This document shows positions 1 to 63,006 of a DNA stretch of 63,006 nt, piece by piece. The notes beneath the pieces were generated by a model. The model had not been told where the DNA came from, did not search any database, and worked only from the letters and a program-made list of their open reading frames with translations. The stretch is from a bacterium. GTDB lineage: Bacteria; 4484-113. Numbering within the stretch: position 1 is the stretch's first letter; each line of letters begins with the position of its first letter. A program made the position numbers and the translations under genes. Location: contig JAGGTK010000037.1 in NCBI GenBank assembly GCA_021163765.1, forward strand, positions 1 through 63,006, in the 5' to 3' direction.

Positions 1-882
1 GTCGTTGAATGCATAGTGCCCTTCAGGACCGGTCATAGTATGAAAAGCTGGCGGATTCCTATCGTCGTCTTCCCTGTCTCGATAGAGCAGGAATACATGA
101 GTCCTGGGGAGTGGGGTGCCTTCTTCGTCACGGACGGTCCCTATAACCCGACCGACATCGTAACCTCTCATCACAAAGTCATGCCGGGTAGTCTCGCCTG
201 CGTGGATTGCGACCTCTCCTACGTATGTTCGATAGCCGCGCTTGAAGCCTATCAGCCTGTAATCTCCAGCCGGAATCCTCGCGAACTCGTATTCGCCGTC
301 TGCGTTCGTTCGAGCCAGGAGAAAGAAGCGGTCATTGTTGAACGCGAGAACTTTCACACCTTCCAGCGGAGTGCCCTCCGTGTCGGTGACCGCTCCCACA
401 AGGGTGCCATAGTCCGAGTACTCAGATACCGTGCGGGCGCCAGATGGCGACAGCGCCATATTCAGCGGGAGAGCATCGTCGTAACTCACGTCAAACGACG
501 CTACCTCGATGCCCTCAACTCCGATTACCAGGCTATGGTTACCGCTGGCAACGCCACTGGCCAGAAATTCGCCACTGTCGTCAGTGGACGAGACCACGTT
601 CCCCGTGCTGTCGAGATAGACCTCCAGGTCAGGAATAGGTGTGCCGACGTAATCGGCAACAACCCCTCCTATTTCACCTGCACTCTTGGCAACTTGAGGT
701 GGCTCTACATCTACCGCCTCAAGCGTATCATCTCCTTCTACTGGCGGAGAGTTGTTCTGGTCGCCACCGGTAGTAAGCAGCGGTGTGAAACCGGACGGTC
801 CTGACGCTCCGCCGCCACCACAGGCTGCTAAAAGGAGAAAAACTGCTGCCAATCCTAAAACAGCAATTAAGAGCTTTCTCAC
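1..882 (-). CDS. Lipoprotein with tandem carboxypeptidase-regulatory-like (transthyretin-like beta-sandwich) domains; runs off the window edge
   Basis: Absent from the ORF track; translated by hand from GTG at 882: MRKLLIAVLGLAAVFLLLAAC-GGGG (lipobox), then repeats such as GTLVGAVTDTEGTPLEGVKV...RTNADGEYEFARIPAGDYRL and GRVIGTVRDEEGTPLP. Open to position 1; G-rich RBS upstream. Confidence 0.85.
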   Translation of the reverse strand, partial: MRKLLIAVLGLAAVFLLLAACGGGGASGPSGFTPLLTTGGDQNNSPPVEGDDTLEAVDVEPPQVAKSAGEIGGVVADYVGTPIPDLEVYLDSTGNVVSSTDDSGEFLASGVASGNHSLVIGVEGIEVASFDVSYDDALPLNMALSPSGARTVSEYSDYGTLVGAVTDTEGTPLEGVKVLAFNNDRFFLLARTNADGEYEFARIPAGDYRLIGFKRGYRTYVGEVAIHAGETTRHDFVMRGYDVGRVIGTVRDEEGTPLPRTHVFLLYRDREDDDRNPPAFHTMTGPEGHYAFND

Positions 883-932
883 AGTAACCTACCCCCTTTT
901 CGAAGTGCTTTCATCAGCAGTAGGATAAAAAC

Positions 933-996
933 ATTATACCGTTTATGCATCTCATTCGGTAGTTCCAGTTAATAGTCATACCAGCTATACCAGTTG
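933..996 (-). promoter_or_regulatory. Promoter of the 1..882 gene with ATACCAG repeats (candidate MocR/GabR-type operator)
   Basis: TATAAT on the minus strand at 933-938; ATACCAG at 978-984 and 987-993, TTCCAG at 963-968; 984-996 is the exact reverse complement of 57030-57042. Confidence 0.5.
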
Positions 997-1146
997 CACT
1001 TCGAGTATCACGAAACGAGGATGTTACGTAAGCGATGTTGTGCGATGCGCCAGAAGCCCGATTAGCACCACTAACAGCGAGCCGCCGGACTCTGCTATTC
1101 GCTGGCAGGGACACCTGGGTCTAGCGATAACTACACAGAAGAACGC

Positions 1147-1881
1147 TCAGATTGAACCAGTTATAACGATCCGGTCTTCCCCGACTATAATGTGCGTGAT
1201 TACCACCTTGAGTTCACGCCCCAGCATCCCTTCGCAACGCTTGAATTCCTTGCGCCGCTTCTCGTTGAATTCGCCCAAGTCGAAAATCGGATTCAGCTCG
1301 GCTTCCAGTTTTTTCTTCAGCCCTGCTGGAAATCCCAAACCGGCCATGCGGACACGGCTTATCCGGTAGTATATCTTGCTTCCCCCCTCATAGCTTAAGT
1401 AGCCATACACTTCAAAGGGCAAAGATAACGGGCCCCACCTATACCGGCCGCGCATAATCACCTGCCCTTTTTCGGTGATAACCTCGGGCTCATCGATCAG
1501 CTCACTCTTAATTTCCAGCGCTTGCGAAAGGTCATCTGGCAGGAAGGTGAAGCGAATCGCTATGTCTCCGATGCTGCGGATGCAGTCCTCAACCTTGCCC
1601 AGCAGCACCTTCTCCGGTCTGATACGCACATCCTTCACAACGAAGCGGGCTTCCTCAATGCGCACCGGCTTGACGTACAATCCTTCAAGCCTGAAGTCTA
1701 TTGCCGCGATCTTGCCCTTCACCAGAAGCGAGCCCTTGTTTATGTGCGATTCGACCTCAACCGCCTGAACCCTCTCCCCCAACTCATCTTTCAGGGCATT
1801 TTCCAGCCGGGAGTCAACGTCGCCTCCAAGCCCTATGACTTGAGATAGCGCTATAATAATGACGAGTATTACGTTGCTCAT
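1147..1881 (-). CDS. Exported protein, DUF2993/LmeA-like
   Basis: N-terminal hydrophobic signal; LLxGKIxxIDFRLEG and LNPIFDL segments resemble DUF2993 proteins. Confidence 0.55.
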   Translation of the reverse strand: MSNVILVIIIALSQVIGLGGDVDSRLENALKDELGERVQAVEVESHINKGSLLVKGKIAAIDFRLEGLYVKPVRIEEARFVVKDVRIRPEKVLLGKVEDCIRSIGDIAIRFTFLPDDLSQALEIKSELIDEPEVITEKGQVIMRGRYRWGPLSLPFEVYGYLSYEGGSKIYYRISRVRMAGLGFPAGLKKKLEAELNPIFDLGEFNEKRRKEFKRCEGMLGRELKVVITHIIVGEDRIVITGSI

Positions 1882-2023
1882 CGCATTACCATTCTAACAG
1901 GTATACGACGCATATCTGTATGATGCAGATTCAAACCCGCAAGTTCACCTCGACCCCGTTTTACGCGTGCCCTCGCGCCGTAACGGCGTAAATGCTAAGA
2001 TTAGTAGCCAACAGAGGGGGCTT

Positions 2024-2818
2024 ATGAACGTTAGCAGATTCTTCAAGGTGGATTTCGACGAACAGTCGCGCCAGCTGACCATCACCATCGACAAGGAAGA
2101 CGACAAGTACAACTCTTTCGGTCCCGCCCTGGTTATGGCACTCGCGGAGCTGCTGGAGCATTACGAGCAGAATCGCGAGATCAGAGCGCTAATACTGACC
2201 GCAGCCGGCCGGAAGGTGTTCTCAACCGGCGCGGACATCCACGGGCAGTTCCCGCACCTGGATTCCTCCGCCGCACGGGATTTCTCCGCACTGGGTCAGC
2301 GCGTTTTCACAATGCTTGAGGATGCGCCGTATATCACGCTGGCAGCGATTAACGGATTCGCGCTCGGCGGCGGCCTGGAAATCTCGCTTGCGTGCAACTT
2401 CCGCGTTGCGAGCACTAACGCGCGTCTTGGCCTGCCCGAAATCAATCTGGGCGTGATGCCAGGATGGGGAGGCACTCAGCGCCTCCAGCGGGTCATCGGC
2501 CAGGAGCGAGCACTCCGGATGATCCTCTCCGGCGAGCCCATCAGCGCAAAAACGGCGCTTGAATGGGGCCTCGTCTCTGCCGTATTCGAGCCCGATGAGC
2601 TTATGGACGGCGCCCGTAAGTTCCTCTCAGCGTTCGAGGGGAAAAGCGGTGACGCGCTCCGCATCGCCAAACGTGCTGTGGTCCAGGGCGGACGCCTGCC
2701 ACTGCTTGATGCCTTGCGGCTGGAGAGCGAGATCTTCGGCTTGTTATGGAACAGCCCTGACCGCGATGAGGGCGTAAAGGCCTTTCTTGAAAAGCGCAAG
2801 CCGAAGTTCACCACATAG
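2024..2818 (+). CDS. Enoyl-CoA hydratase/isomerase (crotonase family)
   Basis: FSTGADI, AAINGFALGGGLEISLAC, LPEINLGVMPGWGGTQRL, EGVKAFLEKRKPKF; ATG 2024 preceded by GAGGGGG. Confidence 0.95.
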   Translation: MNVSRFFKVDFDEQSRQLTITIDKEDDKYNSFGPALVMALAELLEHYEQNREIRALILTAAGRKVFSTGADIHGQFPHLDSSAARDFSALGQRVFTMLEDAPYITLAAINGFALGGGLEISLACNFRVASTNARLGLPEINLGVMPGWGGTQRLQRVIGQERALRMILSGEPISAKTALEWGLVSAVFEPDELMDGARKFLSAFEGKSGDALRIAKRAVVQGGRLPLLDALRLESEIFGLLWNSPDRDEGVKAFLEKRKPKFTT

Positions 2819-2826
2819 GGAACGAA

Positions 2827-3801
2827 ATGCCGTCATACTTCTTCACAAGCCAGGATGACCTTCTCCTCCGCGAGGAGGCCGAGAAGACCTCACGCAGTGC
2901 CGACCTTGAGGTTTTCTACGGTCACGACTTGAACCTGGCGGATTTCGAGCACCGCCTGACCACTGCCAGTCTTTTCTCCAAGACGCGCGCCGTGTGGCTC
3001 AAGGACGTGGCGCTTCTTCCGAGGGGAAAACGCACCGTCTCACGACTGAAAAACCTGTGCGCTCGCATCCCTCAGGAAACCGCGCTCGTACTCTCCCAGA
3101 ACACCTATTTCGGCGGCGATTACAGGAAGGCGTCAGAGTTTCGTTCCAGCGCACTGCGAAAGCATCTCGAAAAGGCCGCGGATGTTACAAAAGAAATAGC
3201 GCTCAAGGGAAGGGCGCTTCGGGAATGGGCGGTAAGCCGGGCTTTGAAGCGTTACGGCCTGAAGTTGAACCCATCGCAGGCCGACAGGCTCGCGGAAGCC
3301 TGCCTTCAACTGCCATCAATGATGGATAGCGAACTTATGAAGCTCTCGCTCCTCAGGCCCGAAAACGTTGAAGTGCCGGTGCGTGAGGAAGTATTCAGCT
3401 TCGTCCTGACCCGCACGCTGGGCCAGGGCATCCGGGAACTGGTGGATACTGCGCTGGCACGCGACAAGAAGGCGTTCTCAATCGCGCAGGACGTGTTTCG
3501 CCGCCAGGAAACAGGTGGCAGGCTGTTCTCCGACCTCTACCGGGGCTTCCAGCGGCTGCTGGCAATTCGCACCGACCCCCAGCACCGTTCTCGCCCTGAG
3601 TTCAAAGGGATGCACCGTTTCGTGCAGCAAAAGCTCACCACGGCAGCCGCACGCTGGAGCGCACCCGCCATCATCAGGGCGCTTACGCTGATAACGGATG
3701 CCGAATTCCGCCAGCGCACTAACCGGATTCTGGGCCATTCGTCGCAGCAGGCGGAACGGAACCTGGTGTTGCTGTTGCTGAAGCAGCTCGCTGCATTGTG
3801 A
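2827..3801 (+). CDS. holA: DNA polymerase III delta subunit (divergent)
   Basis: TASLFSKTRAVWLKD, MDSELMKLSL, C-terminal helical collar; length 324 aa is typical. Confidence 0.7.
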   Translation: MPSYFFTSQDDLLLREEAEKTSRSADLEVFYGHDLNLADFEHRLTTASLFSKTRAVWLKDVALLPRGKRTVSRLKNLCARIPQETALVLSQNTYFGGDYRKASEFRSSALRKHLEKAADVTKEIALKGRALREWAVSRALKRYGLKLNPSQADRLAEACLQLPSMMDSELMKLSLLRPENVEVPVREEVFSFVLTRTLGQGIRELVDTALARDKKAFSIAQDVFRRQETGGRLFSDLYRGFQRLLAIRTDPQHRSRPEFKGMHRFVQQKLTTAAARWSAPAIIRALTLITDAEFRQRTNRILGHSSQQAERNLVLLLLKQLAAL

Positions 3802-3831
3802 TACTCTGCGGTAGAATCGTTGTGAGGTGAA

Positions 3832-4710
3832 ATGATGCACTTTATCCGGTTCTCTATTCTCCTGGTGATTGCAGCAATCCTGCTAATAGCCTGTCGGCAG
3901 ACTTCGGCAGAGAAGAAGGTTTACACCCCCGCCGGGGACATTGCTGAGGGAAATCCGGTGATGGTTGCCGAGGGTACATCATCAGCCACGGACGCGGGAG
4001 GTTCCGAGCTTCCGGAAACGGAACAGGCAGACGTGCCCCAAGATGGTGAAGCGACCGACGAGCTGCCGGTGGAAGAGCAGGAAACTGAGGAATCCGCGCA
4101 ACCGGAGACCGAGCAGCCCGATGATTCATCGGAGGATGAGGCTGTGGAAGGAGAAACCCAGGATACTGAAAAGGAAATCGAGAAGATACCTGCGCCACAG
4201 TTGCCATCACGGATGAGCCATGTCGTCAAGGCTATCTTTGAAACAAACAAGGGGAGTTTCATCATTGCCATCTATCCTGAGATTGCACCCCTATCCGCTC
4301 CCCACTTCATTATGCTCATCCGGGAGGGCTTCTATGACGGCATAGTAATTCACCGTTACGAGTCCGGCTTTGTGGTTCAAATGGGTAAGGTCTTTGACGA
4401 AAACGGAACTCCGCTATACCCCGACGACCCAAAGAAGGCGCAGCTTGCGCAGATAACTATTCCAGATGAGCCCTGCCTCTCCGAAAACACAGCTACGACC
4501 ATTTCCTTCGCCAAGCCGGACGCCCCGGACTCGGCATCCTGCCAGTTCTTCATCAACCTGGGGGACAACCGCAGGCTGGACGATTTGAACTACGGCTTCA
4601 CGGTAATGGCCCAGGTTGTGCACGGTATGGATGTCGTGCGCAGCCTGAGAGTGGGTGACGAAATCGGTAACGCCCAGATAATTGAGCAAGGCATGGATCC
4701 CGGCCTGTGA
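3832..4710 (+). CDS. Cyclophilin-type peptidyl-prolyl isomerase, lipoprotein with acidic linker
   Basis: LIAC lipobox; FETNKG, GFYDGIVIHRYESGFVVQMG, DSASCQFFINL, VVHGMDVV. Confidence 0.92.
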   Translation: MMHFIRFSILLVIAAILLIACRQTSAEKKVYTPAGDIAEGNPVMVAEGTSSATDAGGSELPETEQADVPQDGEATDELPVEEQETEESAQPETEQPDDSSEDEAVEGETQDTEKEIEKIPAPQLPSRMSHVVKAIFETNKGSFIIAIYPEIAPLSAPHFIMLIREGFYDGIVIHRYESGFVVQMGKVFDENGTPLYPDDPKKAQLAQITIPDEPCLSENTATTISFAKPDAPDSASCQFFINLGDNRRLDDLNYGFTVMAQVVHGMDVVRSLRVGDEIGNAQIIEQGMDPGL

Positions 4711-5804
4711 GTAACAAGACACTCAGCGAGCTTGAGATCCTGGAGTTCTTCCGTAAAGAGCTTGGCCTGACGCATCCGCATCCGATGAACCTGGCGGGCA
4801 ACACAGACGACGCTGCGGTTATGCCGCTTCTGCCAAAGGACTTCTCAACTTATGCCACCGGCAAGAGGACTAGACTCGGAGACCGTGCCGATTCTCTCGT
4901 CTTTACCCAGGATGCGATGATAGAGAACATCCACTTCCGCCTGGACTACAGCACGCCTGAGCAAATAGTCGCCAAGTGCATGACGGTTAACGTGTCCGAT
5001 CTGGCTGCGATGGGAGCGTCGCCACTGGGCGCACTCGTTCACGTAGGGCTACCGAAGCCCTATGCCGTTAGAGAATTCCTGGCAAGCCTGACCAGGGGCT
5101 TGCGGCGGTCGATGCAACGGTACAGCTTCACGGTATTCGGGGGCGACCTTACTGCGGCCCGTGATTTCACCATATCCGCAGCCCTGATCGGTCGGATCGA
5201 CCATCGCAGGATGATGCTCCGCAGCGGGGCAAAGGCCGGCGATGTGCTGTGCATTTCTGGAACGTTGGGATTGGCGTCTCTCGGGCTGAAGCTCCTGGAA
5301 GCCCGTAGAAAAGGAAGAATCAGCGTTGCGGAACTCAGGCGATTCCCCCGCTCAACTGAAAAACTTCTTGCGCCTCGCGCACGCCTTGCTCTGGGACGAA
5401 AGATGGCTGAAGCGGGGCTTGTTACAAGCTGCATTGACCTGTCAGACTCACTGGCGCGCTCACTCAGGCTGCTGGCAGAGCAATCGCACGTTGGCTTCAG
5501 CATAGAGCTTTCATCCAGGCTCCTGCATCGCGAAGTCCGGAAATACTACGGACACCTCGATTCCCGCAGGCTGGCAGACATCACGTTTTCAGCCGAAGAG
5601 GATTTCGAGTTGCTCTTCACGATAGGCGCTTCATATGCAGAAAAGGCGCATCGCCTTCTGCCGCGGGGAGTAATCCCCATCGGCACTGCCTTGGCCCACG
5701 AGAACGGCATCCTCGCCTTCCACCGCGGCAAGCGTATCGCCTTCAAGAATGGCGGCTTCGAGCACTTCAGCAAGCGTCACCGCCGCTATGGGGACTGCCG
5801 GTAG
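4707..5804 (+). CDS. thiL: Thiamine-monophosphate kinase
   Basis: DDAAV, DAMIENIHF, NVSDLAAMGASP, GGDLT, RSGAKAGD, CIDLSDSL, EDFELLFT. Confidence 0.92.
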   Translation: MSNKTLSELEILEFFRKELGLTHPHPMNLAGNTDDAAVMPLLPKDFSTYATGKRTRLGDRADSLVFTQDAMIENIHFRLDYSTPEQIVAKCMTVNVSDLAAMGASPLGALVHVGLPKPYAVREFLASLTRGLRRSMQRYSFTVFGGDLTAARDFTISAALIGRIDHRRMMLRSGAKAGDVLCISGTLGLASLGLKLLEARRKGRISVAELRRFPRSTEKLLAPRARLALGRKMAEAGLVTSCIDLSDSLARSLRLLAEQSHVGFSIELSSRLLHREVRKYYGHLDSRRLADITFSAEEDFELLFTIGASYAEKAHRLLPRGVIPIGTALAHENGILAFHRGKRIAFKNGGFEHFSKRHRRYGDCR

Positions 5805-5815
5805 CCCTGCTTGCC

Positions 5816-6427
5816 CTAGTCCATCCCCTTCTGGACCGCGTCCAGGGCTGACTTATACGCGCCATCAAACTCCGTGTTCATTTCCTTCAGCCATTCCCCG
5901 TACTTGCTTCGCTCCAGTTCGTCCTTTCCGGCAAGGTTGATCAGCACGTTCAGCTCCCCGCCGCGGAAGGCCGTTTGCAGGAAATGCACCGCTACGCCGA
6001 CATCGGATATGGCGTTCTTATTCCCGATTGGAGCCAGCCTGGCGGCGGCTTTCAGCGCTGCAAGCGCTGCAACCATCGTCCGCTGTGGAACCGCGATGGC
6101 TTCAGCTTCGGCTTCTTTCATACCGGCTTCCTGCTCCGGTGTCATCTCTTTGAGCTTGAAAAACTCAAACAGGCGCATGAATGCGTCCGTGTCCTCATCA
6201 ATCAAGGACAGAAACTGTCCTCGAAGCTCATCGGCCTGCTTCAGGATGCCTTCCACTTCTTCGCGCACATCGGCGTACCTCTTCTTCCCGATGGTCAGGT
6301 TGCATACCATCATCACCAGAGAACAGCCTGTCGCTCCCGCGACTCCCGCCGCGCTTCCCCCGCCCGGTGCCGGTTTTTTAGAAGATATCTCATCAAGCAA
6401 TTCGATAAAACCCAGATTTCTGAGCAC
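5816..6427 (-). CDS. fchA: Formiminotetrahydrofolate cyclodeaminase (FTCD C-terminal family)
   Basis: PAPGGGSAA, MVCNLTIGKK, DEDTDAF, GNKNAISDVGVA, NVLINL. Confidence 0.9.
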   Translation of the reverse strand: MLRNLGFIELLDEISSKKPAPGGGSAAGVAGATGCSLVMMVCNLTIGKKRYADVREEVEGILKQADELRGQFLSLIDEDTDAFMRLFEFFKLKEMTPEQEAGMKEAEAEAIAVPQRTMVAALAALKAAARLAPIGNKNAISDVGVAVHFLQTAFRGGELNVLINLAGKDELERSKYGEWLKEMNTEFDGAYKSALDAVQKGMD

Positions 6428-6463
6428 GGTTCCCTCCTGAATATTGAATAATTCGCCCCCGGC

Positions 6464-7762
6464 TCACTCCAGCATAGCTTCGCCCGCAAGAGTGTCCGTC
6501 AGACAGCCACGTCGCTTCAAGAAGCGCCCACGGGCGATTACCGTATCGACGTTATCAGCTCCGATATAGTAACCCAGTTCCCTGTAGTCACCGGTGTCCA
6601 GAACCACTATGTCAGCATCCATTCCGGGGGCAAGAGACCCCTTGGTATATCCTCGGCCGACGGCGAACGCTGCATTCTTGATGTGTGCGTTTATCGCCTC
6701 GTCGCATGCCATACCCATCCGCAGGCCGGCCAGCGTAAGCACAAACGATGGGTCAAACACCAGGCTGCTTCCCGGATTCAGGTCTGTCGCCAGAGCCACA
6801 GCCGCGCCCGCGTCAATAAGCTCGCGCACCGGAGCGTTGAGGGCCGTCTGTGTGAAGAACATCGTTGCTGGTAAAAGCACGGCGATAGTTCCCGACTCTG
6901 CGAGCTTCTTAATGCTCTCGCTGCCCATACCCGCGAGATGGTCCACCGATGTTGCGCCAAGCTCCACTCCAAGCGCGCTGGTGCCGTCATCGCCGAACTC
7001 GTCCGCGTGCAGCTTGAGCAGAAAGCCCTGCTCCTTTGCCGCCAGGAGTATCCTCCTGCCCTCTTCCCTGGTCAGCGCGAGGGGGTCCACAAACACGTCG
7101 CAGAACTCAGCGAGCTTTTCCCGGCGAATCACCGCAAGCGTCTGTATCACTTCGTCTATGTACTTCTCGCGGCGGTCCGCAAATTCAGGCGGTATCAGGT
7201 GCCCGCCAAGGTATGTCGGCACAATCGTGCCCGCGAACTCGCTTTGCAGCCTGGCGAACGCACGAAGGGTGCGCAGCTCGCCCTCCTTCGTCAGCGCATA
7301 GCCGCTCTTGGCTTCAACCGTGGTAACTCCGTGGTCTGCCAGCATCCGAAGGTGCCTGCGGCCGTTTTCGAGCAGCTCATCCTCGGTCGCGTCAAGCGTT
7401 TTCTGGCGCGTGTATGCGATGCCTCCGTCGGCCTCGGCGATCTCGTGGTAAGTCGCGCCTTTGCAGCGCGCAAAGAACTCGTGAGCACGCGAGCCTGCCC
7501 ACAGGAGGTGGTTGTGGCAGTCCACAAATCCGGGCATGATAACTCGTGCGCCTGCGTCATACTCGACACACCTGCCGTTCATAAGGGACTTCTCAGGCGG
7601 ATGCTGCGACAGGTAGTTTATCTTGCCCGATTCAGTATCGATGCCTACGAAACCGCCGAATATGATATTCAGGTCGCACAGGGCTTCCTGGCGCTTGGGA
7701 GCGTGATACGGCTCGCGTAGCGTGAGAATCGGTCCCCGGGTCCGAAGAAGAAACTTGATCAC
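6464..7762 (-). CDS. hutI: Imidazolonepropionase
   Basis: PGFVDCHNHL, GGIAYT, GVTTVEAKSGY, FCDVF, LHADE, SVDHL, ALATDLNPGSS. Confidence 0.95.
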   Translation of the reverse strand: MIKFLLRTRGPILTLREPYHAPKRQEALCDLNIIFGGFVGIDTESGKINYLSQHPPEKSLMNGRCVEYDAGARVIMPGFVDCHNHLLWAGSRAHEFFARCKGATYHEIAEADGGIAYTRQKTLDATEDELLENGRRHLRMLADHGVTTVEAKSGYALTKEGELRTLRAFARLQSEFAGTIVPTYLGGHLIPPEFADRREKYIDEVIQTLAVIRREKLAEFCDVFVDPLALTREEGRRILLAAKEQGFLLKLHADEFGDDGTSALGVELGATSVDHLAGMGSESIKKLAESGTIAVLLPATMFFTQTALNAPVRELIDAGAAVALATDLNPGSSLVFDPSFVLTLAGLRMGMACDEAINAHIKNAAFAVGRGYTKGSLAPGMDADIVVLDTGDYRELGYYIGADNVDTVIARGRFLKRRGCLTDTLAGEAMLE

Positions 7763-7792
7763 GGACGCTATTTTAGCAAATCCGCGCTCGCG

Positions 7793-7975
7793 TCAATCCT
7801 CACCGCAGGCTTCAAATGCCTTACAGCCAAATGACTCGTCAATTGTGCGGTGCTCGTAGTCACTCTCCGGGTTCAGGCACTCGCCCATTTTGGCGCCGCC
7901 CTCAATCTCCGCGCCGTCCTGCGCCCCCGGCGCGAAATACCGGCAATTTCGGCATATCTCACTCTTGGATTCCAT
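7793..7975 (-). CDS. Small Cys-rich protein, HiPIP-like or other metal-binding fold
   Basis: CRNCRYF...GECL...FGCKAF spacing; G-rich RBS upstream; no signal peptide. Confidence 0.55.
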   Translation of the reverse strand: MESKSEICRNCRYFAPGAQDGAEIEGGAKMGECLNPESDYEHRTIDESFGCKAFEACGED

Positions 7976-8031
7976 ACCGCCCCCCCGAACAGGTCTTGCA
8001 AATTATGATAGCACAGAAGCATAGCCACAGA

Positions 8032-8104
8032 CTACCCAAACTCGATCCCCTGCACGAGGGGCAGGTCGGTGCCCCAGTTCACGGTGTTCGTCTGCCGGCG
8101 CATA
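8032..8104 (-). repeat. Orphan copy A of the ALDH gene 3' end (73 nt)
   Basis: Aligns to 9286-9358; encodes [23 protein letters not shown] versus native ...[14 protein letters not shown]. Confidence 0.95.
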
Positions 8105-8142
8105 AGCAACTTCCTCCCAGACTCAGCAGCAAGGCTGGACAG

Positions 8143-8373
8143 CTACTTCAACGCTCTAAGAAACTCATCATGAGCAATACCAGCCTGACGCAGTATTCCC
8201 TGCAAGGTGCCTGACTTGACCTCCCGATGCAGCGGCACTACGCAACCCCGTTCGCCTTCAGGAGTTGCTCTCTTAAGGATGACATGGCTACCACGCTGAC
8301 GCACTTGCGCGAAGCCAAGCCGCTCTAAAATCAGTATCACCTTCTTGCCTGCGAGCTTCGGAAGCTCAGGCAC
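8143..8373 (-). CDS. hicA: HicA-family toxin
   Basis: LERLGFAQVRQRGSHVILK...VVPLHREVKSGTLQGILRQAGI; GTG start overlaps the hicB stop. Confidence 0.92.
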   Translation of the reverse strand: MPELPKLAGKKVILILERLGFAQVRQRGSHVILKRATPEGERGCVVPLHREVKSGTLQGILRQAGIAHDEFLRALK

Positions 8374-8581
8374 GAACAGAGACCTCAAAAGTCGTCAGCT
8401 GGGGCTTCTCACCGCCCGCAGAAGGGAACTCCTCCAGATAAAGCTCTGTAGCTTCTTTCAGATTCGCAAGAGCCTCCTCCTGTGTATAGCCCTGGCTGAC
8501 CGTGCCAATCTCCGGGCACTGAGCCACATACATATCCTCTTCCTTCCACAGAACCGCTGTGAGTTGTCTCGTTTGCGCCAT
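8366..8581 (-). CDS. hicB: HicB-family antitoxin (short, no obvious DNA-binding domain)
   Basis: YVAQCPEIGTVSQGYTQEEALANLKEATELYLE. Confidence 0.92.
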   Translation of the reverse strand: MAQTRQLTAVLWKEEDMYVAQCPEIGTVSQGYTQEEALANLKEATELYLEEFPSAGGEKPQLTTFEVSVRA

Positions 8582-8620
8582 CAACTATCATTATACCTCA
8601 GCAACTCGCCCGTTCATGCC

Positions 8621-8724
8621 CTACCCAAACTCGATCCCCTGCGCGAGCGGCAGGTCGGTAGACCAATTGACGGTATTCGTCTGCCGGCGCATATAGGCTT
8701 TCCAGGCGTCAGAGCCGCTCTCGC
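8621..8724 (-). repeat. Orphan copy B of the ALDH gene 3' end (104 nt)
   Basis: Aligns to 9286-9389; same peptide [33 protein letters not shown] with only synonymous differences. Confidence 0.95.
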
Positions 8725-8783
8725 CCCTTTCATTTTACAGCCATAGGTTATAATAAACTGACTGCCGAACATCGGAGAATCTT

Positions 8784-9056
8784 ATGAACGGTAGATACAT
8801 TTTAAGTGAATACGTTGAGGAAGCAATGGCTTCAGCCTCCTACGATAAGCTGGAAGATGGCACGTTCTCAGGGCGCATCGCGCAGTGTCCGGGAGTCGTC
8901 GCCTTCGAGAAAAGCCTCCGGCAATGTGAAGAGGAACTCCGCTCCACTCTTGAAGAGTGGATTCTCCTCGGACTTCAAATGGGGCATAAGCTTCCCGTAA
9001 TCGCAGGAATAGACCTCAACGCGGAGCCAACTCGTGAGCCAGTGGACGCCCTGTAA
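8784..9056 (+). CDS. hicB: HicB-family antitoxin
   Basis: EDGTFSGRIAQCPGVVAF...CEEELRSTLEEWILLGL..GHKLPVI. Confidence 0.88.
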   Translation: MNGRYILSEYVEEAMASASYDKLEDGTFSGRIAQCPGVVAFEKSLRQCEEELRSTLEEWILLGLQMGHKLPVIAGIDLNAEPTREPVDAL

Positions 9057-9267
9057 GAGAAGAGACTTCATCCAGAAGCTGAGGAAACTAGAGTTTGATG
9101 GGCCCTTTTCAGGAAAGCGCCATCAATTTATGGTTTATGAAAACCATCGCCTTGCGATACCGAACGTTGCGGAGTACTCGGTACCGCAGTTGAGAATGCT
9201 ATTGAAGGAAGTCGAGATAATACTAGAAAGAAAGATTCCTCTTGAAAAATGGGTAGAGCTTTCTTAG
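9034..9267 (+). CDS. hicA: HicA-family toxin
   Basis: FIQKLRKLEFDGPFSGKRHQFM...LAIPN...SVPQLRMLLK; overlaps the upstream hicB. Confidence 0.85.
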   Translation: MSQWTPCKRRDFIQKLRKLEFDGPFSGKRHQFMVYENHRLAIPNVAEYSVPQLRMLLKEVEIILERKIPLEKWVELS

Positions 9268-9285
9268 AAACGTTAGCAGGATTCC

Positions 9286-10809
9286 CTACCCAAACTCGAT
9301 CCCCTGCGCGAGCGGCAGGTCGGTGCTCCAGTTCACCGTATTCGTCTGGCGGCGCATATAGGCTTTCCAGGCGTCGGAGCCGCTCTCGCGCCCGCCGCCG
9401 GTTTCCTTCTCGCCGCCGAACGCGCCGCCGATCTCCGCACCGCTGGTTCCGATGTTCACGTTCGCGATACCGCAATCCGAGCCTGTAACGCTGAGGAACC
9501 GGTGCGCCTCCTTCACGTCGTCCGTGAATATCGCGCTGGAAAGCCCCTGCGGCACGCCGTTGTGCAGCTCAATCGCTTCATCAAGCGTCCGGTAAGACAT
9601 CACGTATAAAATCGGCGCAAAAGTCTCGTCGCACACCAGCGGAAGCTGCTTCGGCGTCTCCACGATGCACGGCGTCACGTAACAGCCTCCGGGATACTCC
9701 TTGCCCCGCAGCTTCTTCCCGCCATACACGACTTTGCCACCCTCGCCCTGGATGCGCTTGATGGCAGCAAACATCAGCTCCACAGCGTCCGTGTCCACCA
9801 GCGGCCCCATCAGCGTTCCTTTCCTCAGCGGATTGCCGATGGGCACCTGCTTGTACGCCTTCACAAGCGCCTTTACCAGCTCATCCTTGACCGACTTGTG
9901 GGCGATGATGCGGCGCGTGGTGGTGCAGCGCTGGCCGGCTGTGCCCACCGCGCCGAACAGGATTGCTCGGATCGCCAATTCCATATTCGCGCTGGGCGTT
10001 ACGATGATCGCGTTATTACCGCCAAGCTCCAGAATGGTGCGGCCAAATCGTGCGGCAACAACCTGCGCGACGTGGTGCCCCACCCTCGTCGAGCCAGTCA
10101 TCGAAACGAGCTTCAGCCGGTTATCTTCAAGCATCACGTCGCCGATATCTCCGCCGCGCCCTACAACCAGGCTCATCAGTGCCGTCGGCACGCCGTTGCG
10201 CTTCAGCACGCGCTCGGCGATCTTCGTTACGGCAATCGCTGTGAGTGGTGCTTTGCTCGCGGGTTTCCATATCATCGCGTCTCCGCACACCGCCGCAAGC
10301 GCCGCGTTCCACGACCATACCGCGACGGGGAAGTTGAACGCCGAGATTATGCCCACCACACCCAGCGGATACCACTGCTCCATCATGAAATGCCTTTCGC
10401 GCTCGGAAGGCATCGTCAGTCCGTAAAGCTGGCGCGAAAGCCCGACGGCAAAGTCGCAGATATCAATCATCTCCTGCACTTCGCCCACGCCTTCCGGCAG
10501 GATTTTGCCCATCTCCAGCGTCACCAGCCTGCCCAGGTCCTCCTTGTGCTCGCGCAGCTCCAGCCCCAATTGCCGCACTACTTCACCGCGCTTGGGCGCC
10601 GGAACTTCGCGCCAGTATTCAAACGCTTCCTGCGCAGCGGCGGCAATCTTCTCGTAGTCCTTCGCGGTACACTGCCTCACGGACGCGATTCGCTTGCCGT
10701 TGATGGGCGTAACCACATCCAGCTTCTCGCCGCGGCCGAGCCACTTGCCGCCGAATCCGCCGTGATTCACATCCTCGATTCCAAGCCTTTTCAGAAATGC
10801 GTATGCCAT
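9286..10809 (-). CDS. Aldehyde dehydrogenase, family 7 (antiquitin / piperideine-6-carboxylate dehydrogenase-like)
   Basis: [86 protein letters not shown]. Confidence 0.96.
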   Translation of the reverse strand: MAYAFLKRLGIEDVNHGGFGGKWLGRGEKLDVVTPINGKRIASVRQCTAKDYEKIAAAAQEAFEYWREVPAPKRGEVVRQLGLELREHKEDLGRLVTLEMGKILPEGVGEVQEMIDICDFAVGLSRQLYGLTMPSERERHFMMEQWYPLGVVGIISAFNFPVAVWSWNAALAAVCGDAMIWKPASKAPLTAIAVTKIAERVLKRNGVPTALMSLVVGRGGDIGDVMLEDNRLKLVSMTGSTRVGHHVAQVVAARFGRTILELGGNNAIIVTPSANMELAIRAILFGAVGTAGQRCTTTRRIIAHKSVKDELVKALVKAYKQVPIGNPLRKGTLMGPLVDTDAVELMFAAIKRIQGEGGKVVYGGKKLRGKEYPGGCYVTPCIVETPKQLPLVCDETFAPILYVMSYRTLDEAIELHNGVPQGLSSAIFTDDVKEAHRFLSVTGSDCGIANVNIGTSGAEIGGAFGGEKETGGGRESGSDAWKAYMRRQTNTVNWSTDLPLAQGIEFG

Positions 10810-10980
10810 GTGGAAGTTCCTCCTGGGAGTATTCTAGCCGTGAAATGCTCAAAATTGAACCGCACTGGCCAGCTAGACGTAAGTTACAGATTGCTCGGGA
10901 CCAACAAGTTAAGGGTATAACAATATTGATAGCTGCACGAGTGCGGGCGAATCGCCCCGGCGCAGCGGGAGGGAACGATT

Positions 10981-13317
10981 ATGAGCTTCAGCAGCAGTCT
11001 CCATGACGCTTTTGTAGCGCTGGCTATCTGTGCGTTCGCACTTATGACCAGCGCCTGCGGGGGACATGAGCGCAAACCATCAAGCCTGCCTTCGTTACAG
11101 ACGGAGTTGCCAATAGCGCAGTCACCGGTAGAGGTCTCGCTGAACGAAACGCTTGCGGACCTGGAGAAGCTGAAAACTCCCGAGGGTGTCGCGCCGGACC
11201 TCTTCCAACAGCTCAAGGATGAGTTAGCCAAACAGCTTCACATCAATAGCGCTAGCAAAATCATATGCAGGCCCCCAACCGGCGAGGCCAACCGGGTGGA
11301 CGACCTCGCACTTACCGACAATAGCGACGGGACTTACACTCTTACCTGGCATTACCGCAATCTGGGTGACTACGACCAAAACGGCACCGTCGGCATTTCC
11401 GACATCACACCCATTGCGATGCATTACGGCGAAACCTACGACGTCGAGGACGTAAACTGCCTTCTCGCCGTCATCGACGGCAGCGGCAATTGCATCATCG
11501 ATTGCGCCGATATCATGCCTATTGCTGAGGGCTTCTCCAGTGTGGTGGTCGGGTACAAGGTCCGTGTAGCCGATTCATCCCTAGCATTTGAGAATCTCGG
11601 CTCGGTGGGCTTTGAAGCAGCAGAAGGCGCCGTTATTGAGAGGAGAGTTTGCAGCCATTCTTTCTCGGCAGAAGCTGTAGGTGATGGCGTCCTATTTCAG
11701 GTTGTCGCATACGATTCGAGTGGCGAGTTCGGAGAACCATCAGAAACGTTGCCCTTCCCTTTCGGACCTCCGCTTATTCTTGATGTTCAGCCGCGAGAGG
11801 TTTATCTCGATATGGGTCAGGTCTTTACCGCCATAGCCGTTGGGGGGCCCTATGATGAGGACGGCAACCTGAATTTCACAGAGGCTTGGGATATGGGTGA
11901 AGGCGTTTCGCCAAGTAAGCTGAAAACGGCAACAGAGCTGGGCGGAAGTCCGGTAGCGCTTGTCGTAGGCGCGAAACTGGGCACCTACGAGGCATCTCTC
12001 TCTCTACGGAATCAGTTTGGGGAGCATACATATCCATTCTCCTATGAAGTGAGGGAATCGAGTTCTTGGGTTCACTCTTGGAGACCAGGTGAGTGGACGG
12101 ATGTAGATGGGGCAATTTGGCGGCCGAACGGGCATCTTGCGCTCATAGGCTATGCCAAGATTTCACACGATTACGTCGCGGTTGAGTTCACGACCGCGGG
12201 CGAACTCGTATCCGCAAAGACACTGGGCATCCCGGCAGGCGTACGAATCATCTCTCTTCTGACCGATAGCAGAGGGAACATCTACATTGGTGGCTGGACC
12301 GATGCTTACGGTGATGTGTATGGGGACATAGTAGTAATGAAATTGGACCCCGATTGGAATCTCGTATTCGCAAAAGCCTTGGGCGGACCTGCAACTGACC
12401 ATTTCAGCGACTTATGCGTGGATTCTCAGGAGAACATCTATGTAACAGGACAAAGAACAGACTGCCCCTTTTCCCATTGGGACCTTTATGTACTCAAGTT
12501 AGACAAGTATGGAGAGGTAGAGTTTACCGAGGGATGGGATAAAGGCGGATGGATGGATGGGGGGAGAGATATAGCCGTCGATGAGCAAGGGAACATCTAT
12601 ATATCAGGCTCTACGGGGCCTCTTGAAGGAGAAGGAGGCGGACCACTTCTGCTCAAGTTCAGCTTGGATGGGAGCCTGATTTTCGTTAAGCTGTATGACG
12701 GATTAGCGCCAGGAGAGCTTGTGGTTTCTAATACTCTCTATTTCCGCAGCGGTTCTACCATCGGAGAACTGACAAGCGATGGTGATGTCGTGTGGGCAAA
12801 AAATTGGGTGCTACCGGAGAATGTTTCGTTTAATAAGATGCGTGTACTTACACCGGAGCGTTTTCTGCTTCTGGGCAGCCACTGGGAAAGCTACGACGTA
12901 TTAGCGTGCTCACCCCCATGGAGGTCAGTGACAAGCATCCTGCTCATACAGTTGAAAAAAGACGGAACAGTCTCCCTCGCCAAAAAATGGGGACCTCCTC
13001 CACCCACGTATTGGTGGGATGCTTGGACTCCCGTCGCAGCTGACTTGCTCACTGACGACAGCGGAAATGCCTATATCGCCGGATCTTCTCAAGGCAGAAC
13101 TGGCTGCTGGACAGATATGAGCCTGACCGGAGATTTCACTGAGATTGATCTCTCAGCCATGAACATTCAGGGCGAGATTAAAGACCTGCACCTGACGGAA
13201 ACCGTTCTTCCAGATTTAGAGCCCTCCATTCCGCTTGAGGGTGAGATAGACGCCCTTCCAGAGCCCCCTGATAGCCACTACCGAAAAAGTGATTTTATCT
13301 TACTGAAGAATTTCTAA
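10981..13317 (+). CDS. Surface lipoprotein: Fn3-like domain with inserted dockerin-like pair, PKD-like domain, SBBP-type beta-propeller
   Basis: SAC lipobox; GDYDQNGTVGISDITPIA...DGSGNCIIDCADIMPIA; WDMGEG...GTYEASLSLRNQFG; DSRGNIYIGG, DSQENIYVTG, DEQGNIYISG, DDSGNAYIAG repeats. Confidence 0.85.
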   Translation: MSFSSSLHDAFVALAICAFALMTSACGGHERKPSSLPSLQTELPIAQSPVEVSLNETLADLEKLKTPEGVAPDLFQQLKDELAKQLHINSASKIICRPPTGEANRVDDLALTDNSDGTYTLTWHYRNLGDYDQNGTVGISDITPIAMHYGETYDVEDVNCLLAVIDGSGNCIIDCADIMPIAEGFSSVVVGYKVRVADSSLAFENLGSVGFEAAEGAVIERRVCSHSFSAEAVGDGVLFQVVAYDSSGEFGEPSETLPFPFGPPLILDVQPREVYLDMGQVFTAIAVGGPYDEDGNLNFTEAWDMGEGVSPSKLKTATELGGSPVALVVGAKLGTYEASLSLRNQFGEHTYPFSYEVRESSSWVHSWRPGEWTDVDGAIWRPNGHLALIGYAKISHDYVAVEFTTAGELVSAKTLGIPAGVRIISLLTDSRGNIYIGGWTDAYGDVYGDIVVMKLDPDWNLVFAKALGGPATDHFSDLCVDSQENIYVTGQRTDCPFSHWDLYVLKLDKYGEVEFTEGWDKGGWMDGGRDIAVDEQGNIYISGSTGPLEGEGGGPLLLKFSLDGSLIFVKLYDGLAPGELVVSNTLYFRSGSTIGELTSDGDVVWAKNWVLPENVSFNKMRVLTPERFLLLGSHWESYDVLACSPPWRSVTSILLIQLKKDGTVSLAKKWGPPPPTYWWDAWTPVAADLLTDDSGNAYIAGSSQGRTGCWTDMSLTGDFTEIDLSAMNIQGEIKDLHLTETVLPDLEPSIPLEGEIDALPEPPDSHYRKSDFILLKNF

Positions 13318-13436
13318 GTCTCCTCTGTTTATAGCAAGAGAGCCTTATAGGTAGTCGCTTATTTCACCAATATCAGGGAGTGAACCGGTCAAGCAGAACA
13401 CACTGCTGGCATGCAAGCGCTGTGAAGCTGGTCGCC

Positions 13437-13657
13437 TTACCCCAGGAAGCGCCGCGCCGTCTTCTCGTAATCCTCCGCAGTGCATTGCCTTATCGACGCG
13501 ATTCGCTTGCCGTTGATGGGCGTGACCACATCCAGCTCCTCGCCGCGGCCGAGCCACTTGCCGCCAAATCCGCCGTGATTCACATCCTCGATTCCAAGCC
13601 TTTTCAGAAATGCGTATGCCATGTGGAAGTTCCTCCTGGGAGTATTCTAGCCGTGAA
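13437..13657 (-). pseudogene. Orphan copy of the ALDH gene 5' end including RBS and upstream region
   Basis: 13460-13657 aligns to 10647-10844; encodes MAYAFLKRLGIEDVNHGG...RQCTAEDYEK then an unrelated tail and stop. Confidence 0.95.
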
Positions 13658-13676
13658 TGGATGAAAGGTGAACCAT

Positions 13677-13772
13677 GCTGGGTAGGTGAACTGACCAGCT
13701 CAGCAACTACGGACACGGACTCGCGAATTCATTCGCGAGAATGACCGTGTGGAGACTGAAGTCTCCACTCCT
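13677..13772. repeat. Cluster of REP-like palindromes
   Basis: CTCGCGAAT-TC-ATTCGCGAG (13720-13739) inside CACGG/CCGTG; GTGGAGAC-TGAA-GTCTCCAC (13749-13768); imperfect TGCTGGGT...GCTCAGCA stem upstream. Confidence 0.55.
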
Positions 13773-13875
13773 GCTTATCTTAGAAGCACCGCTTTGCCTG
13801 GAACAATTCCCCTGTTCGTGAGTCTGATAAGTGTCAGCAAATGTGCCCTTAGGCACAACGAAAGAAGGGAATATC

Positions 13876-15777
13876 ATGGTCAAGTCAGCGACCCTACGGC
13901 TGGCGGTTATCACCGCCGCGCTGTTGTGCGCTTTCGCATTAGCGTTTGCTTCGTGCGGGAAGGGGAAGCACTCTACCGGGAACGTCGCTCTGCCCTCACC
14001 CACTGGCGACCTGTCGCCCACCGCCTCGCCATCGCAGTCCCCGGACGATGCTCTAGCGGAGCTGGACGCGCTCGCCTGTCCCGAGGGCGTGGACGCGGCG
14101 CTGTGGACGGAGTTGAAGGATGCGTTTGCCGATACGCTCGCTGCCCGTGGAGAAGCCAAGACAGTCTCCACCCCACCCACCGGCGAAGCTAACCGGGTAA
14201 ACGACCTAGCCATTACCGACAACGGCGACGGTACCTATACACTGTCCTGGCATTACCGCAATTTGGGCGATTACGACCAGAACGGCATTGTCGGCATATC
14301 TGACATCACACCTTTAGCGCAGCATTTCGGCGAAACCGTCCCGGAGGACGACCTTAGCCGCACCAGCATCCAGGCGGTGATTGACGGTTCCGGGAACGGT
14401 GTCGTAGACATCGCTGATATTACGGCGATAGCGGCCAATTACCTGAGCGAGTTCAGCGAGTATGTCGTGGAGAGATCGTTTGCGGCGCCGGCACAATATG
14501 CTAAGGTTGGCGCGCTAACGTTGGCGGATGCTACAAGTGACGGGGCGAAGCGCTTTTCGCACATCATCCCCTTTGCGCGACGAATGCTTTTTCGGGTAGC
14601 GCCGTGTCATCCAAGTGGAAAAGCTGGTGTCTATTCCGAGCCGGTAGAGCTTCGCATTGCAGGTGGAGACTGGCATATGCATTGTAAAGACCCGCAGCAC
14701 ACGATGAGAAGTCCTTACGTGGGACCGCAAATGGTCGGCGCTATAACCGCGACGAAGGCAAGGGGCCACTTCAAATGGAATTCGGTAATAAGTGACGAGG
14801 GCATAATCTATGTCATGCTCAAAGGACACAACGGGGGGCTCTGGGCGATTAACCGTGATGGTACCGTCTCGTGGATATTCACTCTTTCCGACCACGAAAT
14901 TCCTGAATTCTCGTCCCCCGCAATAGCCAAGGATGGGATGTTGTATTTCTCGAGCGTATCCCACTTGCTGGCGGTAAATCCCGACGGCAGCCTGAAGTGG
15001 AGAGTAGAGTTGCCTGCGGCTGGCTACTTCAGTAGCCCAACCGTAGGACCTGATGGTGCTATTTACCTGGGCACTGGAGACGGTTTCCGAGATACGGAGG
15101 ACGGCTATCTAATTGCTCTTAATCCGGACGGATCCCTAAGATGGGATTATCTTGCTGGAAGCGGTGTCGTCTCGACGGCGGCGGTCCGTGAGGACGGGAC
15201 TGTTTACTCAGCCACTTACGAAGGCACGGTCTTCGCGTTGAACGGGGACGGCAGCCTCAAGTGGGAGCTGGAAGTTGGCAGAGCGGGAGCGCTGTGGTCC
15301 AGCCCGGCAATAGGCGATGACGGGACTATCTACATAGGTGTTCAGGGCGGGAAATGGAATGCGCCGCCTGAGGGCGACATTGGGTACCTTGACGCGATAT
15401 CTGCTGACGGTTCACTGAAGTGGGAGTTTCAGACAGAGGGATGGATATCATCCTGCCCTGCTATCGCAGAAGACGGGACAGTATACGCCGCCAGCATCTT
15501 TGGCCATCTCTACGCCATCAATCCCGATGGCACAATGAAATGGCGGTTCACCGCGGATTCTCCCATCTTGGGCAATCCGGCAGTTGGCGGGGACGGGCTG
15601 ATCTACATCGCGCCTAATTCGGGTACTGTCTATGCCATAACACCTGATGGAGCGGTGAAATGGTCGCAGGCTGTTTCACCTGCCTGCCCGTACGGTGGCA
15701 ATCCGGTGTTGGGAGAGGATGGCTTGCTCTACATCGGTCTCGGCGACAGCTATTTAGCGATCGGCGACGGATGGTAA
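13876..15777 (+). CDS. Surface lipoprotein: Fn3-like domain with inserted dockerin-like pair, PQQ-like (BamB-type) beta-propeller
   Basis: ASC lipobox; N-terminal module paralogous to the 10981 gene; SSPAIxxDGxxY...AxNPDGSLKW repeats; ATG 13876 preceded by GAAGGGA. Confidence 0.88.
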   Translation: MVKSATLRLAVITAALLCAFALAFASCGKGKHSTGNVALPSPTGDLSPTASPSQSPDDALAELDALACPEGVDAALWTELKDAFADTLAARGEAKTVSTPPTGEANRVNDLAITDNGDGTYTLSWHYRNLGDYDQNGIVGISDITPLAQHFGETVPEDDLSRTSIQAVIDGSGNGVVDIADITAIAANYLSEFSEYVVERSFAAPAQYAKVGALTLADATSDGAKRFSHIIPFARRMLFRVAPCHPSGKAGVYSEPVELRIAGGDWHMHCKDPQHTMRSPYVGPQMVGAITATKARGHFKWNSVISDEGIIYVMLKGHNGGLWAINRDGTVSWIFTLSDHEIPEFSSPAIAKDGMLYFSSVSHLLAVNPDGSLKWRVELPAAGYFSSPTVGPDGAIYLGTGDGFRDTEDGYLIALNPDGSLRWDYLAGSGVVSTAAVREDGTVYSATYEGTVFALNGDGSLKWELEVGRAGALWSSPAIGDDGTIYIGVQGGKWNAPPEGDIGYLDAISADGSLKWEFQTEGWISSCPAIAEDGTVYAASIFGHLYAINPDGTMKWRFTADSPILGNPAVGGDGLIYIAPNSGTVYAITPDGAVKWSQAVSPACPYGGNPVLGEDGLLYIGLGDSYLAIGDGW

Positions 15778-16021
15778 CCGGTTGCAGCATAGATTGCCGG
15801 CTCCCGATTATGTGCTAAACCGAGTTCTGCGATCGAGAACTTAGCCCGCGCAACTTCAAAGTCCATAGCTAAAAGAACTACAAACCGATATAGGTTCTAA
15901 GCCTATACACGGGCATCGTTCGCCAACAGCAATCCTGCGACGCTTCTGCCGGGAAAGGCGAAACTTATTTCACGTCACAGCTAAGTGCTGATTTACTCAA
16001 TCCGCCAAGCGCCAAGATACA

Positions 16022-16804
16022 TCATTCCCCCGGCCGGTGCACCTTCAAGATGCCGCCCTGCTCCTGGGGCGTAACCAGTATCTCATCGATATTCACGTGC
16101 TTCGGGCGCGAGACCGCCCAGACGATGCAGTCCGCGATGTCCTCGCCAACGAGAGGCTTCATCCCCTTGTAAACCTCGCTGGCCTTCTCCTTATCGCCAA
16201 AGAAGCGAACATCCGAGAACTCCGTTTCAACCATTCCCGGCGATATTACGGTCAATCGCACCGGCTTATCCACAATCTCCACGCGCATCGCCTGCGAGAG
16301 GGAGCGCACAGCGGCCTTCGTCGCGCAGTAAACGCTGCCGCCGGGATAGGCATACCATCCGGCTATACTCGCCACGTTCACGATATTCCCGTTCCCTGAA
16401 TCAATAAGCGCTGGCATCATCTCCTGCGTCATTCGGATCAGCCCAACGACGTTCGTCTCGATCATCACCTGAACGTTTTCTTCAGGAGTTTCCACGAGCG
16501 GATCGACCCCGCGCACCAGTCCGGCATTGTTCACCAGGATGTGCACCGTGCCGAACCTCTCCTTCACCATTGCCCCGAAAGCCCTGACATCGTCCAGCTT
16601 CTGCACGTCCAGTGGAGCGGTGGCGATCTCAACTCCTGGATTATCCCGTGTCACGCGGTTGTGCAGGTCTGCCAGGCGCTCAACGCGCCGCGCTCCCATT
16701 GCGACGTGGCATCCCGCCTTAGCCAGGGCGCAAACCGTCGCTTCACCAATGCCCGCGCTTGCGCCGGTAACAACCGCGACTTTGTCTTTCAGGCCTTCGT
16801 ACAT
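16022..16804 (-). CDS. SDR-family oxidoreductase (YdfG-like)
   Basis: TGASAGIG, LVNNAG, YCATK, PGMVETEFSDVRF. Confidence 0.93.
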   Translation of the reverse strand: MYEGLKDKVAVVTGASAGIGEATVCALAKAGCHVAMGARRVERLADLHNRVTRDNPGVEIATAPLDVQKLDDVRAFGAMVKERFGTVHILVNNAGLVRGVDPLVETPEENVQVMIETNVVGLIRMTQEMMPALIDSGNGNIVNVASIAGWYAYPGGSVYCATKAAVRSLSQAMRVEIVDKPVRLTVISPGMVETEFSDVRFFGDKEKASEVYKGMKPLVGEDIADCIVWAVSRPKHVNIDEILVTPQEQGGILKVHRPGE

Positions 16805-16872
16805 ATCAGCCTCCAAGAGCGTTTAAACGTGCGTCAACAGCCCTAACAGATACGCCCGTTGCCGATAAGCGG

Positions 16873-18507
16873 CTACTCCTCCGCCAGGAAGGGGTAGCGG
16901 TAGTCCTTGGGCGGCAGGAAGTTCTCCTTGACCGCGCGCTGCGACACCCAGCGCAGCAAATTGAGCATGCTGCCGGCCTTGTCATTCGTGCCGCTCGCCC
17001 GGCTTCCGCCGAACGGCTGCTGCCCCACGACCGCTCCGGTCGGCTTGTCGTTGATGTAGAAGTTGCCCGAGGAATGCCAGAGGATATCGTAGGCGAGATT
17101 AACGGCTTTGCGGTCTTCGGCATATATCCCGCCTGTCAGGGCATATGGCGAAGTCCCGTCGCATAACCGGAGCGTCTTCTCATATTCGCGGTCGGGATAG
17201 ACGTAGATCGTAACCACCGGCCCGAATATCTCCTCCACCATGCACAAATAGTCCGGCTTCTTGGCCTCGACGACCGTCGGCTCGATGAAGTAGCCCTTGC
17301 TGTCGTCGTAACCGCCACCGCAGATAATTTTTGCATCACGGGACTTACGCGCGTTCTCGATGTATCCGGTAACCGTCTTGAACGCAGAGCGGTCAATCAC
17401 TGCGTTCATGAAGCACGAAAAATCCGTCACGTCGCCCATCTTTATGGTGGCAATCTCCTCGAGGAGCATCTTCTTCAGCCTGGCCCACCGGCTGGATGGC
17501 ACGTATACGCGCGACGCGGCGGAGCACTTCTGCCCCTGGTACTCGTAGCTTCCCCGCACGATTGCCGTTACCACCACCTCTAGATTGGCGGAGTTGTGGA
17601 CGAAGATAAAGTCCTTGCCGCCCGTTTCGCCAACGATGCGCGGGTAGGTGTGGTAGCTTTCAATGTTGGCGCCAATCGTCTTCCACATGGTCTGGAACGT
17701 AGAGGTTGAGCCCGTGAAGTGAACCCCTGCCAAATCGGGATGCGACAGCGCCCTGGGGCCAATCTTCGCCCCGGAACCTGGCAGGAAATTGATGACTCCC
17801 GGCGGGAGGCCTGCCTCCTCAAGCAGCAGCATTATGTCGTACGCCGGGAATACAGCGCTCCGCGCCGGCTTCCAGAGTACCACGTTGCCCATCATCGCCG
17901 GCGCTGTGGGCAGATTGCCCATAATGGAGGCGAAGTTGAAAGGCGTAACCGCAAAAACGAATCCCTCCAGCGGCCGTGCCTCCGTATAGTTCCACACACC
18001 ATCCAACGAATACGGTGGCTGCTCCTCGTAAATCTGCTGGGCGTACCATGGATTGAACCGCCAGAAGTCGATAAGTTCACACGCAGAGTCTATCTCCGCT
18101 TGAAAGGCGTTCTTGCTCTGCCCAAGCATCGTCGCGGCGTTCAACCGGGCGCGCCAGGGGCCGGATAGCAGCTCCGCAGCACGCAAAAAGATGGACATGC
18201 GCTGCTCCCAGGGCATACGCGCCCATTCCTGCCACGCCTTCGCTGCGGCCTGCACCGCCATCTCGACTTCATCCGGCCCGGCCATGTGGTATTCGGCCAG
18301 AACGTGGCCGTGGTCGTGCGGACACACGCTCTTGCCGAGCTGGCCCGTGCGTATCCGTTTTCCGCCAATAATCAGCGGTATTTCAATCTTGCGCCGAAGC
18401 TGGCGCTTGAGCTCCGCCTTCAACTCAGCGCGCTCGGTTGCTCCCGGCGCATATGAAAACACCGGCTCGTTCACCGGCACAGGGATGTTTGGCCTTCCGT
18501 TAAGCAT
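16873..18507 (-). CDS. pruA: L-glutamate gamma-semialdehyde (P5C) dehydrogenase
   Basis: NEPVFSYAPG, QAEIDSACELIDFWRFN, GETGGKDF, YQGQKCSAASR, YINDKPTGAVVGQQPFGGSRASGTNDKAG. Confidence 0.96.
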   Translation of the reverse strand: MLNGRPNIPVPVNEPVFSYAPGATERAELKAELKRQLRRKIEIPLIIGGKRIRTGQLGKSVCPHDHGHVLAEYHMAGPDEVEMAVQAAAKAWQEWARMPWEQRMSIFLRAAELLSGPWRARLNAATMLGQSKNAFQAEIDSACELIDFWRFNPWYAQQIYEEQPPYSLDGVWNYTEARPLEGFVFAVTPFNFASIMGNLPTAPAMMGNVVLWKPARSAVFPAYDIMLLLEEAGLPPGVINFLPGSGAKIGPRALSHPDLAGVHFTGSTSTFQTMWKTIGANIESYHTYPRIVGETGGKDFIFVHNSANLEVVVTAIVRGSYEYQGQKCSAASRVYVPSSRWARLKKMLLEEIATIKMGDVTDFSCFMNAVIDRSAFKTVTGYIENARKSRDAKIICGGGYDDSKGYFIEPTVVEAKKPDYLCMVEEIFGPVVTIYVYPDREYEKTLRLCDGTSPYALTGGIYAEDRKAVNLAYDILWHSSGNFYINDKPTGAVVGQQPFGGSRASGTNDKAGSMLNLLRWVSQRAVKENFLPPKDYRYPFLAEE

Positions 18508-18675
18508 AGTTACCTTCCTCCATCAGCATATGTCATGTTTGGCTCCGCCACCAGAGATTTAGCCGGAGCGCCATTACAAGCACAGAATGCACACGTACTT
18601 GTCCGCCGCCGAAATCGCCGCAATTATAACACCGCGCAGCACCCGCCCACACGCCAGCTCTCCGCGCAAATACTT

Positions 18676-20079
18676 CTATCCGCGACCGCCGACTGTCATC
18701 TCGTGAACCCTCAGCGTCGGCTCCCCAACACCACAGGGCACACTTTGTCCGTCCTTGCCGCAAGTCCCCACGCCGGTGCAGAGCGAGAAGTCCGAAGCCA
18801 CCATATCCACCAGAGTCAGCGTCTTCGGGCCATTCCCGATCAGGGTCGCATTCTCTACCGGATGCGTTACCTTGCCGTCTTCAATCCGGTAGCCTTCCTG
18901 CACATCGAACACGAAATCACCGCTCGCAATATCAACCTGCCCGCCGCCGAGCGCTTTGGCAAGAATACCCTCTTTTGTGTCCGCAATGATGTCTTCAGGG
19001 CTGGCGTCGCCTCCCAGCATGAAGGTGTTGGTCATCCGGGGTATGGGCGGCTTTGTATACGACTGCCTGCGGCCGTTCCCGGTCGGCGCCGCGCCCAACT
19101 GAGACGCGCTGATGCGGTCATGCATATACCCCCTCAGAACTCCCTTTTCGATTAGAACGGTGCGAGCGCCGGGCGTGCCCTCATCGTCGATATTGAGTGA
19201 CCCGCGATGGTAGGGTATCGTTGCGTCATCCACGACCGTCACCAGATCACTGGCGACCTCCTGCCCTACCCTCCCGGCGAACAGGCTTGACCCCTTGAAA
19301 TTGAAATCACCTTCCAGCCCGTGCCCAACGCCTTCATGAAGCAGAACCCCGCCCCATCCCGGGCACAGAATCACCGGCATCGGGCCGCCTTTAATCGGGC
19401 GCGCATCAAGCATCGTGAGCGCCATATCAGCAGCCTTCATCAGCTCCTTCGCGGGCGGCTGTTTATCCAGCAACTCCCGGCCCACTCGCCCGCCGTACGC
19501 ATGAAAGCCCTGCTTGCGTTTCCCGTTTTGCAGCGCCACCACAACACTGGCAACTCTCATCAGCGGCTGCTCATCGCGCACATCCACGCCGTCCGACGTG
19601 GCAACACGTATATGGCGCATCTCCTCCGTGTAGCCGATGATAACCTGATGAAGCCGCTCATCGGCCTCCCGCAGGCGGGCATCCGCTTCCTTTAGCAGTT
19701 CCATTTTGTCGCTGAAGCCCAATTCAGAGAGCGGATGCTCCAGCGGATACAGGTCTGGCACAGACAGCTCACGCACCGGGACGACCTGAGGATGGCCGCT
19801 CTGGGCGATTGCCGCAGCCGTGCCCGCAGCCTGTAGCAGGTCATCGGCGTTGAAGCCGTCCAGCCAGGCATAGCCGTAGACGTCTCCTGCGACAACGCGG
19901 ACACCGACGCCCTGCCTGCATCCCTGCGCGAGTTCCGACACTTTTCCGTCCCGAAGCTGGAAACTGAGCTGGTTCGTGTCCTCCACGAATAATTCCGCGA
20001 AGTCCCCTCCACGTGAAAGGGCCTTCTCCCAGACTCGCAGCTTCAGTTCATCATCAAGCTTGTCCCTAAAGTCGCTCAT
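18676..20079 (-). CDS. tldD: TldD-family metalloprotease
   Basis: GVLLHEGVGHGLEGD, DDEGTPG, TGNGRRQSY, PRMTNT, CGKDGQSVP. Confidence 0.95.
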   Translation of the reverse strand: MSDFRDKLDDELKLRVWEKALSRGGDFAELFVEDTNQLSFQLRDGKVSELAQGCRQGVGVRVVAGDVYGYAWLDGFNADDLLQAAGTAAAIAQSGHPQVVPVRELSVPDLYPLEHPLSELGFSDKMELLKEADARLREADERLHQVIIGYTEEMRHIRVATSDGVDVRDEQPLMRVASVVVALQNGKRKQGFHAYGGRVGRELLDKQPPAKELMKAADMALTMLDARPIKGGPMPVILCPGWGGVLLHEGVGHGLEGDFNFKGSSLFAGRVGQEVASDLVTVVDDATIPYHRGSLNIDDEGTPGARTVLIEKGVLRGYMHDRISASQLGAAPTGNGRRQSYTKPPIPRMTNTFMLGGDASPEDIIADTKEGILAKALGGGQVDIASGDFVFDVQEGYRIEDGKVTHPVENATLIGNGPKTLTLVDMVASDFSLCTGVGTCGKDGQSVPCGVGEPTLRVHEMTVGGRG

Positions 20080-20098
20080 TGCACTCCTTCACAGCGGT

Positions 20099-21310
20099 TT
20101 ATTCGGCACCCCGCAATCCATGCCGCTTAATGGAACTCAGCGCGAAATTGCGGAAGGCCGTGTCAGCTTGCAGAATATCGTCAAGGCATTCAGGCTCCTT
20201 CGCAGAAGGAGACCATTCGCCGGTAATTTCATTTCGCCGCCCAAAGCAGTCAGCAATGAGTTTCAGCAGCGCTTCGAAATCAATCTGGTCCGCCAGAAAC
20301 GCCCGAACCAGCGTTTCGTTTATGGCATTCAGCGCCACAGGCTCCCACCATTCGCCGCCCAGAGCCTCGTACGAAAGCCGCAGCAAGGGGAAGCGCTGCT
20401 CGTCAGGCTCCAGGAACTCAAGCGTCCCTATTGCAGCGAGATCCAGCGCTTCCACCACGCCTGCCAGCCTTTCGGGAGCGGTCAGCGCGTATTGCACTGC
20501 CAGCGCCATATCTGGACGGGACAACTGAGCCAGCACGCTCCCATCAGTAAATTCGACGAGGCCGTGCACGATGCTCTGAGGGTGTATGACAACACGTATC
20601 TTTTCCGGTGGCAGCCCGAACAAGAAGTGCGCCTCGATGACCTCCAGGGCCTTGTTCATCATCGTCGCAGAATTCACCGTCACTTCAGGCCCCATCTCCC
20701 ACGTTGGGTGCGCCATAACCTGCTCTTTCGTTACCGAGGACATCTGATCGGGAGAGCTGTGGAGAAACGGGCCACCCGATGCAGTCAGCGTTATGGAGGA
20801 CACTTCGCCTCGTCGCCCCGCCAGAAGGCACTGGTAGATGGCTGAGTGCTCGCTGTCAATCGGCAAGAAACGCACGCCCGAATCCCGCACAAGCCGCATT
20901 ATGTATTCGCCGCCCACGACAAGAGCCTCTTTATTGGCGAACAGTATCTCCTTGCCGGCCCGGATGGCCGATTCCATAGGTGCCAATCCCGCCACGCCGC
21001 TCATGGCGCAAACCACGGAGTCCACCTCTTTATGCGCCGCAACAGCGGGAAGGCTGTCGGCTTCCGCCAGGATTTCAATACCCAGAGCATTAAAGTCGCC
21101 GCAGTATTTGATAACAGCGTCCTGGTCAGTGAGCACACAAGTTTTCGGCTTGAACTCTTTAGCCTGTTCCAAAAGAACGTCGCCGCGCGACCGTGCTGCC
21201 AGAACCAGGGGCTTGAATCTGCCGGGATGCGCACGAACGACGCGAAGAGTAGTCCAGCCGATACTGCCTGTGGAGCCCAGCAGGCAAAGGTTCTTAGCGT
21301 CTCTGCCCAC
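20099..21310 (-). CDS. dxr: 1-deoxy-D-xylulose-5-phosphate reductoisomerase
   Basis: LLGSTGSIG, ANKEALV, PIDSEHSAIYQC, LTASGGPF, HPTWEMG, NKALEVIEAHFLF; GTG 21310 preceded by AGGAG. Confidence 0.96.
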   Translation of the reverse strand: MGRDAKNLCLLGSTGSIGWTTLRVVRAHPGRFKPLVLAARSRGDVLLEQAKEFKPKTCVLTDQDAVIKYCGDFNALGIEILAEADSLPAVAAHKEVDSVVCAMSGVAGLAPMESAIRAGKEILFANKEALVVGGEYIMRLVRDSGVRFLPIDSEHSAIYQCLLAGRRGEVSSITLTASGGPFLHSSPDQMSSVTKEQVMAHPTWEMGPEVTVNSATMMNKALEVIEAHFLFGLPPEKIRVVIHPQSIVHGLVEFTDGSVLAQLSRPDMALAVQYALTAPERLAGVVEALDLAAIGTLEFLEPDEQRFPLLRLSYEALGGEWWEPVALNAINETLVRAFLADQIDFEALLKLIADCFGRRNEITGEWSPSAKEPECLDDILQADTAFRNFALSSIKRHGLRGAE

Positions 21311-21318
21311 CTGCGCTC

Positions 21319-22161
21319 CTAGTAGTCGTAGAATCCTGCGCGCGTCTTGCGCCCCAGTCGCCCTGCCTGAACGAGCTGCTTCAGCACAAACGGCGGTCGA
21401 AATTTGCTGTTTCCATGTTCCCTGTAGAGCATTTCGCACGCTTGCAGGAATACATCCAGGCCTACCAGGTCCATCAGCTTGAAGGGCCCCAGCGGCCATC
21501 CAGCGCCACGCCTCAATGCTTCATCTATCTCCGCCGGCTCACCTATGCCCTCTTCATAAAGCGCCATCGCCTCAACCGCCATCGCCATCAGCACTCGGTT
21601 GACAACAACACCGGGAGTCTCCTTGAACACCAGCGGTTTCTTGCCCAGCTTCTTGATGAACTCAACACTTGCGTCACGCACTTCGTCCGTCGTCTGAAGT
21701 CCGGGGACTACTTCTACAAGGGTCATCTGAGACGGCGGATTGAAGAAGTGCAGCCCGATGAACCGCTCAGGACGGCCGCTCACAGCCGCCAGCCGGGTAA
21801 TGCCAATGCTGGACGTATTGGTCGCGAAGATTGCTTCCTGTCCGCAAATGCCGTTCAGCTCGGAGAAAAAGCGCGATTTTACCTCGAAGTCCTCCAGCAC
21901 TGCCTCAACCACCAGGTCGCAGCCGGCGAAGCCGTCCAGGTCTTTTTGCACACTGATCCGTTCGATAACTTCCGCCCGCTCATCATCGCTGGCTTCTTTC
22001 CGGAGCATGCGGATCAGTTTGGAAAGCCGTTTCAGCTTGTCTTCCACAACCCCGGCAACGACGTCGTAAGCGAATACTTCATACCCCGCCATGGATGCCA
22101 GCAGAGCGATCTCGCTTCCCATCGTGCCAAAGCCGGCCACCCCGATTTGTCGCAGTTTCAC
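21319..22161 (-). CDS. 3-hydroxyacyl-CoA dehydrogenase (Hbd-like)
   Basis: GFGTMGSEIA, VEAVLE, ATNTSSI, GLHFFNP, GPFKLMDLVGLD, GRLGRKT. Confidence 0.94.
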   Translation of the reverse strand: MKLRQIGVAGFGTMGSEIALLASMAGYEVFAYDVVAGVVEDKLKRLSKLIRMLRKEASDDERAEVIERISVQKDLDGFAGCDLVVEAVLEDFEVKSRFFSELNGICGQEAIFATNTSSIGITRLAAVSGRPERFIGLHFFNPPSQMTLVEVVPGLQTTDEVRDASVEFIKKLGKKPLVFKETPGVVVNRVLMAMAVEAMALYEEGIGEPAEIDEALRRGAGWPLGPFKLMDLVGLDVFLQACEMLYREHGNSKFRPPFVLKQLVQAGRLGRKTRAGFYDY

Positions 22162-22288
22162 TACTTCCTCCTTGTATTCGCGCAGATACTATTCCGAAAA
22201 GCGGCAAAATGCAAGAATTCTGCATATCCCATTACAGGACACTCCTTGACGCACCTTCAAGCGCGCCATATAATCTGCCCGCTGGAGC

Positions 22289-22630
22289 GTGGCTGACGAT
22301 ATGAACAAACGGGGAAGCGGCTTCTGGGATTTGATGCTCGGATTCTCTGTTGGGCTGTTTTTTACGGGAGCGGCATCCTGCCTTCTGGCAGAGCTAAAGC
22401 ACCTTATAGAGTCCGGACGGGCCGGCGGAATCATCGAGATCCTTCCCACGTTCGACGAGTCTCTTGGGGGCGACCGCTTCACAATCGGCGATAGCCAGAT
22501 GCTGGATGAGATGGTGGCACGCACCCAGACCGATGACGCCGGTGTCCGCGCGCGGCGCATATACCGCGAGCGGCCGGTAAAGGACGTTCAGCACCAGGGT
22601 AGTGACGGCGTCTACTACGACGAGGAATAA
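22289..22630 (+). CDS. Hypothetical membrane-anchored protein
   Basis: GTG with GGAG RBS, TATAAT upstream, one N-terminal hydrophobic segment; no recognised motif. Confidence 0.6.
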   Translation: MADDMNKRGSGFWDLMLGFSVGLFFTGAASCLLAELKHLIESGRAGGIIEILPTFDESLGGDRFTIGDSQMLDEMVARTQTDDAGVRARRIYRERPVKDVQHQGSDGVYYDEE

Positions 22631-22780
22631 CCTGCGCTGCACAGATTGGCGCGCCAGAACAGGCAACCCACACACAGAGCGTCTCTTACGGGAGCGCAGG
22701 GAGGGCGGGTTCGCTGAATCCGCAACCTTGCACCGGGGTTTCAGAGACCGCTGCCGCAAGCGGTGATAGAATACATCACA

Positions 22781-24358
22781 ATGGAACGCAAGTCTGGCGT
22801 CCTGCTCATTCTGGATGGCTGGGGCTACCGGTTCGACCCTACGGGCAACGCGGTGCGCCTTGCCAACACACCCAACTGGGACAGGCTGCTGCAGGAACAT
22901 CAATGGACATTGCTCGACTGTATGGGTGTTGCCGTTGGCCTGTCACCGGGACAGATGGGCAACAGCGAGGTCGGTCATCTGAACATCGGCGCCGGCAGGC
23001 GGGTCATCCAGCCCCTGGCGCGACTGGACCAGATGGTGGCGCGGGGCGAGTTCCTGACGAACCCCGCCATTGCCGGGATTATGAAGTCCACCGTGGCCAG
23101 CAACTCAGCCCTGCATCTGATAGGGCTGCTGTCTGATGGCGGAGTGCATTCGCACATCTCCCATCTCTTCGCTTTGCTGGACGCGGCGGCTCACCACGGC
23201 GTGAAACAGGTTGTCGTCCACGCCATCCTCGACGGTCGGGACACAGGCCCCTATGCCGGAAAGGGCTTCCTGCACGGGCTTCTTCGAAAACTGAAGGAAT
23301 ACCCGTACAGCGCCAAATTGGCTACCGTTTCAGGTCGCTACTACGCGATGGACCGGGATAAGCGCTGGGAACGGCTGGAACCAGCTTATCGCGCAATCGT
23401 CCAGGGGCAGGGGTCAACCACAACAAATCCCATAGACTACCTTGGCGCTCTGCATCAGCGCGGGCAGACCGACGAGTACGTCAAGCCGTTCTGCGTTGTG
23501 GACGCCGAAGGGAACAAAGAACCCGTCCTGATGCAACCCGGGGACAGCATCATCTTTTACAACTTCCGCGAGGACCGCGCCCGTGAGCTTTCGCGCGCGC
23601 TGTATCTCAGTGACTTTGACGCGTTCGACAGGCCCTTCACCATTGAGCGGCTCCTAACGTTCTCGCGCTATTCCAGCGATTTCGGCAACCCAGTAGTTCT
23701 GCCGGATGAAGAACTGCCCAATACGGTCACAGAATTTCTGAGCAAACAGGGCCGCAGCGTCTGCAAAGTTGCCGAGACCGAAAAATATGCCCACGTCACC
23801 TACTTTTTCAACGGCGGTCGTGAGCAGCCGTTTGAGAACGAGCGGCGAGTACTCATCCCGTCGCCAAAGGTCGCCACGTACGACCAGAAGCCGGAAATGA
23901 GCGCGATGAGCGTCACCAACACGGCGGTTGATATGATCAACTCTGATGGTTGCTTCCTGACAGTCATCAACCTCGCCAACGGCGATATGGTTGGGCACAC
24001 TGGCGACCTGGAAGCTGCCGTAAAGGCCGCTGAAGCGGTGGACCACAGCCTCGGGCGCATCCTGGAAGCTGTGGATTATGGCAAGAAGAGCTATCTGATT
24101 GTGACTGCCGACCACGGCAACTGCGAGCGTATGCGCGATAGCGCAGGTAACATATACGTTACCCACACGTTGAATCCGGTACCTTTAGTAATTGTGGGGA
24201 CAATCCGCCAGCTTGAGCATCCCTACAAGGAGCAGCCCGAAGATGTTTTCGCCGACACTCACGGGCAGGCCCTGCGGGATATCATCCCGACCTTTCTCGA
24301 CCTCTGGTCGATGGAACAGCCTCCGGAGATGGACGGACGCTCGCTGCTGGCAAGCTGA
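22781..24358 (+). CDS. gpmI: 2,3-bisphosphoglycerate-independent phosphoglycerate mutase
   Basis: LLILDGWG, GQMGNSEVGHLNIGAGR, SDGGVHSH, GRYYAMDRDKRW, AETEKYAHVTYFFNGG, DMVGHTG, TADHGN. Confidence 0.97.
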   Translation: MERKSGVLLILDGWGYRFDPTGNAVRLANTPNWDRLLQEHQWTLLDCMGVAVGLSPGQMGNSEVGHLNIGAGRRVIQPLARLDQMVARGEFLTNPAIAGIMKSTVASNSALHLIGLLSDGGVHSHISHLFALLDAAAHHGVKQVVVHAILDGRDTGPYAGKGFLHGLLRKLKEYPYSAKLATVSGRYYAMDRDKRWERLEPAYRAIVQGQGSTTTNPIDYLGALHQRGQTDEYVKPFCVVDAEGNKEPVLMQPGDSIIFYNFREDRARELSRALYLSDFDAFDRPFTIERLLTFSRYSSDFGNPVVLPDEELPNTVTEFLSKQGRSVCKVAETEKYAHVTYFFNGGREQPFENERRVLIPSPKVATYDQKPEMSAMSVTNTAVDMINSDGCFLTVINLANGDMVGHTGDLEAAVKAAEAVDHSLGRILEAVDYGKKSYLIVTADHGNCERMRDSAGNIYVTHTLNPVPLVIVGTIRQLEHPYKEQPEDVFADTHGQALRDIIPTFLDLWSMEQPPEMDGRSLLAS

Positions 24359-24401
24359 GTTGCTTGCTCGGTTCCTTCATGCGCACTCAGCAAATCCCGG
24401 C

Positions 24402-25301
24402 CTACTCCGGCACCACCACACCTCGCTCCGGGGTGAAATATCCGCGATACATATTGTCGGAGTTATAGGCCAGGCCCAGTGCGCCGCTAATATCAACCAC
24501 GATTGCCCCTGACGTGCCAGGCGTCTTCTCTCCCTGGATCCGCACAGCCAGCTCGGCAGCCTCCTGCGGACTCATTCCATTAATAACGGCATCAGCGCAG
24601 ACCTTGGCCATCAGCACGCGCATGATGCTCTCACCCACACCGGTGCAGGAAGCTGCCGAGTGCGCATCAGCGTAGGTGCCGGCCCCAAGAATTGCCGAAT
24701 CCCCCACTCTTCCCGGCAGTGAGAGGACCATTCCGCCGGTGGATGTAGCCGCGGCCAGCTTCCCTTCCGCGTCCAGCGCAACCGCGCCAACAGTCCCGCC
24801 ACTTGACAGGACCTGGTCGTCGGGCGTCTCCCTCGCGGCGAGCTTCCGCTCCCAGAGCCTGCGGCGCTCTTCCACTATTAGTTCCTCGTCGGCAACGAGT
24901 TCCATCCCGCACTCTCTGGCAAACCGCGTTGCCCATTCTCCAACCATCAGGACGTGGGGAGTGCGCTCCAGGACATATCGCGCAAGCGTTACCGGATAAA
25001 GGACGCCCGTGACAGCGCCGACCCCGGCTCCCATCATCGTTGCGCCGTCCATGATGGATGCGTCGAGCTGGACGCTCCCGTCGTATCGCAGTGAGGAGCC
25101 TGTTCCGGCGTTGAAAGACGGATGCTTCTCGAAGAGCCGAACGGCTTCTTCGACGACCTGCATCGCCGAAGCCCCGTCCATCAGCATAGCTGCGACTCTG
25201 GCGAGAATCTCCCCGACGGCGGGTCGGTTGCGCTTGTACGACTCGAGCGATATCGGTCCCGCACCGCCCTGGACCGCAAGCGCAATAGGTTTCCGAGCCA
25301 T
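24402..25301 (-). CDS. Isoaspartyl peptidase / L-asparaginase (Ntn hydrolase)
   Basis: FNAGTGS, QLDASIMDG, GTVGAVALD, AAATSTGG, GRVGDSAILGAG, CTGVGE. Confidence 0.93.
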   Translation of the reverse strand: MARKPIALAVQGGAGPISLESYKRNRPAVGEILARVAAMLMDGASAMQVVEEAVRLFEKHPSFNAGTGSSLRYDGSVQLDASIMDGATMMGAGVGAVTGVLYPVTLARYVLERTPHVLMVGEWATRFARECGMELVADEELIVEERRRLWERKLAARETPDDQVLSSGGTVGAVALDAEGKLAAATSTGGMVLSLPGRVGDSAILGAGTYADAHSAASCTGVGESIMRVLMAKVCADAVINGMSPQEAAELAVRIQGEKTPGTSGAIVVDISGALGLAYNSDNMYRGYFTPERGVVVPE

Positions 25302-25311
25302 CACTGCAACC

Positions 25312-26142
25312 TCACTTCTGGCAGCGGGGACAATAGAAGGTGCTGCGGCCGCCCAGCACAATGCGCCTTATTTCATTTTTCTTGCCGCATCTGGGGCAGG
25401 GCTGCCCCTCGCGCAAGTACACTTTGAGTTCACTCGCATAGCGCCCGTCCCTCCCGTCAGCATCGCGGAAGTTACGAACAGTGGTTCCGCCCATCTCAAT
25501 CGCCTTGCGAAGGATCCTGCGCGTCGTGCCCAGCAGCACGCTGCATTCGTTCACATTCAGCGTGTGCGCCTCACGCTCGGGATTGAGTTTCGCGGCGAAG
25601 AGCACTTCGTTGGCGTAAATGTTGCCCAGCCCGGCAATCACGCCCTGGTCAAGCAGTACGCTCTTAATATTCCTCCTGCGAAATCGCTGTAGCTCCTTGC
25701 GGAGAACGCTGGGCGTGAGCCTCTTATCGTCAAACTCGTGGCCCAGACGCGCCAGGAAGGGATGCTGCCCCACCTTGCCGGTCTCGGCGAGCGAGATCCG
25801 CGAGAACCGCCGCATGTCGTATAGCTTCACCATCCGATTGCGCTTTAGGCCGAACGCCACAATCAGGTAATCTAGTGGTTCCAGGCTGGGCTCCACGATA
25901 AAGCGCCCCGTCATTCCGAGCCCGATTAGCGCGGTGTATTGGCGGTCCGTCTGCATCAGGAGATACTTCCCGCGCCTTGAGAGCTTCTTGACCCGGCTAT
26001 CAACTATGCCCCTCCGGAACTCAACCGGCGTAACTTCAAATACGCGCTCAGGATAGAATATGCGGACGGACGACACTGTTTGCCCGACCAGTTTCGGGGC
26101 CAAAGTCCGCCGCACCTGTTCGACTTCTGGTAGTTCCGGCAT
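25312..26142 (-). CDS. mutM: Formamidopyrimidine-DNA glycosylase
   Basis: MPELPEVE, RRGKYL, LGMTG, LLDQGVIAGLGNIYANEVLF, zinc finger CPRC...YCPRCQ. Confidence 0.97.
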   Translation of the reverse strand: MPELPEVEQVRRTLAPKLVGQTVSSVRIFYPERVFEVTPVEFRRGIVDSRVKKLSRRGKYLLMQTDRQYTALIGLGMTGRFIVEPSLEPLDYLIVAFGLKRNRMVKLYDMRRFSRISLAETGKVGQHPFLARLGHEFDDKRLTPSVLRKELQRFRRRNIKSVLLDQGVIAGLGNIYANEVLFAAKLNPEREAHTLNVNECSVLLGTTRRILRKAIEMGGTTVRNFRDADGRDGRYASELKVYLREGQPCPRCGKKNEIRRIVLGGRSTFYCPRCQK

Positions 26143-26191
26143 GTCGAGTCTCCAAGTCCTCAAGAGTATAGCAGGTGCTGTGATAGAATCG

Positions 26192-27295
26192 ATGACGGTG
26201 CTAAAGCGCGTAGACCGGCTTGTGATGGTAGAACTAATCCCGCCGTTTCTGTTCGCACTCTTGGCGTTCATTATCCTCATCGTGGGCGCGGCGCTGCTCA
26301 AGCCCCTGCTTTCCTTCCTGATCAGGTACGGCGTGGGCGCAGACGTGTTCTTCTCGATGCTGTTCCTCTCGCTGCCCCAGTGGATCGTCTTCACCTTCCC
26401 TATGGCGATGCTCACGGGGACGCTCCTTGCGGTCGGGCGGTTATCCGGCGACGCCGAGATTACCGCGCTCCGCGCCGCAGGCGTTAACCTCTACCGCATT
26501 ACGTGGCCCATCCTCTATTTCGCGCTGGTTCTGGCTCTCGTTACGTTCATCCTCAATGAATGGATAGCGCCATACACCAATCATCAGCTTGAAGTGCTCA
26601 AGCAACGGGTTATCCGTGAGAAGACCGGCACATTGAAGGAAGCCAGGGTGACCCTTCCCTTCTACCGTAAAGGCTACCTGAGTTACCTTCTGGTCGCCGA
26701 GAGTCTCGAAGGCGAAACCCTAAAAGACCTTAACCTCCTTAGCTTCGACCCTCAGACGCATGAGACGACCTGGCACCTGAGCGCCGAGACATCATCCTGG
26801 ACCGGCATGGAGTGGAAGTTCTACAACGGAAAAGTCTACAACTTCCTGGAAGAAGGCGTCGTCACCACCACATTCAAGGAATGGAACGTCCCTGAATTCG
26901 ATCTCAGCCCGGCGACTATCGCCGAACGGAGCAAAGACCCCATGGAGCTTTCCGTCTTCGACCTCCGCCGGCTCATCCACTACCAGCAGCAGTCGGGACT
27001 TGATATAAGCATCATCCGGCGTTTCCAGACGGATTACTACTTCAAGTTCTCCATTCCCTTCGCCTCCCTGTTTTTTGTGCTCATCGGCGTTCCGCTGGCG
27101 ATTATTCCCCAGCGCGCATCAACATCCATGGGCCTGGGGTTTTCGCTCCTTATCGTCCTCGGATACTTCTTCCTCTACACCGTCGCAGTGCAGATGGGGC
27201 GTGGCGGTGTTGTTGACCCCGCGTTCGCCGCGTGGATGCCGAACCTGTCGGTCTTCGTTATAGGCCTGGGCCTGTTGCGTGTGCGGAACCGCTGA
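26192..27295 (+). CDS. LptF/LptG-family permease
   Basis: GRLSGDAEITALRAAGV, LNEWIAP, AAWMPN; six TM segments around a periplasmic domain. The start may be GTG 26198. Confidence 0.9.
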   Translation: MTVLKRVDRLVMVELIPPFLFALLAFIILIVGAALLKPLLSFLIRYGVGADVFFSMLFLSLPQWIVFTFPMAMLTGTLLAVGRLSGDAEITALRAAGVNLYRITWPILYFALVLALVTFILNEWIAPYTNHQLEVLKQRVIREKTGTLKEARVTLPFYRKGYLSYLLVAESLEGETLKDLNLLSFDPQTHETTWHLSAETSSWTGMEWKFYNGKVYNFLEEGVVTTTFKEWNVPEFDLSPATIAERSKDPMELSVFDLRRLIHYQQQSGLDISIIRRFQTDYYFKFSIPFASLFFVLIGVPLAIIPQRASTSMGLGFSLLIVLGYFFLYTVAVQMGRGGVVDPAFAAWMPNLSVFVIGLGLLRVRNR

Positions 27296-27329
27296 CCGAC
27301 CGGACTATAGAATCGGTGATACGAGAAGC

Positions 27330-30300
27330 TTAGCGCGGTATCAGCCTCTTGAGAGCAGCCATTATCTTCTCTTGGCGTTCCTCATTAGTCGTCCGCTCCT
27401 CAACCAACTCGGTTAGCTTGCGATCCCTTTTCCTGAGAAACTCACTGTAGTTTAGTAATACCTTTTTAGCGTCCTTCTCGTAATGCGGAATACGGACGTA
27501 TTTGTGAAAGCCCTGCTGCGCTAGCAATACAATTAGCTTGGCCTGAGCTTCATACGGGAGTTCGATTATTTCACCGTTCTTAGCGCGACCTATCTTGAAA
27601 GCCACACGAAAACCGTTGAGTATCTCTTCTGGGCCTCTCGCAGTCGCGTCCTTAGGAACAACAATCGTATCCACATTAGGCATGATGTCACTGAGGAAAT
27701 CCCTGTACGTCTGCAGAATCCAGCGATAGTTGAGTTCAATGTCGTCTAGAATCTGTTTCGCTACTTCGGGGGCGGTAGCACCACCCTTTCGCTTGGCACG
27801 TTTCTTATTCTCAATCGCCCTCTCTTCTTTCTGCCGCACGTCCTCAAAGAACTGCCGCAAGTAAGCGTATAGGCGCTCAATCAGCTCATCGCGGCGCGCT
27901 TTGTCTCTGACGCCGAGCATCTGCAGAACCGCGTCGTCCAGCTCGCGGCGATCCGCCATATCAAGCTCGCTCAAGTCCGACAGGCCGTCCAGCTTGGCTT
28001 GTTTCCCCTTCTGCATGTAAGCCTGACGGCGAAGCCGTTTTTCTGAGAGAAACTGATAGGCGTCCCGTTTAGCGAGCTTGCGGAACGCTCTTGCCACTCG
28101 CTGCTGCTGGGTTTTGGTAGCTTTACGCGGGTCGGGAACAAGCATCATCTTCACGTCCAGCACTTCCGTGTCCAAGTGCCCTTCTACACCTACGGGACGG
28201 CCAAACTGGTACTTCGAGAGCAACACCACCGTTGAGTTCAGGACACCCGCATACACATGGGTATCGTCTGACACATCTACCTCGTAGTACCTCTTATTGC
28301 ATATCAGAGAATCTACATTCTGAGGAACAACATGCTTGTATTGCTGAGCCATGGGCCAGAGAATCGGTGCTCTCGCGCGACCAGTAATGTCGTACCACTT
28401 TCGACCGCCTACTGCCCTAGAAGCGCATGTACTTCCTTCCGCATAGCGTTGTTTCTCGCCCCACTCTACGTACTGATGGCAATACTTCTCAAGTCTGCTT
28501 TTTGAGGGAGCGAGTAGAATACTGTAGGGGCAGTCCTCCGCGGTAACTGCATACTTGGAAACCTGCAGCGGTGAGTGCACTTCCGGCTCCAAATACTTAG
28601 CCTCAATCGGCTTGACCTGTCTCCTTCCCGGCCCACAGCGCACCAGCTTGACTTCGCCGGACGCTACTTCTTCACGCGGAACGCCAAAGCGCTCTTTGAA
28701 TTCCTTCGCGTTCTGCTCCTTCGCAAGCATGTCCTTAGAGCAGTCAATCGGAAAGAAGAACTCATCCTTTCCTGATTTCACTCCGAAACGGACATCGGCT
28801 ATCTCCCCCAACGGCACTAACCGTTCTTCCAACTCATCGAGCAACTCAAACCACAAGTCAGGCGCCCTAAGATGCAGGCCCCACTTCCCACCGTAGTACT
28901 CGCCAGCTTGGGGCGCTACTTCGTCCTGCTCCTCCTCCTCGTCGTCAACGCCTGATTTGCTCATAACCGCGCCCAGTTTAACGCCATCCTCATAAAGCTC
29001 GCCCTGGCGAACCAAACGGGCACGGTATCTCTCATTCACAGTGTTTTCGGAAAGGTCGAGAATCTCGTCGCGGAAGCTATTCGCTGCAAAAACCGCCTCG
29101 GCGGCTGAGCCGTTGTGCATCATCACTTCCTTAATGGGCCTCCGCAGTTGCACAAATCGCACCGTGTTACTCATGCGTTTCTCTTTGTCAGGCTCCTTTT
29201 GGAGTATGGTAACTGCCGTGGCTACTCTGGCGCCCTCAAACCACGGCTCTTCTATACTCTCGAACACCGCGATAATACGGAAGTTCTCCAGTATCCACTT
29301 CTGGAGTTTGAAGCCGTACTCAACGTCTAGCCACTGGCTTGATGTGATCAAGCACAGATACCCATCGTCTTTCAAGAAGCTCGCAGAATGAAGCCAGAAG
29401 TAGACGTGTATGTCGCTTCTGCCGCTTAGCTTTACGCCCTGCTCTTTCTGCACCAGGGCCTGATAGCGCTTTTTCCTGCTCTTATCAATCATCTCTTGGC
29501 GGATATATGGTGGATTACCTACCACGGCGTCAAGCGCGGAAACCGTCACATTCCGATGCTCCGAATTGTCGCCACCGTGCACCGGCAGGCGCATGAACTT
29601 CCCGCCCGGCCTGATATCAAAAAAGTCACTCCGTTTGATTTGCGGGTAGTTCTCCGCGCCAACCAGATCTCTAGTGGCTAAGTTTATTGTGCTCAGATGA
29701 GCGGCGAATCGCTCTATGTCAACGCCAAACAGGTCATTCAGGCGCTCTACATGCTTCCGCTCCGGCTTCAGCTCGCGTTTCCTCGCGTAAGCCCTCACGA
29801 GAAAGGTTCCACCACCGCAGGCGGGGTCCATCACGAGTTCATCGCCCCTTATGATACAGAAGCTATTGATTAGATCTACGACTTCAACACGGGTGTAGTA
29901 CTGACCGTATTTCCGGCGCTCTTCGGGAGCGATTAGCCGCTCGAAGATGTTGCCGATTAGCTCGTAGTCCAGCTTGGAGAAGTCAAACTGGTGAATCTGA
30001 GTTATCAGGCGCCGCCAGCTTTCCACTGACGCATCACTCTTGAACGGGACCGTGTCGCCGTAGGAGTGGCGCTCCTCACCGAAGACAGTCTCATAGTCTC
30101 CTGTCGCTATCACTGCTTCGGCAAATAGGCCAGCGAAATGAAGCCTTAGTTCCTCACCCGTAGTGATGTGGCCTGGCACCGAAAGCGCGGCCATCTTTGC
30201 ACCATGGCGCTTCAACAACGCTTCATGGAAAACAAGACGATTCACTAGTGCATAACACGCGAATCGCGCCGCGCGGCGAAGCTGATAAGCGATGTCCTCG

Positions 30301-30950
30301 GGGTCGTCAGACACTATCCACCCAAGGTCATCCATCATCCAACCATCCAGGCGGTTCTTCTGGGCCCCATCAGCATATATATTCCGGAGAGCGTGGTATG
30401 TCTGCTCGATAGGCAGATTCAGATACGACTCGATTGTCTCAGTGAACTTCTCATCTGGGGACTTGAGACTGACCCGCACTTCACTCTTGAGAATCTGCCT
30501 AAACTTGTAGAGGAAATCCCGCAGCCAATCTTTCAGCTTTCTTTCAACTGAAGGAAGCTCTAGGTCGTGTTCAAAGTGAACAGCAGCAGTGTCCCAGCGC
30601 TCGTAGTGGCTTCCAGCCAGCGGAGGTTCACTTGGCTCAGTCTGCCACAAAACAAACTCATTTACATTCCACGTAAAGAAGAACCTGGACTTCGCCGCGC
30701 GAGCCTTCTTCCTCGCATCAGCTACTAGCTCATCGTTAAAGGGCGACTGTCCTTCCGGGCTAAAGGGAAGCTTAACTTCGCCCGTTAGCACTACGTTGCC
30801 ATTGTTATCGTGCAATGTAAGGTCTCTACGCTTCTGTGAGCCTTTGAGCTTCTCCTCAATGTCCGCACGCGAGTAGGGCAGCGATGGGTTGCCATCTAGG
30901 ATTATCGCAATCCATTGAGTGACGCGCGCCGTGAATTGCAGTTCATTCAT
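27330..30950 (-). CDS. Fused nuclease / N6-adenine methyltransferase (type IIG-like restriction-modification enzyme)
   Basis: N-terminal RRDLTL...GEVK (PD-(D/E)XK-like), GQYYT, DPACGGGTF (motif I), GNPPY (motif IV), C-terminal TRD-like region; codon usage visibly less GC-biased than neighbours. Confidence 0.88.
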   Translation of the reverse strand: MNELQFTARVTQWIAIILDGNPSLPYSRADIEEKLKGSQKRRDLTLHDNNGNVVLTGEVKLPFSPEGQSPFNDELVADARKKARAAKSRFFFTWNVNEFVLWQTEPSEPPLAGSHYERWDTAAVHFEHDLELPSVERKLKDWLRDFLYKFRQILKSEVRVSLKSPDEKFTETIESYLNLPIEQTYHALRNIYADGAQKNRLDGWMMDDLGWIVSDDPEDIAYQLRRAARFACYALVNRLVFHEALLKRHGAKMAALSVPGHITTGEELRLHFAGLFAEAVIATGDYETVFGEERHSYGDTVPFKSDASVESWRRLITQIHQFDFSKLDYELIGNIFERLIAPEERRKYGQYYTRVEVVDLINSFCIIRGDELVMDPACGGGTFLVRAYARKRELKPERKHVERLNDLFGVDIERFAAHLSTINLATRDLVGAENYPQIKRSDFFDIRPGGKFMRLPVHGGDNSEHRNVTVSALDAVVGNPPYIRQEMIDKSRKKRYQALVQKEQGVKLSGRSDIHVYFWLHSASFLKDDGYLCLITSSQWLDVEYGFKLQKWILENFRIIAVFESIEEPWFEGARVATAVTILQKEPDKEKRMSNTVRFVQLRRPIKEVMMHNGSAAEAVFAANSFRDEILDLSENTVNERYRARLVRQGELYEDGVKLGAVMSKSGVDDEEEEQDEVAPQAGEYYGGKWGLHLRAPDLWFELLDELEERLVPLGEIADVRFGVKSGKDEFFFPIDCSKDMLAKEQNAKEFKERFGVPREEVASGEVKLVRCGPGRRQVKPIEAKYLEPEVHSPLQVSKYAVTAEDCPYSILLAPSKSRLEKYCHQYVEWGEKQRYAEGSTCASRAVGGRKWYDITGRARAPILWPMAQQYKHVVPQNVDSLICNKRYYEVDVSDDTHVYAGVLNSTVVLLSKYQFGRPVGVEGHLDTEVLDVKMMLVPDPRKATKTQQQRVARAFRKLAKRDAYQFLSEKRLRRQAYMQKGKQAKLDGLSDLSELDMADRRELDDAVLQMLGVRDKARRDELIERLYAYLRQFFEDVRQKEERAIENKKRAKRKGGATAPEVAKQILDDIELNYRWILQTYRDFLSDIMPNVDTIVVPKDATARGPEEILNGFRVAFKIGRAKNGEIIELPYEAQAKLIVLLAQQGFHKYVRIPHYEKDAKKVLLNYSEFLRKRDRKLTELVEERTTNEERQEKIMAALKRLIPR

Positions 30951-31053
30951 AGTTAAACCGTGGAACGAACTCCTGGAACCTCCCTAATGATGATAGCACG
31001 AGGCTGGCGCAGGGCAAGTACTCATCATCTTCCAATACGTTGCAGCCCGTCGC

Positions 31054-31082
31054 TTGCACCTTCGCGTATACTCTGCTATGCT
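31054..31082 (+). promoter_or_regulatory. Sigma70-type promoter upstream of the TPP riboswitch
   Basis: TTGCAC-17 nt-TATGCT with extended TG. Confidence 0.55.
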
Positions 31083-31092
31083 CTATCGCGGT

Positions 31093-31189
31093 CGTTAGGG
31101 GAGCTCCTTAAACGGGGCTGAGAGATTTGCCTGCCTCTGGCGGGTAGACCCTTTGAACCTGACCCGGGTAATACCGGCGTAGGAAAACG
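31093..31189 (+). promoter_or_regulatory. TPP (thi-box) riboswitch
   Basis: AGGGGAGC...GGCTGAGA...ACCCTTTGAACCTGACCCGGGTAATACCGGCGTAGGAA matches the TPP aptamer consensus. Confidence 0.96.
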
Positions 31190-31254
31190 GCTTCCTGCAA
31201 GGGCAAGTTCCCAAGGCTCCCCGGCGCTGGCAAATCGGCTTCAGGGAGTGTGTA

Positions 31255-32322
31255 ATGGGAAACGCCAAATCCGAACTTCCGCCTATCGGCAAGGTCTCAC
31301 CGGAAATCTTCAACGAGATTATCCTTCCTCAGCTCGGCCGCAAGCGCAGCTCCGTGCTGGTAGGCCCGCAGCACGGAGTTGACATCGGCGTGTGCGACCT
31401 GGGCCATGGACAGGTGATGGTCACCACCACCGACCCGGTGTTCATCGTGCCGCCGTACGGCTGGGAGCGCAGCGCCTGGTTCGCCTTGCACATACTCGCC
31501 AGCGATGCGGTAACCTCTGGCCTGCCGCCGACCTATATGACGATTGACCTCAACCTCCCTATGAGCATCACTCGCGACGAGCTGGAGACGATGTGGGGCG
31601 TAATCCACCGCGAAAGCGAGAAAATGGGAATGGCGATTGTGTCCGGCCACACGGGAAGATACGAGGGCTGCGAATACCCGATGGTGGGCGGCGCCACCGT
31701 TATCTGCATCGGGCCTGCGGACAAGTACGTTACGCCGGCTATGGCGCGCGTCGGCGATAAGATTATCATTACCAAGGGCGCTGCTGTCGAAGCTGCGGGG
31801 CTTTTCGCCTGCACCTATCCCCAGCGCGTTGCTGAAGCCTACGGCGACGAGACAGCCCATGAAGCCGAAGAGGTCTTCTGGCAGATGAGCGTCGTCGAGG
31901 ACGCACTGACCGCTGTGGAGGTTGGGGTGCGCGACGAGGGCGTTACAGCTATGCACGATGCAACCGAATGCGGTGTCTGGGGCGGGCTGTTCGAAGTCGC
32001 CGAAGCGTCAGGGGTCGGGATGGTCATCCACAAGGAGGACATCATCCTGCAACCGGTCATCGCGAAAGTCTGCGGCCTCTTCGGCATTGACCCCTACTCC
32101 TCCATCAGCGAAGGAACGCTCATTGCCACCGTCCGTCCGCACAGGGCTCAGGAGGTGGAGAAGCGCCTGAACGACAAAGGCATCCTGACCTCCATAGTCG
32201 GCGAAGTCGTGCCGAAAGATGAAGGTATGCACGTCTATATCGAGGGCAAAAAGACCATACTTAAGCACCCGCGCGTTGACCCGTTCTGGCAGGCTTTCGG
32301 CAAGGCCGCCGAGATGCGGTAG
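31255..32322 (+). CDS. AIR synthase (PurM/HypE/ThiL superfamily) related protein under TPP control
   Basis: VLVGPQHGVD, TTDPV, ASDAVTSG, VSGHTG, AMHDATECGVWGGLFEVAEASG, DPYSSISEGTL. Confidence 0.88.
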   Translation: MGNAKSELPPIGKVSPEIFNEIILPQLGRKRSSVLVGPQHGVDIGVCDLGHGQVMVTTTDPVFIVPPYGWERSAWFALHILASDAVTSGLPPTYMTIDLNLPMSITRDELETMWGVIHRESEKMGMAIVSGHTGRYEGCEYPMVGGATVICIGPADKYVTPAMARVGDKIIITKGAAVEAAGLFACTYPQRVAEAYGDETAHEAEEVFWQMSVVEDALTAVEVGVRDEGVTAMHDATECGVWGGLFEVAEASGVGMVIHKEDIILQPVIAKVCGLFGIDPYSSISEGTLIATVRPHRAQEVEKRLNDKGILTSIVGEVVPKDEGMHVYIEGKKTILKHPRVDPFWQAFGKAAEMR

Positions 32323-32386
32323 GCGAACCGCTTGCAGATTCAGCTATTACCGACGAAGCGCAATGGAGCAGAAACTCAACTGGAGC

Positions 32387-33631
32387 CTACGGTTCAACTG
32401 GGGCCTCTTCTGCTTCCTCGGCCTGAGACACTCTGACTTTATTACGGCCGGCATCCTTGGCCGCGTAGAGAGCCAGGTCGGCCGCCGCCACGATTTCGCG
32501 CTCCCCGATGCCGTCTTCGGGGAATGTGGCGACACCAACGCTTATGGTTACGCTCACTGACTTGCCCGACTCGATGGTAACGGACGCCTCCGAAACCATT
32601 CTGCGGATGCGTTCTGCAACGAGCGTGGCGCCCTGCTTGTCGGTCTCCGGCATCAGGATTGCCATTTCTTCGCCGCCATACCTCGCAGCAGATGCGTCTT
32701 CGCCGGCCTCCTGCATAATGACAGTCATCCCTGTGCCGGCGTATCGAGCGGCTGCATCGATTGTACGCAGCCCCTCCTTGATAGTTTCAACCACCCGCTT
32801 CAGAACTTCGTCGCCGACCAGATGGCCGTACGTGTCATTAACGTCCTTGAAGCGGTCAACATCTATCATCAGCAGCGAAAACACACGGTGGTAGCGGCCG
32901 GCTCGCTCAATCTCGTGCGCCAGCAGGCGATGGAACTCGCGCCGGTTTAGGAGCCCTGTCAGGCTGTCGTGAGTTGCCAGCTCATGGATTTTCTGCTCCG
33001 CGAGCTTACGCTCTGTAATATCCACCATCACCCCGGCCATGTACTTCTTAGCGTTCTTTGGCCTTACCTGAACCATCCTGTCCTCAACCCAGATATACTC
33101 ACCGTCTACGCGGCGCACGCGGAATTGCATCGTCAGGACGTCCGGCTCTCCGGCATCGTGCCAGGCCTTCACCTCTTTCTTCAGCCTTGGCTTATCCTCC
33201 GGATGGATAAGGTCTACAAATGAGCTCCGGTCTCTGGTAAGCGTTTCCGGCGCATAGCCGAGCCAGTCAAAGATGTTTTCTGAGATGAATTCCCTGCCGC
33301 CTCCGGTTTCATACAGCACGACCTTCGGCAGGTTTCCCAGCAGGACTCCGAGCCGCATCTGCGTCTGGCGCAGCGCCCTTTCCGCTCCACTGTGCCTTAG
33401 CGTTGTATAGTAGTAAAAAACGCACAGCACAACCAGCAGGGCCGCGACCACTGAGCGCGTCCAGATTTCCTGCGGCGCCGGCGTGATGACCTGCGAAATC
33501 CAGCTCCCTTCATTGAACACGAAAGCGTCAACCGCCGATTCGACCAGCCAGTACGCGACTGCGAGCAGGGAGCATACGGCTATTTTTATAGCCTTTATCT
33601 GCAGAATGCCGTTTTGCTTCTTCCCCTCCAT
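32387..33631 (-). CDS. Membrane PAS-GGDEF diguanylate cyclase-like protein
   Basis: Two TM helices, PAS/PAC (IHPEDK...DITERK), HDSLTGLLNRR, DVDRFKDVNDTYGHLVGD, RYGGEEM, ADLALYAAKDAGRN. Confidence 0.92.
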   Translation of the reverse strand: MEGKKQNGILQIKAIKIAVCSLLAVAYWLVESAVDAFVFNEGSWISQVITPAPQEIWTRSVVAALLVVLCVFYYYTTLRHSGAERALRQTQMRLGVLLGNLPKVVLYETGGGREFISENIFDWLGYAPETLTRDRSSFVDLIHPEDKPRLKKEVKAWHDAGEPDVLTMQFRVRRVDGEYIWVEDRMVQVRPKNAKKYMAGVMVDITERKLAEQKIHELATHDSLTGLLNRREFHRLLAHEIERAGRYHRVFSLLMIDVDRFKDVNDTYGHLVGDEVLKRVVETIKEGLRTIDAAARYAGTGMTVIMQEAGEDASAARYGGEEMAILMPETDKQGATLVAERIRRMVSEASVTIESGKSVSVTISVGVATFPEDGIGEREIVAAADLALYAAKDAGRNKVRVSQAEEAEEAPVEP

Positions 33632-33789
33632 CTCTGTCGGGCCATGTTTCACAAAATACGCCTTCTCGATACGCGATAGTGGCACGCTGAATCAGGCGGA
33701 AAAGTTGCCCATCCCATAATTGTTTAGTATACACTGGCTCCTTAGACTTCTCAAGCGCCCCCGGCCTGCCGCTTCTGAAGCCTTTCGCG

Positions 33790-34419
33790 CTACTCCACAT
33801 ACTCCTCGTAAAGGCTCATGTATTCCAGGATAATGTCCACCGCTGCCGGGCGCATATCAACCACCAGCTCGTCGCCGCCGAAAGCGTCATCAATCGCCGG
33901 CCAGACACCTGCCCAGTCCCCGTCAAACGCCACCTGCGCTTTGGCAAGCCCGTAAATGAGCCTGATGGTAAGGCTCTCCGGTTTGAACTCGTTCGCCAGT
34001 TCCAGCAGCGGCAAGGCCTCTTCGGGATGGAAGTAGTCGTCCATCATCGCCAGATATCCCAGGCAGCACAGCTCGTCGTCCGTCAGCTCCGCCAGCCGTT
34101 CCTCGTCCACCTCATAAAGCGACCAGCCCCGGCTGAGCGCAAGATACGACGCGAAAAGCTCCGCGTTGTGCTTGCCCTCAATGTCCCAGCCCAGCGCATT
34201 TATCACTGCAACCTTGGCGTCAATCGGCACGTCCGGCGATGACAGGTACTGCGCCATCCGCAAATCCAGCACGCCCGATCCCAGCGCGTCCCGGACAATC
34301 GCGAGATCGAAATACGCCTCGTGAAACGGCGTGGACGTAATCGGCGAGTCTGCGCGCGCCGGAGCAGACAGAATGCTCACTGCGGCGAGCGCTGCTATTA
34401 TGGTGAAAAGATATTTCAT
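33790..34419 (-). CDS. Hypothetical secreted protein
   Basis: ATG with GGAGG RBS; signal peptide MKYLFTIIAALAAVSILSAPARA-DSP; acidic helical mature part. Confidence 0.8.
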   Translation of the reverse strand: MKYLFTIIAALAAVSILSAPARADSPITSTPFHEAYFDLAIVRDALGSGVLDLRMAQYLSSPDVPIDAKVAVINALGWDIEGKHNAELFASYLALSRGWSLYEVDEERLAELTDDELCCLGYLAMMDDYFHPEEALPLLELANEFKPESLTIRLIYGLAKAQVAFDGDWAGVWPAIDDAFGGDELVVDMRPAAVDIILEYMSLYEEYVE

Positions 34420-34556
34420 CGTCCCTCCCCCATTGCGTGAATGCCTTATTCTATCAGGAATGACATCCACCGCCGCACCTGTTTCCATTCCCGGTGGCAT
34501 GGGCGCTTGCCCGCCTGTGGAGGGTTTGCCCGCCACGCCGCGCTTCGCGCTACCGG

Positions 34557-35063
34557 TCACGCCTCCCGCCGCGCCCCCCATCTTCCCCGAAACACATTCT
34601 CCTCTTTGTACCATGTGTTCGCCGGCTTCTCTTCGGCGGGATAGCCGACGGCGATAAGCGCGAACACCCACCAGCCTTCGGGCACTTCGAAGAACTCGTG
34701 CGCCCACTCCTGGCGCTCCGGCTTCATACCGCACCAGCACGTTCCCAGTCCCAGTTCCGGCGCAGCGAGCAGCAGGTTCTGCGTCGCGGCGGCGAGGTCC
34801 TGCTGATAGTAAAAGGTTTCCATGTCCGCAACCGGCACGATGCACAGCGTAGCTGTGAAAAGCATATCCGCGTTCGGGTAATGCTCCGCGAGCTTGTCCA
34901 GCGTCTCGCGGTCGTCCACAACGATGAAGCGCCAGCCCTGGCGGTTGTTCGCGCTCGGCGCGGCCATCGCTGCGCGCAGAAGCTCCGTCACCTTCTCCGG
35001 CTCGACGGGCCTGTCGGCATGGAATTTCCTGATACTGCGGCGTCGGTAGATATATTCCAGCAT
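34557..35063 (-). CDS. Nitroreductase-family protein
   Basis: RRSIRKF, AAMAAPSANNRQGWRFIVV, QNLLLAAPELGLGTCW, AVGYP. Confidence 0.94.
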   Translation of the reverse strand: MLEYIYRRRSIRKFHADRPVEPEKVTELLRAAMAAPSANNRQGWRFIVVDDRETLDKLAEHYPNADMLFTATLCIVPVADMETFYYQQDLAAATQNLLLAAPELGLGTCWCGMKPERQEWAHEFFEVPEGWWVFALIAVGYPAEEKPANTWYKEENVFRGRWGARREA

Positions 35064-35130
35064 GGCACTATGATAACCGATACCGCGCGCTTTTCGGCTC
35101 TGCTATAATCGCAATACTTAAGGCAAAGCC

Positions 35131-37541
35131 ATGCGCATCCTGTATTCCTGGCTTTCGGAGTTCATGAATCGCCTGCCGGAGGCGGCGGAGCTGGCACGCA
35201 TGCTCACCGAACGCGGCGTTGAAGCCGAACTCCTGATTCCGCTGCAACCGGCTGTCACAGGGCTTGCTGTCGGACGTGTCACCGGGCAGCCCACAAGTGA
35301 TGCCAAACAGCCCGCATTTCCGCGGACGTGAACGGCGAGGCAAAGACCTTCACCAGCCGCGCCGCCGATATACCGGTCGGCTATGAAGTTTTCCTGAACA
35401 CCGGGGACGGGAGCATCCCCACGCTGGAGGAACTCGGCCTTGCTCCCGTGCGCTTCCCGCTGGTCAAGCCGGAAGCGATGAGCATCGAGGATATCGCTGC
35501 AGATTGCGTCATCGATTTCGCGCCGGTATCCAACCGGGGTGACCTGCTCTCGCACCTTGGCATTGCGCGCGAAGCCGCACTGGCAGTCGGCCAGGAGCTA
35601 CGAATGCCCGCGCTCGCCGATATCGACCCAAAGGCCAAGGGTGATAATCGCCCAACGATAGAGCTTCCCGCACCTGACCTGTGTCCGCGCTACGTTGGCT
35701 GCTACTTTGACAGCGTAAAAATAGAGCCCGGCCCCGACTGGATGGCCTATCGCCTGTCGCTTTGCGGCGTCAACCCGATCAGCAACATCGTTGACCTCTC
35801 CAACTATTTGCTCTTCGAGCTTGGCCAGCCAATGCATACGTTCGACCGGGATATTCTTTCGGGTACAATCTCCGCGCGAAGGGCAAGTCCCGGCGAACGC
35901 TTCACGGCGATCAACCACGTGGAATACGAGCTCACCAGGAGCCACCTGGTAATTGCCGACGAAAAGAAAGCCGTCGCGCTCGCGGGCGTAATGGGCGGCG
36001 TCGAATCCGAGATCAGGGACACAACCGCGAGCGTGCTCCTTGAGAGCGCCTACTTCACGCCTAAGAACAACCGCATCACCAGCAGGCGGCTGGGACTGCA
36101 ATCCGAATCCTCGCTCCGCTTTGGCCGCGGAATCGACCCGCAGCTCCCTCCGGTCGCGGCACGCCGCTTCATACATCTTGCCGAGAGCATTGGCGCCGCC
36201 AGCTTCGTCCGGGGCAGTTTCGTTGACGCCAACGTTTACAAACAGGACACAGAACCGATACCCTTTGACTGCGCGCGCATAAACTCCCTGCTCGGTGCCA
36301 GCATTAATACTAACAGGATGGTTGACGCGCTGGTCAAGCTGGGGATGACCATCAAGCGGAATGGCGAGCACTTCACGGCCGTCCCACCGAGCTGGCGGCA
36401 CGACATCGAGATGTGGGAAGACCTGGCTGAAGAAGTGATGCGGCTGAACCTCTTTGACTCCCTAGAGCCGAGAACTCTTCGCGTCCCGCTCAAGAGCGGC
36501 GTGCTGGAGCCAGTGCTGTCGTTTGCCCGCCGCACGGAAGATTTGCTGACGCGCCTGGGCGGCCAGCAGGTGATGAACCAGGCTTTCCTCTCGCCCCAGC
36601 GCGCTGAGGCCTTCTTCGGCGAGAATCATCATCTGGTCCCCGTTCAGAATCCCGACTCGGCTGACCAGGCATTCCTCATCGGCTCTCTCCTGCCCGGAAT
36701 GCTCGCAAGCGCGGAGCACAACCGCCGTCACAGCGAACGACCGCCATTCTGTTTCGAACTCGCGCGGATCTACAGCCTTCGGGAATTTGAAACAGGCGTG
36801 AGCTACACTCTTGACATTGACGGTAAAGGACATTACGAGCAGCAGGCTCTGGGGCTTATTTACGGGGATGGTTTCACGCCCCCCGCCCATTTGCGCCCTG
36901 ACTTCAGCGGCGAAAGCCCTTTGTTCGTGCTTAAGGGCGTGCTAAGCGAGCTGTTCGCGGAAATCGGCGGGCCGGAACCCGAATTCTCTGAAGCCCGGCA
37001 GACAGCAATGGCAGCCGGACGCACGTTCGCGATATCAGCGGGCGGCACGCAACTGGGCATACTGGGCGAGATAACAGCTTCAGTTCTGGAGGCTGGAGAA
37101 GAGCGTCTCGCCTTCGCCCAGATGAACCTGGACCGCCTGGCTACCCTCTCCCAACGCCACCTGCGGCTCGCAGGCTACAGCGTTTATCCCCGGGTGGAGC
37201 GAGACCTCGCCATGCTGGTGCCCGCAACTATGGAAATCGCAGACTCTCTCGACATTATCCGCGAAGCCGGTGGCGACTTGCTCGTTGACGCATTCCCGTT
37301 TGACATCTATCGCGGAAAGCAGATTCCGCCGGATCACAAGAGCGTGGCATTCCACCTTGTCTTCCAGAGCCCCGAACGCACTCTTACCGGCACCGAGGTC
37401 GATGAACGTGTGCTGGCTGCGCTCGTCGAGCTCCACCGCCGAAAGAATATTGTTATACGCGACTTCTCCCGGATAAAGGAACTCAGCATTTTCAGCGACG
37501 AGCGGTTCAGTGATGAGTTGCACAAAGCGTACGGCGTCTAG
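35131..37541 (+). CDS. pheT: Phenylalanine-tRNA ligase beta subunit, with an apparent 1-nt frameshift near 35305
   Basis: MRILYSWLSEF start; NRGDLLSHLGIARE, NIVDLSNY, GQPMHTFD, ALAGVMGG, ESSLRFGRG, PSWRHDI...EDLAEE, FDIYRGKQI...KSVAF. Adding one A to GCCAAACAG joins the two ORFs. Confidence 0.93.
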
Positions 37542-37563
37542 GCCCCGTCCATCGAGCTCGGCT

Positions 37564-38772
37564 ATGGTGATGCAGTCGAAGCGCGCTGCGGTTATTCTCC
37601 CGCTGATACACGTTCTCGTCGTCTGCACGCTCGTCTCGTGCCTGGGCGAAGCACCGAGAGATGACGGCGCCGCTGCGCCGTCCGTGCAGGAAACCACGCA
37701 GGCTGCCAGACCCGCGCAGCCGTCAGCGTCCCGCGGGCCGGGAGACTGGCGGATGTTTGGGCGCGAACCCACGCACAACAGGCGCAGCCCCTTCACCGGC
37801 CCCCCGAAACCCGACCTGAAATGGAAGTTCCGAACCGACAATAAGGTGTACTCCAGCCCGGCGCTGGCGGCCGACGGAACAATCTACTTCGCGAGCCGCG
37901 ACGGGGCTCTCTATGCAATCCGGGCGGATGGAGAGTATCTGTGGGACTACATGACGGGTGGCGAGATATTCTCCAGCCCCGCTATAGGCCCTGACGGGAC
38001 CGTTTACATTGGCAGCCAGGACAACTGCCTTTACGCGCTCACGCCCGATGGCGACCTGAAATGGCGGTACAAGACCGGCGCGAACGTGGACTCAAGCCCG
38101 GCTGTCGGCAGCGACGGCACCGTGTACGTGGGCAGCGACGACCACTTTTTGTACGCGATTTATCCTGATGGAACCTTGAAGTGGCGTTACGAGACCGGAT
38201 GGGAAGTCGCCTCCAGCCCCGCCATTGCGCCCGATGGCACTATCTACGTTGGCGGCAAGGACTTCTACTTCTACGCGATTAAGCCCGACGGAACTCTGAA
38301 GTGGCGCTATGACATGGAAAACTACGTCTATTCCAGCCCTGCTATTGCCGATGATGGGACGGTTTACGTTTGCAGGCAGGATGCCTTTTACGCCTTCAGC
38401 CCTGAGGGCGAGCTGAAGTGGCGCAGCGAGACCAGCGGCAAGATGATATCCAGTCCGGGCATCGCGCCTGATGGAACTGTCTACGCCGGCAGCACGGACG
38501 TGAAGCTTTACGCCTTCAACCCCGACGGCACCTTGAAGTGGATTTACGAAGGCGAAGGTTACTACGGCTTCAACTCCAGCCCGACCATAGATGCCAAAGG
38601 CACCATATATGTCGGCTGTGGTGACACGTACATTCACGCGGTCAATCCAGACGGCACGCGCAAATGGCGCTTCAAGACCGGAGGATGGGTGCCTTCAAGC
38701 CCCGCAATCGGCCCCGACGGCACGCTGTACATCGGCAGCGATGACCACCGCCTTTACGCCATTGGCGAGTAA
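37564..38772 (+). CDS. PQQ-like (BamB-type) eight-bladed beta-propeller lipoprotein
   Basis: LVSC lipobox; eight ~40-aa repeats SSPAIxxDGTxYxGxxDxxLYAxxPDGxLKW. Confidence 0.9.
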   Translation: MVMQSKRAAVILPLIHVLVVCTLVSCLGEAPRDDGAAAPSVQETTQAARPAQPSASRGPGDWRMFGREPTHNRRSPFTGPPKPDLKWKFRTDNKVYSSPALAADGTIYFASRDGALYAIRADGEYLWDYMTGGEIFSSPAIGPDGTVYIGSQDNCLYALTPDGDLKWRYKTGANVDSSPAVGSDGTVYVGSDDHFLYAIYPDGTLKWRYETGWEVASSPAIAPDGTIYVGGKDFYFYAIKPDGTLKWRYDMENYVYSSPAIADDGTVYVCRQDAFYAFSPEGELKWRSETSGKMISSPGIAPDGTVYAGSTDVKLYAFNPDGTLKWIYEGEGYYGFNSSPTIDAKGTIYVGCGDTYIHAVNPDGTRKWRFKTGGWVPSSPAIGPDGTLYIGSDDHRLYAIGE

Positions 38773-38835
38773 CCGGAAGAGATTCATTTCGCACTTCTTA
38801 GCAACGCTCCCGCGCAATGATATGATGGTGCAGGG

Positions 38836-40140
38836 ATGCTTGAACTCATCGAAAAGAAGCAGCGCGGAGAAGAGCTAACCGCAGAAGAGATTGCGCGGTT
38901 GATAGCTGGCTACGGCACCGGGGCGGTGCCCGACTACCAGATGGCCGCACTGCTGATGGCTATCTACTTCCAGGGATTAAGCGAGGATGAAACTACGTCG
39001 CTCACGAGCGCCCTGCTCGAAAGCGGCGACCGCTGGGAGCTTCCTGCAAAGTTCCACCCCGTTCTCGACAAGCACTCCACCGGCGGTGTTGGCGACAAGA
39101 CCTCGCTGCTGATGGTGCCAATGCTGGCAGCGGCGGGATACAAAGTGCCAAAGATGAGCGGGCGCGGGCTCGCCCACACGGGCGGCACGATTGACAAGCT
39201 GGAGAGCATTCCCGGCTTCCGCGCTGAGCTGTCGCGCAACGACGCCCTGCGCCAGCTTGACGACATTGGCTGCGTTATTATGAGCCAGAGCGAAGGCCTC
39301 GTGCCCGCTGAAAAGAAGCTATACGCCCTCCGCGACGTAACAGGCACCGTTTCCCAGCCAGGGCTCATAATCTCAAGCATCCTGAGCAAGAAACTTGCGT
39401 CCGGCGCGACCCACATCATCATTGACGTCAAGTACGGCAGCGGGGCGTTCTTCCCCAGCCAGGCAGACGCCGAGTCGTTCGCCAGGACACTGGTTGCCAT
39501 TTCGCGCAACTTCAAGCCTGAAGTCGCTGCTGCGGTCACAGATATGAGCCAGCCGCTCGGAAGCGCAGTCGGCAACGCGCTGGAAGTCGCTGAGGTGCTT
39601 CGCATCGCAGAGCAGCGCGATGTGGAATGCGAAGTGAGCGCACTGTGCATCGGGCTTGGCGGCGCGCTATTGAAAATGGCCGGCGAAGTGGAAGACGCGG
39701 AACAAGGAGAGGACATCCTTGCTCAGACAATTGCTGACGGCCGGGCGGCGGAAAAGCTGCGGGCGCTTGTCGGCGCACAGGGCGGAGACCTTGATGCATT
39801 TCGCCGGGAAATGGGCGACCTGGGCAGGAAAACCTGCAAGGTAGCAATTACCGCGCGATCTGGCGGCGTGATTTCCGGCCTGGACGCCCTGGCCATAGGC
39901 CAATTCTGCCATCGTCAGGGAGCAGGCCGTAGCCGAAAGGGCGAGGCTGTCAATCCCTGGGTGGGCGTTGTGCTTCACAAGAAGACGGGTGACGCAGTTG
40001 CCCCTGGCGACCTGCTGGCTGAGGCGTATGCCAGACTGGACTGCGACCAGAGATCAGTCGAAGAAGCAGTGCGCAGCGCATACATAATCGGCGAAGAAGC
40101 TCCAGCCCCGCGGCTGATTGGCACAATCCTCACTGGCTGA
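38836..40140 (+). CDS. pdp: Pyrimidine-nucleoside / thymidine phosphorylase
   Basis: PDYQMAALLMAI, DKHSTGGVGDK, KMSGRGLAHTGGTIDKLESIPG, LYALRDVTGTV, DVKYGSGAF. Confidence 0.95.
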   Translation: MLELIEKKQRGEELTAEEIARLIAGYGTGAVPDYQMAALLMAIYFQGLSEDETTSLTSALLESGDRWELPAKFHPVLDKHSTGGVGDKTSLLMVPMLAAAGYKVPKMSGRGLAHTGGTIDKLESIPGFRAELSRNDALRQLDDIGCVIMSQSEGLVPAEKKLYALRDVTGTVSQPGLIISSILSKKLASGATHIIIDVKYGSGAFFPSQADAESFARTLVAISRNFKPEVAAAVTDMSQPLGSAVGNALEVAEVLRIAEQRDVECEVSALCIGLGGALLKMAGEVEDAEQGEDILAQTIADGRAAEKLRALVGAQGGDLDAFRREMGDLGRKTCKVAITARSGGVISGLDALAIGQFCHRQGAGRSRKGEAVNPWVGVVLHKKTGDAVAPGDLLAEAYARLDCDQRSVEEAVRSAYIIGEEAPAPRLIGTILTG

Positions 40141-40220
40141 CCTGGTTCTGGCCTCATTACCTCAGGGCTTCGCCCATAATTGGCGGCGCGACCTGCAAAC
40201 TTTGCCTGATATGCGCTAAT

Positions 40221-40967
40221 ATGTGGCTTATGCTACGCAAATACAGGCAGTCGCGCGCAGTAGCGATAATTGAATATGTCATAGTTTTATTAGTTTACAT
40301 CGCCATCTACCTGGGAATGGCCGCGATGGAATTTCTCGGGCCTATGAAGGAAACAGATATCTCGACATCCGACGTGCCCAGAATCCTAGCGGTCACAATC
40401 GGGATTAACCTCGCTATCTTCCTGGGTTTGGGCCTGCTGCTGATGCTCATCTTCAACCGGTTCCAGGTAGTGGGACTGAGCTTTCGGGAGCAGAGTGTCC
40501 TCATTTCGGTAATGTGGATCGCCATAGTTGTACTCCTTCTCGTCCTGCTGGGCAATGGCGTCCACTCCTTCTTTCAGGCTTCCGGCAACGCGCAACAGGT
40601 TGACCCTATCGTGCAGGCCCTGCAGGGCTACTTCAAGTCACCGTGGCTCGTGCTCGTAGTGGGTGCACCCGTTATGTTCCTTGCAGCAGGCTTGCCTGAG
40701 GAATTCCTGCGCTGCTACGTTATTGGCAACGGCATCCGCCTAAAAAGCACCGGTCTCGTTTACCTTGCAGCGCTTCTCACGTCTGCCGCGTTTGCAGTAG
40801 GCCACTATTACCAGGGCACCGAGGCAATGGTTGCGCTGTTCCTTGTCGGACTCGTATTCAGCATTTTCTACATTATGCGGCAGAGTTTCTGGACGATGGT
40901 CTTTCTGCACACTACCTACAACGTCGTCGTGCTGCTCCTGCCCACACTTGGCGCCAAACAGCCGTGA
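40221..40967 (+). CDS. CPBP (Abi/CAAX) intramembrane protease
   Basis: EEFLR, FAVGHYYQG, HTTYN; multiple TM helices. Confidence 0.9.
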   Translation: MWLMLRKYRQSRAVAIIEYVIVLLVYIAIYLGMAAMEFLGPMKETDISTSDVPRILAVTIGINLAIFLGLGLLLMLIFNRFQVVGLSFREQSVLISVMWIAIVVLLLVLLGNGVHSFFQASGNAQQVDPIVQALQGYFKSPWLVLVVGAPVMFLAAGLPEEFLRCYVIGNGIRLKSTGLVYLAALLTSAAFAVGHYYQGTEAMVALFLVGLVFSIFYIMRQSFWTMVFLHTTYNVVVLLLPTLGAKQP

Positions 40968-40996
40968 TATAATCGAGGCTGCTCTTGTAGGAAGGG

Positions 40997-42370
40997 ATGA
41001 GACCGGAAACCCAAAACCGGATGCTGCTCGTAATCGCGCTTGCAGCGCTCCTGCTCCTTCAGTTGCCATCGCAGGCGTACGCCATCCGCCATCCCCGCAT
41101 CCACGATGCCGACATCGGCGAAAAGGGGCGGGTCATTCTGGAGTACGGCCAGGACTCTTATGAGGAGACCACCGCCCTGTCAAATGGGCGAGACGTCGCC
41201 ACATTCTTCAATTTCGGCTACAACGTAAACGAGCGGTTGCAGGTCCGGGGAAAGCTTATAGGAAACGAGCTTTCCGGCGTAGATGTTCTATTCAATCCGC
41301 TGTTTTCCGACCTCAGTGACGCTGATGGCTGGGGCATTGAGGTCAGGATGATGCTGGAGCGCACTCCTCCGGCCATCCCCGCAACGCCGGAATCCAAGTT
41401 CGCGCCGGGAAACGCATTCTGCGTGGTGCTCGGATTCGACAGCCTGGCGCTTTCCTCGGTCAATGTTGACGACGACCTTCACCGCTTCTACGGTTCTCTG
41501 CTATACAGCACAGACTTCACACAGGAGCTTCACGCCCATACGATTTTCACCACCCAGCATTACACTTCAGACACAAAGCGCGGAAACGCGACATCCCTGG
41601 GGCTTGGCGTGGATTATGACCTGTACACCTGGGACGAGTCCCGCAGCGCTGTGCAGCTCACCGCAAACGGCTTGATAGACATCTACAGCATACGCAAGCC
41701 GACATTCGACACCGGCAGAGTCACCAGGTTCGACGCCGGCCTGAGGTTGCGGATTTCCAATAGCTTTACTGGCTACGCCGGATACGAGGTGGTAAACGAT
41801 TCGCTATCCGACCGCAACTCGCAGGGCGTATTCTACGGCGTAGCCTACACTCCCAAGCTCCCGTTGCTCACGCGAGCCCATCCGCCGGAGGAGGCTCCTG
41901 AAGAGGCTGCGCCTGAAGAAACTCCACCAGCGCAGGCTGAAACGCAGCCGGATGCCGGAAATGGAGGACAGGCCGAAACAGCCCCTGAGAATGGCGAAAC
42001 CCCTGTTGGGCAGAGCCAGGGCAAGGAATCGTCTTCCGTCAGTGACAGTCCGCAGCAGGAAAACCTGGTGCCACCAGTTACGCTACGGAAAACCCAGCCG
42101 GAGCACCCACTCCCGTCTCCATCGGCATCCTCGCCTGAACAGTCCGCCGGCCCTGTGCCCACCACGACAGCACGCATCGCGCGTCCACCGGCGATTGAGA
42201 ACCCCTGGGAACTCCTGCCTCTGGGCTATGACTTCCATCCGCTTACCGCAACCGTGCGCGAAAGCGTTTCAGGCCCTGATAACCCTGCATCCCGCCCGAA
42301 AACTGCTTCTCAGATACTCAAGCTGGCCGAGAGCACGACCGGCACCTACCGGATCTTCACAAACTCCTGA
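40997..42370 (+). CDS. Putative outer-membrane beta-barrel with long Pro/Glu/Ser-rich C-terminal tail
   Basis: Signal peptide; alternating amphipathic strands (FFNFGYN, GWGIEVRM, SLGLGVDYD, FDAGLRLR, GYAGYE, GVFYGVAYTP); low-complexity tail. Confidence 0.65.
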   Translation: MRPETQNRMLLVIALAALLLLQLPSQAYAIRHPRIHDADIGEKGRVILEYGQDSYEETTALSNGRDVATFFNFGYNVNERLQVRGKLIGNELSGVDVLFNPLFSDLSDADGWGIEVRMMLERTPPAIPATPESKFAPGNAFCVVLGFDSLALSSVNVDDDLHRFYGSLLYSTDFTQELHAHTIFTTQHYTSDTKRGNATSLGLGVDYDLYTWDESRSAVQLTANGLIDIYSIRKPTFDTGRVTRFDAGLRLRISNSFTGYAGYEVVNDSLSDRNSQGVFYGVAYTPKLPLLTRAHPPEEAPEEAAPEETPPAQAETQPDAGNGGQAETAPENGETPVGQSQGKESSSVSDSPQQENLVPPVTLRKTQPEHPLPSPSASSPEQSAGPVPTTTARIARPPAIENPWELLPLGYDFHPLTATVRESVSGPDNPASRPKTASQILKLAESTTGTYRIFTNS

Positions 42371-42372
42371 TA

Positions 42373-43392
42373 GTGCGTTCCTGGCTGACATACGGCGGGA
42401 TTATCGCTGTGCTGCTAGCGCTAGCTGCCACATACACGCTGGCTGAGACCGCCAGGTCAGACCGGCTGCGCTGGCGTGACAAGCCGCCCACCCAGATGCC
42501 GGAAGCGTCGGCGCACACCGCAAGCGCAGAATGCGCCGCGTGCCACAAGCCACACGCTTTAGGCAAGGAGCATTCCGCAGTGTCCTGCGCTTCCTGCCAT
42601 TTCGCCGCTGACCGTCCAGGCGAACTCATTCAGCCGGACGACTCCTGCACTGTATGCCATAAGAAAGCCAGAGAAGCACTCCCTCCCCTTGGCGTTTTCC
42701 GCCTCGCTGCCGTGCGCAACGAGTTCCGCCCGACGGGCGAGCTTCTGCAGCCGACCTGCGCATCCTGTCACCAAGGCGAGATGTTCGACCGGCCGCTGAC
42801 CACGCTAACGCACCCTACCCGCAGTGTCGGCTCACACCTTTCCTGCACGGACTGCCACGACGTTCAGGCAGGTAACCTGAAACCGGAAGCCTGGACCGGG
42901 ACAGACTACCAAAGCTCCTTTTGCTTCGGCTGCCACGAAGAGCAGCGCCGCTCATTTGTGCTTTCTGAATCCCACAGCCTGCAACGCCAGGCTGTCTCCT
43001 GTCGCGGCTGCCACCCGCCCCATGAACCCTTTGCCGTAAACATTACCGTAGACCTGCTTGAGCTGATGGGGGAGCAAACGTTGGTAACCTACGATCCAAT
43101 TGACAGTAACAGGCTCTGCCTGCGCTGCCACGGCTATCTCGAATTGGCGGGGCCGCAGACGCGATTCTCACTCGGATCCGGCCTTAGCCTGCACGACCTG
43201 CACCTGAACCGGGCGTACGCCTCCTGCGTGGAATGCCACGACCCGCATGGTGGTTATGCAGCGATGGTGCGCGCGACAACACTCGAGGGTGAGCCGTTGC
43301 TTCACTTCACTGCCGGTGACACAGGATCCTGCACCGTCACCTGCCACGACAGGCGCCACACAGCTTCACAATATCTGCGAACCGGCAGCTAA
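42373..43392 (+). CDS. Multiheme cytochrome c (9 CxxCH + 1 CxxxCH)
   Basis: CAACH, CASCH, CTVCH, CASCH, CTDCH, CFGCH, CRGCH, CLRCH, CVECH, CTVTCH; signal peptide. Confidence 0.93.
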   Translation: MRSWLTYGGIIAVLLALAATYTLAETARSDRLRWRDKPPTQMPEASAHTASAECAACHKPHALGKEHSAVSCASCHFAADRPGELIQPDDSCTVCHKKAREALPPLGVFRLAAVRNEFRPTGELLQPTCASCHQGEMFDRPLTTLTHPTRSVGSHLSCTDCHDVQAGNLKPEAWTGTDYQSSFCFGCHEEQRRSFVLSESHSLQRQAVSCRGCHPPHEPFAVNITVDLLELMGEQTLVTYDPIDSNRLCLRCHGYLELAGPQTRFSLGSGLSLHDLHLNRAYASCVECHDPHGGYAAMVRATTLEGEPLLHFTAGDTGSCTVTCHDRRHTASQYLRTGS

Positions 43393-43401
43393 AGCCGCCC
43401 G

Positions 43402-45042
43402 CTAACCCCCGGTGATGTTGATAAGCTGCGCTTCGCCCAGTTGCGGCCCGGGCAGCGGGACGTTGTATTCCTCGCCCCAGACCCAGATGTTGGTTGTGCT
43501 CTGCGGGAAACGGACCGCCTGAGCGTAGGGGCCGTCACCGCCTATCACGCGGAATGTGAAGTATGCGACAGGGCCGCTTCCCATCACAGTGGGGGCCGGC
43601 CAGCGCTTCGTCGCGTTGAATCCTGCAAGGTCATAATGGTCGGGATCCAGGACAGACGGGCCGATTCGCGCGCCGACGAACAGCGGGTCTCCCCCAAAGT
43701 CCGCGTCATAAAACAGGTTCGGGTCGAAACCGTCCATAGAAGGCTCTGCGGAAACGAACTCCAGGATATCCGACCGGTACTCAAAACGCGCGTTCACCGA
43801 AAACGCGTTCGCCGCATCATTTAGCATCACGCGGACAATTACCTCGTCGTCCACGAAGAAAAACGGCGGATCTGCCGTTACTTCAAGCTCCAGAGTGGCC
43901 ATGGCCGTCGGCTGTGAAGTCTTGGCCACATTGGAATACCAGCCTTCGTAGGTCGTATCGGTCTCTCTGCTGAAGGGGCGAACGTGATACGCGTAGTAGC
44001 CCGGTTCGGGCGTCTGGTCGCGGAAAGTGTACTGCAGCCGGAAATCCTGGTCTGTGTAATCGCGTATCGCGCTTGGCATCTGCTCTGGCGGGCTTGCCCC
44101 TTGCCGCTCAGCATAAGTCCAGCGTCCTGTGTCCTCTGCGTCAGCGTCCTCGTCCGGGCCGGTTAGCAGAGTCCGGTATACGTTGTAGCCCGTAACCTCG
44201 GTGCCATAGAACATGGCAAGCGGCGTAATATCCGCGATCCCTATCTTCCCGTCGCGGTCGCCGTCCACCAGGTCAACGCGCCCGGGATTATCAGACGTTT
44301 CGAATTCCTCGCCGTATATCATCGCAATGGGCGTGATATCGGCTATCGCAACGGTTCCGTTGTTGTCGTAGTCGCCCGGGTGCATTTCCGTCCACGACAG
44401 GCTTACGGTGGCGTCAGGGTTGACTGCGACGGCAAGGTCTTCCACCGCCGCCATATCGCTGTTTGGCGCATCCGAAGCTGCGCGCCCATTCGTCGCGGCG
44501 CCATCGGCAAATCGCAGGCGCGCTATCTCGCCTGCCGGCACCATCGGCTCGCCAACGGAGCGAATTCTCGCCATTCCCACTGCGATTGCACCCGCTTCGA
44601 CGGGAACCGCAAGGAAAATATAATCATCGCCCAGTGCGTCGCCGGGAGACATCGCCGCCGGATGCACCTCATCACCGGCGTAGAAGACATACAGGTAGAG
44701 GTCTCCAGCCGCAGGTTCCGCCAGTTCGAGGGCGACAGAATCGCCCTCCACCCTAATACTCAGCCCTCTTGGTGGCTGAACCGGTTCAAGCTGGCTGCCA
44801 ACTGCCACGACGCGCAACCCACCCTGCGCAATTCCGGGATACGATGCGATATCCTCAGTGCCTGCCGGTGCAGCGGAATGCGACTGTGCCAGGGGGTCGA
44901 AGTTCATCCAGTATGCCGTTTCGTCGGCTGCCGGCGTTGGCAGGGCGCTTCCGCCCTTCAGTCCGCTGCCTGAGCAAGCAAGTAATCCCACAAGCATGCA
45001 GGCAACAACAACGTATGATACAGGTCTCAAGATATGGTTCAC
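43402..45042 (-). CDS. Lipoprotein with cohesin-like domains flanking an Fn3-like domain with inserted dockerin-like pair
   Basis: LLAC lipobox; GDYDNNGTVAIADITPIA / DGDRDGKIGIADITPLA; VSLSW...TGYNVYR...YAYHVRP...SN; C-terminal VIVRVML...FEYRSDILEFVSA...GSGPVAYFTFRV. Confidence 0.8.
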   Translation of the reverse strand: MNHILRPVSYVVVACMLVGLLACSGSGLKGGSALPTPAADETAYWMNFDPLAQSHSAAPAGTEDIASYPGIAQGGLRVVAVGSQLEPVQPPRGLSIRVEGDSVALELAEPAAGDLYLYVFYAGDEVHPAAMSPGDALGDDYIFLAVPVEAGAIAVGMARIRSVGEPMVPAGEIARLRFADGAATNGRAASDAPNSDMAAVEDLAVAVNPDATVSLSWTEMHPGDYDNNGTVAIADITPIAMIYGEEFETSDNPGRVDLVDGDRDGKIGIADITPLAMFYGTEVTGYNVYRTLLTGPDEDADAEDTGRWTYAERQGASPPEQMPSAIRDYTDQDFRLQYTFRDQTPEPGYYAYHVRPFSRETDTTYEGWYSNVAKTSQPTAMATLELEVTADPPFFFVDDEVIVRVMLNDAANAFSVNARFEYRSDILEFVSAEPSMDGFDPNLFYDADFGGDPLFVGARIGPSVLDPDHYDLAGFNATKRWPAPTVMGSGPVAYFTFRVIGGDGPYAQAVRFPQSTTNIWVWGEEYNVPLPGPQLGEAQLINITGG

Positions 45043-45112
45043 TTTATGCAGCTCCTGGGTAATAAACCCGCTGATTATAGCAAGGTAAGGCTTTCATTAC
45101 TATAATCATACC

Positions 45113-45892
45113 GTGAGCCGGTCGCCGAATCTTCATACTTACGATGCAATCCTCGTCCGGACTTCACCGTGGGGTGAACGAGACCGGCTTGCAGTCCTGT
45201 TCGAGGCAAACCGGGGGATTCTGCGGGCACGGGCTATTTCGGCTCTGGAACCCGGCTCCAAGCTCGCGCCTTATCTCGTCGCCCCGGCAATCGGGCGCTT
45301 TACGCTGGCACGCGGTCGCTCTCCCATTCCGGTGCTGGCCAGTGTGGAGTTGGCCGACCGGTTGGCCGGGTGGCGTGCAGATGGCATTAGCATTCGCGTT
45401 GCGGGTGTAGCCCTGGCGGTTCTGGAGGGGCTGGATGCCCCCGAGGAAACCAACCGGCTTTTCTTCCAACTGGCTATGGACCTTCTGCTCAGCAACCCAT
45501 CCGCGCACCCGCTGTCCGCGCTTGCAGTGTTTCTCGTGCAGGCGCTCGGCATCCTGGGTTTACTCGGCGGCGAGGCCAACTGCTCGCTCTGCGGCACCGC
45601 GTTTACCGCCGACAGAGTGGCTGCGGCACCCGATCTCAGGACATTCATCTGTGCTGAATGCTTCAACAGGCTTTACGGGAAAGCTGAGGTCTCCGTGATA
45701 CTCGTCAACCGAGAGCACCTGGAGCTTCTCAGCCTTATGGCACTGACGCCGCTTGCCGATAGCGGCAGGCTCGAGATGGACGGCGATGCGCTGTCGTTCG
45801 TTTTCAGCCTGGCGTGCGCGCGCCTGGATAACACCCTTCCTGCTGCGGTCTCTGCACTGCTTCCGCTCACGGCAGCGCCATGCCTGGCATAG
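45113..45892 (+). CDS. recO: DNA repair protein RecO
   Basis: DAILVRTSPWGERDRLAVLF...GILRARA; zinc-finger CSLCG...CAEC. Confidence 0.85.
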   Translation: MSRSPNLHTYDAILVRTSPWGERDRLAVLFEANRGILRARAISALEPGSKLAPYLVAPAIGRFTLARGRSPIPVLASVELADRLAGWRADGISIRVAGVALAVLEGLDAPEETNRLFFQLAMDLLLSNPSAHPLSALAVFLVQALGILGLLGGEANCSLCGTAFTADRVAAAPDLRTFICAECFNRLYGKAEVSVILVNREHLELLSLMALTPLADSGRLEMDGDALSFVFSLACARLDNTLPAAVSALLPLTAAPCLA

Positions 45893-45936
45893 GACAGCCT
45901 GCGCAACTCCTGCCGGTGATTGTATAATCACCGAGG

Positions 45937-46548
45937 TTGAATCCTCCCTCATACAACCGGCGATACCGCAAAGTAGTACATATGCTCGCCGGCTTGCCCG
46001 CGTTCCTGCTGAAACAGATGCCCTTCAGCGCGATGGTCCTGTTCGGCGTGGTAATGGTGGCAGTAAGCTGGATGCTGCGCCCGAACTGGCGCTGGCTGCG
46101 CGACCTGGCCAAGCCGGAGGATATCAACCGCCGGGCAATAATCGGTGCACGCCACTACTTCCTGACCGTTTTCCTGCTCATAGTCCTCTTCGGCTTGCGC
46201 CACAGCGTCATAGCCACCGCCGGCTGGCTTGCCCTGGCATGGGGAGACGGCGCAGCCGCGCTGGTCGGAGGGAAGCGGAGCGCGCGTCTGCCGTGGTCTC
46301 GACACAAGACGGTCTCCGGCTTCATCTCCTGCATCGCCCTTGTCTACTGTGCAATCTTCATTTCGTATTACTGGGCTTATGACGAGCTGGCGTGGCTTTC
46401 GGCACCGACCATAATTTATTTTGGCGCGGTATCGCTGATAATAGGTGTAGCGGAATCGCTCGAAACCAAGCTGGACGACAACTACACTGTCGGACTAGGC
46501 ACTGCCGCGCTGCTGTTCTTGGGTGCCGCCGTGTTTCACCTCTGGTAG
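45937..46548 (+). CDS. CTP-dependent lipid kinase (dolichol/phytol kinase family)
   Basis: RKVVHM, LAWGDGAAALVG, KTVSG, AESL...DDNYTV. Confidence 0.85.
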   Translation: MNPPSYNRRYRKVVHMLAGLPAFLLKQMPFSAMVLFGVVMVAVSWMLRPNWRWLRDLAKPEDINRRAIIGARHYFLTVFLLIVLFGLRHSVIATAGWLALAWGDGAAALVGGKRSARLPWSRHKTVSGFISCIALVYCAIFISYYWAYDELAWLSAPTIIYFGAVSLIIGVAESLETKLDDNYTVGLGTAALLFLGAAVFHLW

Positions 46549-46558
46549 GAGACAGCGA

Positions 46559-47761
46559 ATGAAGTTTAAATTTCACAACCCAACCGAGGTCCACTTCGGG
46601 CCTGGAGAATTTGAGCGCACAGGCGAACTCGCAGCCCGATTGGGCAGCAAATGCCTGCTCGTAATCGGGCAGGGAAGCGTAGAGCGGCACGGCTACCTTA
46701 AGCGGGCAGAGGATATGCTGGCTGACGCCGGCGTTAGCTACGCAGTCTTCAGGGGAATTGAGCCCAATCCCCACCTGGAAACCTGTGTTGAAGCCGCGCG
46801 AAAGGCGATAGGGGAGAAGTGTGACTTCATACTGGCGCTGGGCGGCGGCTCCGTGATGGATGCGTCCAAGGCCATCGCCGCAGGCTACTACGACCCGGAC
46901 AACCTGTGGGACTACGTCAGCCACGGACAGGAGACAGTCATGCCGGTGAAACAGGCACTGCCTCTGATGGTTGTCCCGACGCTCGCGGCAACGGGCTCCG
47001 AAATGGACGCAGGCGCTGTCATTACGCGGTGGGAGACGCGCGAAAAATGCGTTCTCGGTTCGCCCCTGCTCTTCCCCCAAATCGCCGTCATCGACCCGGC
47101 GCTTACCGTATCGGTCCCGCTGGACTACACGATGGACGGCGTTTTCGACATAGCGGTCCACGTGATGGAGAGCTACTTCAACGGCGACCAGGATACGCCG
47201 CTTCAGGCCAGGCTCATTGAAGGCTGCCTGCTTACAGTCTTCGCCGAAGGCAAGAAGCTGCACGGCGACCTCGAAAACGTGAAGCTGCGGGAAAACGTTC
47301 AGTGGCCGAGTTCACTCGCCCTGTCAGGGCTATTCACCGCCGGCCGCGGCGGCAACTACCCGGTTCACCAGATGGAACACATACTTTCCGCGCGCTGGGA
47401 CATCAGCCACGGGCGCGGACTGGCGCTGATAATGCCGCGCTGGATGTGGTACGTGCTGCCGACAGACCCTGTGCCATTTGCCAGTTTCGCCGTAAACGTG
47501 ATGAAGGTTACGCCAGGCGGAAACAACTTGCGGGATGCCCAGGCAGGAGTGAGGGAACTCTGCCTGTGGCTGGAAAGCGCCGGCCTGTTTCTCACGCTGG
47601 ACGACTTCGGCATCCCGGTCGGCGAACTCGGCGCGGCGGCCGGCGATTGCATGCGGCTCTATGGGCATGGGAAAGGCGTCATTGGCGGCGTGAAGCCGCT
47701 GAGCCTGGAGGATGTTCACGCGATATACCTGATGTGCAAAACCCCTGACTTCATGCGCTAG
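46559..47761 (+). CDS. Iron-containing alcohol dehydrogenase (butanol dehydrogenase-like)
   Basis: NPTEVHFGPG, GIEPNP, ALGGGSVMDASKAIA, TLAATGSEMD, HVMESYF, HQMEH, HGRGLA. Confidence 0.94.
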   Translation: MKFKFHNPTEVHFGPGEFERTGELAARLGSKCLLVIGQGSVERHGYLKRAEDMLADAGVSYAVFRGIEPNPHLETCVEAARKAIGEKCDFILALGGGSVMDASKAIAAGYYDPDNLWDYVSHGQETVMPVKQALPLMVVPTLAATGSEMDAGAVITRWETREKCVLGSPLLFPQIAVIDPALTVSVPLDYTMDGVFDIAVHVMESYFNGDQDTPLQARLIEGCLLTVFAEGKKLHGDLENVKLRENVQWPSSLALSGLFTAGRGGNYPVHQMEHILSARWDISHGRGLALIMPRWMWYVLPTDPVPFASFAVNVMKVTPGGNNLRDAQAGVRELCLWLESAGLFLTLDDFGIPVGELGAAAGDCMRLYGHGKGVIGGVKPLSLEDVHAIYLMCKTPDFMR

Positions 47762-47835
47762 CATTCCCGCTTGATGTTATGATAGCGGCGCAGGAAGTCT
47801 GTTTATTTGGAATCCCGCGCCCGGCTCCCTGAGTG

Positions 47836-48249
47836 ATGATGACCGGCTCAAGAACTGAAAACTGGCAGGAACTGCTGGCCAAGGCTGCTCAGGCGGCTGA
47901 ACACGCGCACGCGCCATACTCATCGCTGCGCGTGGGAGCAGCCATTCTGACCTCAGGCGGCACGGTCTACTCCGGCTGCAACATCGAAAACGCGGCTTTC
48001 GGCGCCACTTTGTGCGCAGAACGTTCGGCTCTGGCTGCGATGGTTAGTACTGAAGGGTCGGATGCGCTCATTCGCGCCATCGCTGTTTGGTGCAGCGACA
48101 AGCGCCCCTGCTACCCCTGCGGTATCTGCCGGCAGGCACTACTCCCCTGGTGTGAAAAGACCGCTGTGCTCGTCGTGGAAAACGCTGACGGGAGTCCGGA
48201 AACGTTATCCTTCGCAAGCCTGCTGCCCTACCCCTTCACCGATTCGTAA
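47836..48249 (+). CDS. cdd: Cytidine deaminase
   Basis: APYS...VGAA, GCNIENAAFGATLCAERSA, PCGICRQ, LLPYPF. Confidence 0.95.
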   Translation: MMTGSRTENWQELLAKAAQAAEHAHAPYSSLRVGAAILTSGGTVYSGCNIENAAFGATLCAERSALAAMVSTEGSDALIRAIAVWCSDKRPCYPCGICRQALLPWCEKTAVLVVENADGSPETLSFASLLPYPFTDS

Positions 48250-49015
48250 TACGCTGGTAAAGCTGCTGTTCCAGCACGGCAAACTCAGCTTTGGAATCAA
48301 GCCCTGCCTTTTCAGCCAGCCCCCGAACGATTCTCTCGCGGGCCTGGGGCTCAATGCGCTGACGCCTGCGAAGATAAGCGTTAACCAGCCACATCAGTTC
48401 CTCGTCCCTGCTGCGGTTGAAGAGAGCCGGGCCAATCCCGGCCGCCCCAAGCGACCGTGTGCCCGCGCCAATCTCGCGCTTGCCGTGCTTGCGCGGCAGC
48501 GCGATGATGATTGTCCCGGCGGCCAGATCGCCCAGTCTCCGCTGCTCGCCGTTGAGCATCATCGACCAGATGCCAATAAAGTAGGAGCTTGGAAGCCAGT
48601 CCACTATCCGGAAGAGGTTGCGCAGCACGGCTGAAGTGCGGTCAAGCGCCAGGCCGCTCACCCGCATTACCTGGATGTTCGCCACCTTCTTCCCCGGAGT
48701 CTGGCCTTTCCAGTAATATTCAAACACGATGAAGTAGAAAAGCGGAGCAAGGACTATGACGGCAAACAGGGCCACAATGAAGGCGGTGAACCATCCTTCC
48801 ATCATGCTCGCCTCATAGCTGGCGGAAAACGCGCCGATGGCGAACGCCAGGAACATAAGCAAGAACATCAGTATAAACTCGCCTGCGCCGATAATGGCAT
48901 GGTCTACCAGGGCCGCGAGTGCGCGCCGCCCGAATCCCGCCAGCGGATACTCCAGATACACCTGCTCCGGGGTCGGTATCCTTACAAGCGGTTCCCGTAG
49001 AATATCCAGATTCAT
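48236..49015 (-). CDS. RDD-family membrane protein
   Basis: LAGFGRRALAALVD, GQTPGKK, RNLFRIVD, QRRLGDLAAGT. Confidence 0.93.
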   Translation of the reverse strand: MNLDILREPLVRIPTPEQVYLEYPLAGFGRRALAALVDHAIIGAGEFILMFLLMFLAFAIGAFSASYEASMMEGWFTAFIVALFAVIVLAPLFYFIVFEYYWKGQTPGKKVANIQVMRVSGLALDRTSAVLRNLFRIVDWLPSSYFIGIWSMMLNGEQRRLGDLAAGTIIIALPRKHGKREIGAGTRSLGAAGIGPALFNRSRDEELMWLVNAYLRRRQRIEPQARERIVRGLAEKAGLDSKAEFAVLEQQLYQRITNR

Positions 49016-49123
49016 AAAAATCTATTTTAGCAGACCCCAAGGCATTCAAATTCTGCTACAATATATACGATTCTGGCAGATTGCCGGGACCGATAATATA
49101 AATAATACTGATTGTGGTGAACT

Positions 49124-49939
49124 ATGGTAAAGAAAACTCGAAAGAGTCAAAAGAAAAAAAAGCCTCCTGTTGAGGGCAAGCCCTACAAGGAGATTGGCAG
49201 GCTCGTGCGCGATCTGAGGATCAGCGCGGGAATGACGCAGTTCGATTTGGCAGAGGTAATCGGGGTGAACAACAGCTATCTCTCCCGAATCGAGAACGGC
49301 GAGCGCCGCCCTTCAACGAAGGTGATGCGCAAGATGTCCGATGCACTCAACTATCCTTACGATGAGCTCGTTGTGGCCAGCGGGCTGCTTTCAGCCGAGT
49401 TCCGCGAGAAGCGCGCGGTTGTGGGCGACACAAACATCGTCAAGGACATCCACGATATAAAGTCGGCGCTTGGCCGCCTTATGCTGCCTGGCGAATTCCG
49501 CGCGCAAGCCCCGATGCGGGAGCGCCTTAAGCGGCGCGCCGTCCCCGTCTTTGACACTGTGCCGGCGGGCTATTTCGACGAGGCCAACGTTGTAGAGGCG
49601 TACGACGATGTTGAGAAGCTGGTCCTCACGGAAGAAGAGCTCGCATTCGACCCGAAGTCGTTCGCTCTTGTGGTCAAGGGCGACTCGATGATGGAGGCCG
49701 GCATCCTTGAAGGCGACGTGATTATCGTCTCGCCGAACACAAAGGTCGTGGACGGGGACATCGCTGTTGTCCAGATAGGCGGGCGCGAGACCACCGTAAA
49801 GATTGTGTACTTCGAAGACGAAGACAGCCTTCTGCTCCAGCCGGCAAACAGCGCATATAAACCATCCCTTTTAAAGTATCCAGAAGAAGTCGAGGTCCTT
49901 GGCAAGGTGATTCTCGTCCGGCGGAAGCTCATCGCGTAG
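49124..49939 (+). CDS. XRE helix-turn-helix / peptidase S24 (LexA/CI-like) repressor
   Basis: GMTQFDLAEVIGVNNSYLSRIENGERRPS; cleavage site VPAG; catalytic VKGDSM and TTVK. Confidence 0.93.
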   Translation: MVKKTRKSQKKKKPPVEGKPYKEIGRLVRDLRISAGMTQFDLAEVIGVNNSYLSRIENGERRPSTKVMRKMSDALNYPYDELVVASGLLSAEFREKRAVVGDTNIVKDIHDIKSALGRLMLPGEFRAQAPMRERLKRRAVPVFDTVPAGYFDEANVVEAYDDVEKLVLTEEELAFDPKSFALVVKGDSMMEAGILEGDVIIVSPNTKVVDGDIAVVQIGGRETTVKIVYFEDEDSLLLQPANSAYKPSLLKYPEEVEVLGKVILVRRKLIA

Positions 49940-50019
49940 GCTTACTATCGGCAACTGTTCTGCTATAATGGCGCGCAAGCCCGCCCTGCCGGGCAAATAT
50001 CCACTTGAGGTGTTTTACT

Positions 50020-50298
50020 ATGGCTGAAGGTTCCATGAGCGCATCCGCGAATAACGATGGCAAAGCCCAGGAGGATTTCGAGGGCAAGGTAAGTGAAGTC
50101 ATCGAGAAGATTCGCGTCTACCTGCAGTCTCACGGAGGCGATATAGATATCGTGGCTTTTGAAGGGCGCGACCTTAAAGTCCGTTTAAAAGGGGCTTGCG
50201 CGGGATGCCCGGGTGCAACGTACACCCTGAAAATGGGTGTCGAGGCGGCGCTGCGCGAAGAGGTCCCCGGGTTCGGGAACATAATTGCGGTGGAGTGA
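50020..50298 (+). CDS. NifU/Nfu-like Fe-S cluster scaffold
   Basis: IRVYLQSHGGDI, LKGACAGCP, TLKMGVE. Confidence 0.93.
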   Translation: MAEGSMSASANNDGKAQEDFEGKVSEVIEKIRVYLQSHGGDIDIVAFEGRDLKVRLKGACAGCPGATYTLKMGVEAALREEVPGFGNIIAVE

Positions 50299-50346
50299 AT
50301 CATATTCTCTGGCCGGACCGCCATACCCGGCCACCGGGAGGGGAAA

Positions 50347-51105
50347 GTGGAAGAGGACATGACACCTGAAAGCGTTCAACAGCCATCCGAACCGGAGGCT
50401 GAGAAGACCAAGCTGCCGTCCTTCGGCGAGCGCCTGATAGCAATCTTCGTGGAACCGAAAGTCGTTTTTGACTACGTCGCCAAGCGCAACGACTTCTGGC
50501 TGCCGCTGATTGTCGCTATCGTAGTGGCGCTTGTAGCCGCGCTGCTAATGATGCCGCCTATGCGCGAAGTGATAGCCCTCCAGATACAGGCCAGCGGAGC
50601 GCCGGTTACTGACGCTATGATATCCGGTATGTCTATCGGCGCGGTTGTAGCTGCACCTATCGCAACCGCTTCGTACGTCCTGCTTATAGCGCTGCTGCTG
50701 TGGCTCGTCGTACTCGTTCTTACGGGCAATGCAGCCTTCGGCAAAGCTCTCAGCGTATCCATGTGGGCGTATTTCCCCTTGACACTGGCGGGGCTGCTGA
50801 ACGCTGTCGTTCTGGCGGTTGTCCGCCCCGAGATCTCAAACATACAGGAAGCCCAGCAGCACCTTGGTCCTGTAATGCACTACACTTCTCTTGTGGCCCT
50901 GTTCCCGCTTGACAGCCTGATTGTCGCCGGGTTGCTCTCAGTTGTCTCGCTGTTTACCATATGGAACCTCTGGCTTCTCTGGGTCGGCGCCCGACGTTCG
51001 ATGAACGCTACAACAACGAGCGCCGCCGCTTTTGTGGTTATCTTCCTGATATTGAAATTCGCAAACGCTGCGTTCAACGGGTGGCGCGCGTCCAAGCTAA
51101 CCTAG
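50347..51105 (+). CDS. Yip1-family membrane protein (YknW-like)
   Basis: IFVEPKVVF...WLPL, multiple TM helices, SLFTIW; directly upstream of an efflux adaptor. Confidence 0.8.
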   Translation: MEEDMTPESVQQPSEPEAEKTKLPSFGERLIAIFVEPKVVFDYVAKRNDFWLPLIVAIVVALVAALLMMPPMREVIALQIQASGAPVTDAMISGMSIGAVVAAPIATASYVLLIALLLWLVVLVLTGNAAFGKALSVSMWAYFPLTLAGLLNAVVLAVVRPEISNIQEAQQHLGPVMHYTSLVALFPLDSLIVAGLLSVVSLFTIWNLWLLWVGARRSMNATTTSAAAFVVIFLILKFANAAFNGWRASKLT

Positions 51106-51121
51106 CTATGGGGACTCAACG

Positions 51122-52387
51122 ATGCTGAAGCGCCTGATTTTACTGATATTCGTCATAGTCGTCATCATCGGCGGAGTCTCTTTGCTGATGCTCAATCAGC
51201 AAAAGGGGACTGGCGGCGAAGACGATGCTGAAGAGAAGATTCCCAAGGACTACGAGAAGGTGGAGCGCGGCACGCTCACCATCGTCGTCGAAGGCACCGG
51301 TATCGTTGAGCCGCGCACGGAAGTTCGCATCAAATCCGAGGCCAGCGGCCAGATTGAGGAGCTCTTCGTGGAAGAGGGCGACGACCTGGCCCCGGGACAG
51401 GTCATTGCCATGCTCGACCAGGAGGACCAGCGTCTGACCGTCCAGCGTGCGGCGATAGCCGAGAAGCAGGCGCGCCTGCGCTACGAGGAGGCGAAAAACA
51501 GCGCCCTTCCGCAGGAGCTGAAAGCCGCCGAAGCGAGAGTCGAGGAACTCAATCTCAATCTCAAGAACGCGCAAGAACGCCTCATTCGCATCAAAGCCCT
51601 CCACGAGCGTGACTTCGCTTCCGACCAGGAAATAGAAGATGCCGAGAAGAACGTGGAAACCCTCAAGGTGCAACTCGACCAGGCCGAGCTTACGCTCAAG
51701 CTGCTGAAAGACGGCGGCTACGAGCGCGACATCGAAACCGCGCGCCTGGCCTGGCAGGATGCCAGGGTCTACCTCGCCCAGGCCCAGAAGGCGCTTGGCG
51801 ACGCGACGATCAAATCGCCCATCTCTGGCACGGTGCTTGCAAAGTACGTGGAGGAGGGCGACACTGTCGTTAGCAGCAACCAGGGTTTCACCGAAGGCAC
51901 GACGCTTTGCACCGTCGCAGACCTATCGCAGGTGCAGGTGCGCGGCAGCATCGACGAGGTTGACATCGGCACGGTCGCCATCGGCCAGAGCGCGGAGCTG
52001 GAAGTCGATGCCTATCCCAACCGCATCTACGACGGCAAGGTGGTCAACGTCTTCCCGCAGGGAACGCAGTCGCCGGGCGGCCTTACCACCTTCACCGTCA
52101 TCGTCGAGGTGGAAAACGAAGACCGCAGCCTGCTGGCGAATATGACCGCTTCTATCACCATCACCACGACGGAGATGGAGGATCTGCTGCTTGTGCCGTT
52201 CGCCGCAATCCGCCCCGGAGAGGAAACGAACGAATACGTCGTCTTCGTGCGCAACGAAAAAGGCGTGCCGGAGCAGCGCGAAATTACGCTTGGCGCAACT
52301 GACTACGAGAACTACGAAGTGCTGGAAGGCCTGGAAGAAGGCGAACTCGTCAAGGTCAAGAACTTCCCGCCGGTCGCGTTCGACTAG
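51122..52387 (+). CDS. Efflux periplasmic adaptor (HlyD/MacA/YknX-like)
   Basis: SGQIEELFVEEGD, coiled coil, IKSPISGTV, IDEVDIG, VLEGLEEGE. Confidence 0.93.
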   Translation: MLKRLILLIFVIVVIIGGVSLLMLNQQKGTGGEDDAEEKIPKDYEKVERGTLTIVVEGTGIVEPRTEVRIKSEASGQIEELFVEEGDDLAPGQVIAMLDQEDQRLTVQRAAIAEKQARLRYEEAKNSALPQELKAAEARVEELNLNLKNAQERLIRIKALHERDFASDQEIEDAEKNVETLKVQLDQAELTLKLLKDGGYERDIETARLAWQDARVYLAQAQKALGDATIKSPISGTVLAKYVEEGDTVVSSNQGFTEGTTLCTVADLSQVQVRGSIDEVDIGTVAIGQSAELEVDAYPNRIYDGKVVNVFPQGTQSPGGLTTFTVIVEVENEDRSLLANMTASITITTTEMEDLLLVPFAAIRPGEETNEYVVFVRNEKGVPEQREITLGATDYENYEVLEGLEEGELVKVKNFPPVAFD

Positions 52388-52442
52388 CCCTCACGCACTG
52401 GATAGCGAGAAGTAATTGTCGGGCCCTGCACAGCGCGAGATC

Positions 52443-53600
52443 CTAACTATACCGGCGCAGGATTTCGCGCGAGACCACCAGCCGCTGGATCTCGTTGGTG
52501 CCCTCGTAGATGCGCTTGATGCGCGCATCACGAACTAGCCGCTCCAGCGGGTATTCCCTGCTGTAGCCGTAGCCGCCGTGGATTTGCAGCGCCAGGTCGG
52601 TGACCCGCCCCGCGACTTCGGAGGCGAACATTTTTGCCATTGCGGCCTCGGCGGTCACCTTCTTGCCCGCGCCTTTCAGCCACGAGGCGTAGTACGCGAG
52701 CTGCCTTGCCGCCTCCAGCTCGGTGGCCATATCGGCAATCATCCACTGGATGGCCTGGAACCTGGCAATCTTCTGGCCGAACTGCTCCCGCTGGTTGGCG
52801 TACTTGACCGCGGCTTCCAGCGCCGCCTGCGCGATGCCGATACTGGCGCCGGCCATGCCGATTCTGCCGTTGTCGAGAATGACCATCGCGATTTTAAAGC
52901 CCCTGCCGATGCTGCTCTCGCCGCCCAGTATCTGGCTCTCGTGCACCCGGCAATTCTCGAAGTGCAGCTCGGTCTGGTGGCTGCCCCGGATGCCCATCGT
53001 GTCTTCGATATGGCCGACGCTGAAGCCCTCCATATCCTTCTCGATGATGAAGGGCGTGATACCGCGCAGGCCGGCTTCGGGATTGGTATTGGCGAAAAGA
53101 ATGATGACCGAGGCTTCCGCGCCGTTGGTGCACCACTGCTTGTGCCCGTTGATTACGTAATACTCGCCGTCTTTCACCGCTACAGTCTGAAGATTCGAGG
53201 CGTCCGAACCGGCGTCCGGCTCGGTGAGCGAAAACGCGCCCATCCACTCGCCGCTGCACATCTTCGGGAGGTACTTCTTCTTTTGCTCCTCAGTGCCGTA
53301 CTGCAGGATGGAAAGCACCGCCAGCGAGCAGTGCGCACCGAGGATTGTCGCATGAGCAGCGTCGCAGCGCGCGATTTCCATCCCGATAATCAGGTAGGAA
53401 ATGGAGTCCATCCCGCCGCCGCCGTATTCCTCCGGCACAGGCGCGCCCAGGAATCCCAGATCGCCCAGCTTGCGCACCGTATCCCACGGGAACTCTCGCG
53501 TCTTGTCAAGTTCCGCAGCCAGGGGCGCCAGTTCCGCCTCCGCGAACTTGCGGATTGTGTCGCGCACCATCAGTTGCTCTTCGTTAAGTTCGAAATCCAT
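52443..53600 (-). CDS. Acyl-CoA dehydrogenase
   Basis: FSLTEPDAGSD, NGHKQWCTNG, REQFGQKI..FQAIQ, LQIHGGYGY, IYEGTNEIQ; ATG 53600 preceded by GGAGG. Confidence 0.96.
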   Translation of the reverse strand: MDFELNEEQLMVRDTIRKFAEAELAPLAAELDKTREFPWDTVRKLGDLGFLGAPVPEEYGGGGMDSISYLIIGMEIARCDAAHATILGAHCSLAVLSILQYGTEEQKKKYLPKMCSGEWMGAFSLTEPDAGSDASNLQTVAVKDGEYYVINGHKQWCTNGAEASVIILFANTNPEAGLRGITPFIIEKDMEGFSVGHIEDTMGIRGSHQTELHFENCRVHESQILGGESSIGRGFKIAMVILDNGRIGMAGASIGIAQAALEAAVKYANQREQFGQKIARFQAIQWMIADMATELEAARQLAYYASWLKGAGKKVTAEAAMAKMFASEVAGRVTDLALQIHGGYGYSREYPLERLVRDARIKRIYEGTNEIQRLVVSREILRRYS

Positions 53601-53694
53601 AACCCCTCCTTGTATTCCCGGCGCAGGCCAGTGTGAAATCAATGCGGCCGCTGATTATAGCATAGCGATTCCCCACCGACCCTGCGTCATTCTG

Positions 53695-53800
53695 GTAGGG
53701 GCATCACGCTTTGGCGTGACCGTGCCTGCATCCCCCGGGTAGCGCCGGCTATCCAGCCGGCGATATTTAAGGTCATCCGCCTGGATAGGCGGCTGAACCC
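53695..53800. repeat. GTAG-type REP-like palindromes (inverted pair)
   Basis: GTAGGGGCA-TCACGC-TTTG-GCGTGA; GGGTAGCGCCGGCTATCCAGCCGG (53737-53760) and an inverted variant at 53777-53800 with a compensatory base pair. Confidence 0.6.
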
Positions 53801-53859
53801 AAGATAAGCGGCCCCGCAACCGCCGCATGGTGTATCATTGTAGGAGGGGATGCGATAAT

Positions 53860-53912
53860 CACCGTAAACTGCAAGGGAATGGCTTGACAGTTGTTTACGG
53901 TGCCATTATAGT
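53860..53912 (+). promoter_or_regulatory. Promoter of the second RM gene with overlapping inverted repeat
   Basis: TTGACA (53884-89)-17 nt-TATAGT (53907-12); CACCGTAAAC (53860-69) / GTTTACGGTG (53893-902). Confidence 0.7.
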
Positions 53913-53925
53913 CTGAAAGGAATCA

Positions 53926-56847
53926 ATGTCGGAGGATACTCTTTACGGCTTTAGCGAAGCTTCGATAAACGTAACCCTAGCGGAGCTCCTTTCACAGCGC
54001 AACTTGATTGCTGGCGCGGAGCTAATAACGAAGGGAGACGGTGAACCTCGACGGCCCGATGTGATGCTGAATCATCAGGGCTTCCGCATCATACTCGAAG
54101 GCAAGATAGAGAAGAAGACCGCACGCAAGGAACTGGAGACCCAGTGCAAAAAACGGGTAACAGAAGACCTGTGCGACATTTCTTTAGGTGTCGTATATCG
54201 TCTGCCTCAAGCCAATAACGACCTCTTTACCATTCCCAAGCTGCAGGTTCTACTAACGCAGGCGGAATACGATATCGCGGTTTGGGGGCCGGATGTACCT
54301 GAGCCCAGGTTACTTCAAGACTGGGTGACGCAAGACCTTGACGGCCTGGCGGGAGTAGTCCGAGACGCTGTGCACGAAGCAGCATCCGCCGATGTGCTCT
54401 CAGAAGCCATAGATAGGATACGAAATACTCTAGATGCAGCGTCAAGCTTCATACTGGGCGCGATGCCGAAAGGTGTAAAGAGACTAGCTGAAGACCTTGC
54501 GCCATCTCTCGAACTTCCCAAGCCAAAAAACCAGCAGGAACGCATCCGCACTCTCAAAATGGCATTCCTGGTTTTGATGGATGCCACAATCTTCTACGAC
54601 GTGCTCAGCAGCCGGAAGCCTCTCAAAAGCGTTGAGAGTCTGAAGAAGAAACACGGCTCCCATGTCGCTGCGCTACGTAAAGCATTCGAGAACGCGTTAG
54701 ACATAAACTACGCAGCCGTCTTCGAGATCGCAGTAGGCATACTTGACCTATTACCACCTGAAGCGGACAAGGCGGTAGAGAAAGTAACTGAAACGGCCTT
54801 CTACATCGCCACGCAGCGCGTTCTGTTAAAGCACGACCTGATGGGCAGGGTTTATCATAAGCTGCTTTTCAAGGAATTGGCAAAACACTTAGCGACTTAC
54901 TACACGGCGGTGACGTCAGCATGGCTGCTGGCGAAGGTTGCCATCGCGACACCCGGTGCTGATTGGTCCAACAATGACCTCTCAGACCTAGAGGAGATTC
55001 GAAAGCTTCACGTATCCGACTTCGCCTGCGGTTCAGGAACCCTCCTGTCAGCTGCCTATCGTGAACTCGATAGGCTTTACACAGATGCTGTGTATCGCGG
55101 GAGCAAAGAACCCGACCGCGATGCTTTACATACGATACTTCTCGACAAGGTAATCTCAGGCTTTGACGTGATGCTCTACGCAGCGCACATTGCGACCCTG
55201 ACGCTCGCGATGCACAATCCGGATTCCCTGTTTAACAAAGGCCATATATACGTTCTTCCATTCGGAGATAGGAAGGAAGCCACCGGCTCAGTCGAGTTCC
55301 TGGTTAAGGATTCTGTTCGGGCGCGTACAACAGCGCTGCAATATGCTGTCAAGGGCAAAGCCCAGGTGGATCTAGACCTACCTCCGCAGGGCTACGATCT
55401 ACTGATAATGAACCCTCCTTTTGCCCGCTCCTGCGGTGACAATCTGATGTTCGGCAGCGTGACCGGCAAGAAGCGCCGCGAACAGATGAAAGAAAGGCTG
55501 TCCGATATACTCAAGCAAGCCAACCTGAGCGGCATCGGCCAGGCGGGGCTTGGAGCGGTCTTTGTCGCTATAGCCGATAGGTTCGTTAAGCGTGCTGGCC
55601 GCATCGCGTTCGTGCTTCCGAGGAACCTTCTGTCCGGCGTGTCTTGGAAACGAATCCGAGAACTCCTCGTGAGGACAACTCAGCTTACCACCTGGCACGG
55701 AGGAGGCTTCCATCTGGAATACATCATGCTCAGCACCGAGCCGGGAAGCTACAACTTCAGCGAAAACACCGACCTCAGCGAGTGTATGTTCGTTGCCAGA
55801 AAGCTAAGGGATGGCGAGAAGCCGGGGCGTACCGTTGTGGCTATCTTTGACCGAAAACCGAAAACGGTCTTTGAATCAAGAGCTGTAGCTACGGTTTTAC
55901 AGAAGCAGAATCAAAACGGCCAATCGTCAGACAGCTTCGACATTCTGCTGAATCCCACAGCCGCCGACGGGCAGATGAAGGTCGGCAACACACGGATGGG
56001 ACGGGTCTACACTCTGAGCCCAAGCCTGCTCACCGATAACGTGGACAACTGGGGCCGCCTTTGCGCTTTCGCTATGCCGGAGCTAACGCGAATCGCGTAC
56101 CGGCTCCGCACAACGGGCGAGTTTGCATTGGATACCGGCCTTGCAGTTCGAGTTCCGCTAAAAGCGGTTGGCAAGCTCTTTGAAGTGGGGCCGGACAGAA
56201 GGCAAATCCACAGCGCGTTCAACATCGATGATACCGGAGCCTACGACGCGCTCTGGGGCAGAGAAGCCAAGATGAACTCGCTAACGATGGCGCCCAACTC
56301 CAAGCTTTCGCAGAAGCCCGGAGTCGATATACGCGCCCTTGTAAAGACAGCGAGTCGGCTTGTTATCACTGAGCGCATCCGTCTTGACACTACACCTCTA
56401 GTAAGCCTTTTGTGCAACCATCCTGTGCTCTCAAATGTCTGGTGGACTCTCCTCGCGAAAGACAGCATAATGGACTCGGAGGACATAGAGAAGGTATCGG
56501 CACTCTGGCTCAACTCTACCCCCGGACTGCTTCTCCAGTTTGCCGAGTTGCAGGTGACAGAAGGCGGATGGGCGGCCACAAAGAAAGCATCTCTTGAAGC
56601 CCTTCCAACGCTGAACTTTTCTAAGCTTACTGAATCTCAGAGAGCTGCACTCGTCGCGCTTTTCGACGAGCTAAGCACGAAGCAATTCCCGGTTCTAGCG
56701 GACCAGTTCGCCGATGCTGCGGAGGGCAAAGGCTGGCGCTGGGAACTTGACTCGCGGCTCCTTGAAATACTGAGTGGAGAAAAGATTGACCCGCGCGACC
56801 TCCATCCGCTGTATGGCATGCTTAAAGACGAGGCTGCGCATTGGTAG
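53926..56847 (+). CDS. Fused nuclease / N6-adenine methyltransferase (type IIG-like restriction-modification enzyme)
   Basis: RRPDV...ILEGK (PD-(D/E)XK), TYYT, DFACGSGTLL, MNPPF. Confidence 0.88.
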   Translation: MSEDTLYGFSEASINVTLAELLSQRNLIAGAELITKGDGEPRRPDVMLNHQGFRIILEGKIEKKTARKELETQCKKRVTEDLCDISLGVVYRLPQANNDLFTIPKLQVLLTQAEYDIAVWGPDVPEPRLLQDWVTQDLDGLAGVVRDAVHEAASADVLSEAIDRIRNTLDAASSFILGAMPKGVKRLAEDLAPSLELPKPKNQQERIRTLKMAFLVLMDATIFYDVLSSRKPLKSVESLKKKHGSHVAALRKAFENALDINYAAVFEIAVGILDLLPPEADKAVEKVTETAFYIATQRVLLKHDLMGRVYHKLLFKELAKHLATYYTAVTSAWLLAKVAIATPGADWSNNDLSDLEEIRKLHVSDFACGSGTLLSAAYRELDRLYTDAVYRGSKEPDRDALHTILLDKVISGFDVMLYAAHIATLTLAMHNPDSLFNKGHIYVLPFGDRKEATGSVEFLVKDSVRARTTALQYAVKGKAQVDLDLPPQGYDLLIMNPPFARSCGDNLMFGSVTGKKRREQMKERLSDILKQANLSGIGQAGLGAVFVAIADRFVKRAGRIAFVLPRNLLSGVSWKRIRELLVRTTQLTTWHGGGFHLEYIMLSTEPGSYNFSENTDLSECMFVARKLRDGEKPGRTVVAIFDRKPKTVFESRAVATVLQKQNQNGQSSDSFDILLNPTAADGQMKVGNTRMGRVYTLSPSLLTDNVDNWGRLCAFAMPELTRIAYRLRTTGEFALDTGLAVRVPLKAVGKLFEVGPDRRQIHSAFNIDDTGAYDALWGREAKMNSLTMAPNSKLSQKPGVDIRALVKTASRLVITERIRLDTTPLVSLLCNHPVLSNVWWTLLAKDSIMDSEDIEKVSALWLNSTPGLLLQFAELQVTEGGWAATKKASLEALPTLNFSKLTESQRAALVALFDELSTKQFPVLADQFADAAEGKGWRWELDSRLLEILSGEKIDPRDLHPLYGMLKDEAAHW

Positions 56848-56925
56848 ATAGTCACCACCGTAATCGAGATTATCCGGTTAATGAAGCTAATCGACCTGAC
56901 CATCCCCAAATGGCCGATTGAGTAG
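56848..56925 (+). pseudogene. Probable remnant 3' end of another RM gene (type ISP-like C-terminus)
   Basis: IVTTVIEIIRLMKLIDLTIPKWPIE*, in frame directly after the TAG; recalled resemblance to type ISP C-termini, not verified by search. Confidence 0.45.
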
Positions 56926-57029
56926 GTAGTTTACGCAGGCCCATCCGGTGCCATTTTCTTCTTTCGAGCTATGCACAAAATAGCGCGTTCCGCGACGCAA
57001 ACGCGCAGCACTCCACGGACTCGCCCCCA

Positions 57030-57093
57030 CAACTGGTATAGCGAAAGTATGCTGGAAGTGGCATACCAGTTTGAGGGCTGCCGGGGATATAAT
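57030..57093 (+). promoter_or_regulatory. MocR autoregulatory operator and promoter
   Basis: AACTGGTAT (57031-39) / ATACCAGTT (57063-71) perfect inverted repeat; TATAAT 57088-93. Confidence 0.65.
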
Positions 57094-57101
57094 GTAGGTG
57101 C

Positions 57102-58607
57102 GTGAAGCTGCTCATCGACAGAACCAGCTCTACACCGGTTTACCTCCAGATAAAGGAGCAGATAATCGCGCTCATCACGTCCGGCGCCCTTAAGCCCGGA
57201 GAAGCCGTGCCCAGCAGCCGGCAACTGGCGCAGGAGCTCGGGCTTGCGAGAAACACCATCCTGCAGGCCTACCTTGAGCTGGCTGCCGAACACTGGATTG
57301 ATGCAAAGCCGGGGAGCCGCACCTGCGTCTCGGACAGTCCCCCCGGCCGCGCCGACCTGTCCCCGCCGGAGCAGATGCGCCCCACCCCGCACGCTCATCG
57401 CGTCGTGGAGATGGACTGGAGCGATTACCAGTTCAGCGGCGAGAGCTTCGCCCTGCCGCGCTACTATGAAAAATGGAAGGGGCCGGAACCGTACATCTCT
57501 TTCGCCAGGGCGCTGCCCGATCCCAGACAGTTCCCCTTCGGCCGCATCAAGAAGGTCTCCAGCAATCTGCTGTGGTATCCGGAGGAATTCTTCTTTGACC
57601 GCGGCCATCCGCAGGGATATCAGCCCCTGGTGGAGCATCTGGAGCTTGAGCTTTCGCGCGAGCTGATCGATATGAGCCCCGGCACCAACGAAATCGTGGT
57701 TTGCGCCGGCTTCCAGGTCGGGCTCAACATGCTCCTCACGCTGCTTCACCGTCCCGGCACGGCCGTCGCCGTCGAGAACCCCACTTACGCCAGTATCCTC
57801 AACGCGCTCATTGCCCGGCGAATGCCCTACGTGCCGGTTCCAATGGAACGCGACGGGATGGACATTGAATACCTGTCACGGTCTATCAAGCGCAAGAATA
57901 TCGGCCTTATCGTAACCGTCCCGACGCTGCACAATCCGACCGCTACGGTTATGAGCCTGGAAAAGCGCGAAGCCCTGCTGCGCCTCGCCCGGAAGCACAA
58001 TATTCCCATTATCGAGGACGCCTGGGCGATGTTCCTCAAAACCGAGGGGCGCGCGATGCCGTCGCTCAAGGCGATGGACGATGGCGGCCACGTCTTTCTG
58101 GTGGGCAGCTTCAGCAAGAGCTTCCTGCCCGGCTTCCGCATAGGCTTCATCTGCACGCCCGGCCCGATGGCCGTGCCGTTGGTAAAGCTCAAGCGCGCAA
58201 CCGAGCGCAGCGACAGCTTCTTCCTGCAGACGCTGCTCCTTGAGTTCATCAAGAAAGGCTACATGGATTTGCACGTCAGGAAAATGGCTAGAATATACAG
58301 TGAGCGGAAGCGGCTCACGGATGCCGCCATGCGCGAGTACTTCCCGCCTGAGTTTCGCTGGGAGGTGCCGGTCGGCGGATTCTCCTTCTGGGTCGAGATG
58401 CCGCGGGGGATTATGAGCGCTGAAATGCTGGAGCATACGGTAAAATATGGAGTTGACTATGCGCCGTCCAGGATGTTTTTTGCCGGCAAGCAGGACAGCC
58501 ACTATATTCGCATCGCGTTCAGCATGCTGACAAAGGCGCAAATCAGAGAAGGTGTCCGGCGGATGGGCACGGCCATCAGAGAATGGAAGGGGGCCGGCGG
58601 GAAATGA
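57102..58607 (+). CDS. GntR/MocR-family regulator with PLP aminotransferase domain
   Basis: PVYLQIKEQI, PSSRQLAQELGLARNTILQAY, VENPTY, HNPT, IIED, GSFSKSFLPGFRIGF. Confidence 0.95.
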   Translation: MKLLIDRTSSTPVYLQIKEQIIALITSGALKPGEAVPSSRQLAQELGLARNTILQAYLELAAEHWIDAKPGSRTCVSDSPPGRADLSPPEQMRPTPHAHRVVEMDWSDYQFSGESFALPRYYEKWKGPEPYISFARALPDPRQFPFGRIKKVSSNLLWYPEEFFFDRGHPQGYQPLVEHLELELSRELIDMSPGTNEIVVCAGFQVGLNMLLTLLHRPGTAVAVENPTYASILNALIARRMPYVPVPMERDGMDIEYLSRSIKRKNIGLIVTVPTLHNPTATVMSLEKREALLRLARKHNIPIIEDAWAMFLKTEGRAMPSLKAMDDGGHVFLVGSFSKSFLPGFRIGFICTPGPMAVPLVKLKRATERSDSFFLQTLLLEFIKKGYMDLHVRKMARIYSERKRLTDAAMREYFPPEFRWEVPVGGFSFWVEMPRGIMSAEMLEHTVKYGVDYAPSRMFFAGKQDSHYIRIAFSMLTKAQIREGVRRMGTAIREWKGAGGK

Positions 58608-59734
58608 GTGAACACTCGCGGCGTCGAAACCCACTCCACAGCCTTATCGCACTGAGTGCGCTGTTCCTGCTCGCAACCGCCCTGATTGCCTGTGGTGGAG
58701 GAGGACCGGGCCGGTACCCCGGGGAGCTTTTGCAGGCCGAAGACCAACGCCTGCCTCCACCTCCCGACGATGGTGCAGAGCCGCCACAGGAAGAATCCAG
58801 TCCGGAGGAGCAGCTCAGCAGCTACCTGTCCGACCAGGCAAGCGGCCTGCAAGCCTGGCCCAGCTCAACCCTGGGTGCGCTGTCTGGCACCGTCTCCATA
58901 ACCGGATACACTCTGATTGACCCGCAATCGCTCGAACCGATTCCTCCGGAGCAGGGGCTCGTCGATGTGCCGCTGCGCGTCGTGGACCCCGAGGATGACA
59001 TAGATTCTGTCACACTCCCTGACGCACAGGGGAATTTCCTGTTCCCCGACCTGCCGCCTACTACAAGCGCAACTCTCAGCGTGCAGTTTGTCGTGGCGGA
59101 AGACGTGGACGGAGACGGCTACGGTTTCGATCCCATTGAATGCAAGCTGCCCGTAAGGATTATGGCTGCAAGGATCACTAGCATTCAGCTTGATATCTCA
59201 CCCTTAGAGCCACTGCACTACGAGCAATTGGGGCAGCCGCCGGATATCTTCAGCACCACGCCAATATCATTCAACTACGGCTATCAGGGGCCGGACGGCG
59301 ACCGGCAACAAAGCCTGGCAATACTGAGATCTCTCGGCAGGGTCTGGCTGGATTCAGACCTGGACGGTGAGTTTTCCCCTGACGACCTGCAATTCGCGGA
59401 CGAGAACGCCAACGGCCTGGGTGACGAGACGGAGGATTATCTCGCCGGCGTTGTCGGCCCGCCGACCGAGGAACGCGTGGTCTTCGGCTCGATTCTCAGC
59501 GTGGTCGGCAATGTCATCACAATCTACAGTTTTGAAGATACGGTCTCTATCGAGATTGCGCTCAACGAAGGCACAATCCTGATTGCCGAAACCGGGGAAG
59601 AGCTCCCGCTAACGCGGCACCTCGTCGGCAAAGACGCGGTGGCGGTCGCGCAGGAATACCGTGACGGCCACATTTCAGCCTCCCTTATAATGGTGCTGCC
59701 TGAAACATACTCGCACGGGCCCGGAGGGCGCTAA
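58604..59734 (+). CDS. Acidic lipoprotein with Ca-binding-like DxDxDG motifs and a small C-terminal beta domain
   Basis: LIACGGGG lipobox; DVDGDG, DSDLDG, DENANG; ATGA overlap with the MocR gene. Confidence 0.8.
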   Translation: MSEHSRRRNPLHSLIALSALFLLATALIACGGGGPGRYPGELLQAEDQRLPPPPDDGAEPPQEESSPEEQLSSYLSDQASGLQAWPSSTLGALSGTVSITGYTLIDPQSLEPIPPEQGLVDVPLRVVDPEDDIDSVTLPDAQGNFLFPDLPPTTSATLSVQFVVAEDVDGDGYGFDPIECKLPVRIMAARITSIQLDISPLEPLHYEQLGQPPDIFSTTPISFNYGYQGPDGDRQQSLAILRSLGRVWLDSDLDGEFSPDDLQFADENANGLGDETEDYLAGVVGPPTEERVVFGSILSVVGNVITIYSFEDTVSIEIALNEGTILIAETGEELPLTRHLVGKDAVAVAQEYRDGHISASLIMVLPETYSHGPGGR

Positions 59735-59885
59735 GTGGTACCTTGATTTATGTGCGAAACCGGTTCTATGCATCCAGCGTATGCCGGGATACAATAAGAG
59801 TGAATAAGTGCATTGACCTGTAATCTGGGGGTGCGATTTGAAGAGATTACTGATACTAAGTTCAGGCCTGGCCATTATTCTCATC
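59453..59885. repeat. Direct repeat copy 1 (lipoprotein 3' end + intergenic + subtilase 5' end)
   Basis: Aligns to 62574-63006 at constant offset 3121. Confidence 0.95.
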
Positions 59886-61798
59886 ATACTGGCCGCCTGC
59901 GGAGGCGGCGGTCATAGTCCACCAGATATCCCATCGCTTGCGGGCATAGACGCGGCACAACCGGTTGGCAAGGAAGTAGGACTGGCAGGACCAGGCTCTG
60001 GTGGCGGGGGTGGTGGTGGGGACCCATTGGTGGAAGGGATTGGCCTGAGCCCGGCGAGGATGCTGGGCCTCTTGAACCACAGAGTCCATTGGACGACGGG
60101 CTTCCTAATTCGATCGGGCCGTGGGGCCCTGTCTTGTGGCAGTTTGCGGTGCCTGACCCCGGTGGCGGTGGTGGAACCACCACCGTGAAACGGCTCTCTA
60201 GCAGCGACCCGTTTACTGCTACCTATCAGCTTGAGGACGGTACGATCCTCGTCACCAATGAGGACATTTCGCAGGGAATTCCCGACCCGGAAAACGAGGT
60301 TGAACCACCAATCATCCAATGGGTTGACCCGGACAATGGAACGCGAGACATCTTCCAGGGAGAAATTATCGCCTACTTCTTCGACAGCGCCACACAGAAC
60401 GATGTTGAGCAGTTCATCCTTGACCATAACCTGCACGTGATTATGTCCTGGTTCGAGCCACCTGATGAAGGCGAGGAGGGCAATGCTCTCGCCTGGTTTC
60501 ATTTCGAGTACGACCAAAACGAATTCCCGACCTTCGACGATGCCTACAGCTTCTTTTCATCGCACGAGCTTGTCGCTTCGACATGGCCTGCTTTCTTCGC
60601 TGCTGATAAAGCGGCTTATCTGCTCGTAACTGACCCGAATGATTACTACTACTATTATGATGATGTCTCTGGTGGCAAATATGGCTACCCTCACAGGCAG
60701 AACTCATATGTCAATGTTCTGGGAGTGGATGAGAGCCCGTATGTTCGTCCGGGCCCGTCAAACGGTGTGTGGTATTCCGACCAGTACAATGTAGTGATAG
60801 ACGATGGTATCTGGCGTTATCACCCGGAGTTTTGGATTACTCAGGGCCCGTGGCCTGGCTGGGGGAAGATAACCTGGGTTGGAGTGAACACTTATCACAG
60901 GAGCTACCGAGTCGGATACTGGTATGGTGGACCCAATTCCTGGGATCCCAATCGAGGGACCTTGGCTACACATGGAACGCAGGTTGCCGGCATGCTGACA
61001 GCAACTACTAATGACATGCGCGGGGTAGCTAGCCTAGCTCCAGGCAATGCTGTCATGCCGATACGACTGAAGGTTAGATGGGTCTGGAATGGCAAGTACT
61101 ACGAAGATAGATATGACCCATCCTCTTGTGTGAAAGCTGTGAGAGCCTTGCGGTTCCAGTTCGCTCATAACCAATGGTATGGCAAGTTCCGAGTAGTGAA
61201 TATGAGCTTCGGCGGTGAGCGTCCGTGGTACTGGTGGATGTATCCGTCTGACCGCTACAACATGAAGAAGAACATCAACCGCGACCTGAACCGCAACGAT
61301 CGGTTATATGTAGCTGCTGCAGGAAACGATTACAGTGCCGTACGAAGCTATCCTGCTGCATTCGATAATGTTCTTGGCGTATCGGGGCTTTTCACTAACC
61401 GATTCGGGACTACTTGGCACCATTACTACTCTCCTGCTCGGTGGGGTTCAAACTACAGAAACGACGGCTACGCCACATACCCGGTTTCTGGGATATGCGA
61501 CTTCATCGAGCGCTATTACAACCCGATCCCTCAAGGATGGGATACCATATACGTGGGAAGAACGCTATCAACCGCCTACTTCCCATGGCAACACAATGAC
61601 CAGTGGTATCGACACTTCAATGGCACATCTGCGGCAACTCCTGAAGTTGCAGCCTTGGCAGCATGCCTTTATGGTCGCAAGCCTTACCGCAACTACAGGT
61701 CAGTGTGGAACCGGATCGTAGATTCACGCGACGACAGCAAGGCTCGCGGCTATGTGGCCGGTCTGGTTGACTACGACGCGGCAATCGAGGGGTGGTAG
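59838..61798 (+). CDS. S8 (subtilase) serine protease lipoprotein, with an apparent 1-nt frameshift near 60036
   Basis: LAACGGGG lipobox in 59838..; triad VVIDDG, HGTQVAG, NGTSAATP and oxyanion AAAGN in 60089..61798. Adding one G to GAAGGGATT joins them (EGDWPEPGEDAGPLEPQSPLDDG). Confidence 0.88.
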
Positions 61799-61801
61799 GC
61801 A

Positions 61802-62269
61802 ATGAATGGAGTAGCTTCCTATATAGCCCTGCTCTTGGCTACTGCTGCGCTGACGATGCTCCATGCCTGCGGTGGGCCGCCTATGCCAGGCTGGGAGATT
61901 GACACAGGCCGTCACCTTTTAATACCGTCAAAGCCGCTTGTAGATAAAGTATACTTAGCGCCTGGCCAGACTGCTGAACTACCAACAACCATCAGAATCC
62001 GTCTTAGCATACCGAGAGTGGCACTGCCCGTAGAGAATGCGACCTTCGACCCGGACGGAGATGGCGAGGCGGTTGCGACCACGGTTCAAGTCTACGAGCT
62101 GGAGGGCGTGGAAGGTTCGCGTTACGGTACATTTTCTTACTACTTCGATTACGAATGGAATGGGCCTAACGGAACGACAGCAACTGTTGTTCTTGCTACA
62201 GCGAACGGCGAATACGTCAATGCGAATATCAGTCTCAGTCTGGACTGGCTCCCGCCCTGGCCGTACTAG
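61802..62269 (+). CDS. Hypothetical lipoprotein downstream of the subtilase
   Basis: LHAC lipobox, starts 3 nt after the protease stop, beta-rich mature part. Confidence 0.75.
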   Translation: MNGVASYIALLLATAALTMLHACGGPPMPGWEIDTGRHLLIPSKPLVDKVYLAPGQTAELPTTIRIRLSIPRVALPVENATFDPDGDGEAVATTVQVYELEGVEGSRYGTFSYYFDYEWNGPNGTTATVVLATANGEYVNANISLSLDWLPPWPY

Positions 62270-62420
62270 AGCGCTCGGTCGCTGCAAAGCCCGGAGATTG
62301 TGGGTAGAATCAAGCGGGAACCGGTCTTGAGACCGGGAACCGCATCGTGGACACGCGCGACGACAGCATGGCTCGGTATCCCATAGCCGGGCTTATGGAC
62401 TTTGAGGAGGCGCTAACGGG

Positions 62421-62855
62421 ATGGTAAGGATGGCTGATTTGAAAACCGCGTGCAGCGCACGCCGATGTCCACTATTGCTTATGTCGCTCTTGTCTCTTGT
62501 TAACATTCTCCATTCCTGTGGCTACAGCCCCATGCCTCCCGGGATACGGTTTCCTGATGCTAAAGGTGCTAACGTCGGCCCACCGACGGCGGAACGCGTG
62601 GTCTTCGGCGCAATCCTCAGCGTGGTCGGCAACATCATCACTCTCTATAGCTACGAGGACATGACTTCTGTCGAGCTTGCGCTCAACGAAGGCACAAGCC
62701 TGGTTGCCGAGGATGGCACAGAGCTTCCGCTCGAACGGGATCTCGTTGGCAAAGATGCCGTGGCAGTTGCACAGGAATACCGCGACGGCCATATTGCAGC
62801 CTCCCTCATAATGGTGCTGCCTGAAACATACTCGCACGAGCCCGGCGGAGGCTAA
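62421..62855 (+). CDS. Chimeric lipoprotein (signal/N-terminus like the 61802 gene fused to a duplicate of the 58604 gene C-terminus)
   Basis: GAGGAGG RBS; ILHSCGYSPMP versus MLHACGGPPMP; from 62574 onward VGPPTAERVVFG...LPETYSH duplicates the 58604 gene end. Confidence 0.7.
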   Translation: MVRMADLKTACSARRCPLLLMSLLSLVNILHSCGYSPMPPGIRFPDAKGANVGPPTAERVVFGAILSVVGNIITLYSYEDMTSVELALNEGTSLVAEDGTELPLERDLVGKDAVAVAQEYRDGHIAASLIMVLPETYSHEPGGG

Positions 62856-63006
62856 CTGGTACCTTGATTTATGTGCGAAACCGGCTCTATGCATCCAGCG
62901 TATGCCGGGATACAATAAGAGTGAATATGTGCCTTGACCTGTAATCTGGGCGTGCGATTTGAAGAGATTACTGATACTAAGTTCAGGCCTGGCCATTATT
63001 CTCATC
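62574..63006. repeat. Direct repeat copy 2 (continues beyond the window)
   Basis: Aligns to 59453-59885. Confidence 0.95.
62959..63006 (+). CDS. Start of a second subtilase-type lipoprotein paralogue (partial)
   Basis: TTG start MKRLLILSSGLAIILI, identical to 59838-59885. Confidence 0.7.
   Translation, partial: MKRLLILSSGLAIILI

Follow-up and report, generated by a model that had tools for sequence, protein, structure and literature searches.

Orphan ends of an ALDH gene around HicAB-type and lipoprotein cassettes in an uncultured planctomycete: a probable recombination-driven insertion slot

The locus described here raises the question why an intact metabolic gene should be flanked on both sides by additional copies of its own ends, each separated from the gene by inserted DNA. 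The gene (ALDH) resides in a window of 63,006 nt, meaning the whole stretch of DNA that was analysed, which belongs to the MAG of an uncultured planctomycete (1.9-Mb, 99 contigs, 78.6% complete). A sequence-only reading had proposed that cassettes accreted at both gene ends without an integrase, and the orphan 3' and 5' ends on which this proposal was built proved to be real, as a repeat finder and whole-genome self-BLASTN recovered them as matches of 112, 73 and 215 nt with 91-92% identity. On the evidence given below, ALDH is probably a recombination-driven insertion slot and not an integrase attachment site, the cassettes having arrived together with a copy of the adjacent ALDH end. In order of position the locus comprises:

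7793..7975, minus strand: 60-aa Cys-rich ORF, ancestrally the next gene downstream of ALDH (homologue about 70 nt past ALDH at the empty site of genome G006)
8032..8104, minus strand: distal orphan ALDH 3' end, last 24 codons and stop (73 nt, 91.8% identical to 9286-9358, E 1.6e-21)
8143..8584, minus strand, that of ALDH: cassette 1, a hicB-like gene (8366-8584) and hicA (8143-8388; HicA_toxin, E 2.3e-18)
8616..8727, minus strand: proximal orphan ALDH 3' end, about 35 codons and stop (112 nt, 91.1% identical to 9281-9392, E 2.9e-37)
8784..9267, plus strand, convergent with ALDH: cassette 2, a UPF0150/HicB-like gene (8784-9056; UPF0150, E 4.9e-27) and a divergent HicA-like 77-aa ORF (9034-9267)
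9286..10809, minus strand: intact ALDH of the L-piperidine-6-carboxylate dehydrogenase type (Aldedh, E 1.4e-135; NF050084, 810 bits, cut-off 730)
10647..10861, minus strand: the gene's own copy of the 5' repeat (native ALDH 5' end), which takes in the RBS within about 52 nt of upstream sequence
10981..13317, plus strand: lipoprotein A, 778 aa, SBBP beta-propeller repeats (Pfam), between the two 5' copies
13460..13674, minus strand: orphan ALDH 5' end with RBS, first 54 codons or so (215 nt, 92.1% identical to 10647-10861, E 2.1e-83)
13831..15777, plus strand: lipoprotein B, 648 aa, PQQ-like propeller (Pfam), a second variable insert without a duplicate of its own
16022..16816, minus strand: SDR gene, the ancestral upstream neighbour of ALDH, directly next to it in G001, G002 and a contig of run X4

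All three 3' copies reach the TAG stop codon, with homology ending 0-2 nt beyond it in the alignment, and the final 42 nt of the proximal orphan are identical to the native end. The lengths of 104 and 73 nt initially read for the 3' orphans were about right, but their different end points are weaker evidence against a fixed crossover than had been assumed, as the proximal edges are fuzzy and the older orphan retains degenerate similarity for about 10-15 nt further. The 5' copy takes in some 52 nt ahead of the ATG, with the RBS among them, and about 165 nt of coding sequence. The ALDH inserts measure 0.55-2.8 kb (the hic cassettes 0.55-0.6 kb) between repeats of 73-215 nt, and it is copies of the ALDH end, and not attC-like imperfect palindromes, that delimit the cassettes. 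Cassettes 1 and 2 are predicted to be two unrelated HicAB-type pairs, each a duo of HicA- and HicB-like genes, whose putative toxins show no mutual BLASTP similarity; the partner ORF of cassette 1 is weakly HicB-like, under Pfam cut-offs, and the 77-aa ORF of cassette 2, for which no Pfam match was obtained, was placed among HicA-named clusters by the ESM Atlas alone (score 0.95). The 60-aa Cys-rich ORF matched no family at E<=0.001, a loose threshold giving DUF3027 alone (E 0.16), and the N-terminal module of lipoprotein A has about 25 paralogous copies in the MAG.

An arrangement of this kind might come from the assembly itself, if contigs of co-occurring strains had been joined through common ALDH-end k-mers, an explanation in line with a MAG of 99 contigs and with the Logan graph, which also permits a cassette-free chromosome plus a 665-nt circle. 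However, the copies are 8-9% diverged and so do not represent one graph node walked twice, and Logan contigs of the likely source run bridge each unique-to-repeat junction (8031/32, 8104/05, 8615/16 and 8727/28), that at 8615/16 being bridged also by a contig from an independent study. Word depth is similar for the flanking contigs and the cassette contig (23, 25.3 and 20.2) and about double in the common 91-nt core (50.1), and the same architecture was assembled independently in four other genomes (G001, G002, G004 and G007), in one case with the orphan on a 315-kb contig. Chimeric junctions, named at the outset as a threat to the cassette interpretation, were thus not what was found, and an artefact is considered extremely improbable. 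As the Logan contigs are interrupted at the identical repeat cores (42 and 91 nt), the order across these cores rests on the MAG assembly.

Comparison within the family included nine genomes (G000-G008, with G000 being this MAG), all of which possess ALDH, and contigs reach far enough for its 3' side to be read in eight of them. At least one orphan is present in five of these: G001 carries cassette 1 and an orphan, G007 a cassette-1 homologue (71% identity) and an orphan, G002 other ORFs and an orphan, G004 a NYN-domain gene and an orphan followed by a cassette-2 homologue, and G000 two cassettes with two orphans. G006 is empty, G008 has a hemerythrin gene without an orphan and G005 likewise has no orphan. 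The cassette set is hence not invariant among relatives. The distal orphan of G000 has a positional orthologue in G001, where cassette 2 is without counterpart; the homologue of cassette 2 in the ALDH-downstream array of G004 is 82% identical at the nucleotide level, with the ALDH genes of G000 and G004 just 74% identical. The 5' side of ALDH is empty in G001, G002 and the run X4 contig, which originates from another study, is 98-99% identical and joins 10809 to 16029 with 30 nt between, both lipoprotein genes missing; a lipoprotein B homologue adjoins ALDH in G007 and G003, and G001 and G002 lack one. Held against the structural criteria of Furuta et al. 2010, the ALDH locus shows inserts below 20 kb, repeats above 30 bp, no mobility gene and a single-copy empty site in a relative, and no R or M genes are found in its inserts, the cargo being HicAB-type pairs and lipoprotein genes.

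As to an enzyme that could move the cassettes, six recombinase/transposase Pfam families searched over the whole MAG gave zero matches on the contig of the window, in agreement with the original observation that the window lacks integrases and transposases. Within the MAG, PF00589 matches one gene (contig 34, XerD/XerC-like according to NCBIfam), PF00239 matches one resolvase-like ORF of 126 aa (contig 61), and two DDE_Tnp_1 and one Y1_Tnp complete the Pfam tally, with rve and TnpB not found by Pfam search in this 78.6% complete MAG. An integron integrase was not found in the MAG either, its sole tyrosine recombinase scoring 143.6 bits against the TIGR02249 cut-off of 265 bits. A recombinase acting in trans may exist, given the completeness of the MAG and the frequent omission of mobile elements from bins.

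The self-BLASTN comparison suggested earlier as a genome-wide check uncovered the same gene-end scar at about nine further genes of the MAG, and the repeats of different genes have no sequence in common. The following were among them:

MTAP-like gene: 33-nt repeat, two identical copies, cargo higBA
Terminase-like gene: 47-nt repeat, 98% identical, cargo hicBA
Response regulator/HD-GYP gene (contig 28): two orphans
Type IIG RM gene: 69-nt repeat, GGACT gene
407-aa gene: 38-nt repeat, DUF2283 pair
M3 peptidase gene: 86-nt repeat, ParE pair and hicBA
trmD 5' end: 199-nt repeat
59453..59885, plus strand, and again at 62574-63006: second scar in the window, last 282 nt of the gene at 58583-59734 and 150 nt downstream (433 nt, 86.8% identical, E 1.8e-147)

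The second scar in the window encloses an S8 protease lipoprotein gene and a 155-aa ORF (Pfam), and its copies differ by 24 synonymous and 18 non-synonymous codons. At three of the other sites the sister species is single-copy or carries another cassette: the MTAP site is empty, with one copy and otherwise colinear, in G001 and G002, and displays the three structural features listed by Furuta et al.; the response-regulator site has one copy in G001 and is more or less empty in G002; and at the terminase site of G001 another cassette, of 0.9 kb, separates the native end from an orthologous orphan. Beyond the family, the HicBA pair of the cassette-2 type was followed into other phyla, where direct repeats flank it at 19 of 79 loci, compared with 11 of the 117 shifted positions used as controls (Fisher p 0.008), the repeat being a gene end in at least five of the repeat-flanked loci.

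These observations bear on the idea that the cassettes are decayed site-specific integrative elements, whose attP would have carried a replacement ALDH end and which, after tandem accretion, would have left their addiction modules behind, or else integrase-less cassettes moved in trans. Integration with replacement ends and att-separated tandem arrays are classical, the last 73 nt or so common to all ALDH orphans could hold a core, and the MAG is incomplete. Nevertheless, the cassettes of 0.55-0.6 kb contain no recombinase remnant, the genome offers just the XerD/C-like tyrosine recombinase and the 126-aa resolvase-like ORF, about nine target genes show repeats without common sequence and with lengths from 33 to 433 nt, and one HicBA family is enclosed by this type of scar in many phyla. 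A fixed att core with its cognate recombinase, the finding expected from such elements, was sought in this genome, and neither a cognate enzyme nor related repeats at the different genes turned up; this explanation is therefore regarded as quite unlikely.

With a recombination-driven slot in mind, the divergence between the copies becomes informative. Over nine native-orphan pairs, the differences fell on the three codon positions as 27, 16 and 64 (binomial p 1.8e-8 against thirds), and the third-position share of 64/107 exceeds by about 3.5 standard deviations, calculated by hand and without a formal test, the share of about 43% that we roughly estimate for a neutrally decaying orphan. The differences being mostly at third codon positions, the copies would therefore have diverged as working genes, which indirectly supports the derivation of one repeat copy from a functional, foreign version of the anchor gene and thereby the earlier notion that cassettes came on DNA from related strains. 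For ALDH itself, 27 synonymous and 7 non-synonymous codon differences were counted over the orphans of five genomes; the proximal orphan differs from its native end by 6 synonymous and 1-2 non-synonymous codons, and the orphan 5' end by 11 nt (7 synonymous, 3 non-synonymous codons). Part of this pattern stems from gene conversion, by which the ALDH copies were partly homogenised: the orthologous orphans of G000 and G001 each match lineage-specific bases of their own native gene in the distal part, hence evolving in concert, the G007 orphan has G007's extra codon, and diagnostic sites at the ALDH copies form a mosaic.

A selected use of the orphans would account for the synonymous pattern as well, be it as an ORF of 23-24 aa from a conserved Met behind hicA or as regulatory RNA or DNA. 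Four of the five complete ALDH orphans start just ahead of the conserved-Met ATG, the distal orphan of G000 has GGAGG 9 nt upstream of it, and a comparison of orthologous orphans between G000 and G001 gives 10 synonymous and 2 non-synonymous codon differences. However, no comparable RBS is found in the orphans of G004 and G007, those of other genes are alike solely in being gene ends, with some in decay, and the visible gene conversion already explains a share of the synonymous differences, which makes retention for use very improbable.

A weightier rival is a true insertion with long target duplication, in which the cassette is joined illegitimately into a staggered break so that both copies derive from the recipient and no gene end is imported. 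It is in keeping with the identical MTAP copies facing a one-copy colinear empty site, with the 98% identity of the terminase copies, and with the response-regulator locus, where the native end matches the sister species at 64/68 positions and the orphans at 58/68 and 56/68, one orphan differs by 1 synonymous and 5 non-synonymous codons, and a second-order duplication of 232 nt takes in non-coding cassette sequence; in this case the orphans look either foreign or simply decayed. The phenomenon as such is described for RM systems in PMC2853133. Unconstrained decay should, however, not place 64 of 107 differences at third positions, and none of the seven bases private to the G001 ALDH orphan changes the encoded amino acid. 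The excess identity of cassettes over their surroundings (cassette 2, 82% against 74%; the GGACT cassette, 97% between genomes against 82% for its flanks) shows transfer between lineages, albeit without implying that the gene end travelled along. Overall, target duplication is judged unlikely. The original assignment of the orphan as the old resident end was not borne out: the ALDH sites are mosaic, the polarity is the opposite at contig 28, where the native and not the orphans resembles the sister, and the MTAP copies are identical.

Returning to recombination between gene ends, the incoming DNA is assumed to have consisted of a small self-contained cassette and a copy of the adjacent ALDH end, the cargo being, past the stop codon, the two mutually unrelated HicAB-type pairs and, ahead of the start codon, the lipoprotein gene. 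One join would be made by homologous pairing in the gene end, and the other side would be closed by one non-homologous join, either in the recipient, which corresponds to homology-facilitated illegitimate recombination, or beforehand, yielding a circle taken up through one crossover of the Campbell type. In both cases the gene would stay intact and a second copy of its end would come to lie beyond the cassette. The illegitimate join back into the recipient gene, a central element of the sequence-only reading, is one of two candidate routes, since a circle with the gene end and one crossover yields an identical product. Host recombination on the resulting direct repeats would bring about partial homogenisation by gene conversion and may delete or swap a cassette, and the slot content would therefore differ among relatives. 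We infer in what order the events took place, whether the DNA came in as a line or a circle, which of the copies it brought and by what vehicle. Speaking against the mechanism, the homology of 33-47 nt at some sites is short for a RecA-dependent crossover, and the identical or near-identical short repeats (MTAP, terminase) fit plain target duplication equally. The integrase-free, recombination-driven reading is nonetheless supported, its general mechanistic idea being already in print for other cargo (PMC2853133, PMC5361080).

A further-reaching version, which we put forward only tentatively, takes gene ends as portable addresses for widespread integrase-free cassettes, each of which would carry 30-400 nt from the 3' (or 5') terminus of a conserved host gene, loop out as a circle between native end and orphan and re-enter relatives by one RecA-dependent crossover. 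If so, native end and orphan would act like integron attachment sites without an integrase, and long target duplications would generally be imported homology and not duplications.

The slot would show concretely, at the level of sequence, how a compact genome nearly devoid of transposases and integrases acquires and exchanges genes for toxin-antitoxin pairs, defence and surface proteins. It would also widen a 25-year-old, unexplained phenomenon, the long target duplication around RM systems, to include non-cutting cargo, and the presence of the scar around such cargo argues against the cargo's own nuclease making the insertion. The codon-position bias offers a simple computable test of import versus duplication, and orphan gene ends are an inexpensive indicator of recently acquired genes in MAGs, in which they cause contig breaks and spurious small ORFs.

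Among known systems, the insertion of RM gene complexes with long target duplication was reportedly described by Nobusato and colleagues in 2000. In a later survey, restated in PMC3874152, the tables list repeats of 46-423 bp (Furuta, Abe and Kobayashi 2010, PMC2853133), the few-kb inserts lack mobility genes, a single copy remains at the empty site of a relative and some repeats overlap a gene 3' end, and a property of RM systems, e.g., double-strand breakage, was suggested to drive insertion. The present loci share the few-kb inserts without mobility genes, the direct repeats and the single-copy empty site, but differ in their cargo (HicAB, HigBA and ParE-type pairs, lipoprotein genes and others), in copies that are often diverged coding sequence, which points to an imported end, and in repeats that form arrays and show gene conversion.

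Displacement of Rhs C-termini and orphan CDI modules were reportedly the subject of work by Jackson in 2009 and Poole in 2011. Arrays of T6SS effector-immunity modules in Vibrio cholerae were explained by homology-facilitated illegitimate recombination (PMC5361080). Such displacement arrays, whose mechanism was the one originally proposed for ALDH, likewise use a conserved gene as homologous anchor, take modules from other strains, push older pieces downstream and grow successively, with no integrase known. There, however, a variable toxin end is replaced and a functional toxin tip or immunity gene stranded, whereas here an equivalent end would arrive at a metabolic anchor gene, leaving the protein unchanged and the stranded piece a silent duplicate.

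Integrative elements with replacement gene ends and tandem accretion are represented by e14 and phage 21 in icd, SXT in the 5' end of prfC and ICESt3/CIME at fda, which have in common with ALDH an intact gene with orphan ends as attL/attR, 3' and 5' versions and att-separated arrays. They need a tyrosine recombinase and a fixed core, whereas here no such enzyme was found, the cassettes are of about 0.6 kb and the targets are many and unrelated. Campbell-type insertion-duplication, a laboratory method based on a single crossover of a circle with a gene fragment, gives the same product when the fragment is 3'-terminal, namely intact gene, insert and orphan end, the circle being hypothetical in the present case. 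Finally, Neisseria minimal mobile elements, which leave no duplicate, and integrons, which need IntI and attC and whose cassette arrays are rich in toxin-antitoxin genes, share with the ALDH locus the principle of slots for variable cargo between conserved flanks.

At the aldehyde dehydrogenase gene (ALDH, of the piperideine-6-carboxylate type), the duplication of gene ends around the neighbouring cassettes is confirmed to be real, as the copies claimed by the sequence-only reading were recovered in agreement by a repeat finder and by whole-genome self-BLASTN (identities and E values from these searches are included below; an orphan is a spare copy of a gene end beyond a cassette).

Features of the ALDH locus:
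8032-8104, distal 3' orphan, 73 nt, 91.8% identical to 9286-9358 (E 1.6e-21)
8143-8584, minus strand (that of ALDH), cassette 1, hicB-like gene and hicA (HicA_toxin, E 2.3e-18)
8616-8727, proximal 3' orphan, 112 nt, 91.1% identical to 9281-9392 (E 2.9e-37)
8784-9267, plus strand (opposite to ALDH), cassette 2, UPF0150/HicB-like gene (E 4.9e-27) and 77-aa partner
9286-10809, minus strand, intact ALDH (Pfam Aldedh, E 1.4e-135; NCBIfam L-piperidine-6-carboxylate dehydrogenase equivalog, 810 bits, cut-off 730)
10981-13317, plus strand, lipoprotein gene A (778 aa), between the two ALDH 5' copies
13460-13674, 5' orphan, 215 nt, 92.1% identical to 10647-10861 (E 2.1e-83)
13831-15777, plus strand, lipoprotein gene B, beyond the 5' orphan
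16022-16816, minus strand, SDR gene, the ancestral upstream neighbour of ALDH

The three 3' copies can be aligned in register as far as the TAG stop, and their similarity ends 0-2 nt beyond it. The 5' copy comprises about 54 codons and, with the RBS, about 52 nt of upstream sequence. The two gene pairs located between the 3' copies are not related to each other: the 77-aa partner in cassette 2, HicA-like by the protein atlas only, gave no Pfam match even at E 10 and shares no similarity with the HicA of cassette 1. A promoter and terminator scan of 7700-11100 returned nothing exceeding shuffled sequence. The lipoprotein genes share an N-terminal module (11200-11525, 14030-14440), dockerin-like by eye, of which about 25 paralogous copies were counted in the metagenome-assembled genome (MAG) carrying the locus (1.9 Mb, 99 contigs, 78.6% complete; this stretch being contig 5); many of these copies are located at contig ends, hence the family probably breaks the assembly. 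The nearest named relatives of this genome are Planctomycetales and Phycisphaerae MAGs, and the stretch is contained in hydrothermal-vent metagenomes.

The sequence-only reading had itself named a chimeric assembly of strains as a finding that would refute it. Native and orphan copies are 8-9% diverged and are therefore not a single assembly-graph node walked twice. When Logan contigs were placed on the window at 85% likeness, those of the likely source run (X1) bridged the unique-to-repeat junctions 8031/32, 8104/05, 8615/16 and 8727/28, with alike word depths of 23, 25.3 and 20.2 and about double that (50.1) in the shared 91-nt core; junction 8615/16 was additionally bridged by a contig from an independent study. 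As contigs break within the identical 42-nt and 91-nt cores, the order across these cores depends on the MAG assembly. Four further family genomes show the architecture in their own assemblies, one of these on a contig of 315 kb. Joints from 8716 or 9381 to 9604 were disregarded, having 24 letters only on one side. Loose contig ends of two further runs (X3, X4) at 8058, 8665, 9324 and 9412 may represent other variants of the ALDH end or other organisms; at 8058, inside the distal orphan, contigs of these two studies depart from the window for 255 letters or more, which could reflect a further insertion into the distal orphan itself in those strains. In run X1, 13707-14073 is uncovered with little beyond, and almost no contigs lie over the region of lipoprotein gene B and the SDR gene (13707-17000); the word index of this run nevertheless holds 0.99 of the words of 7700-14000, and the coverage hole proves nothing.

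ALDH is present in all nine family genomes, eight of which have a contig reaching the 3' side, and the cassette set varies among these relatives: at least one orphan was found in five of the eight, one site is empty, and the cargo differs. At the empty site (G006), about 70 nt separate ALDH from a small downstream Cys-rich gene homologous to 7793-7975. G005 carries no orphan, nor does G008, which has a hemerythrin gene instead. Cassette 1 and the distal orphan without cassette 2 were found in G001, of the same genus; G007 possesses a homologue of cassette 1 (71% identical) and an orphan. In G002, where the site lies at a contig end, an orphan accompanies other ORFs. In G004 an NYN-domain gene and an orphan precede a cassette-2 homologue located further on, whose homology is limited to the two ORFs and whose DNA identity is 82%, as compared to 74% for the ALDH genes. 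Directly behind the G004 orphan (L025, 8652-9212) and convergent with this homologue, a GIY-YIG nuclease-like ORF was noted; this identity was set aside (E 0.0018; 18.9 bits, under the 22.6-bit cut-off), and a nuclease at this site, if real, would bear on the mechanism. On the 5' side, ALDH lies directly behind the SDR gene in G001 and G002, and G007 and G003 hold a lipoprotein-B homologue only. Moreover, an X4 contig 98-99% identical to the window connects 10809 to 16029 via 30 nt and lacks both lipoprotein genes, which are hence polymorphic, probably within one species.

A survey of the same MAG by self-BLASTN, ORF context and Pfam identified the same kind of scar at further genes.

Gene-end duplicates elsewhere in the MAG (target gene, repeat, insert):
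MTAP-like gene, 33 nt, 100% identical, higB and HTH/M78 antitoxin
Terminase-like gene, 47 nt, 98%, hicBA
Response-regulator/HD-GYP gene (contig 28), two orphans, four unknown ORFs
Type IIG RM gene, 69 nt, GGACT-family gene
407-aa gene, 38 nt, DUF2283 pair
M3 peptidase gene, 86 nt, ParE pair and hicBA
Gene 58583-59734 of the window, 433 nt, S8 protease lipoprotein gene
trmD, 5' end, 199 nt

Three of these sites were found as a single copy or with a different cassette in sister species. The 33-nt stretch of the MTAP site is single-copy in G001 and G002, and the response-regulator site is single-copy in G001 and roughly empty in G002. At the terminase site, native end and an orthologous orphan in G001 enclose another cassette (0.9 kb, two ORFs), i.e., the slot was kept and its content swapped. 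Within the window, the repeat 59453-59885 consists of the 3'-terminal 282 nt of gene 58583-59734 and 150 nt downstream, including a lipoprotein signal-peptide start. It recurs 3.1 kb on at 62574-63006, a copy cut short by the end of the contig, and the two bracket a 155-aa ORF along with the S8 protease lipoprotein gene. Further duplicates concern the 5' part of a hicB-like gene around a 261-aa membrane-protein gene (L115, contig 24: 1693-1778, 2710-2794) and 42 nt around a gene that is DNA methyltransferase-like by eye and a 178-aa ORF (L114, contig 40: 1090-1131, 3863-3904). The GGACT-family cassette beside the type IIG RM gene (L109 1640-2111, contig 12) is 97% identical in G002 (contig 9) with a flank of 82%, which suggests a recent transfer between the two species. 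Short multi-copy elements were observed at L107 1528-1586 and 3197-3280 (contig 28: 5527-5585, 7196-7279), i.e., just past the native stop and just past the first orphan of the response-regulator gene, and at 53694-53778 of the window; beside orphans they were seen only on contig 28, and their matches are some 20 weak ones scattered over G001 contigs and few in the MAG itself.

The claim that these cassettes arrive without an integrase is supported: the only tyrosine recombinase of the MAG is XerD/XerC-like by NCBIfam, and beside it there are a 126-aa resolvase-like ORF, a single Y1_Tnp and, on small contigs, two DDE_Tnp_1 genes, but neither rve nor TnpB; none of these recombinase and transposase matches lies on the window's contig (MAG completeness 78.6%). 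The repeats of different target genes share no common sequence. A REP-like repeat as carrier was considered and rejected, since neither the hic cassettes nor the DNA flanking them recur in the MAG. An integrase-free, recombination-driven reading is regarded as reasonably probable, in which DNA bearing a homologous gene end would enter by host recombination with one join being non-homologous. This join would either be made in the recipient by homology-facilitated illegitimate recombination, as the sequence-only reading had it, or be made before entry, whereby a circle would integrate through a Campbell-type crossover. The main rival is a plain long target duplication, which the identical short repeats at the MTAP and terminase genes fit equally well. 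Against it stands the divergence of many pairs, as nine native-orphan pairs of the MAG differ at 27, 16 and 64 sites of codon positions 1, 2 and 3, respectively (p 1.8e-8 vs equal thirds), a third-position share of 60% compared to roughly 43% (a rough own estimate) for unconstrained decay beside a constrained gene. For ALDH, comparing the orphans with the native copy of the same genome gave 27 synonymous and 7 non-synonymous codon differences over five genomes, all ten differing codons of the G001 orphan being synonymous (rows of G007 against other genomes were left out, being shifted by one codon). Hence, in many pairs both copies diverged as parts of working genes, and one of them would derive from the allele of another lineage.

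The further assumption of the sequence-only reading, by which an imported end replaces that of the gene and strands the old one, was not supported. At ALDH, diagnostic sites compared with G001 and G002 are mosaic, and at the contig-28 response-regulator gene it is the native copy that agrees best with the sister species (64/68 vs 58/68 and 56/68 for the orphans). Upstream of both contig-28 orphans 160 nt of cassette sequence are common, a pattern which would suit either a cassette carrying its own address copy or a second-order target duplication. Mosaic sites, this polarity and the identical short repeats are the reason for keeping plain long target duplication as main rival to recombination-driven entry. 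Comparison of the copies further shows concerted evolution between native and orphan ends: orthologous ALDH orphans of the MAG and G001 have orphan-specific bases in common in their proximal part, in the distal 35 nt each goes with its own native copy, the extra last codon of the G007 ALDH recurs in its orphan, and in the MAG native gene and proximal orphan are identical over the last 42 nt. An exchange among genera by which the ALDH end was homogenised horizontally was considered and rejected, as the final 40 codons show no higher synonymous-codon identity than the remainder of the gene; amino-acid conservation accounts for the high nucleotide identity of this end.

Relatives of the cassette-2 HicB-like protein were found at 80 loci of many phyla including archaea (64-84% identity), with a HicA-like partner adjoining in 77. 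Sufficiently long flanks were available for 79 loci, and in 19 of them the pair is bracketed by direct repeats lying no more than 2.5 kb away; control positions displaced by 2 kb gave 11 such cases in 117 (Fisher p 0.008). In at least five loci (L129, L175, L181, L187, L204) the repeat takes in one end, 3' or 5', of an ORF no shorter than 100 aa. At some of these, e.g., L129, copy differences read as third positions (by eye, uncounted). These loci indicate that the gene-end scar is general beyond this MAG.

In structure, the loci described here are the same as the insertions with long target duplication of RM systems, for which two reports (PMC2853133; PMC3874152) describe repeats of 46-423 bp, in some cases overlapping a gene's 3' end, no mobility gene and an empty site in a related genome, and for which an RM property such as DNA breakage was suspected and an insertion-amplification-release cycle proposed. 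Accretion as such is the idea of the Rhs, CDI and T6SS displacement arrays, homology-facilitated illegitimate recombination being proposed for T6SS arrays (PMC5361080). Toxin-antitoxin cassettes bracketed by gene-end duplicates were not found described in the literature outside subscription journals and supplements. Unlike the RM insertions, the cargo consists of toxin-antitoxin pairs, lipoproteins and other genes without DNA cutting; what is new is this cargo, the density of about ten loci in 1.9 Mb, and the coding-type divergence of the copies together with gene conversion.
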